Shown here one piece after another: positions 1-64,000 of a stretch of 64,000 nucleotides of DNA. A program made the position numbers and the translations under genes. Location: the NCBI GenBank assembly GCA_030704615.1, contig CM060734.1, positions 23,064,001 to 23,128,000 of the forward strand, in the 5' to 3' direction. How positions within the stretch are numbered: position 1 is the first letter of the stretch; each line of letters begins with the position of its first letter. The notes beneath the pieces are model-generated. The model saw nothing but the letters and a program-made list of their open reading frames with translations, was not told where the DNA came from and did not search any database. The DNA comes from Takakia lepidozioides. Its lineage: Eukaryota > Plantae > Bryophyta.

Positions 1-8
1 AAGTGGGC

Positions 9-272
9 TCAAACAGTGTGCGCCAACGCACACTGTTTGAGCTGTCAAATAGTGGAGAATTGAACCGGGCATAGTGGCCCTATCTGGCCGTTTTTCACAC
101 CATCAACCAAGTAAAATGCGGGGCTCAAATAGTGTGCGTCAACGCACACTGTTTCAGCATCCAATTCGTGGTGGATTTAACCTACCGTAGTTCCCCTATT
201 TGGTTGTTTCGCACATCAACAAGCCAGCAAAATGGAAGGCTCAAACAGTGTGCGTCAACGCACACTGTTTGA
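9..272. repeat. 116-bp diverged tandem repeat with conserved palindromic core TCAAACAGTGTGCG-N4-CGCACACTGTTTGA (3 copies in window)
   Basis: Cores at ~9, ~125 and ~241; the linkers are related to each other. Lies upstream of the MULE-A transposase. Confidence 0.85.
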
Positions 273-1672
273 GCTTCTTGTTCGCGGTTGATGCAACCTG
301 GCAGAGATGTCGTGTGTAGACTATGTTCATATGGAAATAGAATCTCAACTTGGGTTCACATCAGCAATGAAGCACAAAGGTGGGTTTCAAAGATTGAACC
401 TTTTTTATGGCTGCTCCAGAAGACTCCCCAATCGTCGGGGACCCTTTGCGCTTCGGACTGCTCTCCACGCCTCGCATGTTCTAGAGCATCTCCCCCATCC
501 TCTCTTCCACTATTAGGTTCTTCATGAGGCCAGCGTCAACATCATCTTCGGCGTCTGCCTCTCCCTCGGATGCAGTGTCCTCCTCATCTGTTCTTGGAAC
601 TATGGCAGGCTGCTGTTCTCTCCGGATTCCTGCTCTTCCATCGCCGAACTTTGCTCTTTGCCCTCTTCTTCCGCCTTTTCCTCTTCGGCCACTCTTTCCA
701 TCCTCATTCTATATCTGGCTCTATTCCTGTTTCTAGAGCTCGTGAAGTATAATGACTTCCTTCTCTTCCTCCTCCGCTAGAAACAAGGGCTCCCCACGAT
801 GCCTCTAGAGTTCTCCAGTTTGACGTTTGCAACAAGGGTTGCTATTGCATGTAACCAAAATCAAAATTGGACATTGTCAACCGTATTTGGATGCGGGTGT
901 TGTTATTGTGTGCGAACGGAATTCATCCATTTCGGCGTCTTTGTATTATTCAAGAAATAAAGTGCTAGAAAATATGTACATCCGTTGCATGTACTTGTGA
1001 TATATGTCAGATGTACTTCGCCGCCTGCCAATATATGACGGCCTTCTTGCATGGTTTCAAATTCGGAAGTGCCGTAGAAATCTAATGCTAGTTCAATTTG
1101 GAGCAGTTCTTGCAGATTCGCCATAAATGTTGTGCTTCACATATGCATCCACGTGTGTCGTACTGCCTGCCCTGTGCTTTGCATTTTGCCGTCATCGTCG
1201 CCATGGGGTCATTCGGTATAAAGGGTTGTGTCGGAAATGATCTTGTGTTGCACACATCCATGCGAGGTGACTCTTGGAGTGTCAGTGTTTGTGCTGTGCT
1301 TTTCTGGCACGGCACAACCTCATTACATTCGGGGTCTTCCTGTTTACTGCTCTCCAGGGTTGTTGCCGTCTTTCCATAAAGGATGGTTTCATGTCATGTT
1401 CAGGGTTTGTTTTTCATCCAAAAACAACACGGCTTCTTGTGGCTTCCTGTATTTGAAAACAGTTTTTCTAGTTGGTGTCTCTCAGCGTGGTTGTCTGCGA
1501 AGTTCAGTGCATGTTATTCCTGCATCCTTTTGATGCATCGCCCGCAGCCTTTGGGTTAGTGCTACCCTTGTTGACCTCAATTTTTTTTGTGGTGGATCCC
1601 CTTTCGAGAATTGCGGGCTATCAGTTCGGGGATTCCGTTGTGGATCGAAAGTTTCGGTCAGCGTAGGAAAAC

Positions 1673-4600
1673 ATGTCCAGGGAGAGAGATAGATTAGCCC
1701 GATTTCATTCCAATGCAGGTAGTCTTCCACTGACTGCCACTGCAGACGACGATGGGTTTGCAGTTGTTCATGAGGATGAGCTGGTTACAGTGTTCCCACT
1801 GGAATTGGGTTCTCTGCTTGTTCAAAAAGAGGTGTATGACGAGGATGGGAATTTGGATTATGGACATTTGGAGAAACCATTGGTTGGCGAGTGTGGAAGG
1901 AAGTGGAGAGTCCTTCCAGGCACATACCGTGTCCTTGGAAAAGAGAGAAGACAATCAGCAGGATCAGTCATTACCCCTGGAACTACAGCATCGGTCGTGT
2001 AGCAAAAGGACACAGTTCATGTGAAACAAGAGGTGAGCACATCCACTACATTCGTGACTCTTTCAGACTCGTCCTCGGAGGATGTTTCTGAGATTCCTCC
2101 GCTAGTGCAGACTCCATTCTTGGATGAATCCGAATTGCAAGAGATAACGAATGTCATTCCAAAATTGAAAGCCCTCGCAGGGGTGCCTGGGTGCAAGAGC
2201 GAGCTGCGTTTTGTTGATTGGGAGTCCCTTCGTGTGCAGCAGGTTCAATACGTGCCAACAGAGTTTGATGGGGACATCTTGTTTGAGCTCAACCCTCCCA
2301 CGTCTTCCAATGGACTGGCTGGGCTTCTGCAGGGCATGGACAAGAAACATGACGGACACCCTTGGTGCAGGACAAAACGTCAAACATCCACAACGACATT
2401 GGATTGAAATTTCGAAGGTCGGTTTGCGTTGGGCATTGCAAGTGCCTGAATATATCTTGCCCTCGCCTGAGAAACAACGCTCAACCAAACGAAAGTGAGT
2501 GGGAAGGTGTGCCCTTGAATCCTTTTACCCTAGGACTTGCCCCTCCCAAGACCAATACTTTTGTGTGCAGGTTCTGCAAACTTTCCCCGTCCTGTGTTTC
2601 TGTGTGCCACGCTCATATGTACCAGGTGGCACACCGATGCAAGACAATGACTCGTGCCTGCATTCATATGGGTGCATACGAGCATCCTGTGTCCAAAGGA
2701 AGTTGCAGGGATAGCGTGGACATCGCTAGAAATCTGCTGAAGCAGGAGTTCCACAATGCCCCTTGTGCAACACCTTCTGCTATAGCGCTTGCAGCTAGCA
2801 AGGTTTTCCTGGAAAAACACATATTGGGTGAAGGTTCGACACAACCAATGCTGGATGCAGATTCGCTTGATGCAGTGATGGACCATTTCTCCGTGTTGAG
2901 CTCTCCCAATATTCGAAACCAGGTGAATGCACTCAGAGTCGGTACAGGCACTGCTGGATTCATGGACAACATTATGGACCTCAAACGGAGAAGTCGTTAT
3001 GAATTCATTCAAAACAGTATCTTCCCTGGCCAGGGCTCATCCAAGGTGTATTTGTTCAAGATGTCCGCAGTGGGCGAAGGCAGTGGTGTGAGCATTGTCC
3101 GCCGAATGCAACCTGGAGGAGATTTGGCTAAATGTTGGTTGATGTTTGATCACTGCAAACGGGTGAAGGGTTGGACAACCATGGCGTGCCATGTGTATGA
3201 TCCAGCGTACCAGCGTGTGCTATCAATAACAATTTGTGATATGCAGTCGGAGGACACTGAATCCCAGATGCTCATGTGGAATTCGCTCCTGGCCGTCATG
3301 CAGCGCAATGGAATACAGAACACAAATTTTGCGGGCTTCATGGCTGATAGTGCACAGGCAAATTTCAATGGAGTGCGGCACGTGTTTAGTTCGGGGGATC
3401 CTAAGGTCCCAATGGAAAATAAGGAGCGCACATGCCTCTTCCATTGGAGTCAATCTCTGGCACGTCATACAAAGCGGTGCATTCGCCCTGAGCTTCAGTT
3501 GGAGCACAGAAGACTCTGTCTCAAGTACAAAAATGCCAACTCAATGGGAGAAGCTGAGAGCACTTACCAAGCAATCCGGGCTTGGTGGTTCTCCTCTGGT
3601 GCTGCTACCGGTATCCACCTGAAGGAGTTGGAGGACTGGTTGGTTTTCTGGCACTTCAGATACAGACAGTGGGGAGTTTTCATGACGACGGTAAGCCTCT
3701 TGAATCCCAAAATCAGAAATTTTGCATCGTGCCTCTTCATTTGGGGTTCTTGGATTGTTGCTTGCAGAACCTCTTCCATTTCCTTTCCTTCCTCACATTT
3801 CCATGCAATGCCTCATGCAGGACATGTCCTTGGAGGACTTGGCCGACATGCCATCCAGTAATTTGGCGGAGACTGTTCATAACGCCTGGATGCAACAATC
3901 TACCAAAGAAGGTCGCGACTTGTATGTGGCCACTGCTGATGACATGGTGCGGGCACTTACACAACAAACCAGGTACCGCAATTTTCTGATGGGACGGGGT
4001 GGAGGCAAGGGCCCCGGTACGACTTTGTTGATGCTAAGGGCTGCGAGTAGGTCTGGAGACCCATCCAAGATGGCCAGAGCTCTGAACAGGTGCACTGAAG
4101 GCTCCCCTTTGCAATCCAGGCTCCCTCATTTGGAAGACGAGGAAAGATTTGGATCATGCAAAAGAAAATTGAACACTCTTCCAGGGTCAGATGGAGATTC
4201 CCATCGCCCAGACAAGGTCAATTTCTCTGTGCCAAAGGTGTCTCCAGTGCAGATTAAGTCGTGTGCCGGCCCCTTCCCAGGTGGGTCCTCCTCCTGTGGA
4301 GCAAGTGCAGAACATGCAAGCACAGCAGCAGGAATCCCATTGGAGGAGGTGGTGGCCATGGTGTAGGAATCTGATTGCATTGATAGTGAGTGGCATATAG
4401 AACGCACCCCACCAGGATCTAGAGTTGCTTGCATGGCAATTCGGACCCCCTCTTTCAAGAAATGCAAATCAAAAAAATGCAAAGGCTCCAGGGGGACTCC
4501 AGCTCCAACATTCACAGGGTTGTTCCGACCTTATCATAGTGGGGAGTCAAAGGACCACAAGTTCTGGTTCTGCCCAGACGATATGGCACGATGCGTCAAG

Positions 4601-5233
4601 GGAACAGTTCGTCCTTCGGTGATAATGAAACCCCCTCCCCCCACAATTTGGCCTGTGAAACTTGGGACGTCGCTGTCAACAACCGAGATAAGCATGCTGG
4701 AGGAGGGAGGGTTTTGTCTTGCACGATCCCGAGTGGTGCCCTTGTGCACTGTCGGCACAGATGTGCCACAAGCTCCGGCAATGCCTCCACCCGGTGCCGA
4801 CTCCCACCCAACAAAAAGAGATGGAAAAACAGTGCGCCGTGTCGCTTCGGGTGTAGATCATGAATGCAAGATGGAATCGGCTAGAATTTTGCAGGCTCGG
4901 GTGGCTCGTATCACCGAAGTCCCTGCCCCGGGGTATGGACGGAACTACACAGTGCTGTCTATTGGCTCAGTTCTTCATGGCAAAGAATATCACATTACCG
5001 TGGGGAATTTCCCTACTTGCACTTGTCCGGATTTTGTAACGATGCGTGAGGGCGCTCTCGGCATGAGAGGGAAGTGGGTCCCCTGCAAGCATCAATATTA
5101 CATATACCTTGTAATTATGTGTTGCGACGGTAAGAGAGACCAATTCATTCACTAAGCCACACTAGGCTACGGAGAAGTCATCACCCTTCTGCAGCGGGAC
5201 ACCTCACGTAGGGCTCCGCCAAATTCTCTTTGA
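1673..5233 (+). pseudogene. MULE transposase (GCM/WRKY-like Zn domain, DDE core with CxxH, C-terminal SWIM), disabled
   Basis: Motifs MFDHCKRVKGWTTMACHVYD, FMADSAQAN, TCLFHW and the SWIM CTCPDF...PCKH. GT-AG intron 3691-3820, conserved in copy B. In-frame stops at 2000, 4364 and 5153; frameshift at ~2375. Confidence 0.85.
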
Positions 5234-5652
5234 ACACATACGAGCCATGCCCGCTTCCCATGCTGGTTTCCAGGTTACCGTGTGAAGGCTTTGCATTTAG
5301 GACAAACACATACATTTCGTTCACGGAACCAGGGCAAATGCACATGCCATTCATTGTAAGCGTCTATCTGTGAATTGAAATAAAGTGTGTCAATCATTCT
5401 GAGCTCAATTCTGCCATATTTTCATATTCCTCTTTTTGTGCAGGCATTGCAGACATGGTGCATGGTGGCCCCCTTTGTTTTGTCCACGGTAATAGGCCCT
5501 CTTCTTGCAATCCTCGCCTATAGGACCTGCTTCTCCAGCAGATTTGTGCCGCTCACGCTTCCTTGAAGCGTGAGCTCAGCTCACGCTTTGCAGCTACAAC
5601 GTGAGCTCAGCTCCCAGGCTCACGGGGCTGGGCTCACGCCGTAGCTACGCTG

Positions 5653-7084
5653 ATTGCAAAGTGCCACGGTTTCAGGAAATCCAGTGTTAGAGCACCATTG
5701 ACCTGCCTACTTGGCAGCCAAATGGGCAATCTTCAAGGTAACATCTAGGGCTGAAAATTTGTTATAATGCCAATTTTTTTGGACAAGGCACCATGAAATG
5801 TTAATGTGTACTTACTTACCAGAGGAATTGGAAAACAAATGTCACCTCATGGGTGTGCCAAAACAAGATAATTTACCTCCCAGATTTCACATACAAAGCA
5901 GCCTATCTGAATCTTTGGAATTTTGGTCTGATTTTTAGGGGAGGCAGTAGTTTAGGTGCCATATAATCAGATTATGGAGGGCCTTTGTCTAGAAAGATTC
6001 AACTCGATACTTCAATTTTGAGGTCAAACAAATTTTCCATGTAATTTTTGAATATATTTACAAATTGGGGCATATTAGTTTGTTATAATCACCCGAAATG
6101 CAACCGTCAATTTGCCTATATTTTTGACAGGACATGGATCTAGTAGATATGCACATAAGTATAACCCTTAAGTTCCCAAGCGACCTGAATCGGGTCACTT
6201 TGAATTTGAGGTTCCACCTAATTTTTGCAGATCTAATCTGATGGGGCCCACTCCTGAAGCTTTAATGACAAGGGATTTGTCTCGAGTATGATGCAAAAAA
6301 CAAAACTAAAAAAAAACAAAAGCTGCGACCTACAAAAAATATCTTAGATCTCATTTTTACGTTTTGGGCCTGAAAATGGCTTGCTGACCGCTGACGTGGC
6401 AGGTAAACAAGCCCAAACAGATTGCACTCCAAAGGCCATTTTTGGCAGAAAATTAGCAATTTTGGAAAAAGCACTTCACCATCTGGTGTGTGAGCATTAC
6501 ATACACACATCCACCATTGGCTTTCAAAAAAATTGTAGAAAAAAAAGTACTTCATCTGGAGGCACATTTTCTCTTGTCAATTTTGAGATTTCAACCCCCA
6601 TGTAATTGCATGCAAAGCAAGCATAGGTGAAAAAATCAGTTGGACCTGCAATTTAGTGGGGTCATAGCCACTCCACTATTGATTTGGAAATGGTGGGTCT
6701 TGGGGCAAGCAAAATTGGATAAAGCTAGGTTTTGATTTGGTCAAACCAATTTCTTTCTCACTTTTTCTTTGGGACCTGATATTTGAGGTCCGGGCAAACG
6801 CTATAATCTCACAATTTCCACGGTGGACTTGGCTCCTTTTTTGGTATGTCATGCATAAATGAGCTGGGCCCATTGCTATAAGGCTGGAATCTCTGGATGA
6901 TTTTAAGTAGGTTTCTAGGGGCAATTTACTGCAGCTGGGTACCCAAAATTGGTAAAAAGTCAAAAAAGGGCTTGGGAACTTAAGGGATAAGATTCATGAT
7001 TGGGAGTAAGAAGTTACACCCTCGTCCATAAGGGTATGCACCATTTTTTTGTGGGCCCACCAAAAATAGCTCGTCCTTTAAGGG
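5653..7084. mobile_element. Right part of an outer piggyBac-like element hosting the MITE
   Basis: Ends GCTCGTCCTTTAAGGG|TTAA (7084|7085-88), with an inner copy CTCGTCCATAAGGG at 7021. The left TIR is not in the window. Confidence 0.45.
6165..6986. mobile_element. piggyBac-like non-autonomous element (MITE)
   Basis: Perfect 17-bp TIRs CCCTTAAGTTCCCAAGC / GCTTGGGAACTTAAGGG. ATAA on both flanks (6161-64 and 6987-90). No coding capacity. Confidence 0.7.
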
Positions 7085-8135
7085 TTAACACCCCAGGTTA
7101 GAGGTCACTTTTCATAAACTTGTGAGACCACATGCAACCATTGCCTCAAAATGAACTCCCTTGGTACATATGTACTTACGTGCAATGATTTCTAGCGGAC
7201 TCTGTCGACAACCCAACATGCTTCTCTCCCCTCCTCCTCGCTCATGGCTTCGAGCTTCTTTTGGATGTTCTCAATACTGGGAACGTGTTGAGTGGTTCAG
7301 GACGAGCCCGCGTGACTGAATATGCTCACTTCGGTGCCGTGCGTTGGTGGACTGAGCAGTAACAGCCAGCTAGCCTTCCATTGTGCTCGCACCTAGCCTT
7401 ATGGCAGCGCTCAAGAGAGAGACCAAGATTCAAGCGACAGACCAAGAGCCGGAACAGATGCATTCCCAACTGGCGTGTCTTTAGAATTAGCGCCAATTAT
7501 CAACGTGACGGTCGTGCATAACCCTGAACTGACGCGTCAAATCTTTGAAGATTGCCTGTGAGCGGCACGATATCGGAACAGACGCCAGGCTTGGACAAAC
7601 GGCTCAAGCGAATGCCATAACGGGCCTTTGCTCGCTTATAGTGTGCGCTAAGAGATTATTTTTTGGCAGCAACGTACTATCGTGTTAAGCTGGACTCAAA
7701 GAGCTTAACCAGCTTCTGAAAGAGTATCTGAGCTAGTGCGAGGAGATTAGGAGCCCTGAGATTGGCTACATTCTGCAGCTCTTCTGGAATCATACTCATC
7801 GTGTTAATACAAACTCAAGTGTGCCACACTCGTTCTCATCGGTCACCATTGGCCTTTGTTTTCCAAGAAAAAGGACTGGTTGGCACAATAGATCTACCAA
7901 AAGGGCAGTGATTTGCATGCAATGTATTGTAGAGAAAGTGGAGCAGTTTTAGGTCTTCGCTCTCTGCAGTGGCATGGATGCGAGAGAGGTAATCAAGAAC
8001 TACAGGTTCGGTTGAAGAACCATGCTAGACTGCTTCCAAGATGGCGGCCTTAGCCTGTATAGCTACAATAGGGAGCGCAGAATTTGTCTTTTGAAACAGT
8101 GAAGATGATCTGGTAGGAAAAGTTGAAGTAGGAAG

Positions 8136-11100
8136 ATGGAAGAGCTTGAGGTGACTCCAATGGATGAAGACGAGATGGCAGGGGAGGTAAGGCACGCTTT
8201 CGAGTGTGATTTGGGGGTGTGCGGTGGGCGCCAAAATGTCAACCATAGCCACACCCCTGAGTGCATTGCTAGCACTAGTGGCAGAGCGAGAGTGGAGGGT
8301 ACGGGCCCTGCGATCTCTGAAGGTGACATGCTCTGTATGAATCCAAAAATCCACCCCATAAGTGTTTTGCTACCCTTCTCTCCACACCGCCCCACCCACC
8401 ACATCCCACCCGACCAACCCATCTTTGCCTTTTTGCTGAGAAATCGTTGTCCTTCTAGTAGATCAATTCGGATGATATTTGCTTTCTGAATGGGGGGTAG
8501 AATAATATTCCTGAATGGCTTGCATAAAGTTTTTTAGTACAGGGCAGCACTCCTTGTTGTCAATTAGCTTTTGTGGTAGATGGATCAGATGCCTTCTGTT
8601 GGTTGCTCATTTGTTACATGCAGCTGCGTTTATCTAAAAAAGCCAAGCCCTAATTCCAACTCCTTTGCCAAAGCTTTTGCACAGCCCTGTACAACTGTTG
8701 TATGTCAAGAGTGTGTGACAGAGGCTTGGACAGCAGGATTGTGTATTCTTGTCCAAACCTCTCATTTGGCCTATGCTGCAGCGCTCTTACCTCATGGACT
8801 GACGCCCTCTCTCTCCCTCTCTCTGTCTCCGTCCAACCTGGGCACGGGGTCTATGGCCACAATGCTACAGCACACTATGTCTTATGATGAGTACATTCTC
8901 TCTTGGGTGTGCCAAATAGTGGTGACAGTAGGCACTGAGCTATTGGAAGCTTGAATTGATTTTCAGGGACATGTGAGAGGGCAGCAGTTTGCAGCCGGGC
9001 ATCAGTATGCTTTGAAGAGGCGGGAGTTTGTGGGGCAGAAGCTAGTCACGGTGGGACACTGGGTGGAATGGGCAGCCCCCGGTCTATCATGAGAGAGGAG
9101 GGGCGGAAAGATAAGGCTGAGTTGGGCAGATCCTTCCAACTGGCTGTTAGCGCACACGACTGGGCTCTTGCTGAAAGCTTCATTCCATTGGCTGATTCTC
9201 AGAGACTGAATGATGGGTTGTGCATAGCTCTCGACTCCATATGGTTTCTAAGGTAGTTCCAATTCCTGTATACTTTAGAGGAAAGGGAGCAAGGAGTGGA
9301 AGAATTGAGGGAGAGCCTCATCAAACTGTGCTTTCCGTAGCATCAACACCATAGTGCCTAAGTGCGTTGCACAAAGCAGAGTGAGGGAGGGATAAGCGGG
9401 GGATGGGAATGGTTCCAGAGAAGATAATCCATACCTTTAGTTTATGAATCTAAAGGTTGTCTCTTTACAGTAGAGATAGCATGGTAAATTTTAGACTTAT
9501 CACGACACAATTGGATCATTTGGAGAACAAAACAGAGGCACTATGAATTAGCCTGGACAGCTCGCTGAATAAGAGCCAAAAGCCATTCTCTGTCTCTCTG
9601 TCTCTCTCTCTCATTGATAATGATCTCCCTGTCCTCTAGGAAGCCTATTGCCATTGGGTGGACTTGATACGGGAGTACATTAATGTCTCTGGGACTAAAT
9701 GCCGGCCTTGTGACCTCGTGTCCTTGTTTGTTTCGACCTGAAGCGCTTTGCTCCAGGTAAGGTAGTGCATTGGATTTAGTTGGAAAGCTTGGGGCCTTTC
9801 CCTCTTTAGAATATGCCTACACGGGCCATTCCCTGCAACTCCCTGGAGTGTGATCTCTGAATGGTAACAAGCGGACCCCTACCGCTTGGGGGCAGCCCCT
9901 CCGCCCAAATTGGGCAGTCGTATGCTCTGTCTAGCATACTCGGCACTTGGGCTCGGGTTGGTTCCTGTGCTTAAACTTATAGCCTGCGACTACAATCAAA
10001 ATTTTAGCTCCTATCAACATCAACACTCCTGAGGGTGATTCCTGGGAATTGGTTACTTATGCCAAATCTAGGGATTCATGTGTAGTTTTTGGGGTGAATC
10101 CCAGGATGGATGATGTGTCCTTTAAAACTACATGCTCTAGCTTAGGCTTGGATTTCATGGCTAATGGTTCCATCTCGAGACTTGATAACAGGGGTACGTT
10201 GAAGGTTGCAATGACCAAAAGTGCTTCTAATAGAGTCCCACATCAATTCAATCTCAAAGAAGTTCGTCCCTTGACTGGCTGGAGAGCGGTCTTAGACATT
10301 GGTGATTCAATGGGGCGCTCTAGGAAGACAACCAAGGGCAAGGACTTCAACTTGAGAGTTTCTAATCGGTTTGATGCTCTGGATGAGGTTGAGTCCAAAC
10401 AGCCAGAAGGACAAGATGCCCCTAAGCGTACGGAACCTGAACGTCCTGAATCTGAAGGATTTGGTACTCTGAATGGTTTACCAATCCTCAAGGTTTACAC
10501 AAGACGAACAAATTCTATACACGGGGTAATTGTCCCCAAGCCGTCAGATGGACAATCTGTCCCTAAGTGTGCAGAGCCTGAATGTCGTGTAACTGAAGGA
10601 TTTGGTACTCTAAATGGTTTACCAATCCTCAAAGTCTACACAAGACGAGCAAAATGTATACACGGGGTAATTGTCCCCAAGCAGTCTGACGGACAATCTG
10701 TCCCTATGTGTGCGGAGCCTGTGCGTCGTGTAACTGAAGGATTTGGTACCCTGAATGGTTTACCAATTCTCAAAGTTTACACAAGACGAGCAAAATCTAC
10801 ACATGGGGTAACTGTCCCCCCTTTGCAGAACGGTTGGCCGTCCAGGAGAAATCACAAGCTACCTAGACGACAAACAATTCACATGCAAAGGACTGGCTTG
10901 CGGCTGGCCACTTTCAACTTCTCAGGGTTGACCAACCAAAGGAAACAACTCGAAGTGGGACAAGTTCTTCGGACTAATGATATTCATATCTGTGCTGGGC
11001 AAGAAACATGGGAAACGTCGGATAAACTGGTTGGAGATGTCAATGGTTATAAATGGGCAAAGATGTGTACTCTCAAGGCAGCCTCTGCCAAACGCGGTCA

Positions 11101-14100
11101 AAAAGGGGTTGGATTCTTTGTCCGTGATTTCTTGTTTGACAATTGTGAAATTATCAACAAGGGTTTGAGGTACGAGCATAGTATCTGGCTAAAACTGAAT
11201 CTGAAGGGCGGCATGAGTACGAAGGACCTCTTTGTGGGTTGTGTTTATATGCCCACAGAGGGGACCCTTAGTGCTGACGCAGACAAAGCCTTCGAAGATG
11301 TAAAACTGGACTGTGCTTCGTTCCTTGCCAAAGGTCAGGTGGTGCTATTGGGTGACTTCAATGCCCGGGTGGGCAAAGGGCTCCATCAGGACGATATCAT
11401 TGGGCCTTTTGGTGAGGACGAGCTGAATTCTAATGGCAGACGGTTAATTAACTGTCTGGAAGAGCTTCAGCTTTTGACCTTGAATAACAGGACAAGAGGT
11501 GACCAAGTGCAGTGGACTCGTGAGAAATCCCAAACTGGGGAACGTTCCATTGTGGACTATATCATAATGGACAAAAATCTGTTCCCCCAGTGTGCCAATG
11601 TGTTGATCGACAGAACTGATATTGGTACCTCTGACCACTTCCTGGTTTGGACTGAGATCAAAAGGTGTTTTCCCAACACCAAGAGATCTGTGAAACGTTC
11701 GATTCGGAAGTGGCGAAAAGAAAAATTCCATAATGAGGAGGTCAAGGCTGAGTACGTCCAGGCCTTGCAAGAGGCTCTCCCTCATTTTGTCCAATCGCTC
11801 CAAGAATTTCAGTCTCGCTCTGACAATGCAAGAAATGAAGTCGAAAGAGCAGTGGACTCTTGGGAGAGTTTCGTTTCCTCCGTGGCTGACAAGATCATTG
11901 GGAGGAAACTAATTGTCTGCGGTAGAGCTGTTAATTGGTGGACCAATGAGATTAAACTCAAGATAGCTGAGAGACGAGCCCTCTATAGAGTGCTGCAATT
12001 TGAAAACCAACAGAGAATTGTGGGCGAGGTACTACCAGCTCCGTAAAGATATCAATCAGCTTGTTAGGTCTCAGAAGAAATTATACTGGGACAAGTTATA
12101 CAGTGAAATAAACTCAAACCACCATGGTGGTAATGACAAGAAATTCTGGTTGGCCCTTCAACGTTTGTATAAGCCGAAAAACGGTCAGCAAGTACAAGCG
12201 CTGAAGACTACTAAAGGTGCAGTGGTGACTTCATCGGTTGACATTGTCAAAACCTTTGAAACTCACTACAGTATCCTTGGCAGAACTTCTAGGTCTAACA
12301 GTGAGGGGTCTTCTGCTGAATGGAGGGACAGTTGGAAAAACTGTCCCTATGATTCAAAACAGCCCTGATGAACTGCAGTATATTTCAATGGCTTATAACA
12401 ATCCCACATTTAAACTCAGGGCAGGAAGCCTACCTTTGAACAGCAAACAGAAGCAGAGAGGAAAGGGAGAGTGCAATTGCCCGTTGTGTGGGCAATCTGA
12501 AGACAGTATTCATTTTCTGATACACTGTCCGGGGTTCTCTCACCAAAGAGACGCTCTCTTCAAATCTATCAAGGGGAATTGTGCCTGTACCCCTGTTTAC
12601 CAACTTTGAAAGTCTCGAGGCTGAGCCAAAAGCCCAGGCCCTCCTGAGGCCTAGTTTTTGGGCAAATCACACACAGCAGATTGATGCTTGTGTGAAGGGA
12701 TTTCTAGAGGATATCTGGAAAACCCGGATTAATTCTATATATGAAGGTAAGTCTTACTACCAACGTCAGCCCCTGACAGAGGTAGGTTCTGTCCCTTTTG
12801 TTCCCGCTCAAACTGGGCGCGGGGTCAATGGCCACAAGGCTACGGCAAACAACGTCTTATGAGTACAATCTCATTGATAATGAAAATGATAATGAAGTTA
12901 GGCAGAAAACTTCCCTGAACTTATTTCCAGTCTGTGACATGGGGGAGGACATCATGGATGACCTCAAGGGTCTACCCACTCTCGGCACTAGACTGAAATT
13001 TAAACTCAGGGCGGGAAGCCTACCTTTGAACAGCAAACAGAAGCAGAGAGGAAACGGAGAGTGCAATTGCCTGTTGTGTGGGCAACCTGAATACAATATT
13101 CATTTTCTGATTCATTGTCTGGGGTTCTCTGACCAGAGAGATGCTCTCTTCAAATCTATCAAGGGACTTGTGCCTGTACCTCTGTTTACCAACTTAGTAA
13201 GTCTCGAGGCTGAGCCAAAAGCCCAGCCCAGGGCCTAGTTATTGGGCAAACCAGGCACAGCAGGTTGATGCTTGTGTAAAGGGATTTCTAGAGGATATCT
13301 GGAAAACCCAGATCAATTGTTTATTCCAAGGTAAGTCTTACTACCGGCGTCAGCCCCTGACAAAGGTAGGTTCTGTCCCTTTTTGTTCCACTCAAACTGG
13401 GCGTGGACCCAATGGCCACAAGGGTATGGCAAACAACGTCTTATGAGTACATTCTCTCATGGATAATCCAGGGAAGGAAAAAGAAGGGAAGCCCACTTTT
13501 GTCTTTCTCTGGGATGTCAAAAAGGCTTATGACACAGTGTGGAGAGATGGTCTATGGCTCTGACTCTCGTCATCTGGGATCAAGGGAAAGATGTGGGGAG
13601 TGGTCCATAAGTTTTAGTGAGACCCAGTGCTTTGCGCTTGCCAGATTGAATGACCTTTTGAATATGTGCATCCCAATTACAGTTGGAGGTAAACTCAACG
13701 CCAAGGTACGTGTAGGAAGGGAGGACCGGAATCACTTGGCTTCCCACTGCCACTTGAGATCACCTCCTCCCCCCTTGGTCGTTGAATGCCACCACTGCGC
13801 ATTTACTGACGTTTGCCTCTAGCCCCTAAAGGTCAAAGTATCTCTTCGCGCAATCAATCAACTCCTGGAGATTGGAAGGAGTCTCCCCTATGCCTGCGAA
13901 GTCATCCGCAAACATAAGGGCTGGTATGGTGGCATCCCCCACCCTTAACCCAAATCCTTCACTTTCCACATCCTCGAGGAGTTGATTGATGACAACATTG
14001 AAGAGCAGAGGGGAGACGGTACATCCAAGGGATCAACTCTGAAGTAAAAAAAACCATGCTTTGCCTTGTTATTAGGCCTGCCTTGGAGTACGCATCTGCA

Positions 14101-17100
14101 GTATGGGTTGATAACTCCAACCAGGCTAAGTCTCTAGACTCCATTCAAGTGGGGGCTGCTTAAGGAGTGCATGTCAGCATGCTCCAAAACAGCCAATGTG
14201 GCTGTTCGGGGTGAGTTGGGCATCCCCCTTCCTTAAGCTCCTGACGAGATGAATTCAAAGTCAGATGGTGGGGTCAGGTGCAACATATGTCTAATGTCAG
14301 ATATCCTAAGTTAATCAACTCTATGTCTTGGAAGCAGGATCGCCCTGTCGAACAGGCTAAGTCCTGGCGGAAGAGAGTAGAAGAGATTCTCAAGGATCTG
14401 AGTCTAAGCCTGCAAGTCTTGACCCTGCTGGATAAATCTGACTTAGAGGCTGTAGTGTCCAAAGCCATGTCTGTTGCCAGGAGATTGTCTGATGAAAATG
14501 AAGTTAGGCAGAAAACTTCCCTGAACTTGTTTCCAGTCTGTGACGTGGGAGAGGATATCATGGATGACCTCAAGGGTTTACCCACCCTTGACACTAGACT
14601 GAAATTTAAACTCAGGGCGGTAAGCCTACCTTTGAAGAGGAAACAGCTGCAGGGAGGAAAGAGGGATTGCAATTGCCCGTTGTGTGGGCAACCTGAAGAC
14701 AATATTCATTATCTGATTCATTGTCCTGGGTACTCTCATGAGACAGACGCCCTCTTCAAATCCATCAAGGGAATTGTGCCTGAACCTCTGTTCACCAGCT
14801 TTGAAAGTCTCGAGGCTGAGCCAAAAGCCCAGGCCCTTTTGGGGCGTAGTTATTGGGCAAACCACACACATCAGATTGATGCTTGTGGGAAGGGATTTCT
14901 AGAGGATATCTGGAAAACTCGGATTAATTGTCTGTTACAAGGTAAGTCATACTACCGGCGTCAGCCCCTCACAAAGGTAGTTTCTGTCCCTTTGTCTTTC
15001 GCTCAAACTGAGCGCGGGGTCAATGGCCATAAGGCTATGGCAAACAACGTCTTATGAGTACATTCTCTCTCATTGTCCTGGGACTACGGCAAACAAGTTG
15101 ATCGAATCATCTAACTACAGAGTAACAATATCATACAGACATTAAAAGGTAACCCAATAGCTACAAGAAACCTGCATGGGTAGATGATACTACCGGCGTC
15201 AGCCCCTGACAAAGGTAGTTTCTGTCCCTTTGTGTTCCGCTCCAACTGGGCGCGGGGTCAATGGCCACAAGGCTATGGCAAACGTCTTATGAGTACATTC
15301 TCTCTCTCTCTGGGCTACGGCAAACAACATCTCTCTCTCTCCCTAACCCAGTCGCCTAAAAGCTCCGGCAGCTCACACAGCAGATTGATGCTTGTGTGAA
15401 GGGCTTTCTAGAGGATATCTGGAAAGCGCATATTAATTTTAAGTCCCACTACTGGAGTGAGCCCGTCACAGAGGTAGTCTGTTGCCTTTTGTTCCGCCCA
15501 AACTGGGTACGGGGTCTAGGGCCTCAAGGCTATGGCAAACGACATTTTACGAGTACATTCTCTCACCCACTAACTCCCCCACGCCCCTTGGGAGGGGTAT
15601 TTTTCTATATCCTAGGCTGTCTATGCACTCTCCGTTGTGGGGAGTAGGCCTGGTTTTCTGTTGTTTTGTTTATTCATGTGTGCCCTGTGGGCTTCCTCTG
15701 GACATTATAAACGTCATTTTCTTTTGCTTTACTTTCTTTCACTCTGGTTTTCCTAATTTTGAAAGAGCTGAAAGGAACGTAGTCAAGATTGCAAGTCAGA
15801 AAACTGATACCAGGTGTGGATGGGGTTCTCTTCAGCACTACACAGGAACTAGCAGCGGCAACACGGTTGACAGAGAGACTGATTCTGGCAGGTGCCTATG
15901 ATTTCACAAGGGCTGTTCTCCGGACCTCCTTCCTGGCCTCATGCGTGTCAGCATGCCGAAGCCGGACCATGAGTTTGGCAGACACTGTCACTGTCATGGC
16001 TCAAAGGTTGGGGAAGCTCTCTTTCTTTCTCACACTCTCTTCTTTCCACAATTTCACCAAGCAATGAATAATCCAATGCCAAAAACAGTTGAGATCATCT
16101 TTCTGTCTAACAAGCAGGCTTGTATGCAGGTAGGTAGGAAATGATAACGGCTCTTACAGTACACTAATTTGTTTCTGCAGGCTCCGTGAGAGGCTCCAGG
16201 AATGCAACGGTGATGAAGTGTTGAAGGCTGAGGCAGCTGCTAAGGTCCAAAGATTTACAGAATGGGCTCTGAAGTGCATTGGATCACACTCAAGGGGAAA
16301 GGGGACCAGGCCTGGCACACAAGTGGACTTGACCACTGCCAGAATCCATAGCTCGACTATTGAGTCACGGCTCCAGCTCATGGCCTTCAAGCGTTTCTTG
16401 GAACTTGCAGGAACTCAGTTGACCAAAAAGGACTACACTGAGGCCTTTGATGCTGCCTGCTTTCCTCTCACTCTCTTTTCCAGTGCTATAGATCCAGGGT
16501 GGGCAAGTGGAATTGCTGCAAGTGCCATGCAAGGGTTGCTTGGCCTGCTGGTTGAAGGAGGTGCAGACAATGTAAATCAGTGCTTTTTGGAGGCGGCTCG
16601 ATTTGGAAGTACAGAGCTTGTTCGTATTCTGCTTCAGGTGCAGCTATATCTGCCCTTTCCTGTTATCTCTTTTCACTTTTCTGGGTCTGTCTTGTCTTTC
16701 TTTGTTTCTTGGTGCCAACCAGTTCTTCTCATATGTCTGTCGGATTTGTGTCTTTCATGTGTACTAGTCTGCGTTTACTGGCCTTTCGTAGGACAACAAT
16801 TACCATAGGAAATGGCCATAGAAGATGATTCAACTGAGTTTCAAAACTCATGGTATAGGGTTTAGTTCAGGGCACGAAGGTCTCTCTCTTCCCCAACCCT
16901 GGTGGGCTAAAGTGTCTATCAGTGCCAGCTTACAAAGGTGTAATATCTCTCTCTCTCTCTCTCTCTCTCTCTCCTTTTGTTCTCCCCAAGCAGTCTGACG
17001 GACAATCTGCCCCTATGTGTGCGGAGCCTGTGCGTCGTGTAACTGAAAGATTTGGTACCCTGAATGGTTTACCAATTCTCAAAGTTTACACAAGACGAGC

Positions 17101-20100
17101 AAAATCTACACATGGGGTAACTGTCCCCCCTTTGCAGAACGGTTGGCCGTCCAGGAGCAATCACAAGCTACCTAGACGACAAACAATTCACACGCAAAGG
17201 GCTGGCTTGCGGCTGGCCACTTTCAACTTCTCAGGGTTGACCAACCAAAGGAAACAACTTGAAGTGGGACAAGTTCTTCGGACTAATGATATTCATATCT
17301 GTGCTGGGCAAGAAACATGGGAAACGTCGGATAAACTGGTTGGAGATGTCATTGGTTATAAATGGGCAGGTAAGATGTGTACTCTCAAGGCAGCCTCTGC
17401 CAAACGCGGTCAAAAAGGGGTTGGATTCTTTGTCCGTGATTTCTTGTTTGACAATTGTGAAATTATCAACAAGGGTTTGAGGTACGAGCATAGTATCTGG
17501 CTAAAACTGAATTTGAAGGGCGGCATGAGTACAAAGGACCTCTTTGTTGGTTGTGTTTACATGCCCACAGAGGGGACCCTTAGTGCTGACGTAGACAAGG
17601 CCTTCGAAGATGTAAAGCTGGACTGTGCTTCGTTCCTTGCCAAAGGTCAGGTGGTACTATTGGGGGACTTCAATGCCCGGGTGGGCAAAGGGATCCATCA
17701 GGACGATATCATTGGACCTTTTGGTGAGGACGAGCTGAATTCTAATGGCAGACGGTTAATTAACTGTCTAGAAGAGCTTCAGCTTTTGACCTTGAATAAC
17801 AGGACAAGAGGTGACCAAGTGCAGTGGACTCGTGAGAAACCCCAAACTGGGGAACGTTCCATTGTGGACTATATCATAATGGACAAAATTTTGTTCCCCC
17901 AGTGTGCCAATGTGTTGATCGACAGAACTGATATTGGTACCTCTGACCACTTCCTGGTTTAATCAGCTTGTTAGGTCTCAGAAGAAATTATACTGGGACA
18001 AGTTATACAGTGAAATAAACTCAAACCACCATGGTGGTAATGACAAGAAATTCTGGTTGGCCCTTCAACGTTTGTACAAACCGAAAAACGGTCAGCAAGT
18101 ACAAGCGCTGAAGACTACTACAGGTGCAGTGGTGACTTCATCGGTTGACATTGTCAAAACCTTTGAAACTCACTACAGTATCCTTGGCAGAACTTCTAGG
18201 TCTAACAGTGAGGGGTCTTCTGCTGAATGGAGGGACACAGTTGGAAAAACTGTTCCTATGATTCAAAACAGCCCTGATGAACTGGAGTATATTTCAATGG
18301 CTTATAATGCTCCCATTAGTTCTTCTGAGATTGTGGAAGCAATTGAACATTTAAATGGATATAAAGCTGGTGGACCTGATGGTATTGTCAACGAGCTTAT
18401 CAAGCACGGTGGCGATCCCATGATAGAGGCCCTAGTTCTCCTCTTTAACCTTATCTGGAAGACTGAAATGATCCGCTTTCGCTGGCGACAGGGGGATCAT
18501 TGTCAATCTATACAAGAAGGGTGACAGAGAAGAACCGGGGAACTACCGTGGCATCACGCTCCTCAATGCTGTTGGCAAGACATTCTGCAGAGTTATAAGT
18601 ACTCGTCTCGAGGTTGATCTGGAGTCCAGAGGTTGTTTCCACGAAGGCCAAGCTGGCTTTCGGCGAAACAGGGGCTGTGTGGATCATATCTTCACTCTAA
18701 GCCAGATTATCCAGGGAAGGAAAAAAGAAGGGAAACCCACTTATGTCTTTTTCCTGGATGTCAAAAAGGCTTATGACACAGTGTGGAGGGATGGCCTATG
18801 GTTCCGCCTCTGGTCTTGTGGGATCAAGGGAAAGATGTGGAGAGTTGTCCACAACTTGTATGCTCACACCAAAAGCCGTGTCACTGTTAACGGACAGAAG
18901 TCCAACTTCTTTGACATAGACCAAGGTGTAGCTCAAGGATGTACTCTCTCCCCTCTGCTCTTCAATGTTTTCATCAATCAACTCCTCGAGGATGTGGAAA
19001 GTGAGGGATTTGGGTTAAGGGTGGGTGATACCACCATACCAGCCCTTATGTTTGCGGATGACTTCGCAAGCATAGGGGAGACTCCAACCAATCTCCAGGA
19101 GTTGATTGATTGCGCGAAGAGATACTTTGATCTTTGGGGGCTAGAGGCTAATGTCAGCAAATGTGCAGTGGTAGCATTCAACGACAGAGGAGAGGGAGGA
19201 AGTGATCTTAAGTGGCAGTGGGGTAGCCAAGAGATCCCGGTCCTCCCTTCCTACACTTACCTGGGCGTTGAGTTTTCCTCCAATTGTAATTGGGATGCAC
19301 ATATCCGGAAAGTTGTTCAAACTGGCAAGGGCAAAGCTCTGGGGCTCACTAAATTTTTCCACCGCAGAGGGGTCAACTCTGAGGTTAAGAAAACCATGCT
19401 TTGTCGCGTTATTAGACCTGCCTTGGAGTACAGATCTGCTATATGGGTTGATAACTCCAACCAGGCTAAGTCTCTAGAATCCATTCAAGTGGGGTGCTTA
19501 AGGAGTGTATGTCAGCATGCTCCAAAACAGCCAATGTGGCTGTTAGGGGTGAGTTTGGCATTCCGTCCTTAAGCTCCCGACGAGATGAATTCAAGGTCAG
19601 ATGGTGGGGTCAGCTGCAACATATGCCCAACACCAGATATCCTAAATTAATCAACTTTGGAAACAGGACTGCCCTGTCAAACAGGCTAAGTCCTGGCAGA
19701 AGAGAGTAGAAGAGATTCTCAAGGAGCTGGACCTGGATCCGCAAGTCTTGACCCTGCTGGATAAATCTGACTTAGAGGCTGTAGTGTCCAAAGCCATGTC
19801 TGTTGCCATGAGATTGTCTGATGAAAATGAAGTTAGGCAGAAAACTTCCCTGAACTTGTTTCCAGTCAGTGACATGGGGGAGGACATCTTGGATGACCTC
19901 AAGGGTCATCTACCCACTCTCGGCACTAGACTGTAATTTAAACTCGGGGCAGGAAGCCTACCTTTGAACAGCAAACAGAAGCAGAGAGGAAAGGGAGAGT
20001 GCAATTGCCCGTTGTGTGGGCAATCTGAAGACAGTATTCATTTTCTGATACACTGTCTGGGGTTCTCTCATCAAAGAGACGCTCTCTTCAACTCTATCAA

Positions 20101-20394
20101 GGGAATTGTGCCTGTACCCCTGTTTACCAACTTTGAAAGTCTCGAGGCTGAGCCAAAAGCCCAGGCCCTCCTGAGGCCTAGTTTTTGGGCAAATCACACA
20201 CAGCAGATTGATGCTTGTGTGAAGGGATTTCTAGAGGATATCTGGAAAACCCGGATTAATTCTATATATGAAGGTAAGTCTTACTACCAACGTCAGCCCC
20301 TGACAGAGGTAGGTTCTGTTCCTTTTGTTCCCGCTCAAACTGGGCGCGGGGTCAATGGCCACAAGGCTACGGCAAACAACGTCTTATGAGTACA

Positions 20395-20431
<37 letters not shown>

Positions 20432-23400
20432 CTGGGCTGTTCGAGTTTGCTTGCAGACAAGTGCCTCAGTGAGTGCCTGTATGGCAGTTGCGGGAAAATA
20501 AGTTTATACCTGCAGCTGAGTTGCAGGGATAAGCTAAATCCTGGTGGGTGGGAACTCCACAAAAGGCTCTGGGAGGAGTAGTTTCCCGTGGGGTCAATGG
20601 CTCGAAGGGTATGGCAAGGCAACGTTCGCACGGAATGGCATGAGTACATTCTCTCTCACACACAACTGGGTGTGACATTAATGCACGAGTCATTTGCAGA
20701 TCCTAAATAATTAAATGTCTGTCTGTCCTACTCACTTGCTGTCTGTGTGGTGATGGTTATCACCTAGCAATCCACTGTGACTAAGGTGTCAGTATATGTC
20801 ATAGCCGACAAAAATTGATGATTAGTACTTCTCCCTCTCTCTTGCTCTCTCACTTTGCAGATAATTAGAGCCTTCTATCCTATTTGTTGACCAGGGTAGG
20901 GCCCTGATTGTCTGCTGTGCAGATTGCACACAGGAATGGCGTAGAGCTAGATGTGGACTTGGCGCTGGGTTTTGCTTCACACTATTGCAAGATTGCCACC
21001 ATGGATTGCCTGGTTGATGATGGCAACACACAGGCCTTCTTGGGACCTCTCATGCGGGCTGCTGAAAGGGGTTGCATGGAGGTTGGTTCCTTTTGATGTG
21101 GATTTGGTTCTATCATCAAGGTCGAATATGGTGGCTTCATGTCTGTCGTATGGCTTATGGCAATAAGAGTATTAAAAGCCTATAAGAATCTCAACAGTCA
21201 CATGTCTTGTTCTTCCTTCAATGGAGTTGGCTTGTGCTAAGATACCGATACCTGTACACACAAACTGGGGTCTTAGATGCAAGTGGGCCATGGGGTTGTT
21301 TTTGCATGAACCTTTCAACTACACGTCCCTGACATTAGGGTTTGGGAAATGTGAGACTTTTACACTGTTAGTTTATCTATCATACTAGACAGATGATGTA
21401 CTCTTTTGCTTGCCTTAGCTTGTGGAATCATGTGTGTGGTGTGAGTGAGAGCGATATATGTACTCATAAGATGTTGTTTGCCGTAGCCTTGTGGCCATTG
21501 ACCCCCGCGCTCAGTTTGAGCGGAACACAAGGGGACAGAAACCACCTTTGTCAGGGGCTGACGCCGGTAGTATGACTTACTTTGGAACAGACAGTTAATC
21601 CGAGTTTTCCAGATATCCTCTAGAAATCCCGTCACACAAGCATCAATCTGCTGTGTGTGGTTTGATTCTCAGCCTCGAGAATTTCAAAGCTGGTATACAC
21701 AGGTTCAGTCACAATTCCCTTGATGGATTTGAAGAGGGCGTCTGTCTCGTGAGAGTACCCAGGACAATGAATCAGATAATGAATATTGTCTTCAGGTTGC
21801 CCACACAACGGGCAATTGCAATCCCTCTTTCCTCTCTGCATCTGTTTCCTCTTCAAAGGTAGGCTTCCTGCCCTGAGTTTAACTTTCAGTCTAGTGCCTA
21901 GGGTGGGTAAACCCTTGAGGTCATCCATGATGGCCTGTCCCATGTCACAGACTGGAAACAAGTTCAGGGAAGTTTTCTGCCTAACTTCATTTTCATCACC
22001 AGATGACCAGAGTTGGAGCCATAGACCATCTCTCCACACTGTGTCATAAGCCTTTTTGACATCCAAGAAAAAGACAAAAGTGGGTTTCCCTTCTTTTTTC
22101 CTTCCCTGGATTATCTGGCTTAGAGTGAAGATATGATCCACACAGCCCCTGTTTCTCCGAAAGCCAGCTTGGCCTTCATGGAAACAACCTCTAGATTCCA
22201 GATCAACCTCGAGACAAGTCTTAAAACTCTGCAAAGTATCTTGCCAACTGCATTGAGAATCCTGATGCCTCGTTAGTTCCCCGGCTCTTCTTTGTCACCT
22301 TTCTTGTATAGGTTGGTAATGACCCCCTGTCGCCAGCGAAAAGGGATCATTTCAGTCCTCCAGATAAGGTTAAAGAGAAGTACAAGGGCCTCTATCATGG
22401 GGTCACCATGCTTGATAAGCTCGTTGACTATGCCATCAGGTCCACCAGCTTTATGTCCGTTTAAATGCTCAATTGCTTCCATAATCTCAGAAGAACTAAT
22501 GGGAGCGCTGTAACCCTTTGAAATATACTCCGGTTCATCAGGGCTGTCTTGAATCATAGGAACAGTTTTTTCAACTGTGTCCTTCCATTCTTCAGAAGAT
22601 CCCTCACTGTTAGACCTAGATTTTCTGCCGGGGATACTGTAGTGGGTTTCAAAGGTTTTGTTAATGTCACCCGTTGAAGTCACCACTGCACCCTTAGTAG
22701 TCCTCAGTGCTTGTACTTGCTGACTATATAACTTGTCCCAACATAATTTCTTCTGAGACCTTCGATATCTTTGAAGATGTGGTAGTACCTAAACATTTCT
22801 TCGTTGGCTTTCAAATTGCAGCACTCTTTATAGGACTAGTCTCTCGGCTATCTTGAGTTTGATCTCATTGGTCCACCAATTAGCAGCTCTACCGCAGACA
22901 ATTAGTTTCCTCCCAATGATCTTGTCAGCCACAGAGACGAAACTTTCCCAAGATTCCACTGCTCTTTCGACTTCATTTCTTGCATTGCCAGAGCAAGACT
23001 GAAGATCTTGGAGTGAATGGACAAAGTGAGGGAGAGCCTCTTGCAAGGCCTGGACATACTTAGCCTTGACCTCTTCATTTTGGAATTTTTCTATGCGCCA
23101 CTTCCGAATCAAACGTTTCACAGATCTCTTAGTGTTGGGGAAACACCTTTTGATCTTAGTCCAAACCAGGAAGTGGTCAAAGGTACCGATGTCAGTTCTG
23201 TCCATCAATACATTGGCACACTGGGGAAACAAATTCTTGTCCAGTATGATATAATCCACAATGGATCGTCCCCAGTTTGGGCTTTCTTAGGAGTCCACTG
23301 CACTTGGTCTTCTTTTGACTCAAGGTCAAAAGGTGAAGTTCTTCCAGACAGTTTATTAACCGTCTTCCATTAGAATTCAGCTCGTTCTCACCGAAAGGCC

Positions 23401-25438
23401 CAATGATATCATCCTGGTGAAGACCTTTGCCCACCCGGGCATTGAAGTCACCCAATAAGACCACCTGACCTTTGGCGAGGAACATAGCACGGTCCAGCTT
23501 TACGTCGTCAAAGGCTTGTCCGCGTCAGCACTAAGGGTTCCCTCTGGGGGCATGTAAACACCACCCACAAAGAGGTCCTTCGTATTCACTCCGCCCTTCA
23601 ATTTCAGTTTCAGCCAGATACTGTGCTCATACCGCAAACCCTTGTTGATAATTTCACAATTGTCACACAACTCACGGACAAAGAAGCCAATCCCTTTTTT
23701 ACCACGTTTGGCAGAGGCCGCCTTAAGAGCACACCATCTGATCAAACCACCTATAACCAATGACATCTCCAACCAGTTTGTCCGAAGTTTCCCATGTCTC
23801 TGGCCCTGCACAGATATGAATACCATTTGCCTGAAGAACTTGTCCCACTTCAAATTGTTGCCTCATTGAATCACCAATGTCTAAGACCACTCTCCAGCCT
23901 GTCAAGGGACGAACTTCTTTGAGGTTGACATGATGTGAGACTCTATTTGTAGCATTTTTAGACATTGAAACCTTCAGACTACCTCTGTTATCAAGTCTCG
24001 AGATGGAGCCATTAGCCACATAATCCAAGCCTAAGCTGGAGCATGTAGTTTTAAAGGACACGTCGTCCATCCTGGGATTCACCCCAAAAACTACACATGA
24101 AGCCCTAGATTTGGCATAAGTAACCAATTCCCAGGAATCACCCTGGGGAGTGTTGTTGTTGACAAGGGATAAGATATTGTTTGATTTCGCAGGCTATAAG
24201 TTTAAACACAAGGACCAACCCTAGCCCAAGTGCCGAGTATGCTAGACAGAGCATACAACTGCCCATTTTGGGCGGAGGGGCTGCCCCCAAGCGGTAGGGG
24301 TCCGCTTGTTACCATTGAGAGATCACACTCCAGGGAGCTGCAGGGAATGGCCCGCGTAGGCATATTCTAAAGAGGGGGAGGCCCCAAACTCTCCAACTAA
24401 ATCCAATGCACTACCTTACCTGAACCCTAAACCCTCTCCCTGTCCTCTAGGAAGCCTATTGCCATTGGGTGGACTTGATACGGATAAATGTCTCTGTGAC
24501 TAAATGCCGGCCTTGTGACCTCATGTCTTTGTTTGTTCTCACCTGAAGTGGGAGCGATAGAGACTTCCATGTTGAGAGGAAACCACTTGTGATGCAGGTT
24601 GTCCAATGGTACGTAGAACGGGGTTGCAAAGATATGGAGTTGTGCTTGGCACTCACTGCGGCAGCTTCTAGCAGTCGTATTGAAGTTGCAGCCCATCTTC
24701 TCGATCATGTTCCCCATCATGTGCTACAGACTCTCAGCACAGAAATCTTGAAGGTACTATACCTTGAAACATCCCTGGTCTATTTAAGGTGTAAGCTAGA
24801 AGTGTCCCGACTGCAGTAAAGGTGTGGATTGTGTCTTCAGCTGCCATTGAAACTCTAATGTACACTTTCATGACACGCCTACAAACATTCCCCTCAAACC
24901 CTCCTGATGTCTTTTGATTCGGCAACTTCAGGCAGCAGGCGAGCGCTCAGTGGGTTCCCTCAAGGGTATAGCCTTTCTCCTACAGGCTGATTTTTTGAGC
25001 AACTCCGAGGTGACCTACAGGATTGCTGACAACATTGCCACGTCAGCGGATGAAGCAATTACTCCAGAGCTGCGAGCCTTTTTGTTGAAAGAATGGTCAG
25101 AGGAAGCCTTTCTGAGGGGACGATTGCTGGGACAAGCTCACCATCTCAATGTCATGCGTGCGCTGAAAAGGGGGTCTTCTCCTCTTCACCTACAAGAACT
25201 TCCATTGCAGTTGCAAGTCACTGTTGCCTATCTCCCTCTCTATAAAGAGTGTGTGGCTTCAAGCGGTGTGGTTCTTTCTCAGTGGCTAAGGGGCCAGCTG
25301 GTTGAGGCTGCCCTGAAGCTGAACCCAGGTGGTCATTTTCCATCAGAGGAGAGTTTTGTCAAGTCAAGTAAGCAGGCACTCCTTTCTGTTCTAGAGTCAC
25401 GTCTGCCTGGGTTTTTGCTAGTGTCCCTTGGTGGGTAG
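8136..25438 (+). CDS. SKIP35: Ankyrin repeat protein SKIP35-like (7 exons)
   Basis: Exons ~8136-8322 (donor uncertain, 8298 possible), 8967-9252, 15836-16006, 16181-16637, 20923-21081, 24598-24753 and 24932-25438. GT-AG boundaries with consistent phases. Peptides ELGRSFQLAVSAHDWALAES, RTSFLASCVSACRSRTMSLADTV, EAFDAACFPLTLFSS, DVDLALGFASHYCKI, DMELCLALTAA and AAGERSVGSL match plant SKIP35. Confidence 0.92.
8967..9252 (+). CDS. SKIP35: SKIP35-like exon 2
   Basis: tttcag|GG...CTAAG|gtagtt; encodes ...KAELGRSFQLAVSAHDW...LDSIWFL. Confidence 0.85.
9624..12868 (+). mobile_element. LINE copy 1 (APE endonuclease, C-terminal CCHC; RT domain deleted), RTE/RTEX-like
   Basis: ORF from 10049 with ATFN, QETW, LLGDFNAR, VDYI and TSDH APE motifs. 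Deletion junction at ~12400. C-terminal CPLC..ED..HF..HC. 15-bp TSD TCTCATTGATAATGA at 9609-9623 and 12869-12883. Confidence 0.9.
12887..15565 (+). mobile_element. Stack of 5'-truncated and rearranged LINE fragments of the same family
   Basis: The 3' end motif GGTCAATGGCCACAAGGCTAYGGCAAACAACGTCTTATGAGTACATTCTC recurs at ~13410, 15018, 15257 and 15512. An RT segment is inverted at ~13611-14010. Confidence 0.85.
15836..16637 (+). CDS. SKIP35: SKIP35-like exons 3 (15836-16006) and 4 (16181-16637)
   Basis: ttcag|C ACT...CAA AG|gttggg and ctgcag|G CTC CGT...CTT CAG|gtgcag. Confidence 0.9.
16983..20395 (+). mobile_element. LINE copy 2 (5'-truncated; APE + RT + CCHC, frameshifted)
   Basis: RT motifs KAGGPDG, QAGFR, FLDVKKAYD, GVAQGCTLSP, MFADD and YLG. 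Starts after (CT)n and ends GAGTACA-(CT)n(CA)n. Confidence 0.9.
20923..21081 (+). CDS. SKIP35: SKIP35-like exon 5
   Basis: gtgcag|IAHRNGVELDVDLALGF...RGCME|gttggt. Confidence 0.9.
21457..24546 (-). mobile_element. LINE copy 3, antisense in intron 5, internally deleted, with inverted 5' leader
   Basis: Homologous to copies 1 and 2 on the - strand. 13-bp TSD AGTGRGAGCGATA at 21444-56 and 24547-59. Confidence 0.85.
24598..25438 (+). CDS. SKIP35: SKIP35-like exons 6 (24598-24753) and 7 (24932-25438, stop TAG)
   Basis: VVQWYVERGC...EILK|gtacta and cttcag|AAGERSVGSL...LPGFLLVSLGG*. Confidence 0.9.
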
Positions 25439-26319
25439 ATGCTGGTTATACTGACAACCCTTTTTTGGGAGTTTTTCCTTTCGGCTCACCTCACAGATTT
25501 AGCTTGGTTGCATATTGTCAATCAACTCTGACTTGAGGCCTCCCTCTGCCACCCCCCCAATAGAAGAGGGGCCTATCTGTGTGGAGGGTCAGGGAGACTA
25601 TAATGTATGTTGTGGTTGGAGTAGTCAATAATTTAGTGACTCAAATAAAGTGGTCCCTTGTGTCGCAGGCCTGTATCCTTTGTGGATGTTCTGACCCTGG
25701 ATTATATATCTTAGGGTCTGTCATAGTGTAGACAATCTCAGCATTTTGGGTGGTGGCATTGAAAGAAACATTCAGAGCAGTTGGGCGGAAACTACTATTG
25801 TTTGGAAGGAATTGAGGACATGCAGGTTGAAGAAATTTTAACGAAGTGAGAGAGTATCCAACTGAAAGAGTAGATGTCTCACTAGAAACCCTATTTCATT
25901 AAAAAAAAATGTAGAAGATGAACACGGAGGATGTAGACAGCTTCCACACATCCTGGACCTTCATCACCACAAAACCTGTGTCTCACCCTCTGTCTCAACA
26001 TATGCTTGAGGTTAGCAAGTATCTCACTATATCAATTATAGATTGTGCAAGCACTTGGTGAGTGTATGTAGTAATGTACAAGATGCATATTGAGTAGTAG
26101 TGCACAAAATGCATAGGATCTTGAAGGTTTTGACCTCTTTATGGTTTATTGACGTACAAGTCTTGTTGTCTTCATGTCTCTTCTGATTTGCTGTGGATAC
26201 ATAGGTTTCAACTCTACAAATTACACCTAGTTAGCAAGAAGCTCCAGGAAGCGATCCTTGCAGGTCGCCTCTTGGCCCAAAGAATGAGGGTGCCATTTCA
26301 AAAGCAACCCCTGGGTCAC

Positions 26320-26860
26320 AGAAAAAGCGACCCATTCTAGGTCGTTTTCAAATACCCATGTTAGACCAGAAATGTGTTTTAAAAAAAGAAACATATTTGT
26401 TGGAACATATTACCTGGAAATCGTTTTTACACACCTAGAATTTTTCTTTAAAAAAATAAATACTGGTCGTTTATTAGAAGCGCTCGTCCCCTCGGGATTG
26501 TTTTTAGGATATCCCTCCATGACAGAGATTTTCTACACCCACATAAAACTAGAAATTAGAAAAACAAATATATTAGAAGCTTGGAGGTCGTTGTCAATTG
26601 TACATCCCCAAAGCAACATGTTCGTCCTATTTTTCGAAGCGACACGACATGGGTCGTTTTTATGTGTAACAGCTGACCTGTCGCTTTGGGGGGTTAGGTG
26701 AATGGCCAAAAAATAATTCCCAAGGGGTCCCTTTTAAGTTTATAAGCGACAACTTGAATATCGCTTTTTAGAATTTATTCGTGGGGATGGGCGTTTGAGG
26801 ACGTCAGACATCGCTTTGGCGTCGCTAACCCCTCTCAAACCCCCCTCAAACGGTGTAGTG
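26320..26860. mobile_element. Possible CACTA-like non-autonomous remnant
   Basis: Ends GTAGTG (reverse complement CACTAC) and contains AAGCGAC/GTCGCTT subterminal-type motifs. No matching left end was found. Confidence 0.3.
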
Positions 26861-26899
26861 ATACCTAAGGTGGATTCTCCAAACTTCCGAACGATAGAG

Positions 26900-28230
26900 A
26901 GAGAGAGAGAGGACTCCGGCCAAGGCCAGCGTAACTAAGACTCACTTCGCCTCATAGCTACTGCCCCCTTTTGGGGGTGGGCCCTGTAAAGAAAACAGGT
27001 GTCCAGGGGACACCGAGTAACCAAGGGGTAGTGGTACCTAGGATACGGGGCAGGAGCGGTATTCCCACCACCGTACTACATTTTTACGGATCGTCTCAAT
27101 TCACTCTTTATACTTCGTAATCATCTGGCCTGCCCTCCTCCCACCACCACCACCACCCCGATCACAATCTTATCTCTGCTATTATCAAACTAGCAATTAC
27201 CATCGACAAACCCATCCACTTTCTCAAAGTACGATCTACAAACCATCCTCACTCGTGAGACAAACAAACAAGCCCTAGCATCCACCAGCCACACCAAGGT
27301 CCATATCCAAAAATGGACTCAATCTACCGTACTTCACCATAAGTTATCAAACTACTTTTGGCACACCAAGGTTATCACTGACGCGCAAATCCGACAAACC
27401 TTCAAATTCCGGTACGCTCAATACATGGGACACCAACGTAAGCACATCTTCTGGCCACGCCTATTTCCATCCCCCTACTGCCCATTATGCACACACACAC
27501 ATCAAGAACACGACACCTGGCCCCGCCTTCTAAGTCAATGTACTCACCCGGTTATTCATGGCCTCCGCATTACTCGCCATAACCACGTTGTCTGGCACAT
27601 TCATAAACTTCTCATGACCCGCCCTGAAACCAGATGGTTCTCACTCATCAATGCTGGTACCTATCAAGGCCGACCCCCGGATCATACTGTCCTCACTGGC
27701 TCCTCCCGTGTACTTGTCTATATTTACTTGTGATAGGGCTTCAAAGATGGCCATAAGCTCGGCCCGGAGGATGGTGGCGGGTCCAGGGAGCCTATGGGCC
27801 GTCCCTTTGTTGGTGGCGGCATGAGAGACGCCATATCTGGCAAGGGAGCTAGATTGGGAGCCATCTGTGTAGTGTGAGTGGAGTGGGGGGTATTTGGGGG
27901 AGATAGGCCCCAGGTAGACAGGCGGGGCGTCATGAGGGGTTACATTAGGGGGGGTGCGGGGGCGGGGTGGGATTTTGTCTCATATTGTGTTAATATTTTG
28001 CATATATGATGGTCTGGTGGAGGAGCAGTGGCCCGGTGGGAGTGGATAGGTGGTAAGTAACATATCATGAGTATGAGATAAAAGATGTTTAAGGCGTGTG
28101 AAGCAGTCTGGAGGTATAAGGGTGTCAGGGTCATTATGGACAAACAGAAGTAATGTCAAAGTGGGTTCTTTGTGTCGCAGGTATTTAGGGAAAGGTAGGT
28201 TTCGCATGTAGCGAAGTTGGTTAGGTTCAA
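26900..28230 (-). mobile_element. Dualen/RandI-like non-LTR retrotransposon relic (RNase H + CCHC/RHN) with internal inversion
   Basis: - strand: YTDGS...TILRAELMAIFEAL (~27735-27875). + strand 27065-27720: YYIFTD...PIHFLKVR and CPLC...DTWPRLLSQC...TRHN. Confidence 0.65.
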
Positions 28231-28236
28231 TGGCGG

Positions 28237-29550
28237 CTAATGTTGTTGCCCCGTGGATGAGGCCATTCCTTTTGCAGTTTCTTCATCAAGGAGACTTGTT
28301 AAACCTTGATCCTCCAGCACCTCTTCAGTGCCTTCTGTCACATCTATGGCCTTGTTCAGTTCTTCCTCTCCTTGTGGCACATCCCAATCGTCTAGCAAAT
28401 CATCTCCAGAGGTGTTGTGCCACTCCTCATCATCAGATTCTGAGTCTTCACTGGTGGTAGTCTCTTCACTTGTATCAGATTCCACCTCCACTAGGTTGGG
28501 AGAGCTGGTGATGCTCATGATGCCCTCCTCCTCAACACCAGATTTGTGATTCTCTTCATTAGAGCAGCTCGTCAATCCTGCAACTACCCTGTAATCTGGC
28601 TCACACTGATTGACAGTGTGTAGTGGAAAGTGTGCCACATCCTTGCTTGGCCCATATCGAATTCTGATGGTCTCATTCTCCGTGTCAACCACAACCCCAA
28701 ACTTCTTTAAAAAGTCAAGTCCCAACAACATGTGGTAGGTATCAGTATCAACAATCATGAAAGATAATCTGTTGGTGAGTTCCCCTACAATGACTTTGAG
28801 ATCTTCAAGTCTACCCATGGCTGTCTCTACAGCACCTGAGGCCACCCTGTAAGTCATGTCTTTATCACTCACCACTGACCCCATCAAACCCAAATCTCTG
28901 ACAGTGCTGGCAGCCTTAACAGATAACATGGCTCCAGTATCCACCTGCCCCAAGACTTGATGTCCACCAATAGAAACCATGGCATGTAAGGCCTTCACCT
29001 TGCCTAAATGTGTATATGCCACCTCAGCTCAAGACTTCTTCTTAGGACCTGCCACAAGTGCAACAGTAGTTGTTGGCTGAACTCCTGGTGTCAGCTTTGT
29101 TGTTGTTACCACATTTGTTGCCTCCTTTTGCTGATGTACAGCCTTTTCCACAACTTTAACAATTCCCTTCAGTTTCTCCAATTCTCCTGGTACATACATA
29201 ATCAGATCCATAGGTGACAATGAAATTCTCCCTTTATAGAATTGGTTGAGAATCCTGGACTTTGTACCTCCATCAACGTTCAAAAGTTCAAACCGGGTAG
29301 CCAGGACATGTTCCGTCACAGTCGCGAATCCATTGTCAAGTGCTTCTTTGGAGAAAGGCACTGGTTTGTCGTCAGAATAAAACTCTGCTTCGGAGGAAGC
29401 CATGTTACGTCCCCGAGCGGGGGGTTCTCTTTCCTCAGCTGCTCCTTTGTGAAATCAGATGATTCAGCTATGCAACACACTGGTTGCACATGAAATGAGG
29501 CGAAACCACCCGTTCCTTGAAGATTGTGCATATTATGATATTCCATCTAA
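28237..29550 (-). mobile_element. Ty3/Gypsy gag-protease fragment
   Basis: Retropepsin QVDTGAMLS...MLLGLDFL (ORF 28237-29022), preceded by a degenerate gag-like ORF. Confidence 0.8.
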
Positions 29551-29559
29551 TCAATGTGG

Positions 29560-32500
29560 GACGGTTCCTGACAAGTCACCGTCAAATTTTTGAATGGGTC
29601 CATCTTCTTGGAGAAAGAGGTGTACGATTTCGACGGGAAGTTGTTGAAATACTCTTTTCAAAATCGTGATGAGATGGCTCATGTGAGCCAGTGGAGAGTG
29701 CGCCCTGGTAGATACAGAGTACTTGGAGAGCCTCGGAGAAAGTTCCTTGGATCATATGTGACGCCCGGGACTGCTGCTTCAGTCCTTGAAGACAAAATGG
29801 AGGTGGTGGTGAAAAAAAAAGAAACGTGCTCAACTCCAATCGTTGAGCTTTCGGATTCGTCCGCTGATGACATTAGTGAAATTCCAACTCCAGTCCTTTG
29901 TACTGTAGTTGTGGAAGCGGATGAAGAAGACATTTGTAGTGTCATTCCAAAACTACGGGCGATGGGAGGAATGGCAGGTTTCAAAAGTGAGTTGTGGGGA
30001 ATTGATTGGGAAGCTTTGAAGCAGGTGCCTGTGAAGTTCCTGCCAGAGACTTTTGATGGGGATATCCTATTTGAGCTGCCTCCTCCTCCGCAAGTTGGAG
30101 GTATAACAAGCATGATGCACGGAATGGACAAGAAACACGACGGGCACCCATGGTGCAGAACAAAAACATCCAATATTCAAAATGAGGACAAGTTTGTTTT
30201 CAGGAGAACAGTTGGCAATGGACACCTTAGGTGTGATAATTTGAATTGCAGACACTTTCTTCAGTCTGGGGTTCACAATCAAAGTGAGTGGGAGGGTCTC
30301 GCGGAAAATCCATTTAAGCCTGGGACTGCTCCTCCAGCGGAAACCACTTTCGTTTGCAAATTCTGCAAACTAGTACCAACCTGCCTGGCGCTGCAACGAC
30401 GCAATGGCGTGAGCGCGCGAGCGTACGCTCACGCAGGAGTGACGTGGCGTGAGCGTCATGTCAGCATGCTAATGTGGCGGCAAATGATGATGTGGCACTG
30501 TCCGTCATCTGCCACATCAGCATTAACATGCGCCGCCTATAACCAAGGATGGTCCTATGACCATGGAATTAATGCAGGGAATCTTGCCTAAATAGAATCA
30601 AGACTACCATGAGGCCTACAATTGTAGCATCCAACATTGTGCAATTACAAATGCTTGTTTCACTTTTACAATTACGAGGACGAGAAAATATCCTCACAAA
30701 GTGTGTGCCATAGAGGCTACCACGGGAAGACCTTCCTCCCTCCTCAAATAACAATGAGAGTTAGGATCATCTTCAAAAGATGATTGTAGTGCATAGCGAC
30801 AGCAAGACATGTAGACTTCGAACGGTGCAATGACAAATGTGCTTTTAAAAGTTGCCACTCAGAGCTCACTCAGTATAGTTGGAGGCCATATCATTGCACC
30901 GCCGACGAATTGATGTGAATTACACATTTCAAATCATGGTCATCCACATACCACATTGCATAGTTGATGCTATCCATGTGTTGTATCCCGTTGCAATAGA
31001 GTATCGACCTCGTTGAAACTCATAGTGGCCTGGTGAATGAAGTTGTCACGTTTGGGATCGCAAACCATCATCTTCAAAAATATGAAATACAAATGTTTGC
31101 AGGGTATGAATTTACCTCTCTTGCCCAAACTGGTTGATAGCATATTCACAAAATCAGGACATGTGCAATTGGGGAAATTGAAAACCGTGATGTCGTAGGT
31201 CCTGTCATGAACAGCAGATGTGGAAGTGATGATTGTGAATACCCGACCATATCCTGGATCGGGTACTTCCGTGGTGCTTCCAACACGAGCTTGGAGCATT
31301 CTTGCGGACTCCACTTTGCCAAAGTGTTCAGCGGTTGGAGGGAAACGCCGAATGAGCTTTCCATCTCGTTTGGTTGGACACAAGTGAGGATTTGCCGGGG
31401 GGACCCGGGAGGACGCAGAAGTAGTAGCACATGCATGGGGTTGGGGTTGTCTCGCAAGGGAAAAACCTACCTCCTCCAGCATTTCAATCTCCTGAAATCT
31501 GAGATGTGTTCCCACCTTGACGGGCCAAACGGTTGGAGGAGATGGCTTCATCACTACGGAAGGACGCACAGTTCCATGCACACATCTGACACAATCATCT
31601 GCGCAGAACCAAAACTTGTGGTTCTTGGCTTCTGGTTGACCGTATGGACGCATCAAACCCGTGAAAGTCGAAGCAGGAGTTCGGGCACCACCTCTGGATA
31701 TAGATGAAGTGCACTTCTCGAAATTAGTTGCCCCGATCGCTGTACATTTCACACGAGACCCTACACTTGTGCGTTCTATGTGTCAAACATGGTCGGGGCA
31801 TGCGGACTCAAGCACATCAAGGGGGTTGTTTCTCTCCTGCACCATTTCAGTGGCACTGTTTGATGCTAGAGCTTGCCGTCGTGTTGGAGGTTCCTCCACA
31901 ATGGAAGTTCCAGACATGGAGCTGTCATGCAGGGGAACATGAGGCTTCGAGAAGTTATCACGGTCTGCCCTGTGTGAATCGGAATCCGAACCAGGTGGGG
32001 TGTTCAATTTCCTCTTACAAGAGCCGAATCTCTCCTCCCCCTTCAAGATGTGGAACTCTAGAAACAAGTGGCATTCCCTGGGCATACATGCTCACCGCCC
32101 GTGCTATCTTGATTGGATCCCCAGATCTGTTTGCAGCACGCAACATCAACTCCCATTTGTCCGGACCCTTGCCACCAACCCCACCTCGCAAGAAATCACG
32201 GTATCGGGTTTGTTGTTGCAAGGCACGTATCAAATCATCTGTTGTTGCCACATACAAATCCCGACCTCGTTTCCCAGACTGCTGCAACCATGCGTTGTGC
32301 ACAGTTTCTGCCAAATTGCAAGATGGATGTCCGCCATTTCCTCAATGGACATGTTCTGCAAAGTGGAGAACCACACTTCAAAACAGTGAACAGAAAACAA
32401 CATAAAGAAAGCGAGGAGACAATAAAATGGAAAGTAAATGTATGAATAAAGCAAGAAATATAAGCCTCGTACCACTGCCATGGCTGCTCCCCACTGTCTA

Positions 32501-35500
32501 TACCGGAAGTGCCAAAACGCCAGCCAATCTTCCAATGCTCTCATACTCTCAAGTGATGCAGCTCCAGAAGAGAACCACCAGGCACGAATTGTCTGGAACA
32601 AAGTGTCCGCCTCCTTCATTGTTCTAGCATCTTTGTACTCTTTGCACAATTTACGGTGCTGAGTCTGCATCTCTGGTTTGATGTCCGACTTTGTATGTTT
32701 TTCCAGAGATTGTGTCCAATGGAATTGACAGGTACGCTCTCTTCCTCGCATTGGCACTTTTGGGTCGCCCGATCCGAAGACAATACGAACAGCATTGAAA
32801 TTTGCTTGAGCATTATCCGCCATGAAACTTGCGAAATTTGGAGATGGCAGCCCATGACACGTATCAGGGAATTCCACATGAGCTTCTGGGATTCCGTATC
32901 CTCGGATTGCATGTCACAAACTGCAATTGTCATAACTCGTTGGTACACTGGATCGTAGACATGACAAGCCATTATCGTCCAATCCTTCACTCGTTTCACA
33001 TGATCAAACATAAGAAAACAATTCTGCAGGTCCCCAGTCTTCTGCATCCGCTTCACGAGGCTAACCCCACTACCCTCCCCAACAGTCGACATTTTGAAAA
33101 GAAAAACTTTGATGGCACATTCATCCTCTGTACTCTTTAATCCACCCCACAAACCTACCACACTCATGTCATATACGTTGTGCATTCGTCTAAAGTTTTA
33201 GTCATGCATCTTCCTGTCATGAATGTTTTCCATTGCTCAACATCCATTATACATTCATCCATTTGACTCTTATCCATCCCTCATTCATCCATCTACATTC
33301 ATTTTTCACACTCATCCATTTGTTTATCATCCAACTGTACATTCATCCATCCTTTATTCATCTGTTGCTTTCAGGTGGGAATGACCACTGCCTTTTATTA
33401 TGTCGTCCAGCTTGTTTCCACGGTAAAGGGTGCCAATCCGCGGGAATACACTCCACTCCTTCCTGGGCACGTGGTGACGCGGTCTTCAAGTGTGATGACG
33501 TGGAGTGAGTCCCGTGATGTGGCATTGGCGCAAGGTGACGTGGCGTGAGCGCAGTTGTGCTCACGCGCTCATGTGACCAGGCTCACGCCGAGGCATCCCT
33601 GCCTGGTGCTGTGTGGAGCAAGAATGTACTATGTTGTCCACCGTTTGGAAACCATGACAAGAGCTTGTGTGCATTTCGGTTTCCATAACCATCCTGTCTC
33701 GAAGGGGGATTACAGGGAGAGTGTTGAGACAGTATCGAGGTTGATTAAACAGGAGTACAAGAGAAACCCATTCGCAACAACATCCGCAATCGCTCTTGGC
33801 GCAAGTCCTTCTTGGAAAGCCATATTTTGAGTGAAGGGGATTCTGTGGGGACTAAACTTGACGGTGCAGCACTCGACGTTGTCATGGATCATTTCTCCAC
33901 GTTGAGTTCACCTAACATTCGGCATCAGATCAATGCATTGAGAATGGGCTCTCGGATCAGAGGCTACATAGACAACATTTTGGAGTTGAAACGACTGAGC
34001 ATGTACGACTACATCCAGGACAATGTTTTTCCAGGTCAAGGTGCCATCAAAGTTTTTCTTTTCAAAATGTCGACTGTTGGGGAGGGTAGTGGGGTTAGCC
34101 TCGTGAAGCGGATGCAGAAGACTGGGGACCTACAGAATTGTTTTCTTATGTTTGATCATGTGAAACGAGTGAAAGATTGGATGACGATGGCTTGTCATGT
34201 GTACGATCCAATGTACCAACGAGTTATGACAATTGCAATTTGTGACATGCAATCCGAGGATACGGAATCCCAGAAGCTCATGTGGAATTCCCTTGTACGT
34301 GTTATGGGCTGCCATGGGGTGCCATCTCCAAATTTTGCTGGTTTTATGGCAGATAGTGCTCAGGCAAATTTCAATGCAGTTCGAATTGTCTTCGAATCAG
34401 GCGACCCAAAAGTACCAATGTTGGGAAGAGAGCATACATGTCGATTCCATTGGACACAATCTTTGGAGAAACATACAAAATCAGACATCAAACCAGAGAT
34501 GCAGACACAACACCATAAATTGTGCAAAGAGTACAAAGATGCTAGAACAATGAAGGAGGCGGACACTTTGTTCCAGACAATTCGTGCTTGGTGGTTCTCT
34601 TCTGGAGCGGCATCGCTTGAGAATATGAGAGCATTGGAAGATTGGCTGGTGTTTTGGCACTTCTGGTACAGACAGTGGGGAGCAGCCATGACAATGGTGC
34701 GAGGCTTGTATTGTTAGTTTTATTCATTCATTTACTTTCCAAATTTTGCTCTCCTTGCTTTCTTTATGTTGTTCCCTGTGCACTGTTCTGAAGTGTGGTT
34801 CGGCTCTTTGCAGAACATGTCCATTGAGGAAATGACGGACATGCCATCTTGCAATTTGGCAGAGACTGTGCACAATGCATGGTTGCAACAGTCTGGGAAA
34901 CGAGGTCGGGATTTGTATGTGGCAACAACAGATGATCTGATACGTGCCTTGCAACAGCAAACCAGATACCGTGATTTCTTGCGAGGAGGGGCTGGTGGCA
35001 AGGGTCCGGACAAACAGGAGTTGATGTTGCGTGCTGCAAACAGATCTGGGGATCCAAGCAAGATAGCACGGGCGGTGAGCATGTATGCCCAGGGAACGCC
35101 ACTTGTTTCTAGAGTTCCACATCTTGAAGGGGAGGAGAGATTCGGCTCATGTAAGAGGAAATTGAACACCCCACCTGGTTCGGATTCCGATTCGCACAGG
35201 GCAGACCGTGATAACTTCTCGAAGCCTCGTGTTCCCCTGCATGGCAGATCCATGTCCGGAACCTCCATTCTGGAGGAACCTCCGACACGACGGCAGGCTC
35301 CAGCATCTAACAGTGCCACTGAAATGGTGCAGGAGAGAAACTACCCCCTTGATGTGCTGGAGTCCGCATGCCCCAACCACGTTTGGCACATAGAACGCAC
35401 AAGTGCAGGGTCTCGTGTGAAATGTACAGCGATCAGGGCAACTAATTTCGAGAAGTGCACTTCATCTATATCCAGAGGCGGTGCCCGGACTCCTGCTCCG

Positions 35501-36440
35501 ACTTTCACGGGTTTGATGCGTCCATACGGCCAACCAGAAGCAAAGAACCACAAGTTCTGGTTCTGCGCAGACAATTGTGGTAGATGTGTGCATGGAACTA
35601 TGCGTCCTTCCGTGGTGATGAAGCCAACTCCTCCAACCGTTTGGCCCGTCAAGGTGGGAACACATCTCACAAGTCAGGAGATTGCAATGCTGGAGGAGGC
35701 AGGCTTTTCCCTTGCGAGACAACCCCTACTGCATACATGTGTTTCTACTTCTGCGTCCTCTCGGGTCCCCCGGCAAATCCTCACTTGTGGCCAACCAAAC
35801 AAGATGGAAAGCTGGTTCGGCGTTTCCCTCCAACCGCTGAACACTTCGGCAAAGTGGAGTCCGCAAGAATGCTCCAAGCTCATGTTGCAAGCACCACGGA
35901 AGTGCCCGATCCAGGATATGGTCGGGTGTACACAATGATCACTTCGACATCTGCTGTTCATGACAGGGCATACGACATCACGGTTTCCAATTTTCCCAAT
36001 TGCACATGTCCTGATTTTGTGAATATGCTATCAACCAGTTTGGGCAAGAGAGGTAAATTCATACCCTGCAAACATTTGTATTTCGTATTTTTGAAGATGA
36101 TGGTTTGCGATCCCAAATGTGACAACTTCGTTCACCAGGCCACTCTGAGTTTCAACGAGGTCGATACTCTATTGCAGCGGGATACAACACATATGTAGCA
36201 TCAACTATGCCATGTGGTATATGGACGATCATGCTATGAAATGTGCAATTTGCAACATTGTCATGGAAAGTCAATTCAAATCAATTCGTTTGCAACATCG
36301 TCGGCGGTGCAATGATATGACATCCCTTATCCCTCCATTTAGCATTTGCCACCACATCAGCCTGCTTACATCACGCTCACGCCACATCACTCCTGCGAGA
36401 GCGTACGCTCACGCGCAAGGCTCACGCCATTGCGTCGTTG
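29560..36440 (+). mobile_element. MULE copy B (5'-truncated), transposase split by nested copy C
   Basis: The N-terminal part 29590-30393 continues at 33612 (CLAL|CGARMYY). Intron 34697-34813; SWIM ends at 36198. 3' TIR ...GCTCACGCCATTGCGTCGTTG at 36440. Confidence 0.85.
30394..33601 (-). mobile_element. MULE copy C, internally deleted, with both TIRs, nested antisense in copy B
   Basis: Termini CAACGACGCAATGGCGTGAGC and CAGGGATGCCTCGGCGTGAGC. 10-bp TSD CCTGG(C/T)GCTG at 30384-93 and 33602-11. Retains the DDE-SWIM half (33118-30970). Confidence 0.88.
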
Positions 36441-39400
36441 GTTCTACATATATCATGCAATGCATACTTGAGCTCAAGACCTAAAGAGTTCATTCAAGTT
36501 CCTTCTAAGGGGGTCTCTCTTGTGACGTTGGGGAGTTGCAACCTCCACAGCCTTAGTGCCCAGCCCCAGCCCCAGCCCCAGCTCCAGCATCGTCGCCGTT
36601 GTTGTACCCCGCCACCGCCGGGCGCCCAAGCGACGTCCTTGTGTGGACTTAAGCTGACCACAACACCATTGCGACCCTCTATGGCGACGCCATTGCAACC
36701 CCCTGATGTCGCAACGTTGGGCGTCCCAGCGCGGGGCGCCCCCAGCGACGCTTTTGTGAAGTTGAGGGCCGCAAAGCCCAAAAAAAAAAAAAAAAAAAAA
36801 AACTCTCACTGTGGTGATGCTGTTGCGACGCCTTGGCGTCGTAGAGGCGCTGGGGTTCTTACTATGATGTACTAACACCTTTAATGGCTTTTGCATGGGT
36901 CTAGGAAAGCCATGGGGTATCAGCCCCCTATACCTCCATAACAATAGTGTGGAGCAACAAATACCTCATAAGGTATGATGATCCTCTCCAACAAAAATTT
37001 GTTGGCGGATTGGACAACGAGAGAAAGACATCGCTGATATTACTTGAAGAACATCTAAGGGTTTCTTGCATACTGATATTATGAGCTAGGCCCGGGTAAA
37101 ACAGCCTGTTAGAGTATGTGTGTACACCTTCTACATGATCCGATCAATGCACATTACTCCTGTTAACTGGTAACCTGTAGTTGATGCCTTATGTCAGCAT
37201 CAGATCCCTTATGATGAAAAGCCTTCCCTACTCGTGGGCTTTAATACTTCTCCTGGATGTGGGTTTGCTCTTTATAGCACCACTAAAAAAATGCCCAGGT
37301 GTAACGTGATATGTCCTTTTTCCATACCTTAAGGAAATCTGGTTTTAAAACCATAAAGCTGGCTGATATGGTGAAAAGATGGGCAGCAGATTGTTGCCAA
37401 TGTTCTTATTCACATGTTCATGTTGTGAATCACGGGCAGTAGACTACTGCCACTGGCTGAAGAACACAAGTTCTTATTCGTACCTTTGGAAAAACGGTTC
37501 TAACCATAAAGTTGGCTGATATGGTGGAAAAATGTGCAGTAATTTACTGCCATCGGTTGAAGAACACCTGTAATTTCTGAACTCTTGCGTGCCCAGCTAT
37601 ATGAATGTTTTGTCCATATTTTCTCTTGACTTGGGAAGCAGAGACTGTAGCTTTTTAACCAAAGATAAAACTACATCGCACGGAGATCCTTCCTTGGTCT
37701 CTACTTCTTTACAAGAGCTCGTTGACAAGATAAGGTAACATGGAAAACGCATGACTCTATATTCTTGCCAAGTTTGATTTATGCTATGCCAATGTTCACT
37801 CGTGATCTGAGGGCAGAGAGAATGTAGACCTTTTATCTTTTTGGTATTCAAGTCCAAGGATAGAACTACATTGTAGAGGGAGAGCCTTATGAGAATGGGT
37901 CTGTTATGCACTCCCTTACGGGGTGAGTGCACACCACACTCACTCCATAAGGGACTGCCATGCCAGGGGTTGGATGGTGGGCGCCCCCTCTCTCCCTCTC
38001 TCCAATTACCTGTTTGGGATTAACAAAATTTTTCCTAAGCCTACCTGGTTTGGAAATACCTTCTTTCTAATCCCTGATGGAATATGTTTTGAATTTCATC
38101 CATACCGGATGAAAAATATGCCAGGTATAATCCCTAACTGGTTGAATTGTTGTCTTGAGCTTTACCACTAAGGATGTAGCCTGCAATTCTTCATCCATGA
38201 CGGATTACATCCATCCTGGATGTTACCCTAACGGATGTAACTCTAATGAAGTGCAAAATTTCATCCCAATGCATGAAATCACGGGATGGTTTGCTAACCG
38301 CCTCTCTACCCTAAGCACGGCACGATACTCGTGCTTGTTTTCTCTGGAGGATGGCGATGGCGGCTGAGCTAAGTGCTCGAGCATCACGATCCGCGTGCAT
38401 TTTGTTTTTTCCTGCGCGATGGCGGCTGAGCTGAGTGCTCGAGCATCACGATCCGCGTGCATTTTGTTTTTTCTTGCGCGATGGCGGCAGGCCCTTCCGT
38501 TTCCCGCACTGGCAAATGACCTACTGCTGTGTTTGCATGCAATCTTTCTTATTCATGAAGCAGCAGCGCTCATAAGGTGATGGGGGAAGTATTGTGCACT
38601 TTGTAAATATGCAATTTGTCCTCAAGTATCCCAATTTGTTGCATTATGCTGTGATCTCTTGAGATTCAGGTGTTGAATGCCGCAGCGTCCCACTCCACAA
38701 ACGATTAAAGTTCTTTGTGGTGTCGCATCCATGTTTTACTTTTGATCAATTTATGCATGTTGGACATGGATAGCAACTGTGAAGACCTGCTACTCACCTC
38801 GTGCATCCTCACTAACACACATCTTGATGTGGTGGTTTTTGGGACGGGCACAGGTGAGGGTCTTCACTTGATGTGTATTTTTTTCAGTTTGCAGATGATC
38901 AAAGGACTTGGCGATGGTGACGATTGACGCTACATACTGCTTCAGTGGGGCATCTGATACGATTCGGCCTCTCAACCTTAATCCTTTTTGGTTTTTATGG
39001 GTTGTAACCTGATTATAAGTCAGTTTTCTGGTATGATACCAGTCTGAACTTTGGCACCATATTAGTGGGGTTTTCGACCCGATTGTAAATCAGTTTTCTG
39101 GCATGATACCAGTCTGAGCTTCGGCTGCATTTTGATATGGTGCTGGAGTACCATCTCCAGACCTTATAAGGCTATCCAATGATGCTTAAGATAGGCCTTC
39201 TTATGCTGATTTAACACGGTAAGTACCAAGCGGTAGTTTTTGAACTGCTCTGATCCTCCTAGAGATGTCTGTATCTGGAAAGGACAAGGCTCCATGTCCG
39301 CCTCCATGAGGCCCAACCCTGCAATAGCAGCTCTGCCCAACATGACAGACTACTTTATTGTGCATATATGTGTGGTGTAGTTTGGACAGCGATGTAGTTG

Positions 39401-40156
39401 TGTAGCGATACGTATGCGCACGACAGATAGAGCCGCGGCAGGGAACGGTTCTCGGGTGTTCCTCGGTTGTCATTGGGTTCTCACAGGGTTCCCAAGGGCC
39501 TCTTTAGGCGCCAAGGATATCTTTGGATTCCCTACAGGTAATTCCCATATGGGAGGTATTTTTTCTGATTTTAAAAAAAAAAAAAAAATTCCAGCATTTC
39601 CGATTTGTGAAATTGCTTAAATATGATAGATGCACGTGGCGCTCGTTATAGCCTGCAGGGCGTTGATTAAACTGATTGAACTAGTTGAGTTGAGGGGCTT
39701 AGAACCACCTTATTGAACTTGGTTAACCTATTGGATGACGATAGGCATTTTGGCCACTCCTTTGCTAAAACAAAGTATTTAGGCACTGGGGTAGGAAGCG
39801 TTGGCCCTTCCATTAGAGGTGACTTGAACTCAAGCCCTCGGTGAAGGAGGGGCATTGGGAGAGGAAGATTTTTCCCTCTTCTTCCTAGGCTCGGCAGCTG
39901 CCTTGTGAAGGGATAAAAACATGTCCCTGCTGTAGGCGGCTCGGGGGCCTAAGCGGTCGGAATTAGACAATAAAACACAAAGACTTGGAAGGCAATTACT
40001 GAGTAGATTGTAGGATACCGTAGGACTTAGAAATGAAAACTCGCCATGTGCAGTCGGGTAGGCGGTTCAGTGAGCCCAACCTACACCGCAACTTACCTCG
40101 ACCCCCCTAGACTACTATGCCGTCACCCTGACCGCGCGCGCTCAGGGCTCGTCACA
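39401..40156. mobile_element. Probable solo LTR
   Basis: TGTAGCGA...TCGTCACA termini, ~756 bp, non-coding. No TSD seen. Confidence 0.5.
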
Positions 40157-40595
40157 TGGAAGCTTTACTTCCAGTGGAATTCTTATTACCTACCATGAGA
40201 ACTGAATGGGGGAGGAGAACGGAATTGGAGGATTCAATTAAAGTAAGGAAACATGAACTATATCATATGGAAGAAGTACGTGCTGATGCAGCAGATAACA
40301 TGACCAGAATTCAGATGAAGAGGAAAGATCAACTGTGATTGCAGAAGAAGGGAAAGATTAAAGCTGCTAAGCTTTAAATCACCATGGAAAGGACCTTATG
40401 TCATACAGAAGATGTATGATAGCAACACAACTATGTTACAAACCATTACCAAAGAGATGCTTGGTAGAGTCAATGCCAATAAGTTGAAGGGATACAGTGG
40501 TATCCATGATAGACCATTGCAGCATGATTTGCATCTTGAAACACAGATGCAGTCACAGACTACACCAGTAGCACCAGCGGAGCATGAAGCATTTA
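40157..40595 (+). mobile_element. Ty3/Gypsy integrase C-terminal relic
   Basis: EALLPVEFLLPT...KGPYVIQKMYDS...GRVNANKLK. Confidence 0.6.
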
Positions 40596-40599
40596 TCAT

Positions 40600-41990
40600 A
40601 AAGCCGGTCGCTTCATTTTCAAAACATTTAAAATAAATAAGCGACCGCCAGCATAGGCGGTCGCTTCATTTTCAAAACATTTAAAATAAATAAGCGACCG
40701 CCAACATAGGCGGTCGCTTCATTTTCAAAAACTTAAAATAAATAAGCGACCGCCAACATAGGCGGTCGCTTCATTTAAAAAATATTTAAAATAAATAATT
40801 GACCGCCAGCATAGGCGGTCGCTTCATTTTCAAAACATTTAAAATAAATAAGCGACCGCCAGCATAGGCGGTCGCTTCATTTTCAAAACATTTAAAATAA
40901 ATAAGCGACCGCAACATAGGCGGTCGCTTCATTTTCAAAAACTTAAAATAAATAAGCGACCGCCAACATAGGCGGTCGCTTCATTTAAAAAATATTTAAA
41001 ATAAATAATTGACCGCCAGCATAGGCGGTCGCTTCATTTTCAAAACATTTAAAATAAATAAGCGACCACCACCATAGGCGGTCGCTTCATTTTCAAAAAC
41101 TTTAAAATAAATAAGCGACCGCCAACATAGGCGGTCGCTTCATTTCCAAAATAATTAAAATAAAAGCGACCGCCAGCAATGGCGGTCGCTTCATTTCCAA
41201 AATAATTAAAATAAAAGCGACCGCCAGTAATGGCGGTCGCCCATTTCCAAAAATAAAAAAAAATAAAAGCTAGTAATGGCGGTCGCTGCATCTTAAAAAA
41301 TAACCATTACAGCGACCGCCATAAATGGCGGTCGCTGCATTTTGTAAAAACAAAGTCTGCCAGTAATGGAAGTGAGGGGAGAATGACTGGGGGCTTATAT
41401 GCCCCCCCCCCCCCCCCCCGCCTCATTCCTCGCTCCACGTGCAAGGTTGACCTTGTAGAAGCGACTGCCACTATGGCGGTCGCTCCATTTAAAAACAAAA
41501 AAAAACGACCGCCAGTAATTGCGGTCGCTGCATTTATAAAAACAAAAAAGAACTTCAAGTGAAGTGAGGGGAGAATGTCCCGGAGCTTATATGCCCCCCT
41601 CCCCCCCGCCTCACTCATCGCTCAATGCGCAGGGCACACTTCGTAGAAGCGACTGCCACCTTGGCGGTTGCTCCATTTTCATTTTCAAAACAATTAAAAT
41701 ATAAGCGACCGCCATAAATGGCGGTCGCTCCATTTCCAACCAAATTTCAATAAAACCGACTGCCACTAATGGCGGTCGCTGCAATTACAAAAAACAACAA
41801 TAACGGCGACCGCCCATAATGGCGGTCGCTCCATTTTGATCCAAAAAAACAAAAAAGCGACCGCCAGTAACAGCGGTCGCTTCATTTCCAAAATAATGAC
41901 TGGGAGCTTATATGCCCCCCTCATTCCTCGCTCCACACGGAGGGCAGACCTCGTAGAAGCGACCGCCACCTTGGCGGTCGCTCCATTTAA
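40600..41990. repeat. ~53-54-bp tandem array, core AAGCGACCGCC-N6-GGCGGTCGCTT
   Basis: Directly visible; AT-rich linkers are near-identical. Confidence 0.95.
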
Positions 41991-42254
41991 ATAAAAATGA
42001 ATGCACAGTTGGAAGCATGGTACAATTGTTCTCCATTCCACAAGCAAATCACTGAACACAAACATGAGCAAATGACGGTGCCTTGGCCGACATTTTGGCT
42101 GGTATACACATGGGCAACATCTTTTATTTTCCAACACATACACAACAGCAATACAAATACTTATAGTGACAATGATCACATTGGTATTACTTCAGTACAG
42201 AAATATAAACATGTCTACTAAAAAATGCTGATGCATGCCTACAGCTATTTTGCT

Positions 42255-45018
42255 TCAATTCCTTCTACTGCTTCGACGGCAGGACGAAGAAGATCCTAAT
42301 CATAATGCTCCGATGGGTTGAAAATCCGGGTCACCTTCGACTTCACCACCATTGCCATGATCAGTGTTGGAATTGTCCTCCCTATCCGACCTCATATGTC
42401 CTGGCCTTTGAATCTGCAAGCGACCTCGAACCACATTTAATTCTCTCTGAGGTCGACTCCCGCTCTGGTCTTGATTACTATCCACGGTATCTGCCCCTGT
42501 TTGTGGGCCGATCACCTACAAAAGGTTGGACTATTCTCTGTCGTTTATGGACTTGGGACGCAATCTCAGGTGGTCGGAGGGGGGACTGCCCGAGATGGAC
42601 CGACATTAGATGGTCCGGCATGTGAGGAACCACGGGTCTGCTACGCAACACGTCGGTTAAGGTGGAATTGTAGTGGCAGGTTGTCATCATCCGAGGCTTC
42701 AACTTCCGTCCGGTCCAATGCAGCAGAATGATGCATGCGTGTAGAAAACAGATCAACCCTGTTGCTCCTTAATGCCCGCTGTGTTGATGGGGAGCTGATC
42801 GGTTTTGGCATTGTGGTGGAGCTGGTCGTATCGGTGAGGCATGATCCCGTCCCGTCGACTGTACAATGGGTTCGATACCATCGTTTGTATGAACATGATT
42901 GCGTACGTCGATCGGTCCTGGCAGTACATCACCCTTAAGCTCCATTGGGGCACTATCGGTGGCTTCAGCGTGTAGTAGGGGGCGAGGATCGACCCCAACT
43001 TCATTTTGAGGACCATGTTCTAGGGATGACACAATTGCAGCTTCACCTTCATCTGCGATACGCATTTCTTCAAGAAGGTCATCAAAGGTCGGCTGGATAT
43101 AAGCATCATCCTCTGTGAATGTAAACGGGTCATACGCATTTTCGGGAGCATCATCGGATCCATCTTCACTATCAGAGGCAGATGATTCCCTCTGAGATGA
43201 TTCTCTCTGAGGCTCAGTATCGTCACTCATCGAATCAGCCTCAGAAGTAGAGTCTTCGGAATGCAAATTCCTCTTATACCATGCTGCAACATCATCCGCT
43301 GCCCTCTCACATAGCAGTCGGCAATTGGTATACACATACACCAATTTGTCAGCCCTCGCGGGATTCAACCTGTTGCGAATCTTGTTGTGAACAAATGAGT
43401 AACTGCTCCAATTGCGTTCGCAAGATGAGGCAGATCACACTTGAGCAAGAATACGCTTCGCAATGGGAGCCAATGTTCTTGCTCTAGCTCCAATCAGATC
43501 CCACCATTCATGTGGCAGCATATTGAGCTCTTTTGGATCCGGCATGTCCTCAAAAGGGTCGCGGCGATCTGAGAAGCATTGGTACTCGGATATAGCTCTC
43601 TCTGCATGGTTCGGCGGAGCCAGTCGCATGAGCACTCGCACGAGGCCGGCCTTGGCATCGGCGTCGTCTCGGAGCATAGTATTGTCGAGCAATAATGGAT
43701 TGAGCAAAGCCCCCGCATAATGCAAGTCCGTTCGAACCATCGAACGACGGTCGTAAAATGCATCCTCAGCACTGTCCGCAAGTTCAGGTTCCAAGGAGAA
43801 GGGAATATGCCTCAAGGATTAGATGTGTTTCTCAAGATTTTGCATTAGTAACCATGCCTTGCCCATTACTGGTTGCTTTCCATCAAACTCCCGCAAGACG
43901 ATTAACACCGACTCAACCATATAAACAAAGTTTTCACATTTCTTTCAGAAATCATCGTTGCGAATGCTATTTCGAACTTTTTGACTTTTGCCCAATGACT
44001 TGGCTTTCCTGGAGTCCCGCAATGTCCGTGTGTACGCATCCCATTGAAGATCGATGATGGTGTGCTCCAGACTGCTCTTCACTGTCACCAACCGATCCAC
44101 CATTAAGAAGTTAGTTGCAAAACGAGTTTCACCTGGATTGCGGAGGCTGTATTTGGGTTTGTGCCTCCTATATATTGCCAAAGGGATGTGGTGTGTGCGG
44201 ATGAATGACACAACAGTCTTCGCTCGCTTGACAAGTTGTTTCACCCACTGTTCTTTTCCCCAATCTTCCATAAGGAGGTCAAGGATATGAGCAGCACAAC
44301 CTTGATAGTACATATAGGGATAACGTGCCAACAACATATCTGCAGTGTTTCTCATGTTAGCAGCATTGTCTGTGCATATTTGCACGATTCTATCAGTTCC
44401 GACCTGTTCAATGAAGTCCGTCAATAGTTGACATTGATAACGTCCATCTTTCTTCTCGCCGCTAGTGTCGACCGATCCCAAGAATTGTTCCCCAGCTGGA
44501 CATACGAGCATGACATTGATCAACGGTCTGTTTGTGACAAAACTCCAACCATCGGCACATATAGTGCTTCCATATTTTCTGATGCACTTGCCCGTCCTAT
44601 CGTTGACATTTTGGGTACAAATCCTTTACTCCGTTGAAGTGTAGGGGTACAAAGAGGTGTTGAAACAGGTGTTGCTCCGGCACAACCCACTTGTCCAAGG
44701 ACACCCGAAGCCTCACAAGAGTCGCCCTGGGTACTAATTGGGGCATCCTGACGGGAAGATGGAGTGTTCTGCTCAGAGGTCATGTCCAGATCCAAAGACA
44801 TTGGAATATTGCCTCCACACTGGGCAAAGTGGATTTTTACCCGCATAGATGTTTTGGGGCATAAACCCACCCCAGCGCTCTTCACACCTTTATAGGTGAG
44901 CGAGCAACCGATCCTTACGATAAGAAAGCTTTAATCCATATAGGTTGCACTCAACACTACCAGTGGCACTGACAGTGTTCGGGATTGCCGTATACCAAGG
45001 GCTCCATTCCTCCATCAT
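42255..45018 (-). pseudogene. hAT transposase (BED finger, DUF659-like catalytic region, hAT dimerization domain, disordered tail)
   Basis: ECNLxGLKLSYRKDRLLAHL (BED), DGWSFVTNRPLIN, QICTDNAANM, GCAAHILDL, ETRFAT, EWW...CSASSCERNWS. Several stops, and an internal deletion at ~44555. Confidence 0.9.
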
Positions 45019-45439
45019 CTTCACCCAATATCCACTCCCCTGGGACCTAGCGATGCAAGCAACAAAAAACAGTCTCCTATAAATGAACGTGTTATGAATA
45101 TAGAGTGCAATGCGATAGCCCAACACTTCACCTGTTAGCAACCCAAGTGGGTCGATGTGGGTTGTAGTGTTGAGCTTATACACAATCTGCTGAAGTGAAA
45201 GCCACAACGGCAAAATGTGCGCACCCTCCTCTTGGGCTACACTCTCGTTCAATGGAAGAGAACATCCAAAACAACCTCAAGTGTTTGCGCCAAAAGAAGT
45301 GAGGAGCTTGGTGACCCTCCTCCCTTATATATGCTCCAAAAGGGATGAAAGTGAAATGAAAGTGAAATGAATAAATGACGAACCAATAGCGCCCACTCGA
45401 AAAAAGCTGTACAACCATATTTGTTGTAATTTTGAAATT

Positions 45440-46640
45440 AAGCGACCGCTAATACTACAGTCGCTACTTTTTTTTTAATGAAAAACAAGCGACCGCCACT
45501 ACTGCGGTCGCTTTTATTTCCTTTCATTTTGTGCAATATTGCGGTAACTTCTATTTTGTATATTTTTAAATTTAAGCGACCGTCGGTATGGCGGTCGCTA
45601 TTATTTTTTATTTCAAAATATAATGCGACTGCCGGTATGGCGGTCGCTTCATTTGTTAATATATTTAAAATAAAGCGACCGCCAATATGGTGGTCGTTTT
45701 TATTTTTAATATTTAAAAAAAAAAACGACCGCCAGTAAGACGGTCGCTTTTAATCTTTATATTTTATGGCGGTCGTTTGTTTTTCTATATATTTTTTAAA
45801 TTAAGCGACTGCCCAATGGCGGTCGTTGTTTTTTTTATATATTTTTGAAATTATCCGACTGCCATATGGCGGTCGCTTGTTCTATACATATTTACAAAAT
45901 TGTGTGACCGCCAATACGGCAGTCGCTTGTTTTCTTTTTAAAATAAGGCGACCGCCAATGCGACCGCCAATCTTGTTTTTTTTTAAAATAAATTGAAGCG
46001 ACCGCCAAGATAGCGGTCGTTATTTCTTTTTTTAATTCGAAAAATAAAGCGACCGCCAGTGCGACCGCCAATCTTGCTTTAAAAAAAAAAAAATTGAAGC
46101 GACCGCCAATATGGCGGTCGCTATTTTTTTTTCTATTTCGAAAAATAAAGCGACCGCCAGTGCGACCGCCAATCTTGCTTTAAAAAACAAAATTGAAGCT
46201 TTTAATTTCGAAAAACAAAGCGACCGCCATAATTGGTGGTCGCGTTCATTTTGTTAATTTTCAAAAATGTATTTGTCACCGTGCGACCGCCAATACGGCA
46301 GTCTTTTGTTTTTTTTTTTCAATTAGGCGACCACCAATACGCCCGCCAATCTTGTTTTTTCTTAAAAATAAATTGAAGCGACCGCCAACATAGCGGTCGC
46401 TATTTATTTTTTTAATTCGAAAAATAAGACGACCGCCAATCTTGCTTTAAAAAAAAAAACATTTGAAGCGACTGCCAATATCTCGGTCGCTATTTCTTTT
46501 TCTATTTCGAAAGAAAAAACTACCGCAACTGCGACCGCCAATTTTGCTTTAATTTTTTTTTTTTTGAAGTGACCGCCAATACGGCGGTCGCTATTTCTTT
46601 TTTAATTTCGTAAAACAAAGTGAATTGGCGGTCGTGTTCA
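45440..46640. repeat. Subterminal GCGACCGCC palindrome array of hAT copy 1
   Basis: Same core motif as 40600-41990, more degenerate. Confidence 0.9.
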
Positions 46641-46819
46641 TTTTGTTAATTGTATTTGCCACCGCCACCGTGTCGGCGACGTGGCTGCTTAAGTGACAGT
46701 ATTTTACCTGGTACTATTTTTACCAGAATATTTCCCGAACCTGACGTGACGGAGGTCCCGTCAGCGTCAGGTCTGACGTGACCTGACGCTGACGGACGGA
46801 CGTGACGCTGATAACCGGG

Positions 46820-48739
46820 GCTTGTACAATTGGTTGTCCAAACTGGGATGGTCCCACTGCTGCTGGCTGTGGTGGTGTTGGGATTGTCAAGGCTAGTGGC
46901 GTTGTTGGTGTTTGTCTTCCAAACAATGATTCAAAGCTAGGAGGTCATTGTCCCAATGATAGCCGTCTTCCAGCTTCTGTCCCTACTAAGCTTAATGAAT
47001 CTTTAAAAACTTTGAGTGCAGTCCTGGTTATCCTTTCTGGAGAAGTAGTTTCACTTCTTTCACCTTCTTCACTCAGAATATTCTCAAATATTTCTTCCAA
47101 TATTTCAGCAAAGCCTCGATTTGGACTTGTTACAATAGAAGGTCCTTCAGATCTTTCTTGTGGTAACCATTCATCAAGCGCATTACGCAACTCCTTCTGG
47201 AGTAGTGTTCTCACTTTCCAACGATCCGATTTCCTGATCTTCTGGTTTATCACTGTCAATTTGTCTTGATGTCTCACCTTGAATAATATTCAAGTTTTGT
47301 AATTCTGGGAACTCTTTTCTCAACCGAGCTTCCTTTTCTGCAGCATATTTCTCTATTCTTTTAGCTTTGTCTTGTTTAGCTTTGTCTTTAATTTCCTCAT
47401 TCATTCCCACATCATATACAAAATTCCTTTTCAGTACCCTTTAATCAGTCTTGGTATGTCAGTAAGAAAAATTATAGTGGTCTCTACCCTTTCTCCAAGA
47501 TTTACCCTATCTTGCCAGAATCCGTATTACGACTTAGTTTTCCCTTTACTGATTGATCACCAATCTTTCAATGGGCACAATAATACCATTTGTCTTTCTC
47601 AGTGTATCTGACTTGTAACAAGTCTTTGGGTATCCAGTACTCCACTGCTTCTATGATCATATGACAATATTCATAATTTGAACATCCTTCCCTGAAAATA
47701 TAACTAGTGTAGCAAATTTTTCTGATTGGGATTAGAGTAATCAATAAAGCTAGACGGGACAACCATTCTTCACTTTTGATTCTACATTCCCAAGGTGCTC
47801 GTGTAATACTGATCACTCCTCCCTTTAATCCTCATTTGTCATCTTTTTTCGTAATTGAAAGAAAGATCTTTTGCTGTATTGCTATTGGTAAGCCATGAAA
47901 TTTTTTCAGGAATGCTTTCCATTCCTCTGCTTCCGTTGACTCGTTCTTTTGTGATTTCAAGAAATCACTGAGTAACCATCATTCCTTGAGTTCACTTGAA
48001 CTCAACATACCGTTAGTCCCCAGTATGGTCGCCAAATGTTAACCGCTGGTTTATGACTTAGACAAAACAGGCTATCAGCACTACTGACCATTTCCTAAGA
48101 CATTCAACAGAGGTTGTCCGACGGTATGCTTTTAGAAACCATTACGAAGTAATCGTTTTAAGGATAGCTAAAACATGAATGTCGTATGAATCCATATCCC
48201 TACAGGTTGCTTAATCCTATTGATTAAGCCCAACCTACAGTCCCTTTGTTCATACAAGTAGATGGTAGTCAAGACAAAACAAGAACTATTCTGAGATGAT
48301 ACACATTCTCACCATCTCACGTTCTCTCATAATGCACATTCTCTCCATCTCACGTTCTCTCATAATGCACATTCTCTCCATCTCACGTTCACTCTACACA
48401 TAGATACTTCGAATAGCATGACTTTACTTCAGAGTTCATCATGTCACAGAAGTACACATTGAATCACTCTGAGTCCCCTGAATACACACTGATCACTGAT
48501 ACTCATATATTGCTCTCCCTCTAAGTTGCGTGTAGTCTTTTTATACTATGCTCGAAAGAGCCGTTACAGCCTGCGGTCGTTAATGACCGTTTGCTTAACT
48601 GCCTACGTAACCTAAAAGGTTTGCTAAAAAAGTGGCTCGTTGTAGTGGTCGTGAGCCATAGTGGTAAACGGTCCATTACTCCCTCTATTGGTTAAAGCCG
48701 ATGCTAACGTGGCCGTGTCATATCGTGGTATGAGTAACA
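46820..48739 (-). mobile_element. Ty3/Gypsy 5' portion: LTR 48037-48739, PBS, degenerate gag-like region
   Basis: LTR TGTTA...TAACA. PBS TGGCGACCATACTGGGGA (reverse complement of 48017-34), resembling a tRNA-Arg type. Interrupted by hAT copy 1 at 46819. Confidence 0.7.
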
Positions 48740-49030
48740 TGGAACCAGCCCCATTCACAGTAACAATGACAGATCAAAAGAGTGTACAGCCATTGGGCTT
48801 GATAAGAGGAGTAAAGATACAGATTCAGAAGATGAATTTTAAGATCACAATGATTGTGTTGAAAATGGATAATGTCATGGAAGCTTACTCCTTATTGCTG
48901 GGTCGACCATGGCTGAAACAGGCCAAGGTATTCCATGACTGGAATTCCCAGTTACTGACTGTGTATGATGGGAAGCACAAATACAAATCACCACTAAGAA
49001 ATCTAGTAGGCTACATGCTACCAGAAGACC
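48740..49030 (+). mobile_element. Ty3/Gypsy protease fragment
   Basis: QPLGLIRGVKI...YSLLLGRPWLKQAK. Confidence 0.7.
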
Positions 49031-49159
49031 TCGAGGAGTCAGAGAGTATGACTGGAGGGGAGGACTTGATGAAGAGCAAGAGGCTATTCTGTTTGCTGCA
49101 CACCCAGAGTGGGAGCAGGTTGCAGAAATGTAACTGGGAGGACTGAGTTGTTTCAAGGG

Positions 49160-49600
49160 TATATGTTGTGTTTTGGAGGGTCGAAATCTCGTGTACTGTG
49201 CATCCATGACTGATACAGATTCTCTCATTCTGTTGGTGTAATTCCCGCTAAGGGTTGTCCTATGTAGGCGTTGAACTATGAAAAATTAGTTAGAGAAAGA
49301 GAGACATCTATCCTTGCTAATAAAAGTCACCGTAAGTTATTGCGAGTACAAGTGGGAAAAAAGAGACATAGGTACTGGTTCTATGGCTGACAACTGCATA
49401 AGGCTTGCTCGCTTATGCACTGTTGCTACTAGACATCAGGCAATTGCATCTTGAAACAGCAAGTAACACATGAAGTGGGGATGGGGTGGGACAGTGCAGG
49501 AAAGAGCCTGGTTGTTGAAGTGTTGATGCTGCGGCAAGTGTTGTCAATTGGGAAGAAGACACTCTTAGTGCTGCCTGATGTGGCTCTATGCTCCGAGAAG
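49160..49600 (+). pseudogene. TEB: Two-exon fragment of TEBICHI / DNA polymerase theta helicase domain (Walker A region)
   Basis: VLEGRNLVYCAS (49170-49206) and acag|(S)[35 protein letters not shown]|gttgga (49495-49600). No other exons were recognised. Confidence 0.7.
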
Positions 49601-49899
49601 GTTGGACTGCAACTTTTCTTACCCACTTTGTAGGACCTTATTTTATTGGGCAACAATCTCACCCCCCGTTTTGGTTTTTATAGCCTAGTTGCCTAGTTAT
49701 CATTCCTGACGTGACGTGGCGCTGACACGTCGGCCGTCACGTTCGACGTGCGTCACGTCACGTCGAATCCGGACGTTTATCCACGTAATTTTTTTTACAT
49801 TTGACTTTTACGATTTACTTCTACCCTTTGTAATGATGTGGCAGCCACGGTGTAAAACAGACGTGGCCAATTATTAATATTTATTAATTCTTTTAAAAA

Positions 49900-50510
49900 A
49901 ATGAGTCCGCCTATATTGGCAGTTGCATATAATTTATTATTTTAAATAAAAGCGACCGCCCATATTGGCGGTCGCTTGTAATTTAATATTTTGTTAAATT
50001 AAGCGACCGCCAGTATTGGCGGTCGCCGGTAATTTATTTATTTATAAATGAAGCGACCGCCCATATTGGCGGTCGCCCGTAATTTTAAAAAAAAAATGAA
50101 ACGACTGCCGAAATTGGCGGTCACCCGTATTTTATTTATTTTTAAATGAAGCGACCGCCAAAATTGGCGGTCACCTGTAATTTATTTATTTTTAAATGAA
50201 GCGACCGCCCATATTGGCGGTCGCCCGTAATTTATTTATTTTTAAATGAAGCGACCTCCCATATTGGCGGTCGTCCGTAATTTATTTATTCTTAAATGAA
50301 GCGACGGCCCAAATTGGCGGTCGCCCGTAATTTATTTATTTATAAATGAAGCGACCGCCCATATTGGCGGTCGTCCGTAATTTATTTATTTATAAATGAA
50401 GCGACCGCCCATATTTGCGGTCGCCCGTAATTTATTTATTTTTAAATGAAGCGACCGCCCATATTGGCGGTCGCTTGTATTTTATTACATTTTAAAATAA
50501 GCGATCGCGT
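49900..50510. repeat. Subterminal ~50-bp palindrome array (GAAGCGACCGCCCATATTGGCGGTCGC)
   Basis: About 11 tandem units directly visible. Confidence 0.95.
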
Positions 50511-51130
50511 GTTTTTTTTTTTCTTAGAAATCCAGGGACCCGCCGTGTGGCGTTTTGTTTTTTATTTTTAATCATGAAGCGGCGCTTCGGCCAGCCACGT
50601 GGCGAGGTGCCACGGGTCAGGAAAAACGAAACAAATGGGATGGGGGGAGGTGGTTTTGAACCCTTGACCTCTCCTATGTGGGTGCGCGTGACGAGGTGTG
50701 ACTGGCCAGTCGTGCCGCGCTGACACGTGGCGAGGCGTCACTAGCCTGCCGCGCATTTTCAAGCATAATGCCATTTTTTTTGGGGGGGGTGCTGGTGGGC
50801 GCCTATATAAACCATTCCCCCCTCATTTTCTGATCACTTTTGCCCCTCTTGTGGTGTGGTTCCTTGACATCCTGTAGTCCTTTCGGACTTCGTTGCTTGG
50901 CATTGCCAACGGGAGGTGCAAAGGTGATTACTTGGGGGGGGAGGTTTTGTCGGTTTTCTATTGGTCAATCCCACACACTTGTTCACGGTACAATCATCGT
51001 ATCACCATTTTGCCGTTTCCGGATCTCCGGCGGCCTGTTTTTTTGCAGAAAACTACGAAGACACCATCCACACGCGTTCATTGCCATTTTTCTAAGGTTT
51101 TGGACCCTGTAGTGGGCAAAGGTTTATACA

Positions 51131-52614
51131 ATGTCGGGGGTTGTGAATTCAAGTTATGGGGCGGGATCGTCTGGGAGGCGGAGGAAGAGAAAACGTGCCC
51201 ACGATCGGGATAGCCAGGTCAACAAGTCAGACTACCCGAGACCGGATGCCTTGGATAAGGTGAAAGAAGTGGTAGCGGATTATTTCAAGGGTAGGGACAT
51301 GATGAGGCTGGAGAGTGCTTATGTTAGGCATGGATGGGAGGGGTTTCAGATTTTCCAGCAAAATATGGAGAGGAAAATGACAAACGCTTTGGCAGGGGCT
51401 AAGTGGACGGCGGACAAGGACAAGCCGAAGTTCAATCGGTGGATCCAAAGCAGGGCGAAAGACGCCACGTGAAATTTGAGGCAGCTAATGAAGACATGGA
51501 AGGGTAGAACAACCGAGGGTCGAGTGCCCTCCGCCGAAGCCGAGTTACCTCCGCCGAAGCCGAGTTAATGTGGCGTGTTGAGTATTGGGCTTGCTCGGCA
51601 AGTCAGAATTCACATCGCTGGACTAGGGTTGTCCCTTGGAAGGCGGGGTCATCGGACGGGGGATGCACAATTGGTCTTTATTACCTGAACTCTAGTGCGA
51701 AGGTGGTAGAGATTGGCCCTTACAAAGAAGGAGGGTATGCTAAGGTCCGTCACTGTAGGATTGTTGGCGATTCTAGAATACCGGAACGTTGGGAGCTAGC
51801 GGGAAAAAAACCCGAGTCCAAAAATCCAGAAAATGCGTTGAGACAACATAACGACGAGTGTTTGGCAGTGAAGTTCCAGCATCCGGGTGTTATCTCGTAT
51901 TTTGCTGTGAATACACGTGAGGTCGAGGGTTACACTCGTTGGTGGAATGGGGGGACAATATGCGACATGATGAACCTTGACAGAAAATGGGGCAACGATT
52001 CGGACAACATGATGATTTTGGAACAAAGGGGAAAGGAAGCAGAGTTCCGGGAATACGATCGCTTGTTTCGTTTCCGGAAAGTGCGTAGTAAATTTGCATG
52101 GGCACTGGTGTGCATCATGGATGTTGTCCACAAGAACGGTGTCCTGCACAACGACTTGTCCCCTGACAACATCTTGTTGCATTTTCCAGATGGCACCGAG
52201 GAGATCAAGATTGGGGTGTGTGATTGGGGCTTAGCCACCCCATTGGGCATATGCAAAGCCTCGCCGTACCAGTTTGAAAACCAAGACAAGCTGGACCAGG
52301 AACTCGCGAAAATATGGTGGGTGAAAAAAGATATTGCATCAGTTTTCAATGCGAATGCCACGCCTTCCCCCCCCCAGGACATAACGTCGGAGGCCTTTGC
52401 CGTTGGGAAGATAGCGGTACGAATAAATGGCGGCGTTCATTATGATCAAAGTATGTTCCAGGACCAATTTACGGGAGGTTGTTGGCATTCAATGCTACAA
52501 AGGTTGTACGACAACAACAAGAATGAGAGAGTCACATTAGCCCATGTAGTACTTCGGTTCATGGGCAAGCCATTCAATTGGCCTGAGCCGAAAGACGTAT
52601 ATAGGGCGGAGTAG
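51131..52614 (+). pseudogene. Intronless Ser/Thr-like protein kinase (~487 aa reconstructed)
   Basis: EGGYAKV, LAGKK, HNDLSPDNILL and CDWG. In-frame TGA at 51470 and a 20-bp tandem duplication (51528-51567) split the ORF. TATA-like CCTATATAAA at ~50802. Confidence 0.85.
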
Positions 52615-52699
52615 ACCATAGTCTCGTAGATATGACATTTCTGACGGTACAATGGTTCTTTTATGAAGACATAACTCAATTTTGATCATGCATGTAATA

Positions 52700-53226
52700 A
52701 ATAAAGTCCCATTGTAAATACTACATTGCATATGCTCGACCCTGACACCTGTCATCGCAACATAAATGGTTTGTGTACTGGCTCACTGTTTATATTTGTA
52801 ATGTTCCAAGGTTTCGGATAGGGTTATGAGAAAACGATGTATTAGTTTCGTAGGAGTTAGACAACAAACGTCTTCTCTTATTCAACTGTGCGACACTACC
52901 ATGAGAGGCATGGATCGGAAAGTAATAGGTGCACATGCGACCTCCGAACGTTTGATACTAGGTCTCTACTTAAACGTGCGGAGGTCGCATGTACACCTAT
53001 TAATTTTTTATCCATGCCACTCATGGTAGTATCGCACAGTTGAATGAGATATGGAACGTTTGTTGTCCAACTCCTATGGATCCAATATATCATTTTCTCA
53101 GTACCCTATCAGAAACATTGAAACATTCGCAGTTACAAACAGTGCCACAATACACGGTCGGTTTTGTTGAAATGACATTTGTGATGTTCGAGCGTATGCA
53201 ATTTATTATTTACAACGGAATTTTAT
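52700..53226. repeat. Long imperfect inverted repeat (~255-bp arms, 18-nt loop 52954-52971)
   Basis: For example ATTCAACTGTGCGACACTACCATGAG pairs with CTCATGGTAGTATCGCACAGTTGAAT. Confidence 0.9.
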
Positions 53227-53494
53227 CTACTCGGGGGACCGGTACTGATGTTGGAGCGCAACTGATGGTGCGAGTTCTCTATTGATTGGAGCTGTCACAA
53301 CCAACTCTATGAAGAGTGCATAAAGTAGAACACAAATCAAGTTTGGAGTTCAAAACAGGGAAGAACTGTGGTTTTGGGTCCAAATGAATTTTGATCGCTC
53401 CCAAATTTGTCACGCACGTTGCATATGGCTACATTACACGCCCCATTCAAAAACAGAATGAAAAAAAAAAATCGTGAGCACGCGAAACACAGTC

Positions 53495-53860
53495 CAACAA
53501 AATATATTCAACGGGTGAACGGATGGTTGCCCATCCAAATCATTTTTGTTAGCTTCCAAACTTTGCCAGCACGTTCCAGACACCCTCTCACAGGTCTTGG
53601 ACTAATATCAGATCAATCGAAATTCATTCGATGGCTCAACGGATGGTTGGCCATCGAAATGATTTTGGTTCGCTTGGAGACTTGGCCACTATGTTCAATG
53701 TGCCATGTAAGAGGCCATATGAGATCAATCGAAATTCGTTCAATGGGCCAACGGATGGTTGCCCATCCAAATGATTTTCGTTCGCTTTCAAACTTGGCCA
53801 GTGTGTTCAATGTACCCTCTGATACGTCCTAGTGTAATATGAGATCAATCGAAATTATTT
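53495..53860. repeat. ~115-bp tandem repeat (3+ copies)
   Basis: Recurring GATCAATCGAAATT...AACGGATGGTTG(C/G)CCATC. Confidence 0.8.
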
Positions 53861-54303
53861 TGTGCTTTGAGAACTTTGTTGGTATGTTTGTAGAAAGATC
53901 ATAGATTTTGCGAAATGATTATGAAATACGCAGGGACCAGGCGAAATTTGTTTGGAAGATGACCGTTCGTAACTCGTTATAACTTACTTGTTAACATCAA
54001 TTTTCCTTGTTCTCCAGCTTTCAGAGTTCATTGCAAATACCCATATACACGTCACGACCAAATATAACACCATTGTAAATTTGTTTACAGGGTGAACTAC
54101 TTCTTCCCCATCACACGAGTGTAAATGTGAAGAAAACGCTGCTCATGCAATTGAAATTGGCAGGTGCCGCACAATGCATTATGTATTAACAAAATTGGTG
54201 ATATAAAAACTTGGCGGAATGCCATCACTGTGTTTTCCAACAATATTCAAGGTACAACAAAAATGCATATTGTATATGTACTATGATGCCAGTCATTCAA
54301 AGC

Positions 54304-56510
54304 CTAGTCGTCACTGTCCGAGGACGTGGAATTTGATGTTGTGGCCTGATTTGCACTGCCAATTGCCAAAGCTTGCGACCGTGATCTCGTGGTCAATGAG
54401 AGGCCCAACGGCATGTGATCAATTCTAGCCTGCATCCGCCTACTTTGCGGTGAAAGTTGACTTTCTTCTTCACTCTCACGACGTGGCGGAGGTGGATCGA
54501 GAACAAGTGCTCGGACTGCATGCAAATCGGCAACGAGGCCGTCCACATCCGGCAATACAGCCCCCGAAACATGATGATAACAGTCTGTCCATAATCGCCT
54601 CCATTTCTCTACAACTGCCTTAATGGTACTTTTGAAACTTTCCAACTGCTTCTTGCGGGCCCTGTCCCTAATCATTGTGTCGTTTCGACGATAAGCCGCC
54701 TCGTACGCATCATTCATTCGGCGTTGACATATTATAGCATCTTCCAGTTCGGACAGCAACAAATGTCTCCCAATCGGTTGTCGGTCATACAATTCGTTCT
54801 CCTCCGGCACCCATGGAACCTGTGGGAGCCGGATAAACCTGGACCTTCTTTGACTCCAATGCCCTACTAGATTGCGGCAAAACTGCTCTCTCTCCCACCA
54901 ATCTCGAATACCTCCCGCACGTATGGTTATCTCCCAATCAGATGTGCCCCAGAAATACTGGGGATCTTTGATGTATGCCGGGTTTCCGGCATGTATGCCA
55001 TGCATCTCTCTGTCTGCATCCCATACCAAGTTCTTGCCCCAATGCACACAATTTAGAAATGTGTATGGTAGCCCATCCAATGGGATGTTGTGTTGATTGT
55101 ATTCAAAACCTATGGGCATCCGATCCTCCAAACCCACCAGCTCATAAAAACGACGATGGATTGGTGTACGACATTCTGGGCAAGCGCTCGTCCGCAAGGC
55201 TTGCGGGATAAGACATGTGAGATGGAACATATGTCCACATGATCCAAGCACATAACATCCCTCTGGGCCGTATGGATTCCTACACATCGAACAAACTATG
55301 TCATCTGATATCCATGACGACAAAACGCCTCGTGGTATCTCCTCCCTCTGGGCCGGTTTGATATGACTGGTCATCCTTCTTGTGGTGTCCCACTCTTCCT
55401 CTATCTCCAATTCCCAGTTTATGCTTCTGTTCGACCCCGAAATTCTGTGCTCACATCGATCGAACATAGAATCCACATTTATCCAATTGGTATACCCGGC
55501 GAACACGCTTGATGCGATGCGGAGATCGTTATACCTTTGCATGTTGGCATAAATGCTATCCACGTTACGGTTCGACATGCGTGCGACACGCTGCAAGCCT
55601 GACAGTGCCCGCTCTACCCGTGCTTCTTTGGAGGCCAAATGGGTCGCGCATTGTACCCAATTCTCCCAATCACCATTCAATGGGACCTATGCCTGAATCT
55701 CCAGCGTTTTGGACAAGCGCCATGCAGTTGCCATGGCAATGTCCCGCTCCTTTGTAACGCGGTCGACATCTAATATCGGGTTCATCTCCGATTGAATGGT
55801 GACCCTCGAGCATTCCCTGGTTTCCAGTACTGGTTTTTTTCCTTTCCTCCTTCTCTCATCCGTAATTCGCTGTTCCTCAACCATGGTTTCATCGGCCACA
55901 GAGTCAAAGACGTCCGTAACTTCCTGAATGATGAGGTCAATACTGCGATCGGGCATCGCAAACTCCGAGTCCATGTCCACGACGTTTGTTCGATCCTCAT
56001 TGTGGACAACAGTGCCTTCATTGTTCGGAGGCATGTCTTGCAATGTAGCTTCCAACTCGGATATGCGTAGTGTTTGCCAGTCTAGTCGGTCTTGTAGGGT
56101 CCTGATTCGCTGGTCTCTTTCCGCTAGTTGTTCCTCTAACGTTGCAGCCGGTTGTATTCCGAACGTGTCCGGGATGTACTCCAAATCGTATAGCAACCTT
56201 GCGTTCCTCCTACTAACAGTTTGTCAATTCACTGGACGCAAGAGTATGACCTCCACGTACAACATGGCTGCCAAGGTGTATGGGATCTGACCCTTTAAGA
56301 GAGGTTGACCCCACCATGTGCAATGCACCTCATTCGCCCTATGCTGAAAATGCAAGTTCGTGCAAGACCTGGACTCTGCGTAATTGTTTCGGGTTTGCAC
56401 GTCATGCCTATCCAAAGGCCACAATCGATCCCTTTGATTTTCTTAGGGGGCGGTCCATGGTCATTGGGGTCATCTCTTCCATGACGGTCATCGTCCTGGC
56501 CCTCTGCCAT
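54304..56510 (-). pseudogene. Intronless coiled-coil + RING-H2 protein (putative E3 ligase, ~730 aa reconstructed)
   Basis: CSMC...CGHMFHLTC...CPEC (C3H2C3) and the coiled coil LEEQLAERDQRIRTLQ. ORFs join through a frameshift at ~56300 and in-frame stops at 56224 and 55687. Confidence 0.8.
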
Positions 56511-57629
56511 TCTACAACAATCGGAGCAACACTAAACGAGGTTTTCTAAAAAGACGTAACTCTAAACCCTTTTCCCGTTAAGTAGGTTTGAGTAAGTATC
56601 AAAATACTTCCTAAAAGCTAATTTTGTTAAATAAAATGATTTTGGAAGCCAGAGGAGGGCCTATGGGAGCATTCTGCAACGACCTCACAGAAATCGCGAC
56701 AAAAACTACCCCTACCCAACCAATGGCCTCCTTCTCCACGTGACTACGTGTGTCACGGCCCTTTGCCTTGAGGGCAGGGGGTCGGGACACATGAGGGGCT
56801 GCCCCTGTGGTGGGGGCAGCGGCAGCGGCAGCGATAGGTTATGGGGGGCTGAAGCACCCCTTGAGTGCCCAAGGCACCAATGAGGCGGAGGCGCTCACTA
56901 GGTGGAGCCCCGCACACCGGTTGCGGTAGGGGGCTCCACAAGGTGGTGGTAGCTTAGCGGACTTAGTGGGGTGGCATAGGACTCACCATGGGGGCGGAGA
57001 CCTCGTGGTGGGAGTCGGGGGGAGTCGATGGTACTCAATCGCAGTCCAGAGGTGCCGTGGTGAGTGGGCCAAGACTCACCGCGACTCATCACCGGGAGTC
57101 GAGAGTTTTTCGTGGTGGTTCGCCATAAAATGGCATGGCTGGTTGTGAAACCCCCGCGGACGCTACAGAAGTATATATAAGGGGGAGTAGTGACGCCCGA
57201 GAACAGTGCACCCGTTGGTGACCAAAACTAGTGAGTAAGCGAGCGAGCCGGAAAGCGACCAAATAGTGGGGAGCTGTTCCGGACTGCCATCTACAACGGA
57301 ATTCTCCTAGGCCCCAAATAGGGAGGGTTTAGTGGGAAGCGAAGGGAGGACCGTTATTCCCGGTGAGCAGCCGAAGCTCCAAGTTGGCCCGGGCGGCCCA
57401 GGTTGGGAGTCAGGCGCGCTCATTGGGCAGTAACTATGACTTGAAGGGGGAGCTTTACCGAAGTGAGTGCGCGGACAACGTGTCGTTGAATAATTAAATG
57501 TCACGCACACATAAGTTGTGTGGAGAGGAAGAGAGGGAGAATAAGCCTCTCTTGGTTATTTCATTTCGGCCGCCCCCCCTAGAAGCACCCATTTCCGGCG
57601 ACACAAACTAGCCAGGGCTAATCTTCTAA

Positions 57630-59300
57630 AAAGCGACCACCATTGGCGGTCGCTTCATTTTCAAAATAAAAAAATATAAGCGCACAACATAAAATTGCGG
57701 TCGGTACTTTTTAAAAAAATTAAAAAAAATAATCGAACATAGGCCGCTTCATTTTCAAAAACTTTAAAAGGCGGTCGCTTCCTTTTAAAAAAACCTTAAA
57801 CATAAATAAAAAAATAAGCGACCGCCAACAAACGGCGGTCCCGCTTCAAAACTTTAAAACTCGAAACACATTTAAAATAATAAAAATAAGCTACCGCCAA
57901 CATAGGCGGTCGCTTCATTTTCAAAACATTAAAAAAAACAATATCGCTTCCAAAAATCTAAGGCGTCGCTTCATATAATTTTTTTTTTAAATTTTTTTAA
58001 AAAAAAAAAAATTAGCCGACCGCCAACAAATAGCGCGCTCGCGTTCACTTTCAAAAACTTTAAAAAAAAATTACGAACCGCAATATAGGCGGTCGCTTCA
58101 ATTTAAAAAAACTTAAAAAAAATAGACCGCCAACATAGGCCAGCTAGGCGCCGTCGCTTCCTTAAAATTCCAAACATTTAAAATAAAATAAGCGACCGCC
58201 AACATACGCGGTCGCTTCATTTTCAAAACTTTAAAATAAATAAACGACCCGCGATTTTCAAAACATTTAAATAAGCGTTTCCTTATACAAAAAAAGTTCG
58301 TCATTTTTCAAAATAATAAAAAGACCGCCAACCATAAGCTACCGCCCGCATAGGCGGTCGCTTCCTGTTCAACACAGTTAAAGATCTAGCTCGGACGACT
58401 GCCAACACGGGCGGTCGCTTTTTTAAAACATTTAAAATAAATAAGCGGCCGCCAACAACATGCGGTCGCTTCATTTTCAAAACTTTAAAATAATAAACAA
58501 CCGCCAACATAGGCGGTCGCTTCATTTAAAAAAAAATAAAAAATAAGCGACCGCCAACATAGGCGTGTCGCTTCATTTTAAAAAAATTAAAAAAAAGCGA
58601 CCGCCAACATAGGCAGTCGCTTCATTTTAAAAAATTAAAAAAATAAGCGCCGCCACAACATGGCGTCGTCTTTTTTTCAAAACATTAAAAACAAAAGTGA
58701 CCGCCAACGTAGGCGGTCGCTTCATTAAAATTAAAATTAAAATAAATAAGAGAGACCGCCAGCATAGGCGGTCGCTTCATTTAGAAAATATTTAAAATAA
58801 ATAAGCGACCGCCAACATAGGCGGTCCGCTTCATTTTCAAAACATTTAAATAAGCGACCGCCAGCATAGGCGTTCGCTTCATTTTCAAAACATTTAAAAT
58901 AAATAGCGACCGCCAGCATAGACGGTCGCTTCATTTTCAAAAATCAAAAAAAACATTTAAAAATAAATAAGCGACCGCCAACATTGGCAGCTACGCTTCA
59001 TTTTCAAAAACTTTAAAAAAAAAAGCGACCGACAGACATAGAGCAAGCCAGGATGAGTCAGGACTTCAATTTTCAAAACTTAACAAAAAAAAACCGACCG
59101 CCCAACATAGGCTTCAGCTTCATTTTTAAAAAAATTTAAAAAGCAAATAAAGCTACCGCCGCATAGGAAAGGGCTGTCGACTGTCATTTCAATCAAACAT
59201 TTTAAATAAATAAGTGATCGCCACATAGGCGGTCCCGCTGTTTATTTCCCCAAAATAAATTAAATAAAATAATCGACCGTTAGTAATGGCGGTCGCCCCA
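57630..59300. repeat. Internal GCGACCGCC palindrome array, indel-rich
   Basis: Same unit as 40600-41300. Confidence 0.9.
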
Positions 59301-60680
59301 TTTTCCAAAAATAAAAATCTAAAAGCGTATAGTGCACAGTAATTGTCGGGGGTCGCTGCATTCTGTAAAAACAAAAACTGCCAGTAATGGAAGTGAGGGG
59401 AGAATGACTGGGGGCTTATAGCCCCCTGCCCCCACCTCCCCGCCTCCATTCCCTCGCAATCCATGGCAGGGCATTTAAAACAAAAAAAAAGCGACCGCCA
59501 CCAAAAAAAAACGACCGCAACAAATGGCGGTCGCTCCATTTCGCCAAAAAAAGAAAAAAAATCGACCGCCAGTAATGGCGGTCGCTCCATTTATAAAAAC
59601 AAAAAAAAACTTCAAGGGAAGTAAGGGAGAATGTCCCGGAGCTTATATGCCCCCCTCCCCCCCGCCTCACTCCTCGCTCCATGCGCAGGTCACACTTCGT
59701 AGCAGCGACCGTCACCTTGGCGGTCGCTCCATTTAAATAAAAATGAATGCACAGTTGGAAGCATGACACAATTGTTCTCCATTCCACAAGCAAATCACCG
59801 AACACAAACATGAGCAAGTGACGGTGCCTTTGGCCGACATTTTGGCTGGTATACACATGGGCAACATCTTTTATTTTCCAACACATACACAACAGCAATA
59901 CAAATAGTCTTAGTGACAATGATCACATTGGTATTACTTCAGTACAAAAATATAAACATGTCCACTAAAAAGTGCTGATGCATGCCTACAGCTGTTTTGC
60001 TTCAATTCCTTCTACTGCTTCGACGACGGGACAAAGAACATCCTAATCCTAATGCTCCGATGGGTTGAAAATCCGGGTCACCCTCGACTTCACCACCGTT
60101 GCCATGATCAGTGCTGGAATCGTCCTCCCTATCCGACCTCATATGTCCAGGTCTTTGAATCTGCAAGCGACCTCGAACCACATGTAGTTCTCTATGAGGT
60201 CGACTCCCGCTTCGGTCTTGAATACCATCCACGGTATCTGGCTTGTTTGTGGGCCGATCGCCTACAAAAGGTTGGATTGTTCTCTGTCGTGTATGGACTT
60301 GGGACGCAATCGAAGGTGGTATCGAAGGAGGTACCAGAGGGGGGACTGCCCGAGATGGACCGGCATTAGATGGTCCGACATGTGAAGAACCACGGGTTGG
60401 TTAAAGTGGAATTGTAGTGACAGGTTGTCATCATCCGAGGCTTCAACTTCCGCCTGGTCCAATGCATCAGAATGATGCATGCGTGTGGAAAACAGATCAA
60501 CCCTGTTGCTCCTTAATGCCTGCTGTGTTGATGGGGAGCTGGATCGGTTTTGGCATTGTGGTGGAGCTGGTCGTATCGGTGAGGTATGATCCCGTTTCGT
60601 TGACTATACAATGGGTTCGACACCATCGTTTGTATGAACAGGGTTGCGTACGTCGATCGGTCCTGGCAGTACATCACCCC
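59260..60680 (-). repeat. Tandem partial duplication of the hAT transposase 3' tail and downstream region (duplicate of ~60690-62480)
   Basis: Near-identical to 61500-62480 and 41990-42935. Confidence 0.85.
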
Positions 60681-61789
60681 TACATAATTAAAATAGAAAC
60701 GACCGCCAGTAATGGAGGTCGTCCATTTCCAAAAATAAAAAAATAAAAGCGACTGCTAGTAATGGCGGTCGCTGCATCTTAATAAATAACCATTACAGCG
60801 ACCGCCATAAATGGCGGTCGCTGCATTTTGTAAAAACAAAACCTGCCAGTAATGGAAGTGAGGGGAGAATGACTAGGGGCTTATATGCCCCCCCCCCCCC
60901 CCTCATTCCTCGCTCCACGCGCAAAGTTGACCTCGTAGAAGCAACCGCCACCATGGCGGTCGCTCCATTTAAAAACAAAAAAAAAACGACCGCCACAAAT
61001 GGCGGTTGCTCCATTTCGCCAAAAAAAAAAAAAAAAAACGACCGTCAGTAATGGTGGTCGGTGCATTTATAAAAACAAAAAAGAACTTCAAACGAAGTGA
61101 GGGGAGAATGTCCTGGAGCTTATATGCCCCCCTTCCCCCCGCCTCACTCCTCGCTCAATGCGCAGGGCACACTTCGTAGAAGCGACTGCCACCTAAGCGG
61201 TTGCTCCATTTTAATTTTCAAAACAATTAAAATATAAGCGACCGCCATAAATGGCGGTCGCTCCATTTCCAACCAAATTTCAATAAAACCGATTGCCACT
61301 AATGGCAGTCGCTGCAATTACAAAAAACAACAATAACGGCGACCGCCCCTAATGGCGGTCGCTCCATTTTGATCCAAAAAAACAAAAAAACGACCGCCAG
61401 TAACAGCGGTCGCTTCATTTCCATAATAATGACTGGGAGCTTATATGCCCCCCCCCCCCCCTCATTCCTCACTCCACGCGGAGGGCAAACCTCGTAGAAG
61501 CGACCGCCACCTTGGCGGTCGCTCCATTTAAATAAAAATGAATGCACAGTTGGAAGCATGGTACAATTGTTCTCCATTCCACAAGCAAATCACCGAACAC
61601 AAACATGAGCAAATGACGGTGCCTTGGCCGACATTTTGGCTAGTATACACATGGGCAACATCTTTTATTTTCCAACACAACAACAATACAAATACTCATA
61701 GTGACAATGATCACATTGGTATTACTTCAGTACAGAAATATAAACATGTCCACTAAAAAGTGCTGATGCATGTCTTCAGCTGTTTTGCT

Positions 61790-64000
61790 TCAATTCCTTC
61801 TACTGCATCGACGGCAGGACGAAGAAGATCCTAATCATAATGCTCCGATGGGTTGAAAATCCGGGTCACCTTCGATTTCACCACCGTTGCCATGATCAAT
61901 GCTGGAATCGTCCTCCCTATCCGACCTCATATGTCCTGGCATTTGAATCTGCAAGCGACCTCGAACCACATTTAGTTCTCTCTGAGGTCGACTCCCGCTT
62001 CGGTCTTGAATACCATCTACGGTATCTGGCCTGTTTGTGGGCCGATCGCCTACAAAAGGTTGGACTGTTCTCTGTCGTTTATGGACTTGGGATGCAATCG
62101 AAGGTGGTCTCGAAAGAGGTACCGGAGGGGGGACTGCCCGAGATGGACCGACATTAGATGGTCCGGCATGTCAGGAACCACGGGTCTGCTACGCAACACG
62201 TCGGTTAAGGTGGAATTGTAGTGGCAGGTTGTCATCATCCGAGGCTTCAACTTCCGCTCGGTCCAATGCATCTGAATGATGCATGCGTGTGGAAAACAGA
62301 TCAACCCTGTTGCTCCTTAATGCCCGCTGTGTTGATGGGGAGCTGATCGGTTTTGGCATTGTGGTAGAGCTGGTCGTATCGGTGAGGCATGATCCCGTCC
62401 CGTCGACTGTACAATGGGTTTGACACCATCATTTGTATGAACAGGGTTGCGTACGTCGATCAGTCCTGAGAGTACATCACCCCTAAGCTTCATTGTGGCA
62501 CTACCGGTGGCTTCAGCGTGTAGTGGGGGGGCGAGGATCGACCCCAACTTCATTTTGAGGACCATGTTCTGGGGATGACACAATTGCAGCTTCACCTTCA
62601 TCTGCGATACGCACTTCTTCAAGAAGGTCATCAAAGGTCGGCTGGATATAAGCATCATCCTCTGTGAATGTAAACGGGTCATACGCATTTTCGGGAGCAT
62701 CATCGGATCCATCTTCACTATCAGAGGCAGATGATTCCCTCTGAGATGATTCTCTCTAAGGCTCAGTATCGTCACTCATCGAATCAGCCTCAGAAGCAGA
62801 GTCTTCGGAATGCAAATTCCTCTCATATCATGCTGCAGCATCATCCGCTGCCCTCTCACGTAGCAGTCGGCAATTGGTATACACATATACCAATTTATCA
62901 GCCCTCGCGGGATTCAACCTGTAGCGAATCTTATTGTGAACAAATGAGTAACTATTCCAATTGCGTTCGCAAGATAAGGCAGAGCACACTTGAACAAGAA
63001 TACGCTTCGCAATGGGAGCCAATGTTCTTGCTCCAGCTCCAATCAGATCCCACCATTCATGTGACAGCATATTGAGCTCTTTTGGATCCGGCATGTCCTC
63101 AAAAGGGTCGCGGCGATCTGAGAAGCATTGGTACTCGGATATAGCTCTCTCTGCATGGTTCGGCGGAGCCAGTCGCATGAGCACTCGCACGAGGCCGGCC
63201 TTGGCATCAGCGTCGTCTCGGAGCATGGTATTGTCGAGCAATAATGGATTGAGAAAAGCCCCCGCATAATGCAAGTCCGTTCGAACCATCGAACAACGGT
63301 CGTAAAATGCATTCTCAGCACTGTCCGCAAGTTCAGGTTCCAAGGAGAAGAGAGGATGCCTCTAGGATTGGACGTGCTTCTCAAGATTTTGTATTAATAA
63401 CCATGCCTTGCCAATTACTGGTTGCTTTCCATCAAACTCCCGCAAGATGATTAACACCGACTCAACCATATAAACAAAGTTTTCACATTTCTTCCATAAA
63501 TCATCGCTGCGAATGTTATTTCAAACTTTTCGACTTTTGACTAATGACTTGGCTTTTCTAGAGTCCCGCAATGTCCGTGTGTACGCATCCCATTGAGGAT
63601 CGATGATGGTGTGCTCCAGACTGCTCTTCACCGTCACCAACCCATCCACCATCAAGAAGTTAGTGGCAAAACGAGTTTCACTTGGATTGCGGAGGCTGTA
63701 TTTGGGTTTGTGCCTCCTATATATTGTCAAAGGGATGTGGTGTGTGCGGATGAACGACACAATAGTCTTCGCTCGCTTGACAAGTTGTTTCACCCACTGT
63801 TCTTTTCCCCAATCTTCAAAAATGAGGTCAAAGATATGAGCAGCACAACCTTGATAGTACATATGGGGATAACGTGCCAACAACATGTCTGCAGTGTTTC
63901 TCATGTTAGCGATATTGTCTGTGCATATTTGCACGATTCTATCACTTCCGACCTGTTCGATGAAGTCCGTCAATAGTTGGCATTGATAACGTCTATCTTT
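61790..64000 (-). pseudogene. hAT transposase, copy 2 (5' part outside window)
   Basis: QICTDN, GCAAH, ETRFAT, EWW and CERNW motifs; collinear with copy 1; contains stops. Confidence 0.9.

What the first reader, a model, noticed from the sequence alone, without database searches (positions are those of the whole stretch)
49692..64000. Large hAT transposon carrying a kinase + RING-H2 cargo pair
Seen: the order is TIR (CCTAGTTATCA, matching the copy-1 end at 46819), palindrome array, kinase (+), long fold-back, RING-H2 gene (-), the same palindrome array, then the hAT transposase. By collinearity with copy 1, the right end should lie ~2.4 kb past the window, giving an element of ~16-17 kb. Both cargo genes are intronless and full-length, with only 2-3 lesions each, so they look like the element's own genes rather than Pack-TE exon scraps. 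Established: hATs normally encode only a transposase; accessory genes are known in VANDAL MULEs (anti-silencing VANC), fungal Starships and nematode Mavericks. Inference: an undescribed cargo-bearing hAT family whose phosphorylation/ubiquitination pair might act in anti-silencing, host manipulation or a toxin-antidote system. No function is shown here.
Basis: partly seen in the sequence, partly recalled or inferred. Interest (0 to 1): 0.9.

Follow-up and report, generated by a model that had tools for sequence, protein, structure and literature searches.

The report
Jumping gene carrying kinase and ligase
This is a dead copy of an abundant cut-and-paste (hAT) transposon from a plant-like genome that carries, besides its transposase, its own protein kinase and its own RING ubiquitin-ligase-type gene; relatives elsewhere carry the same set, and the extra genes likely help the element switch itself on against host silencing, which is untested.

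Summary
Observation largely confirmed. 49692 is a real terminus of a multi-copy element: summed contig depth jumps 168 to 22,741 there, and 16 contigs leave it into unlike flanks. The kinase, RING gene, palindrome arrays and DUF659/hAT transposase are present. The right end and TSD lie outside the window and could not be checked; a junction at 60682 may join two copies. Relatives supply the main support. In metagenome contigs found with the kinase, a hAT transposase lies upstream on the same strand in 7 of 19 distinct loci (0 of 20 downstream) and the RING gene in 9 of 19. Two loci have 11-bp TIRs of the same register plus 7/8 TSDs. The moss Ceratodon holds dispersed near-identical kinase copies. 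Catalytic residues are invariant; dN/dS is about 0.14-0.22 between families. The RING protein has a new, well-folded N-terminal domain. A palindrome array sits upstream of each gene, with a motif that differs between families, recalling VANDAL/VANC anti-silencing. No function is shown. Verdict: new variant of hAT with dedicated accessory genes, not found in ten literature searches; earlier notes of this scan saw related elements.

The parts
49684..49691 (+). Left flank octamer CCTAGTTG, presumptive target-site duplication (partner outside window)
   Evidence: Sequence; a contig of run X2 follows the flank to exactly 49691 and then leaves with 67 unlaid letters (record 9)
49692..49702 (+). 11-bp terminal inverted repeat, left end of the element
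   Evidence: Depth step 168 to 22,741 and 16 loose-ended contigs at 49692, agreement 0.39; same register as TIRs of relatives
49703..49880 (+). Subterminal region rich in TGACGT-like motifs
49880..50510 (+). Left palindrome array (50-bp unit), upstream of the kinase
51131..52614 (+). Intronless protein kinase pseudogene (helical N-terminal domain + kinase; one stop, one 20-bp duplication); TATA-like box at 50804-50811
52698..53229 (.). Degenerate fold-back (78%) between the convergent kinase and RING genes
   Evidence: depth like the kinase and bridged to it by an X5 contig
53305..53990 (.). Nested very-high-copy ~120-bp repeat, not part of the family core; ends approximate
   Evidence: depth 1.25 million in its bin; joint 53326-53994 in X1 and X2
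54304..56510 (-). RING gene pseudogene: novel N-terminal domain (partly deleted), coiled coil, RING-H2, conserved C-terminal domain
56751..57477 (.). Solo LTR (TG...CA, 5-bp duplication ACGTG) inserted in the RING upstream region
   Evidence: contigs of X1, X2, X5 join 56745 to 57478
57620..59600 (-). Middle palindrome array (about 53-bp unit), upstream of the RING gene, inverted relative to the left array
59512..60682 (-). First copy of the transposase 3' region, including the last ~48 codons (60538-60681); ends at a junction
60684..62316 (-). Second copy of short array and transposase 3' region
62317..64000 (-). hAT transposase pseudogene (DUF659 + dimerisation domain), runs off the window
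40598..46819 (-). Copy 1 of the family: right TIR, right array (45430-46620), transposase, middle array; kinase/RING end lost

Best explanation
This is a decayed copy of a three-gene hAT DNA transposon whose kinase and RING-H2 genes are conserved parts of the element, and these accessory genes likely serve to keep the element's own genes switched on against host silencing. Shown: the terminus, the three genes, their linkage in relatives, purifying selection on the kinase, and an array of palindromes upstream of each gene (architecture about 0.9). Inferred: an element-encoded protein (the new N-terminal domain of the RING protein, or the transposase itself) would bind the family-specific palindromes; the RING finger would ubiquitinate, and the kinase would phosphorylate, a host chromatin or silencing factor there; the transposase would then cut at the 11-bp TIRs and make 8-bp duplications (mechanism of the accessory genes about 0.45).
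For: Terminus. Linkage: transposase upstream and on the same strand in 7 of 19 distinct loci versus 0 of 20 downstream (Fisher p 0.003; 6/18 vs 0/19, p 0.008, when L064 and L068, which share flanks, are merged); RING gene in 9 of 19 versus 1 of 20. TIR + 7/8 TSD around transposase + kinase in L029 and L055, chance about 0.0014 each. Kinase Gly, Lys, Glu, catalytic Asp, Asn and DFG-Asp invariant in 34 of 34; open frame in 13 of 13 top loci and dN/dS 0.14-0.22 in the three between-family pairs with finite dS. All 15 listed members (of 126; 40 read) of one 90% cluster are distinct Ceratodon purpureus loci on several autosomes, U and V. Arrays: upstream of all three genes in the window, same orientation relative to the gene; motif clusters upstream of all three genes in L025 (pattern chosen by eye); a different GC-rich repeat just 5' of the TATA box in 8 of 9 intact kinase loci viewed, by eye. 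This matches the pattern described for VANC targets: oriented motifs in tandem arrays in non-coding regions, diverging between families (PMC5735166, passages). The N-terminal domain folds confidently (pLDDT 88) and also occurs without a RING in L004.
Against: No function, binding or expression is shown. The N-terminal domain has no Pfam family and no Foldseek match in PDB or the viral library, so no likeness to VANC was found; its charge is only mildly basic. Subterminal repeats are normal transposase-binding sites in hATs (recalled), and transposases alone can activate cognate copies (10.64898/2026.08.24.746577, passages), so the arrays need not involve the accessory genes. No single locus shows both TIRs, a TSD and all three genes; 8 of 19 long loci have neither transposase nor RING upstream; both TSD-bounded loci lack the RING gene. 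Within one family kinase dN/dS is 0.36-0.94, and 0.6 for the two window transposases. The loci were selected by the kinase, so kinase-free relatives were not sampled.
Confidence: 0.5

Rival explanations
1. The arrays are transposase-binding sites, and the kinase and RING protein regulate the transposition machinery itself (phosphorylation and turnover of the transposase or of repair and cell-cycle factors), not silencing.
For: The same motif lies at both termini, where hAT transposases bind (recalled). Transposase-only activation is reported for AtMu1 (passages). Protein-modifying passengers in other DNA transposons, such as Ulp1 in VANDAL/KIU (passage) and SUMO protease/F-box in Zisupton (recalled).
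Against: Does not by itself explain internal arrays placed upstream of the kinase and RING genes in two distant families, nor the RING-less N-domain gene in L004.
Confidence: 0.25
2. Kinase and RING form a toxin-antidote or spore-killer pair that favours spores carrying the element, as Spok genes do inside a Starship.
For: Two conserved enzymatic genes kept together; haploid-dominant hosts such as mosses would suit gamete or spore drive (inference; Spok recalled).
Against: No toxin-like domain was found; the kinase matches ordinary eukaryotic kinase folds at 11-15% identity. Kinase-bearing copies without RING exist (L029, L055), gene orientation varies, and a family dispersed over many chromosomes gains little from drive.
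Confidence: 0.12
3. The genes are passively captured host sequences (Pack-TE or retrocopy capture), amplified without function, as histone H3 in Dothideomycete hATs.
For: Every copy in the window is broken; intronless cargo also results from retrocopy capture (PMC6710886, passages).
Against: No host parent gene appeared among 51 kinase hits (27-44% identity); invariant catalytic residues and low dN/dS across families; same gene order in families too distant for DNA similarity.
Confidence: 0.05
4. About this locus only: 49692-60682 and 60684-beyond 64000 are two separate copies joined head to tail, not one insertion; this rival concerns extent and is independent of the function rivals.
For: The repeated 3' segments differ by 6.9%, as much as each differs from copy 1 (7.7% and 5.5%); abrupt junction at 60682.
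Against: A tandem duplication soon after insertion followed by equal decay gives the same numbers. The left unit already contains the last transposase codons, so kinase-RING-transposase linkage holds either way.
Confidence: 0.4

Closest known systems
hAT superfamily, DUF659-type transposases
   Same: DUF659 and hAT dimerisation domains, D-D-CxxH-E motifs, 11-bp TIR, 8-bp TSD in relatives, subterminal repeats.
   Different: Two extra conserved genes and internal arrays; predicted 11-17 kb against a typical ~5 kb (range up to 7.1 kb quoted in PMC6710886, passages).
Histone H3-carrying hAT elements of Mycosphaerellaceae (PMC6710886; passages read)
   Same: DUF659-type hAT of about 9.5 kb with an intronless passenger gene kept for a long time.
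   Different: There the cargo is a captured, RIP-inactivated copy of a known host gene; here two genes with no host parent found, conserved between families, with intact copies.
VANDAL/VANC anti-silencing system of Arabidopsis (PMC5735166; passages read)
   Same: Multi-gene DNA transposon; oriented short motifs in tandem arrays in non-coding regions, differing between families.
   Different: VANDAL is Mutator-like; no DUF1985 or other Pfam match for the N-terminal domain; VANC is not a kinase or RING; binding and demethylation untested here.
Spm TnpA and AtMu1 transposase self-activation (bioRxiv 10.64898/2026.08.24.746577; passages read)
   Same: Element-encoded factor activating cognate copies through repeated motifs is a candidate mechanism.
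   Different: Different superfamilies; no kinase or RING accessory mentioned in the passages seen.
Lanisha elements of Ceratodon purpureus (PMC8245031; passages and TE-annotation section read; supplement not available)
   Same: Moss cut-and-paste elements; the same paper reports hAT enrichment on the U and V chromosomes, where several kinase copies lie.
   Different: Counted apart from hAT in that paper; its gene content could not be read, so whether Ceratodon kinases sit in Lanisha or hAT is untested.
Spok/Starship and Zisupton (recalled, no call)
   Same: Large DNA elements carrying a kinase-domain protein (Spok) or ubiquitin/SUMO-pathway domains (Zisupton).
   Different: Different mobilising enzymes and hosts; no sequence link tested.

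Membership tests
hAT superfamily | hAT-type DDE transposase with dimerisation domain | tested here: met
   DUF659 E 1e-18 and 1e-33, Dimer_Tnp_hAT E 5e-5; motifs ADGWS, TDN, CAAH, SCERNW visible; only weak Hermes hits (E 0.6); all window copies are broken
hAT superfamily | Short terminal inverted repeats | tested here: met
   11 bp, 9/11 between the left end of this copy and the right end of copy 1; paired in L029 and L055
hAT superfamily | 8-bp target-site duplication | tested here: inconclusive
   7/8 in relatives L029 and L055; not testable for the window copy, whose right end is outside
hAT superfamily | N-terminal BED finger | tested here: inconclusive
   W...C..C...HL-like pattern visible by eye in copy 1 and L025; no Pfam hit
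hAT superfamily | Dispersed multi-copy insertion with sharp ends | tested here: met
   depth step and unlike flanks at 49692
VANDAL/VANC-type anti-silencing | VANC protein (DUF1985-related) in a Mutator-like element | tested here: not met
   transposase is hAT; no Pfam family for the N-terminal domain in 54 members; no Foldseek match
VANDAL/VANC-type anti-silencing | Family-specific motifs in tandem arrays in non-coding regions | tested here: met
VANDAL/VANC-type anti-silencing | Element protein binds the motif and removes methylation in trans | not testable with these tools
   needs binding and methylome experiments
Pack-TE / captured host gene | Cargo is a fragment or retrocopy of an identifiable host gene, evolving neutrally | tested here: not met
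   no host parent among hits; dN/dS 0.14-0.22 between families; the host genome itself could not be searched
Toxin-antidote / spore killer | Killing and rescue activities, segregation distortion | not testable with these tools
   no toxin domain seen
Lanisha | Lanisha transposase and termini (GenBank MT647524) | not tested
   description not available in the text read

The most novel reading that the evidence does not exclude
An old, widespread lineage of seed-free-plant hAT transposons encodes its own signalling module: a new sequence-specific DNA-binding fold fused to a RING ligase, plus a private kinase family, that reads family-specific palindrome arrays in front of each element gene and disables host silencing by ubiquitination and phosphorylation; an anti-silencing system evolved independently of VANC and TnpA.
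Probability: 0.3. Interest if true: 0.9.

Novelty: new variant of a known kind. Interest (0 to 1): 0.72.

Why it matters
hAT elements are regarded as single-gene transposons. A lineage that keeps a kinase and a RING ligase under selection across distant families would widen what DNA transposons encode and give a testable route to how they resist silencing outside flowering plants. It also means that many annotated 'protein kinase' and 'RING' genes in moss genomes (for example the dispersed Ceratodon cluster) are probably transposon genes that inflate gene-family counts. Ceratodon appears to hold intact near-identical kinase copies, so a laboratory moss may be available for testing.

Tried and rejected
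No whole genome was held, so the right end, TSD and copy census could not be examined. Single-sequence search with the RING C-terminal part found nothing; the profile-free library search and the alignment search did. Kinase alignment: no relatives in viral contigs or prokaryote genomes. RING alignment too variable for a contig scan, so no RING-first sample exists. N-terminal domain: no Atlas hit by features, no Foldseek match in PDB, one meaningless viral row; the wider structural search did not complete, so a remote fold match remains open. Expression: no RNA holder listed; guessed-RNA run X7 has a 1.9-kb contig over the transposase and next to nothing over kinase or RING, X8 only short pieces; this is no evidence either way. 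Summed depths over kinase, RING and transposase are alike in X1 (27-41 thousand) but are not copy numbers and the runs were found with the kinase-RING stretch. No right TIR with TSD found for L025, no left TIR with TSD for L064/L068; L079 has TIR-like sites whose flanks do not match. No Ceratodon names appeared in 20 RING-family clusters looked up, so linkage in Ceratodon is not shown. A kinase (P0107) and a RING protein (P0409) both list a longest contig of 11,439 bases: a hint only. Ten paper searches listed no description of this family; subscription papers and Repbase were not searchable. No complex prediction was run.
Full report
Setting. No genome is held for this window. The window is repeat-rich eukaryotic DNA with LINE, LTR-retroelement and SWIM-bearing remnants. 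Public runs holding the stretch are labelled organism A and a plant metagenome. The only named eukaryotic homologues are from the moss Ceratodon purpureus, at about 35% identity, so a seed-free plant host is an inference.

The observation. The end at 49692 reads CCTAGTTATCA and the end of copy 1 at 46819 reads CCCGGTTATCA on the other strand. The palindrome has 22 exact matches against 0 in shuffles. The kinase runs 51131-52614 with one stop and a 20-bp tandem duplication that contigs of X5 and X6 lack. The RING gene runs 56510-54304 with two stops and a frameshift; its N-terminal domain matches the family profile only from position 48 of 131. The transposase has DUF659 and dimerisation domains. 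Three things were missed: a solo LTR at 56751-57477, absent from contigs of three runs; a very-high-copy repeat near 53305-53990; and a repeat of the transposase 3' region with a junction at 60682. The two repeated segments differ by 6.9%, about as much as each differs from copy 1, so the stretch may be two copies. The left unit already ends in transposase codons.

Is 49692 a true end? Summed contig depth in X1 is 168 just outside and 22,741 just inside, and 16 contigs run out of 49692 into unlike sequence. One X2 contig follows the flank to 49691 and then departs. Depth stays at 5-52 thousand from the terminus through array, kinase and fold-back (lowest in the array). The longest X5 contigs differ from the window by 11/462 (kinase), 21/895 and 23/712 (RING), 13/548, 9/341 and 21/575 (transposase side), 2.3-3.7% throughout, as expected for one family of one age. 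No second terminus lies inside.

Relatives. A kinase alignment found 131 relatives in JGI metagenome contigs; the best 80 were kept and fall into 46 groups. Among the representative loci tabulated, 19 distinct ones have at least 5 kb upstream of the kinase and 20 distinct ones at least 5 kb downstream (23 listed, three duplicates dropped). A hAT transposase lies upstream, on the kinase strand, in 7 of 19 and downstream in 0 of 20 (p 0.003). The RING gene or its N-terminal domain lies upstream in 9 of 19 and downstream in 1 of 20. Five loci have all three genes (L075 only the N-terminal domain); eight have neither partner. The order is always transposase, RING, kinase; the RING gene points either way, and the kinase points outward there but inward in the window. 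Homology among loci stops sharply about 1 kb behind the kinase at TGACAACC(C/T)TG, and starts before the transposase at its complement in three of five left ends aligned. L029 (5,157 bp) and L055 (5,768 bp) have both TIRs and 7/8 duplications, chance about 0.0014 each; both lack the RING gene. L025 has left TIR, all three genes and the right subterminal region without the last TIR; L033, L064 and L068 have all three genes and the right TIR. No locus shows everything at once.

The proteins. The kinase family (51 hits) has a helical N-terminal domain and a eukaryotic kinase fold (pLDDT 86) with no close solved relative (11-15% identity). Six catalytic positions are invariant in 34 of 34 sequences. 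All 13 top loci have an open frame; dN/dS is 0.14-0.22 in three between-family pairs with near-saturated but finite dS and 0.36-0.94 within one family (14 of 91 pairs printed). One 90% cluster has 126 members; all 15 listed are separate Ceratodon loci on chromosomes 1, 2, 3, 4, 12, U, V and a scaffold; their neighbours were not seen. The RING family (151 hits; 76 hits) has full-length members of 730-1,150 residues: a conserved ~130-residue N-terminal domain, a variable linker and coiled coil, a RING-H2 (full pattern in 23 of 29 proteins checked) and a conserved C-terminal domain. The N-terminal domain folds at pLDDT 88 and matches nothing in Pfam, PDB or the viral library.

The arrays. In the window each gene has an array upstream, and the spacer of the palindrome reads the same way relative to the gene in all three. 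In L025 a related motif clusters before each of the three genes and at the right end (pattern chosen after looking). Eight of nine intact kinase loci viewed have a GC-rich repeat just before the TATA box, with a different motif in most families (judged by eye). VANC targets are described in the same terms (PMC5735166, passages).

Mechanism. Shown: mobility structure, linkage, conservation, array placement. Inferred: an element protein binds the arrays and the ligase and kinase act on host silencing or chromatin factors. I put the architecture at about 0.9 and this role at about 0.45. Regulation of the transposition machinery is the main rival, drive a weaker one, passive capture nearly excluded.

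Comparison. It is a member of the hAT superfamily by transposase, TIR and (in relatives) TSD. It works, at most, like VANDAL/VANC but fails membership. The nearest described cargo-bearing hAT carries dead histone H3 retrocopies (PMC6710886, passages). Lanisha of Ceratodon could not be compared; its supplement was unavailable and may bear on where the Ceratodon kinases sit. Ten searches of the open literature listed no description of this family. Two earlier notes of this scan describe related kinase-bearing hATs in other genomes; they are unchecked and not counted as support.

Verdict. Real, conserved, apparently undescribed multi-gene hAT lineage; this copy is dead and its right end unverified; function open. 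New variant of a known kind, interest 0.72.

Noticed in passing
window 30911-36257: A 2.2-kb inverted repeat pair at 92% identity around a ~0.9-kb loop, with a SWIM finger in one arm; looks like a Mutator-like element folded back on itself. A more distant copy lies at 2875-4203.
   Followed up: no
window 9754-24422: Several LINE copies (endonuclease, reverse transcriptase) in tandem and inverted, 82-98% alike, with a ~300-470 bp segment repeated four times.
   Followed up: no
window 53305-53990: A ~120-bp tandem unit with summed depth over a million in X1 and X2, some 30-40 times the hAT; probably a satellite or small non-autonomous element.
   Followed up: partly
window 56751-57477: Solo LTR of a very abundant family with 5-bp duplication; only copy in the window.
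   Followed up: partly
window 40598: Copy 1 begins abruptly inside its middle array, next to an integrase-like remnant; its kinase/RING end is gone.
   Followed up: partly
L004 683-1777 and 2051-3950: Intact gene with the N-terminal domain and a low-complexity tail but no RING, followed by a long fold-back and then an intact kinase; arrays before both genes.
   Followed up: partly
L010 3282-3854 (-): A 190-residue acidic ORF convergent with an intact kinase, with its own upstream tandem array at 4119-4420; possibly another accessory gene.
   Followed up: no
L025 14491-15466 (-): Broken NIF/FCP1-like phosphatase gene about 3 kb outside the element's right subterminal region.
   Followed up: no
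P0009, P0100, P0397, P0407: Family members are labelled as bacterial MAG or uncultured-bacterium proteins, one as 'DNA gyrase subunit A'; probably plant DNA in those records.
   Followed up: no
window 46000-64000: Differences between laid contigs and the window are mostly transitions, more often with A or T in the window (A>G 160, T>C 190 versus C>T 103, G>A 69 in X1), as expected from decay of methylated DNA.
   Followed up: no
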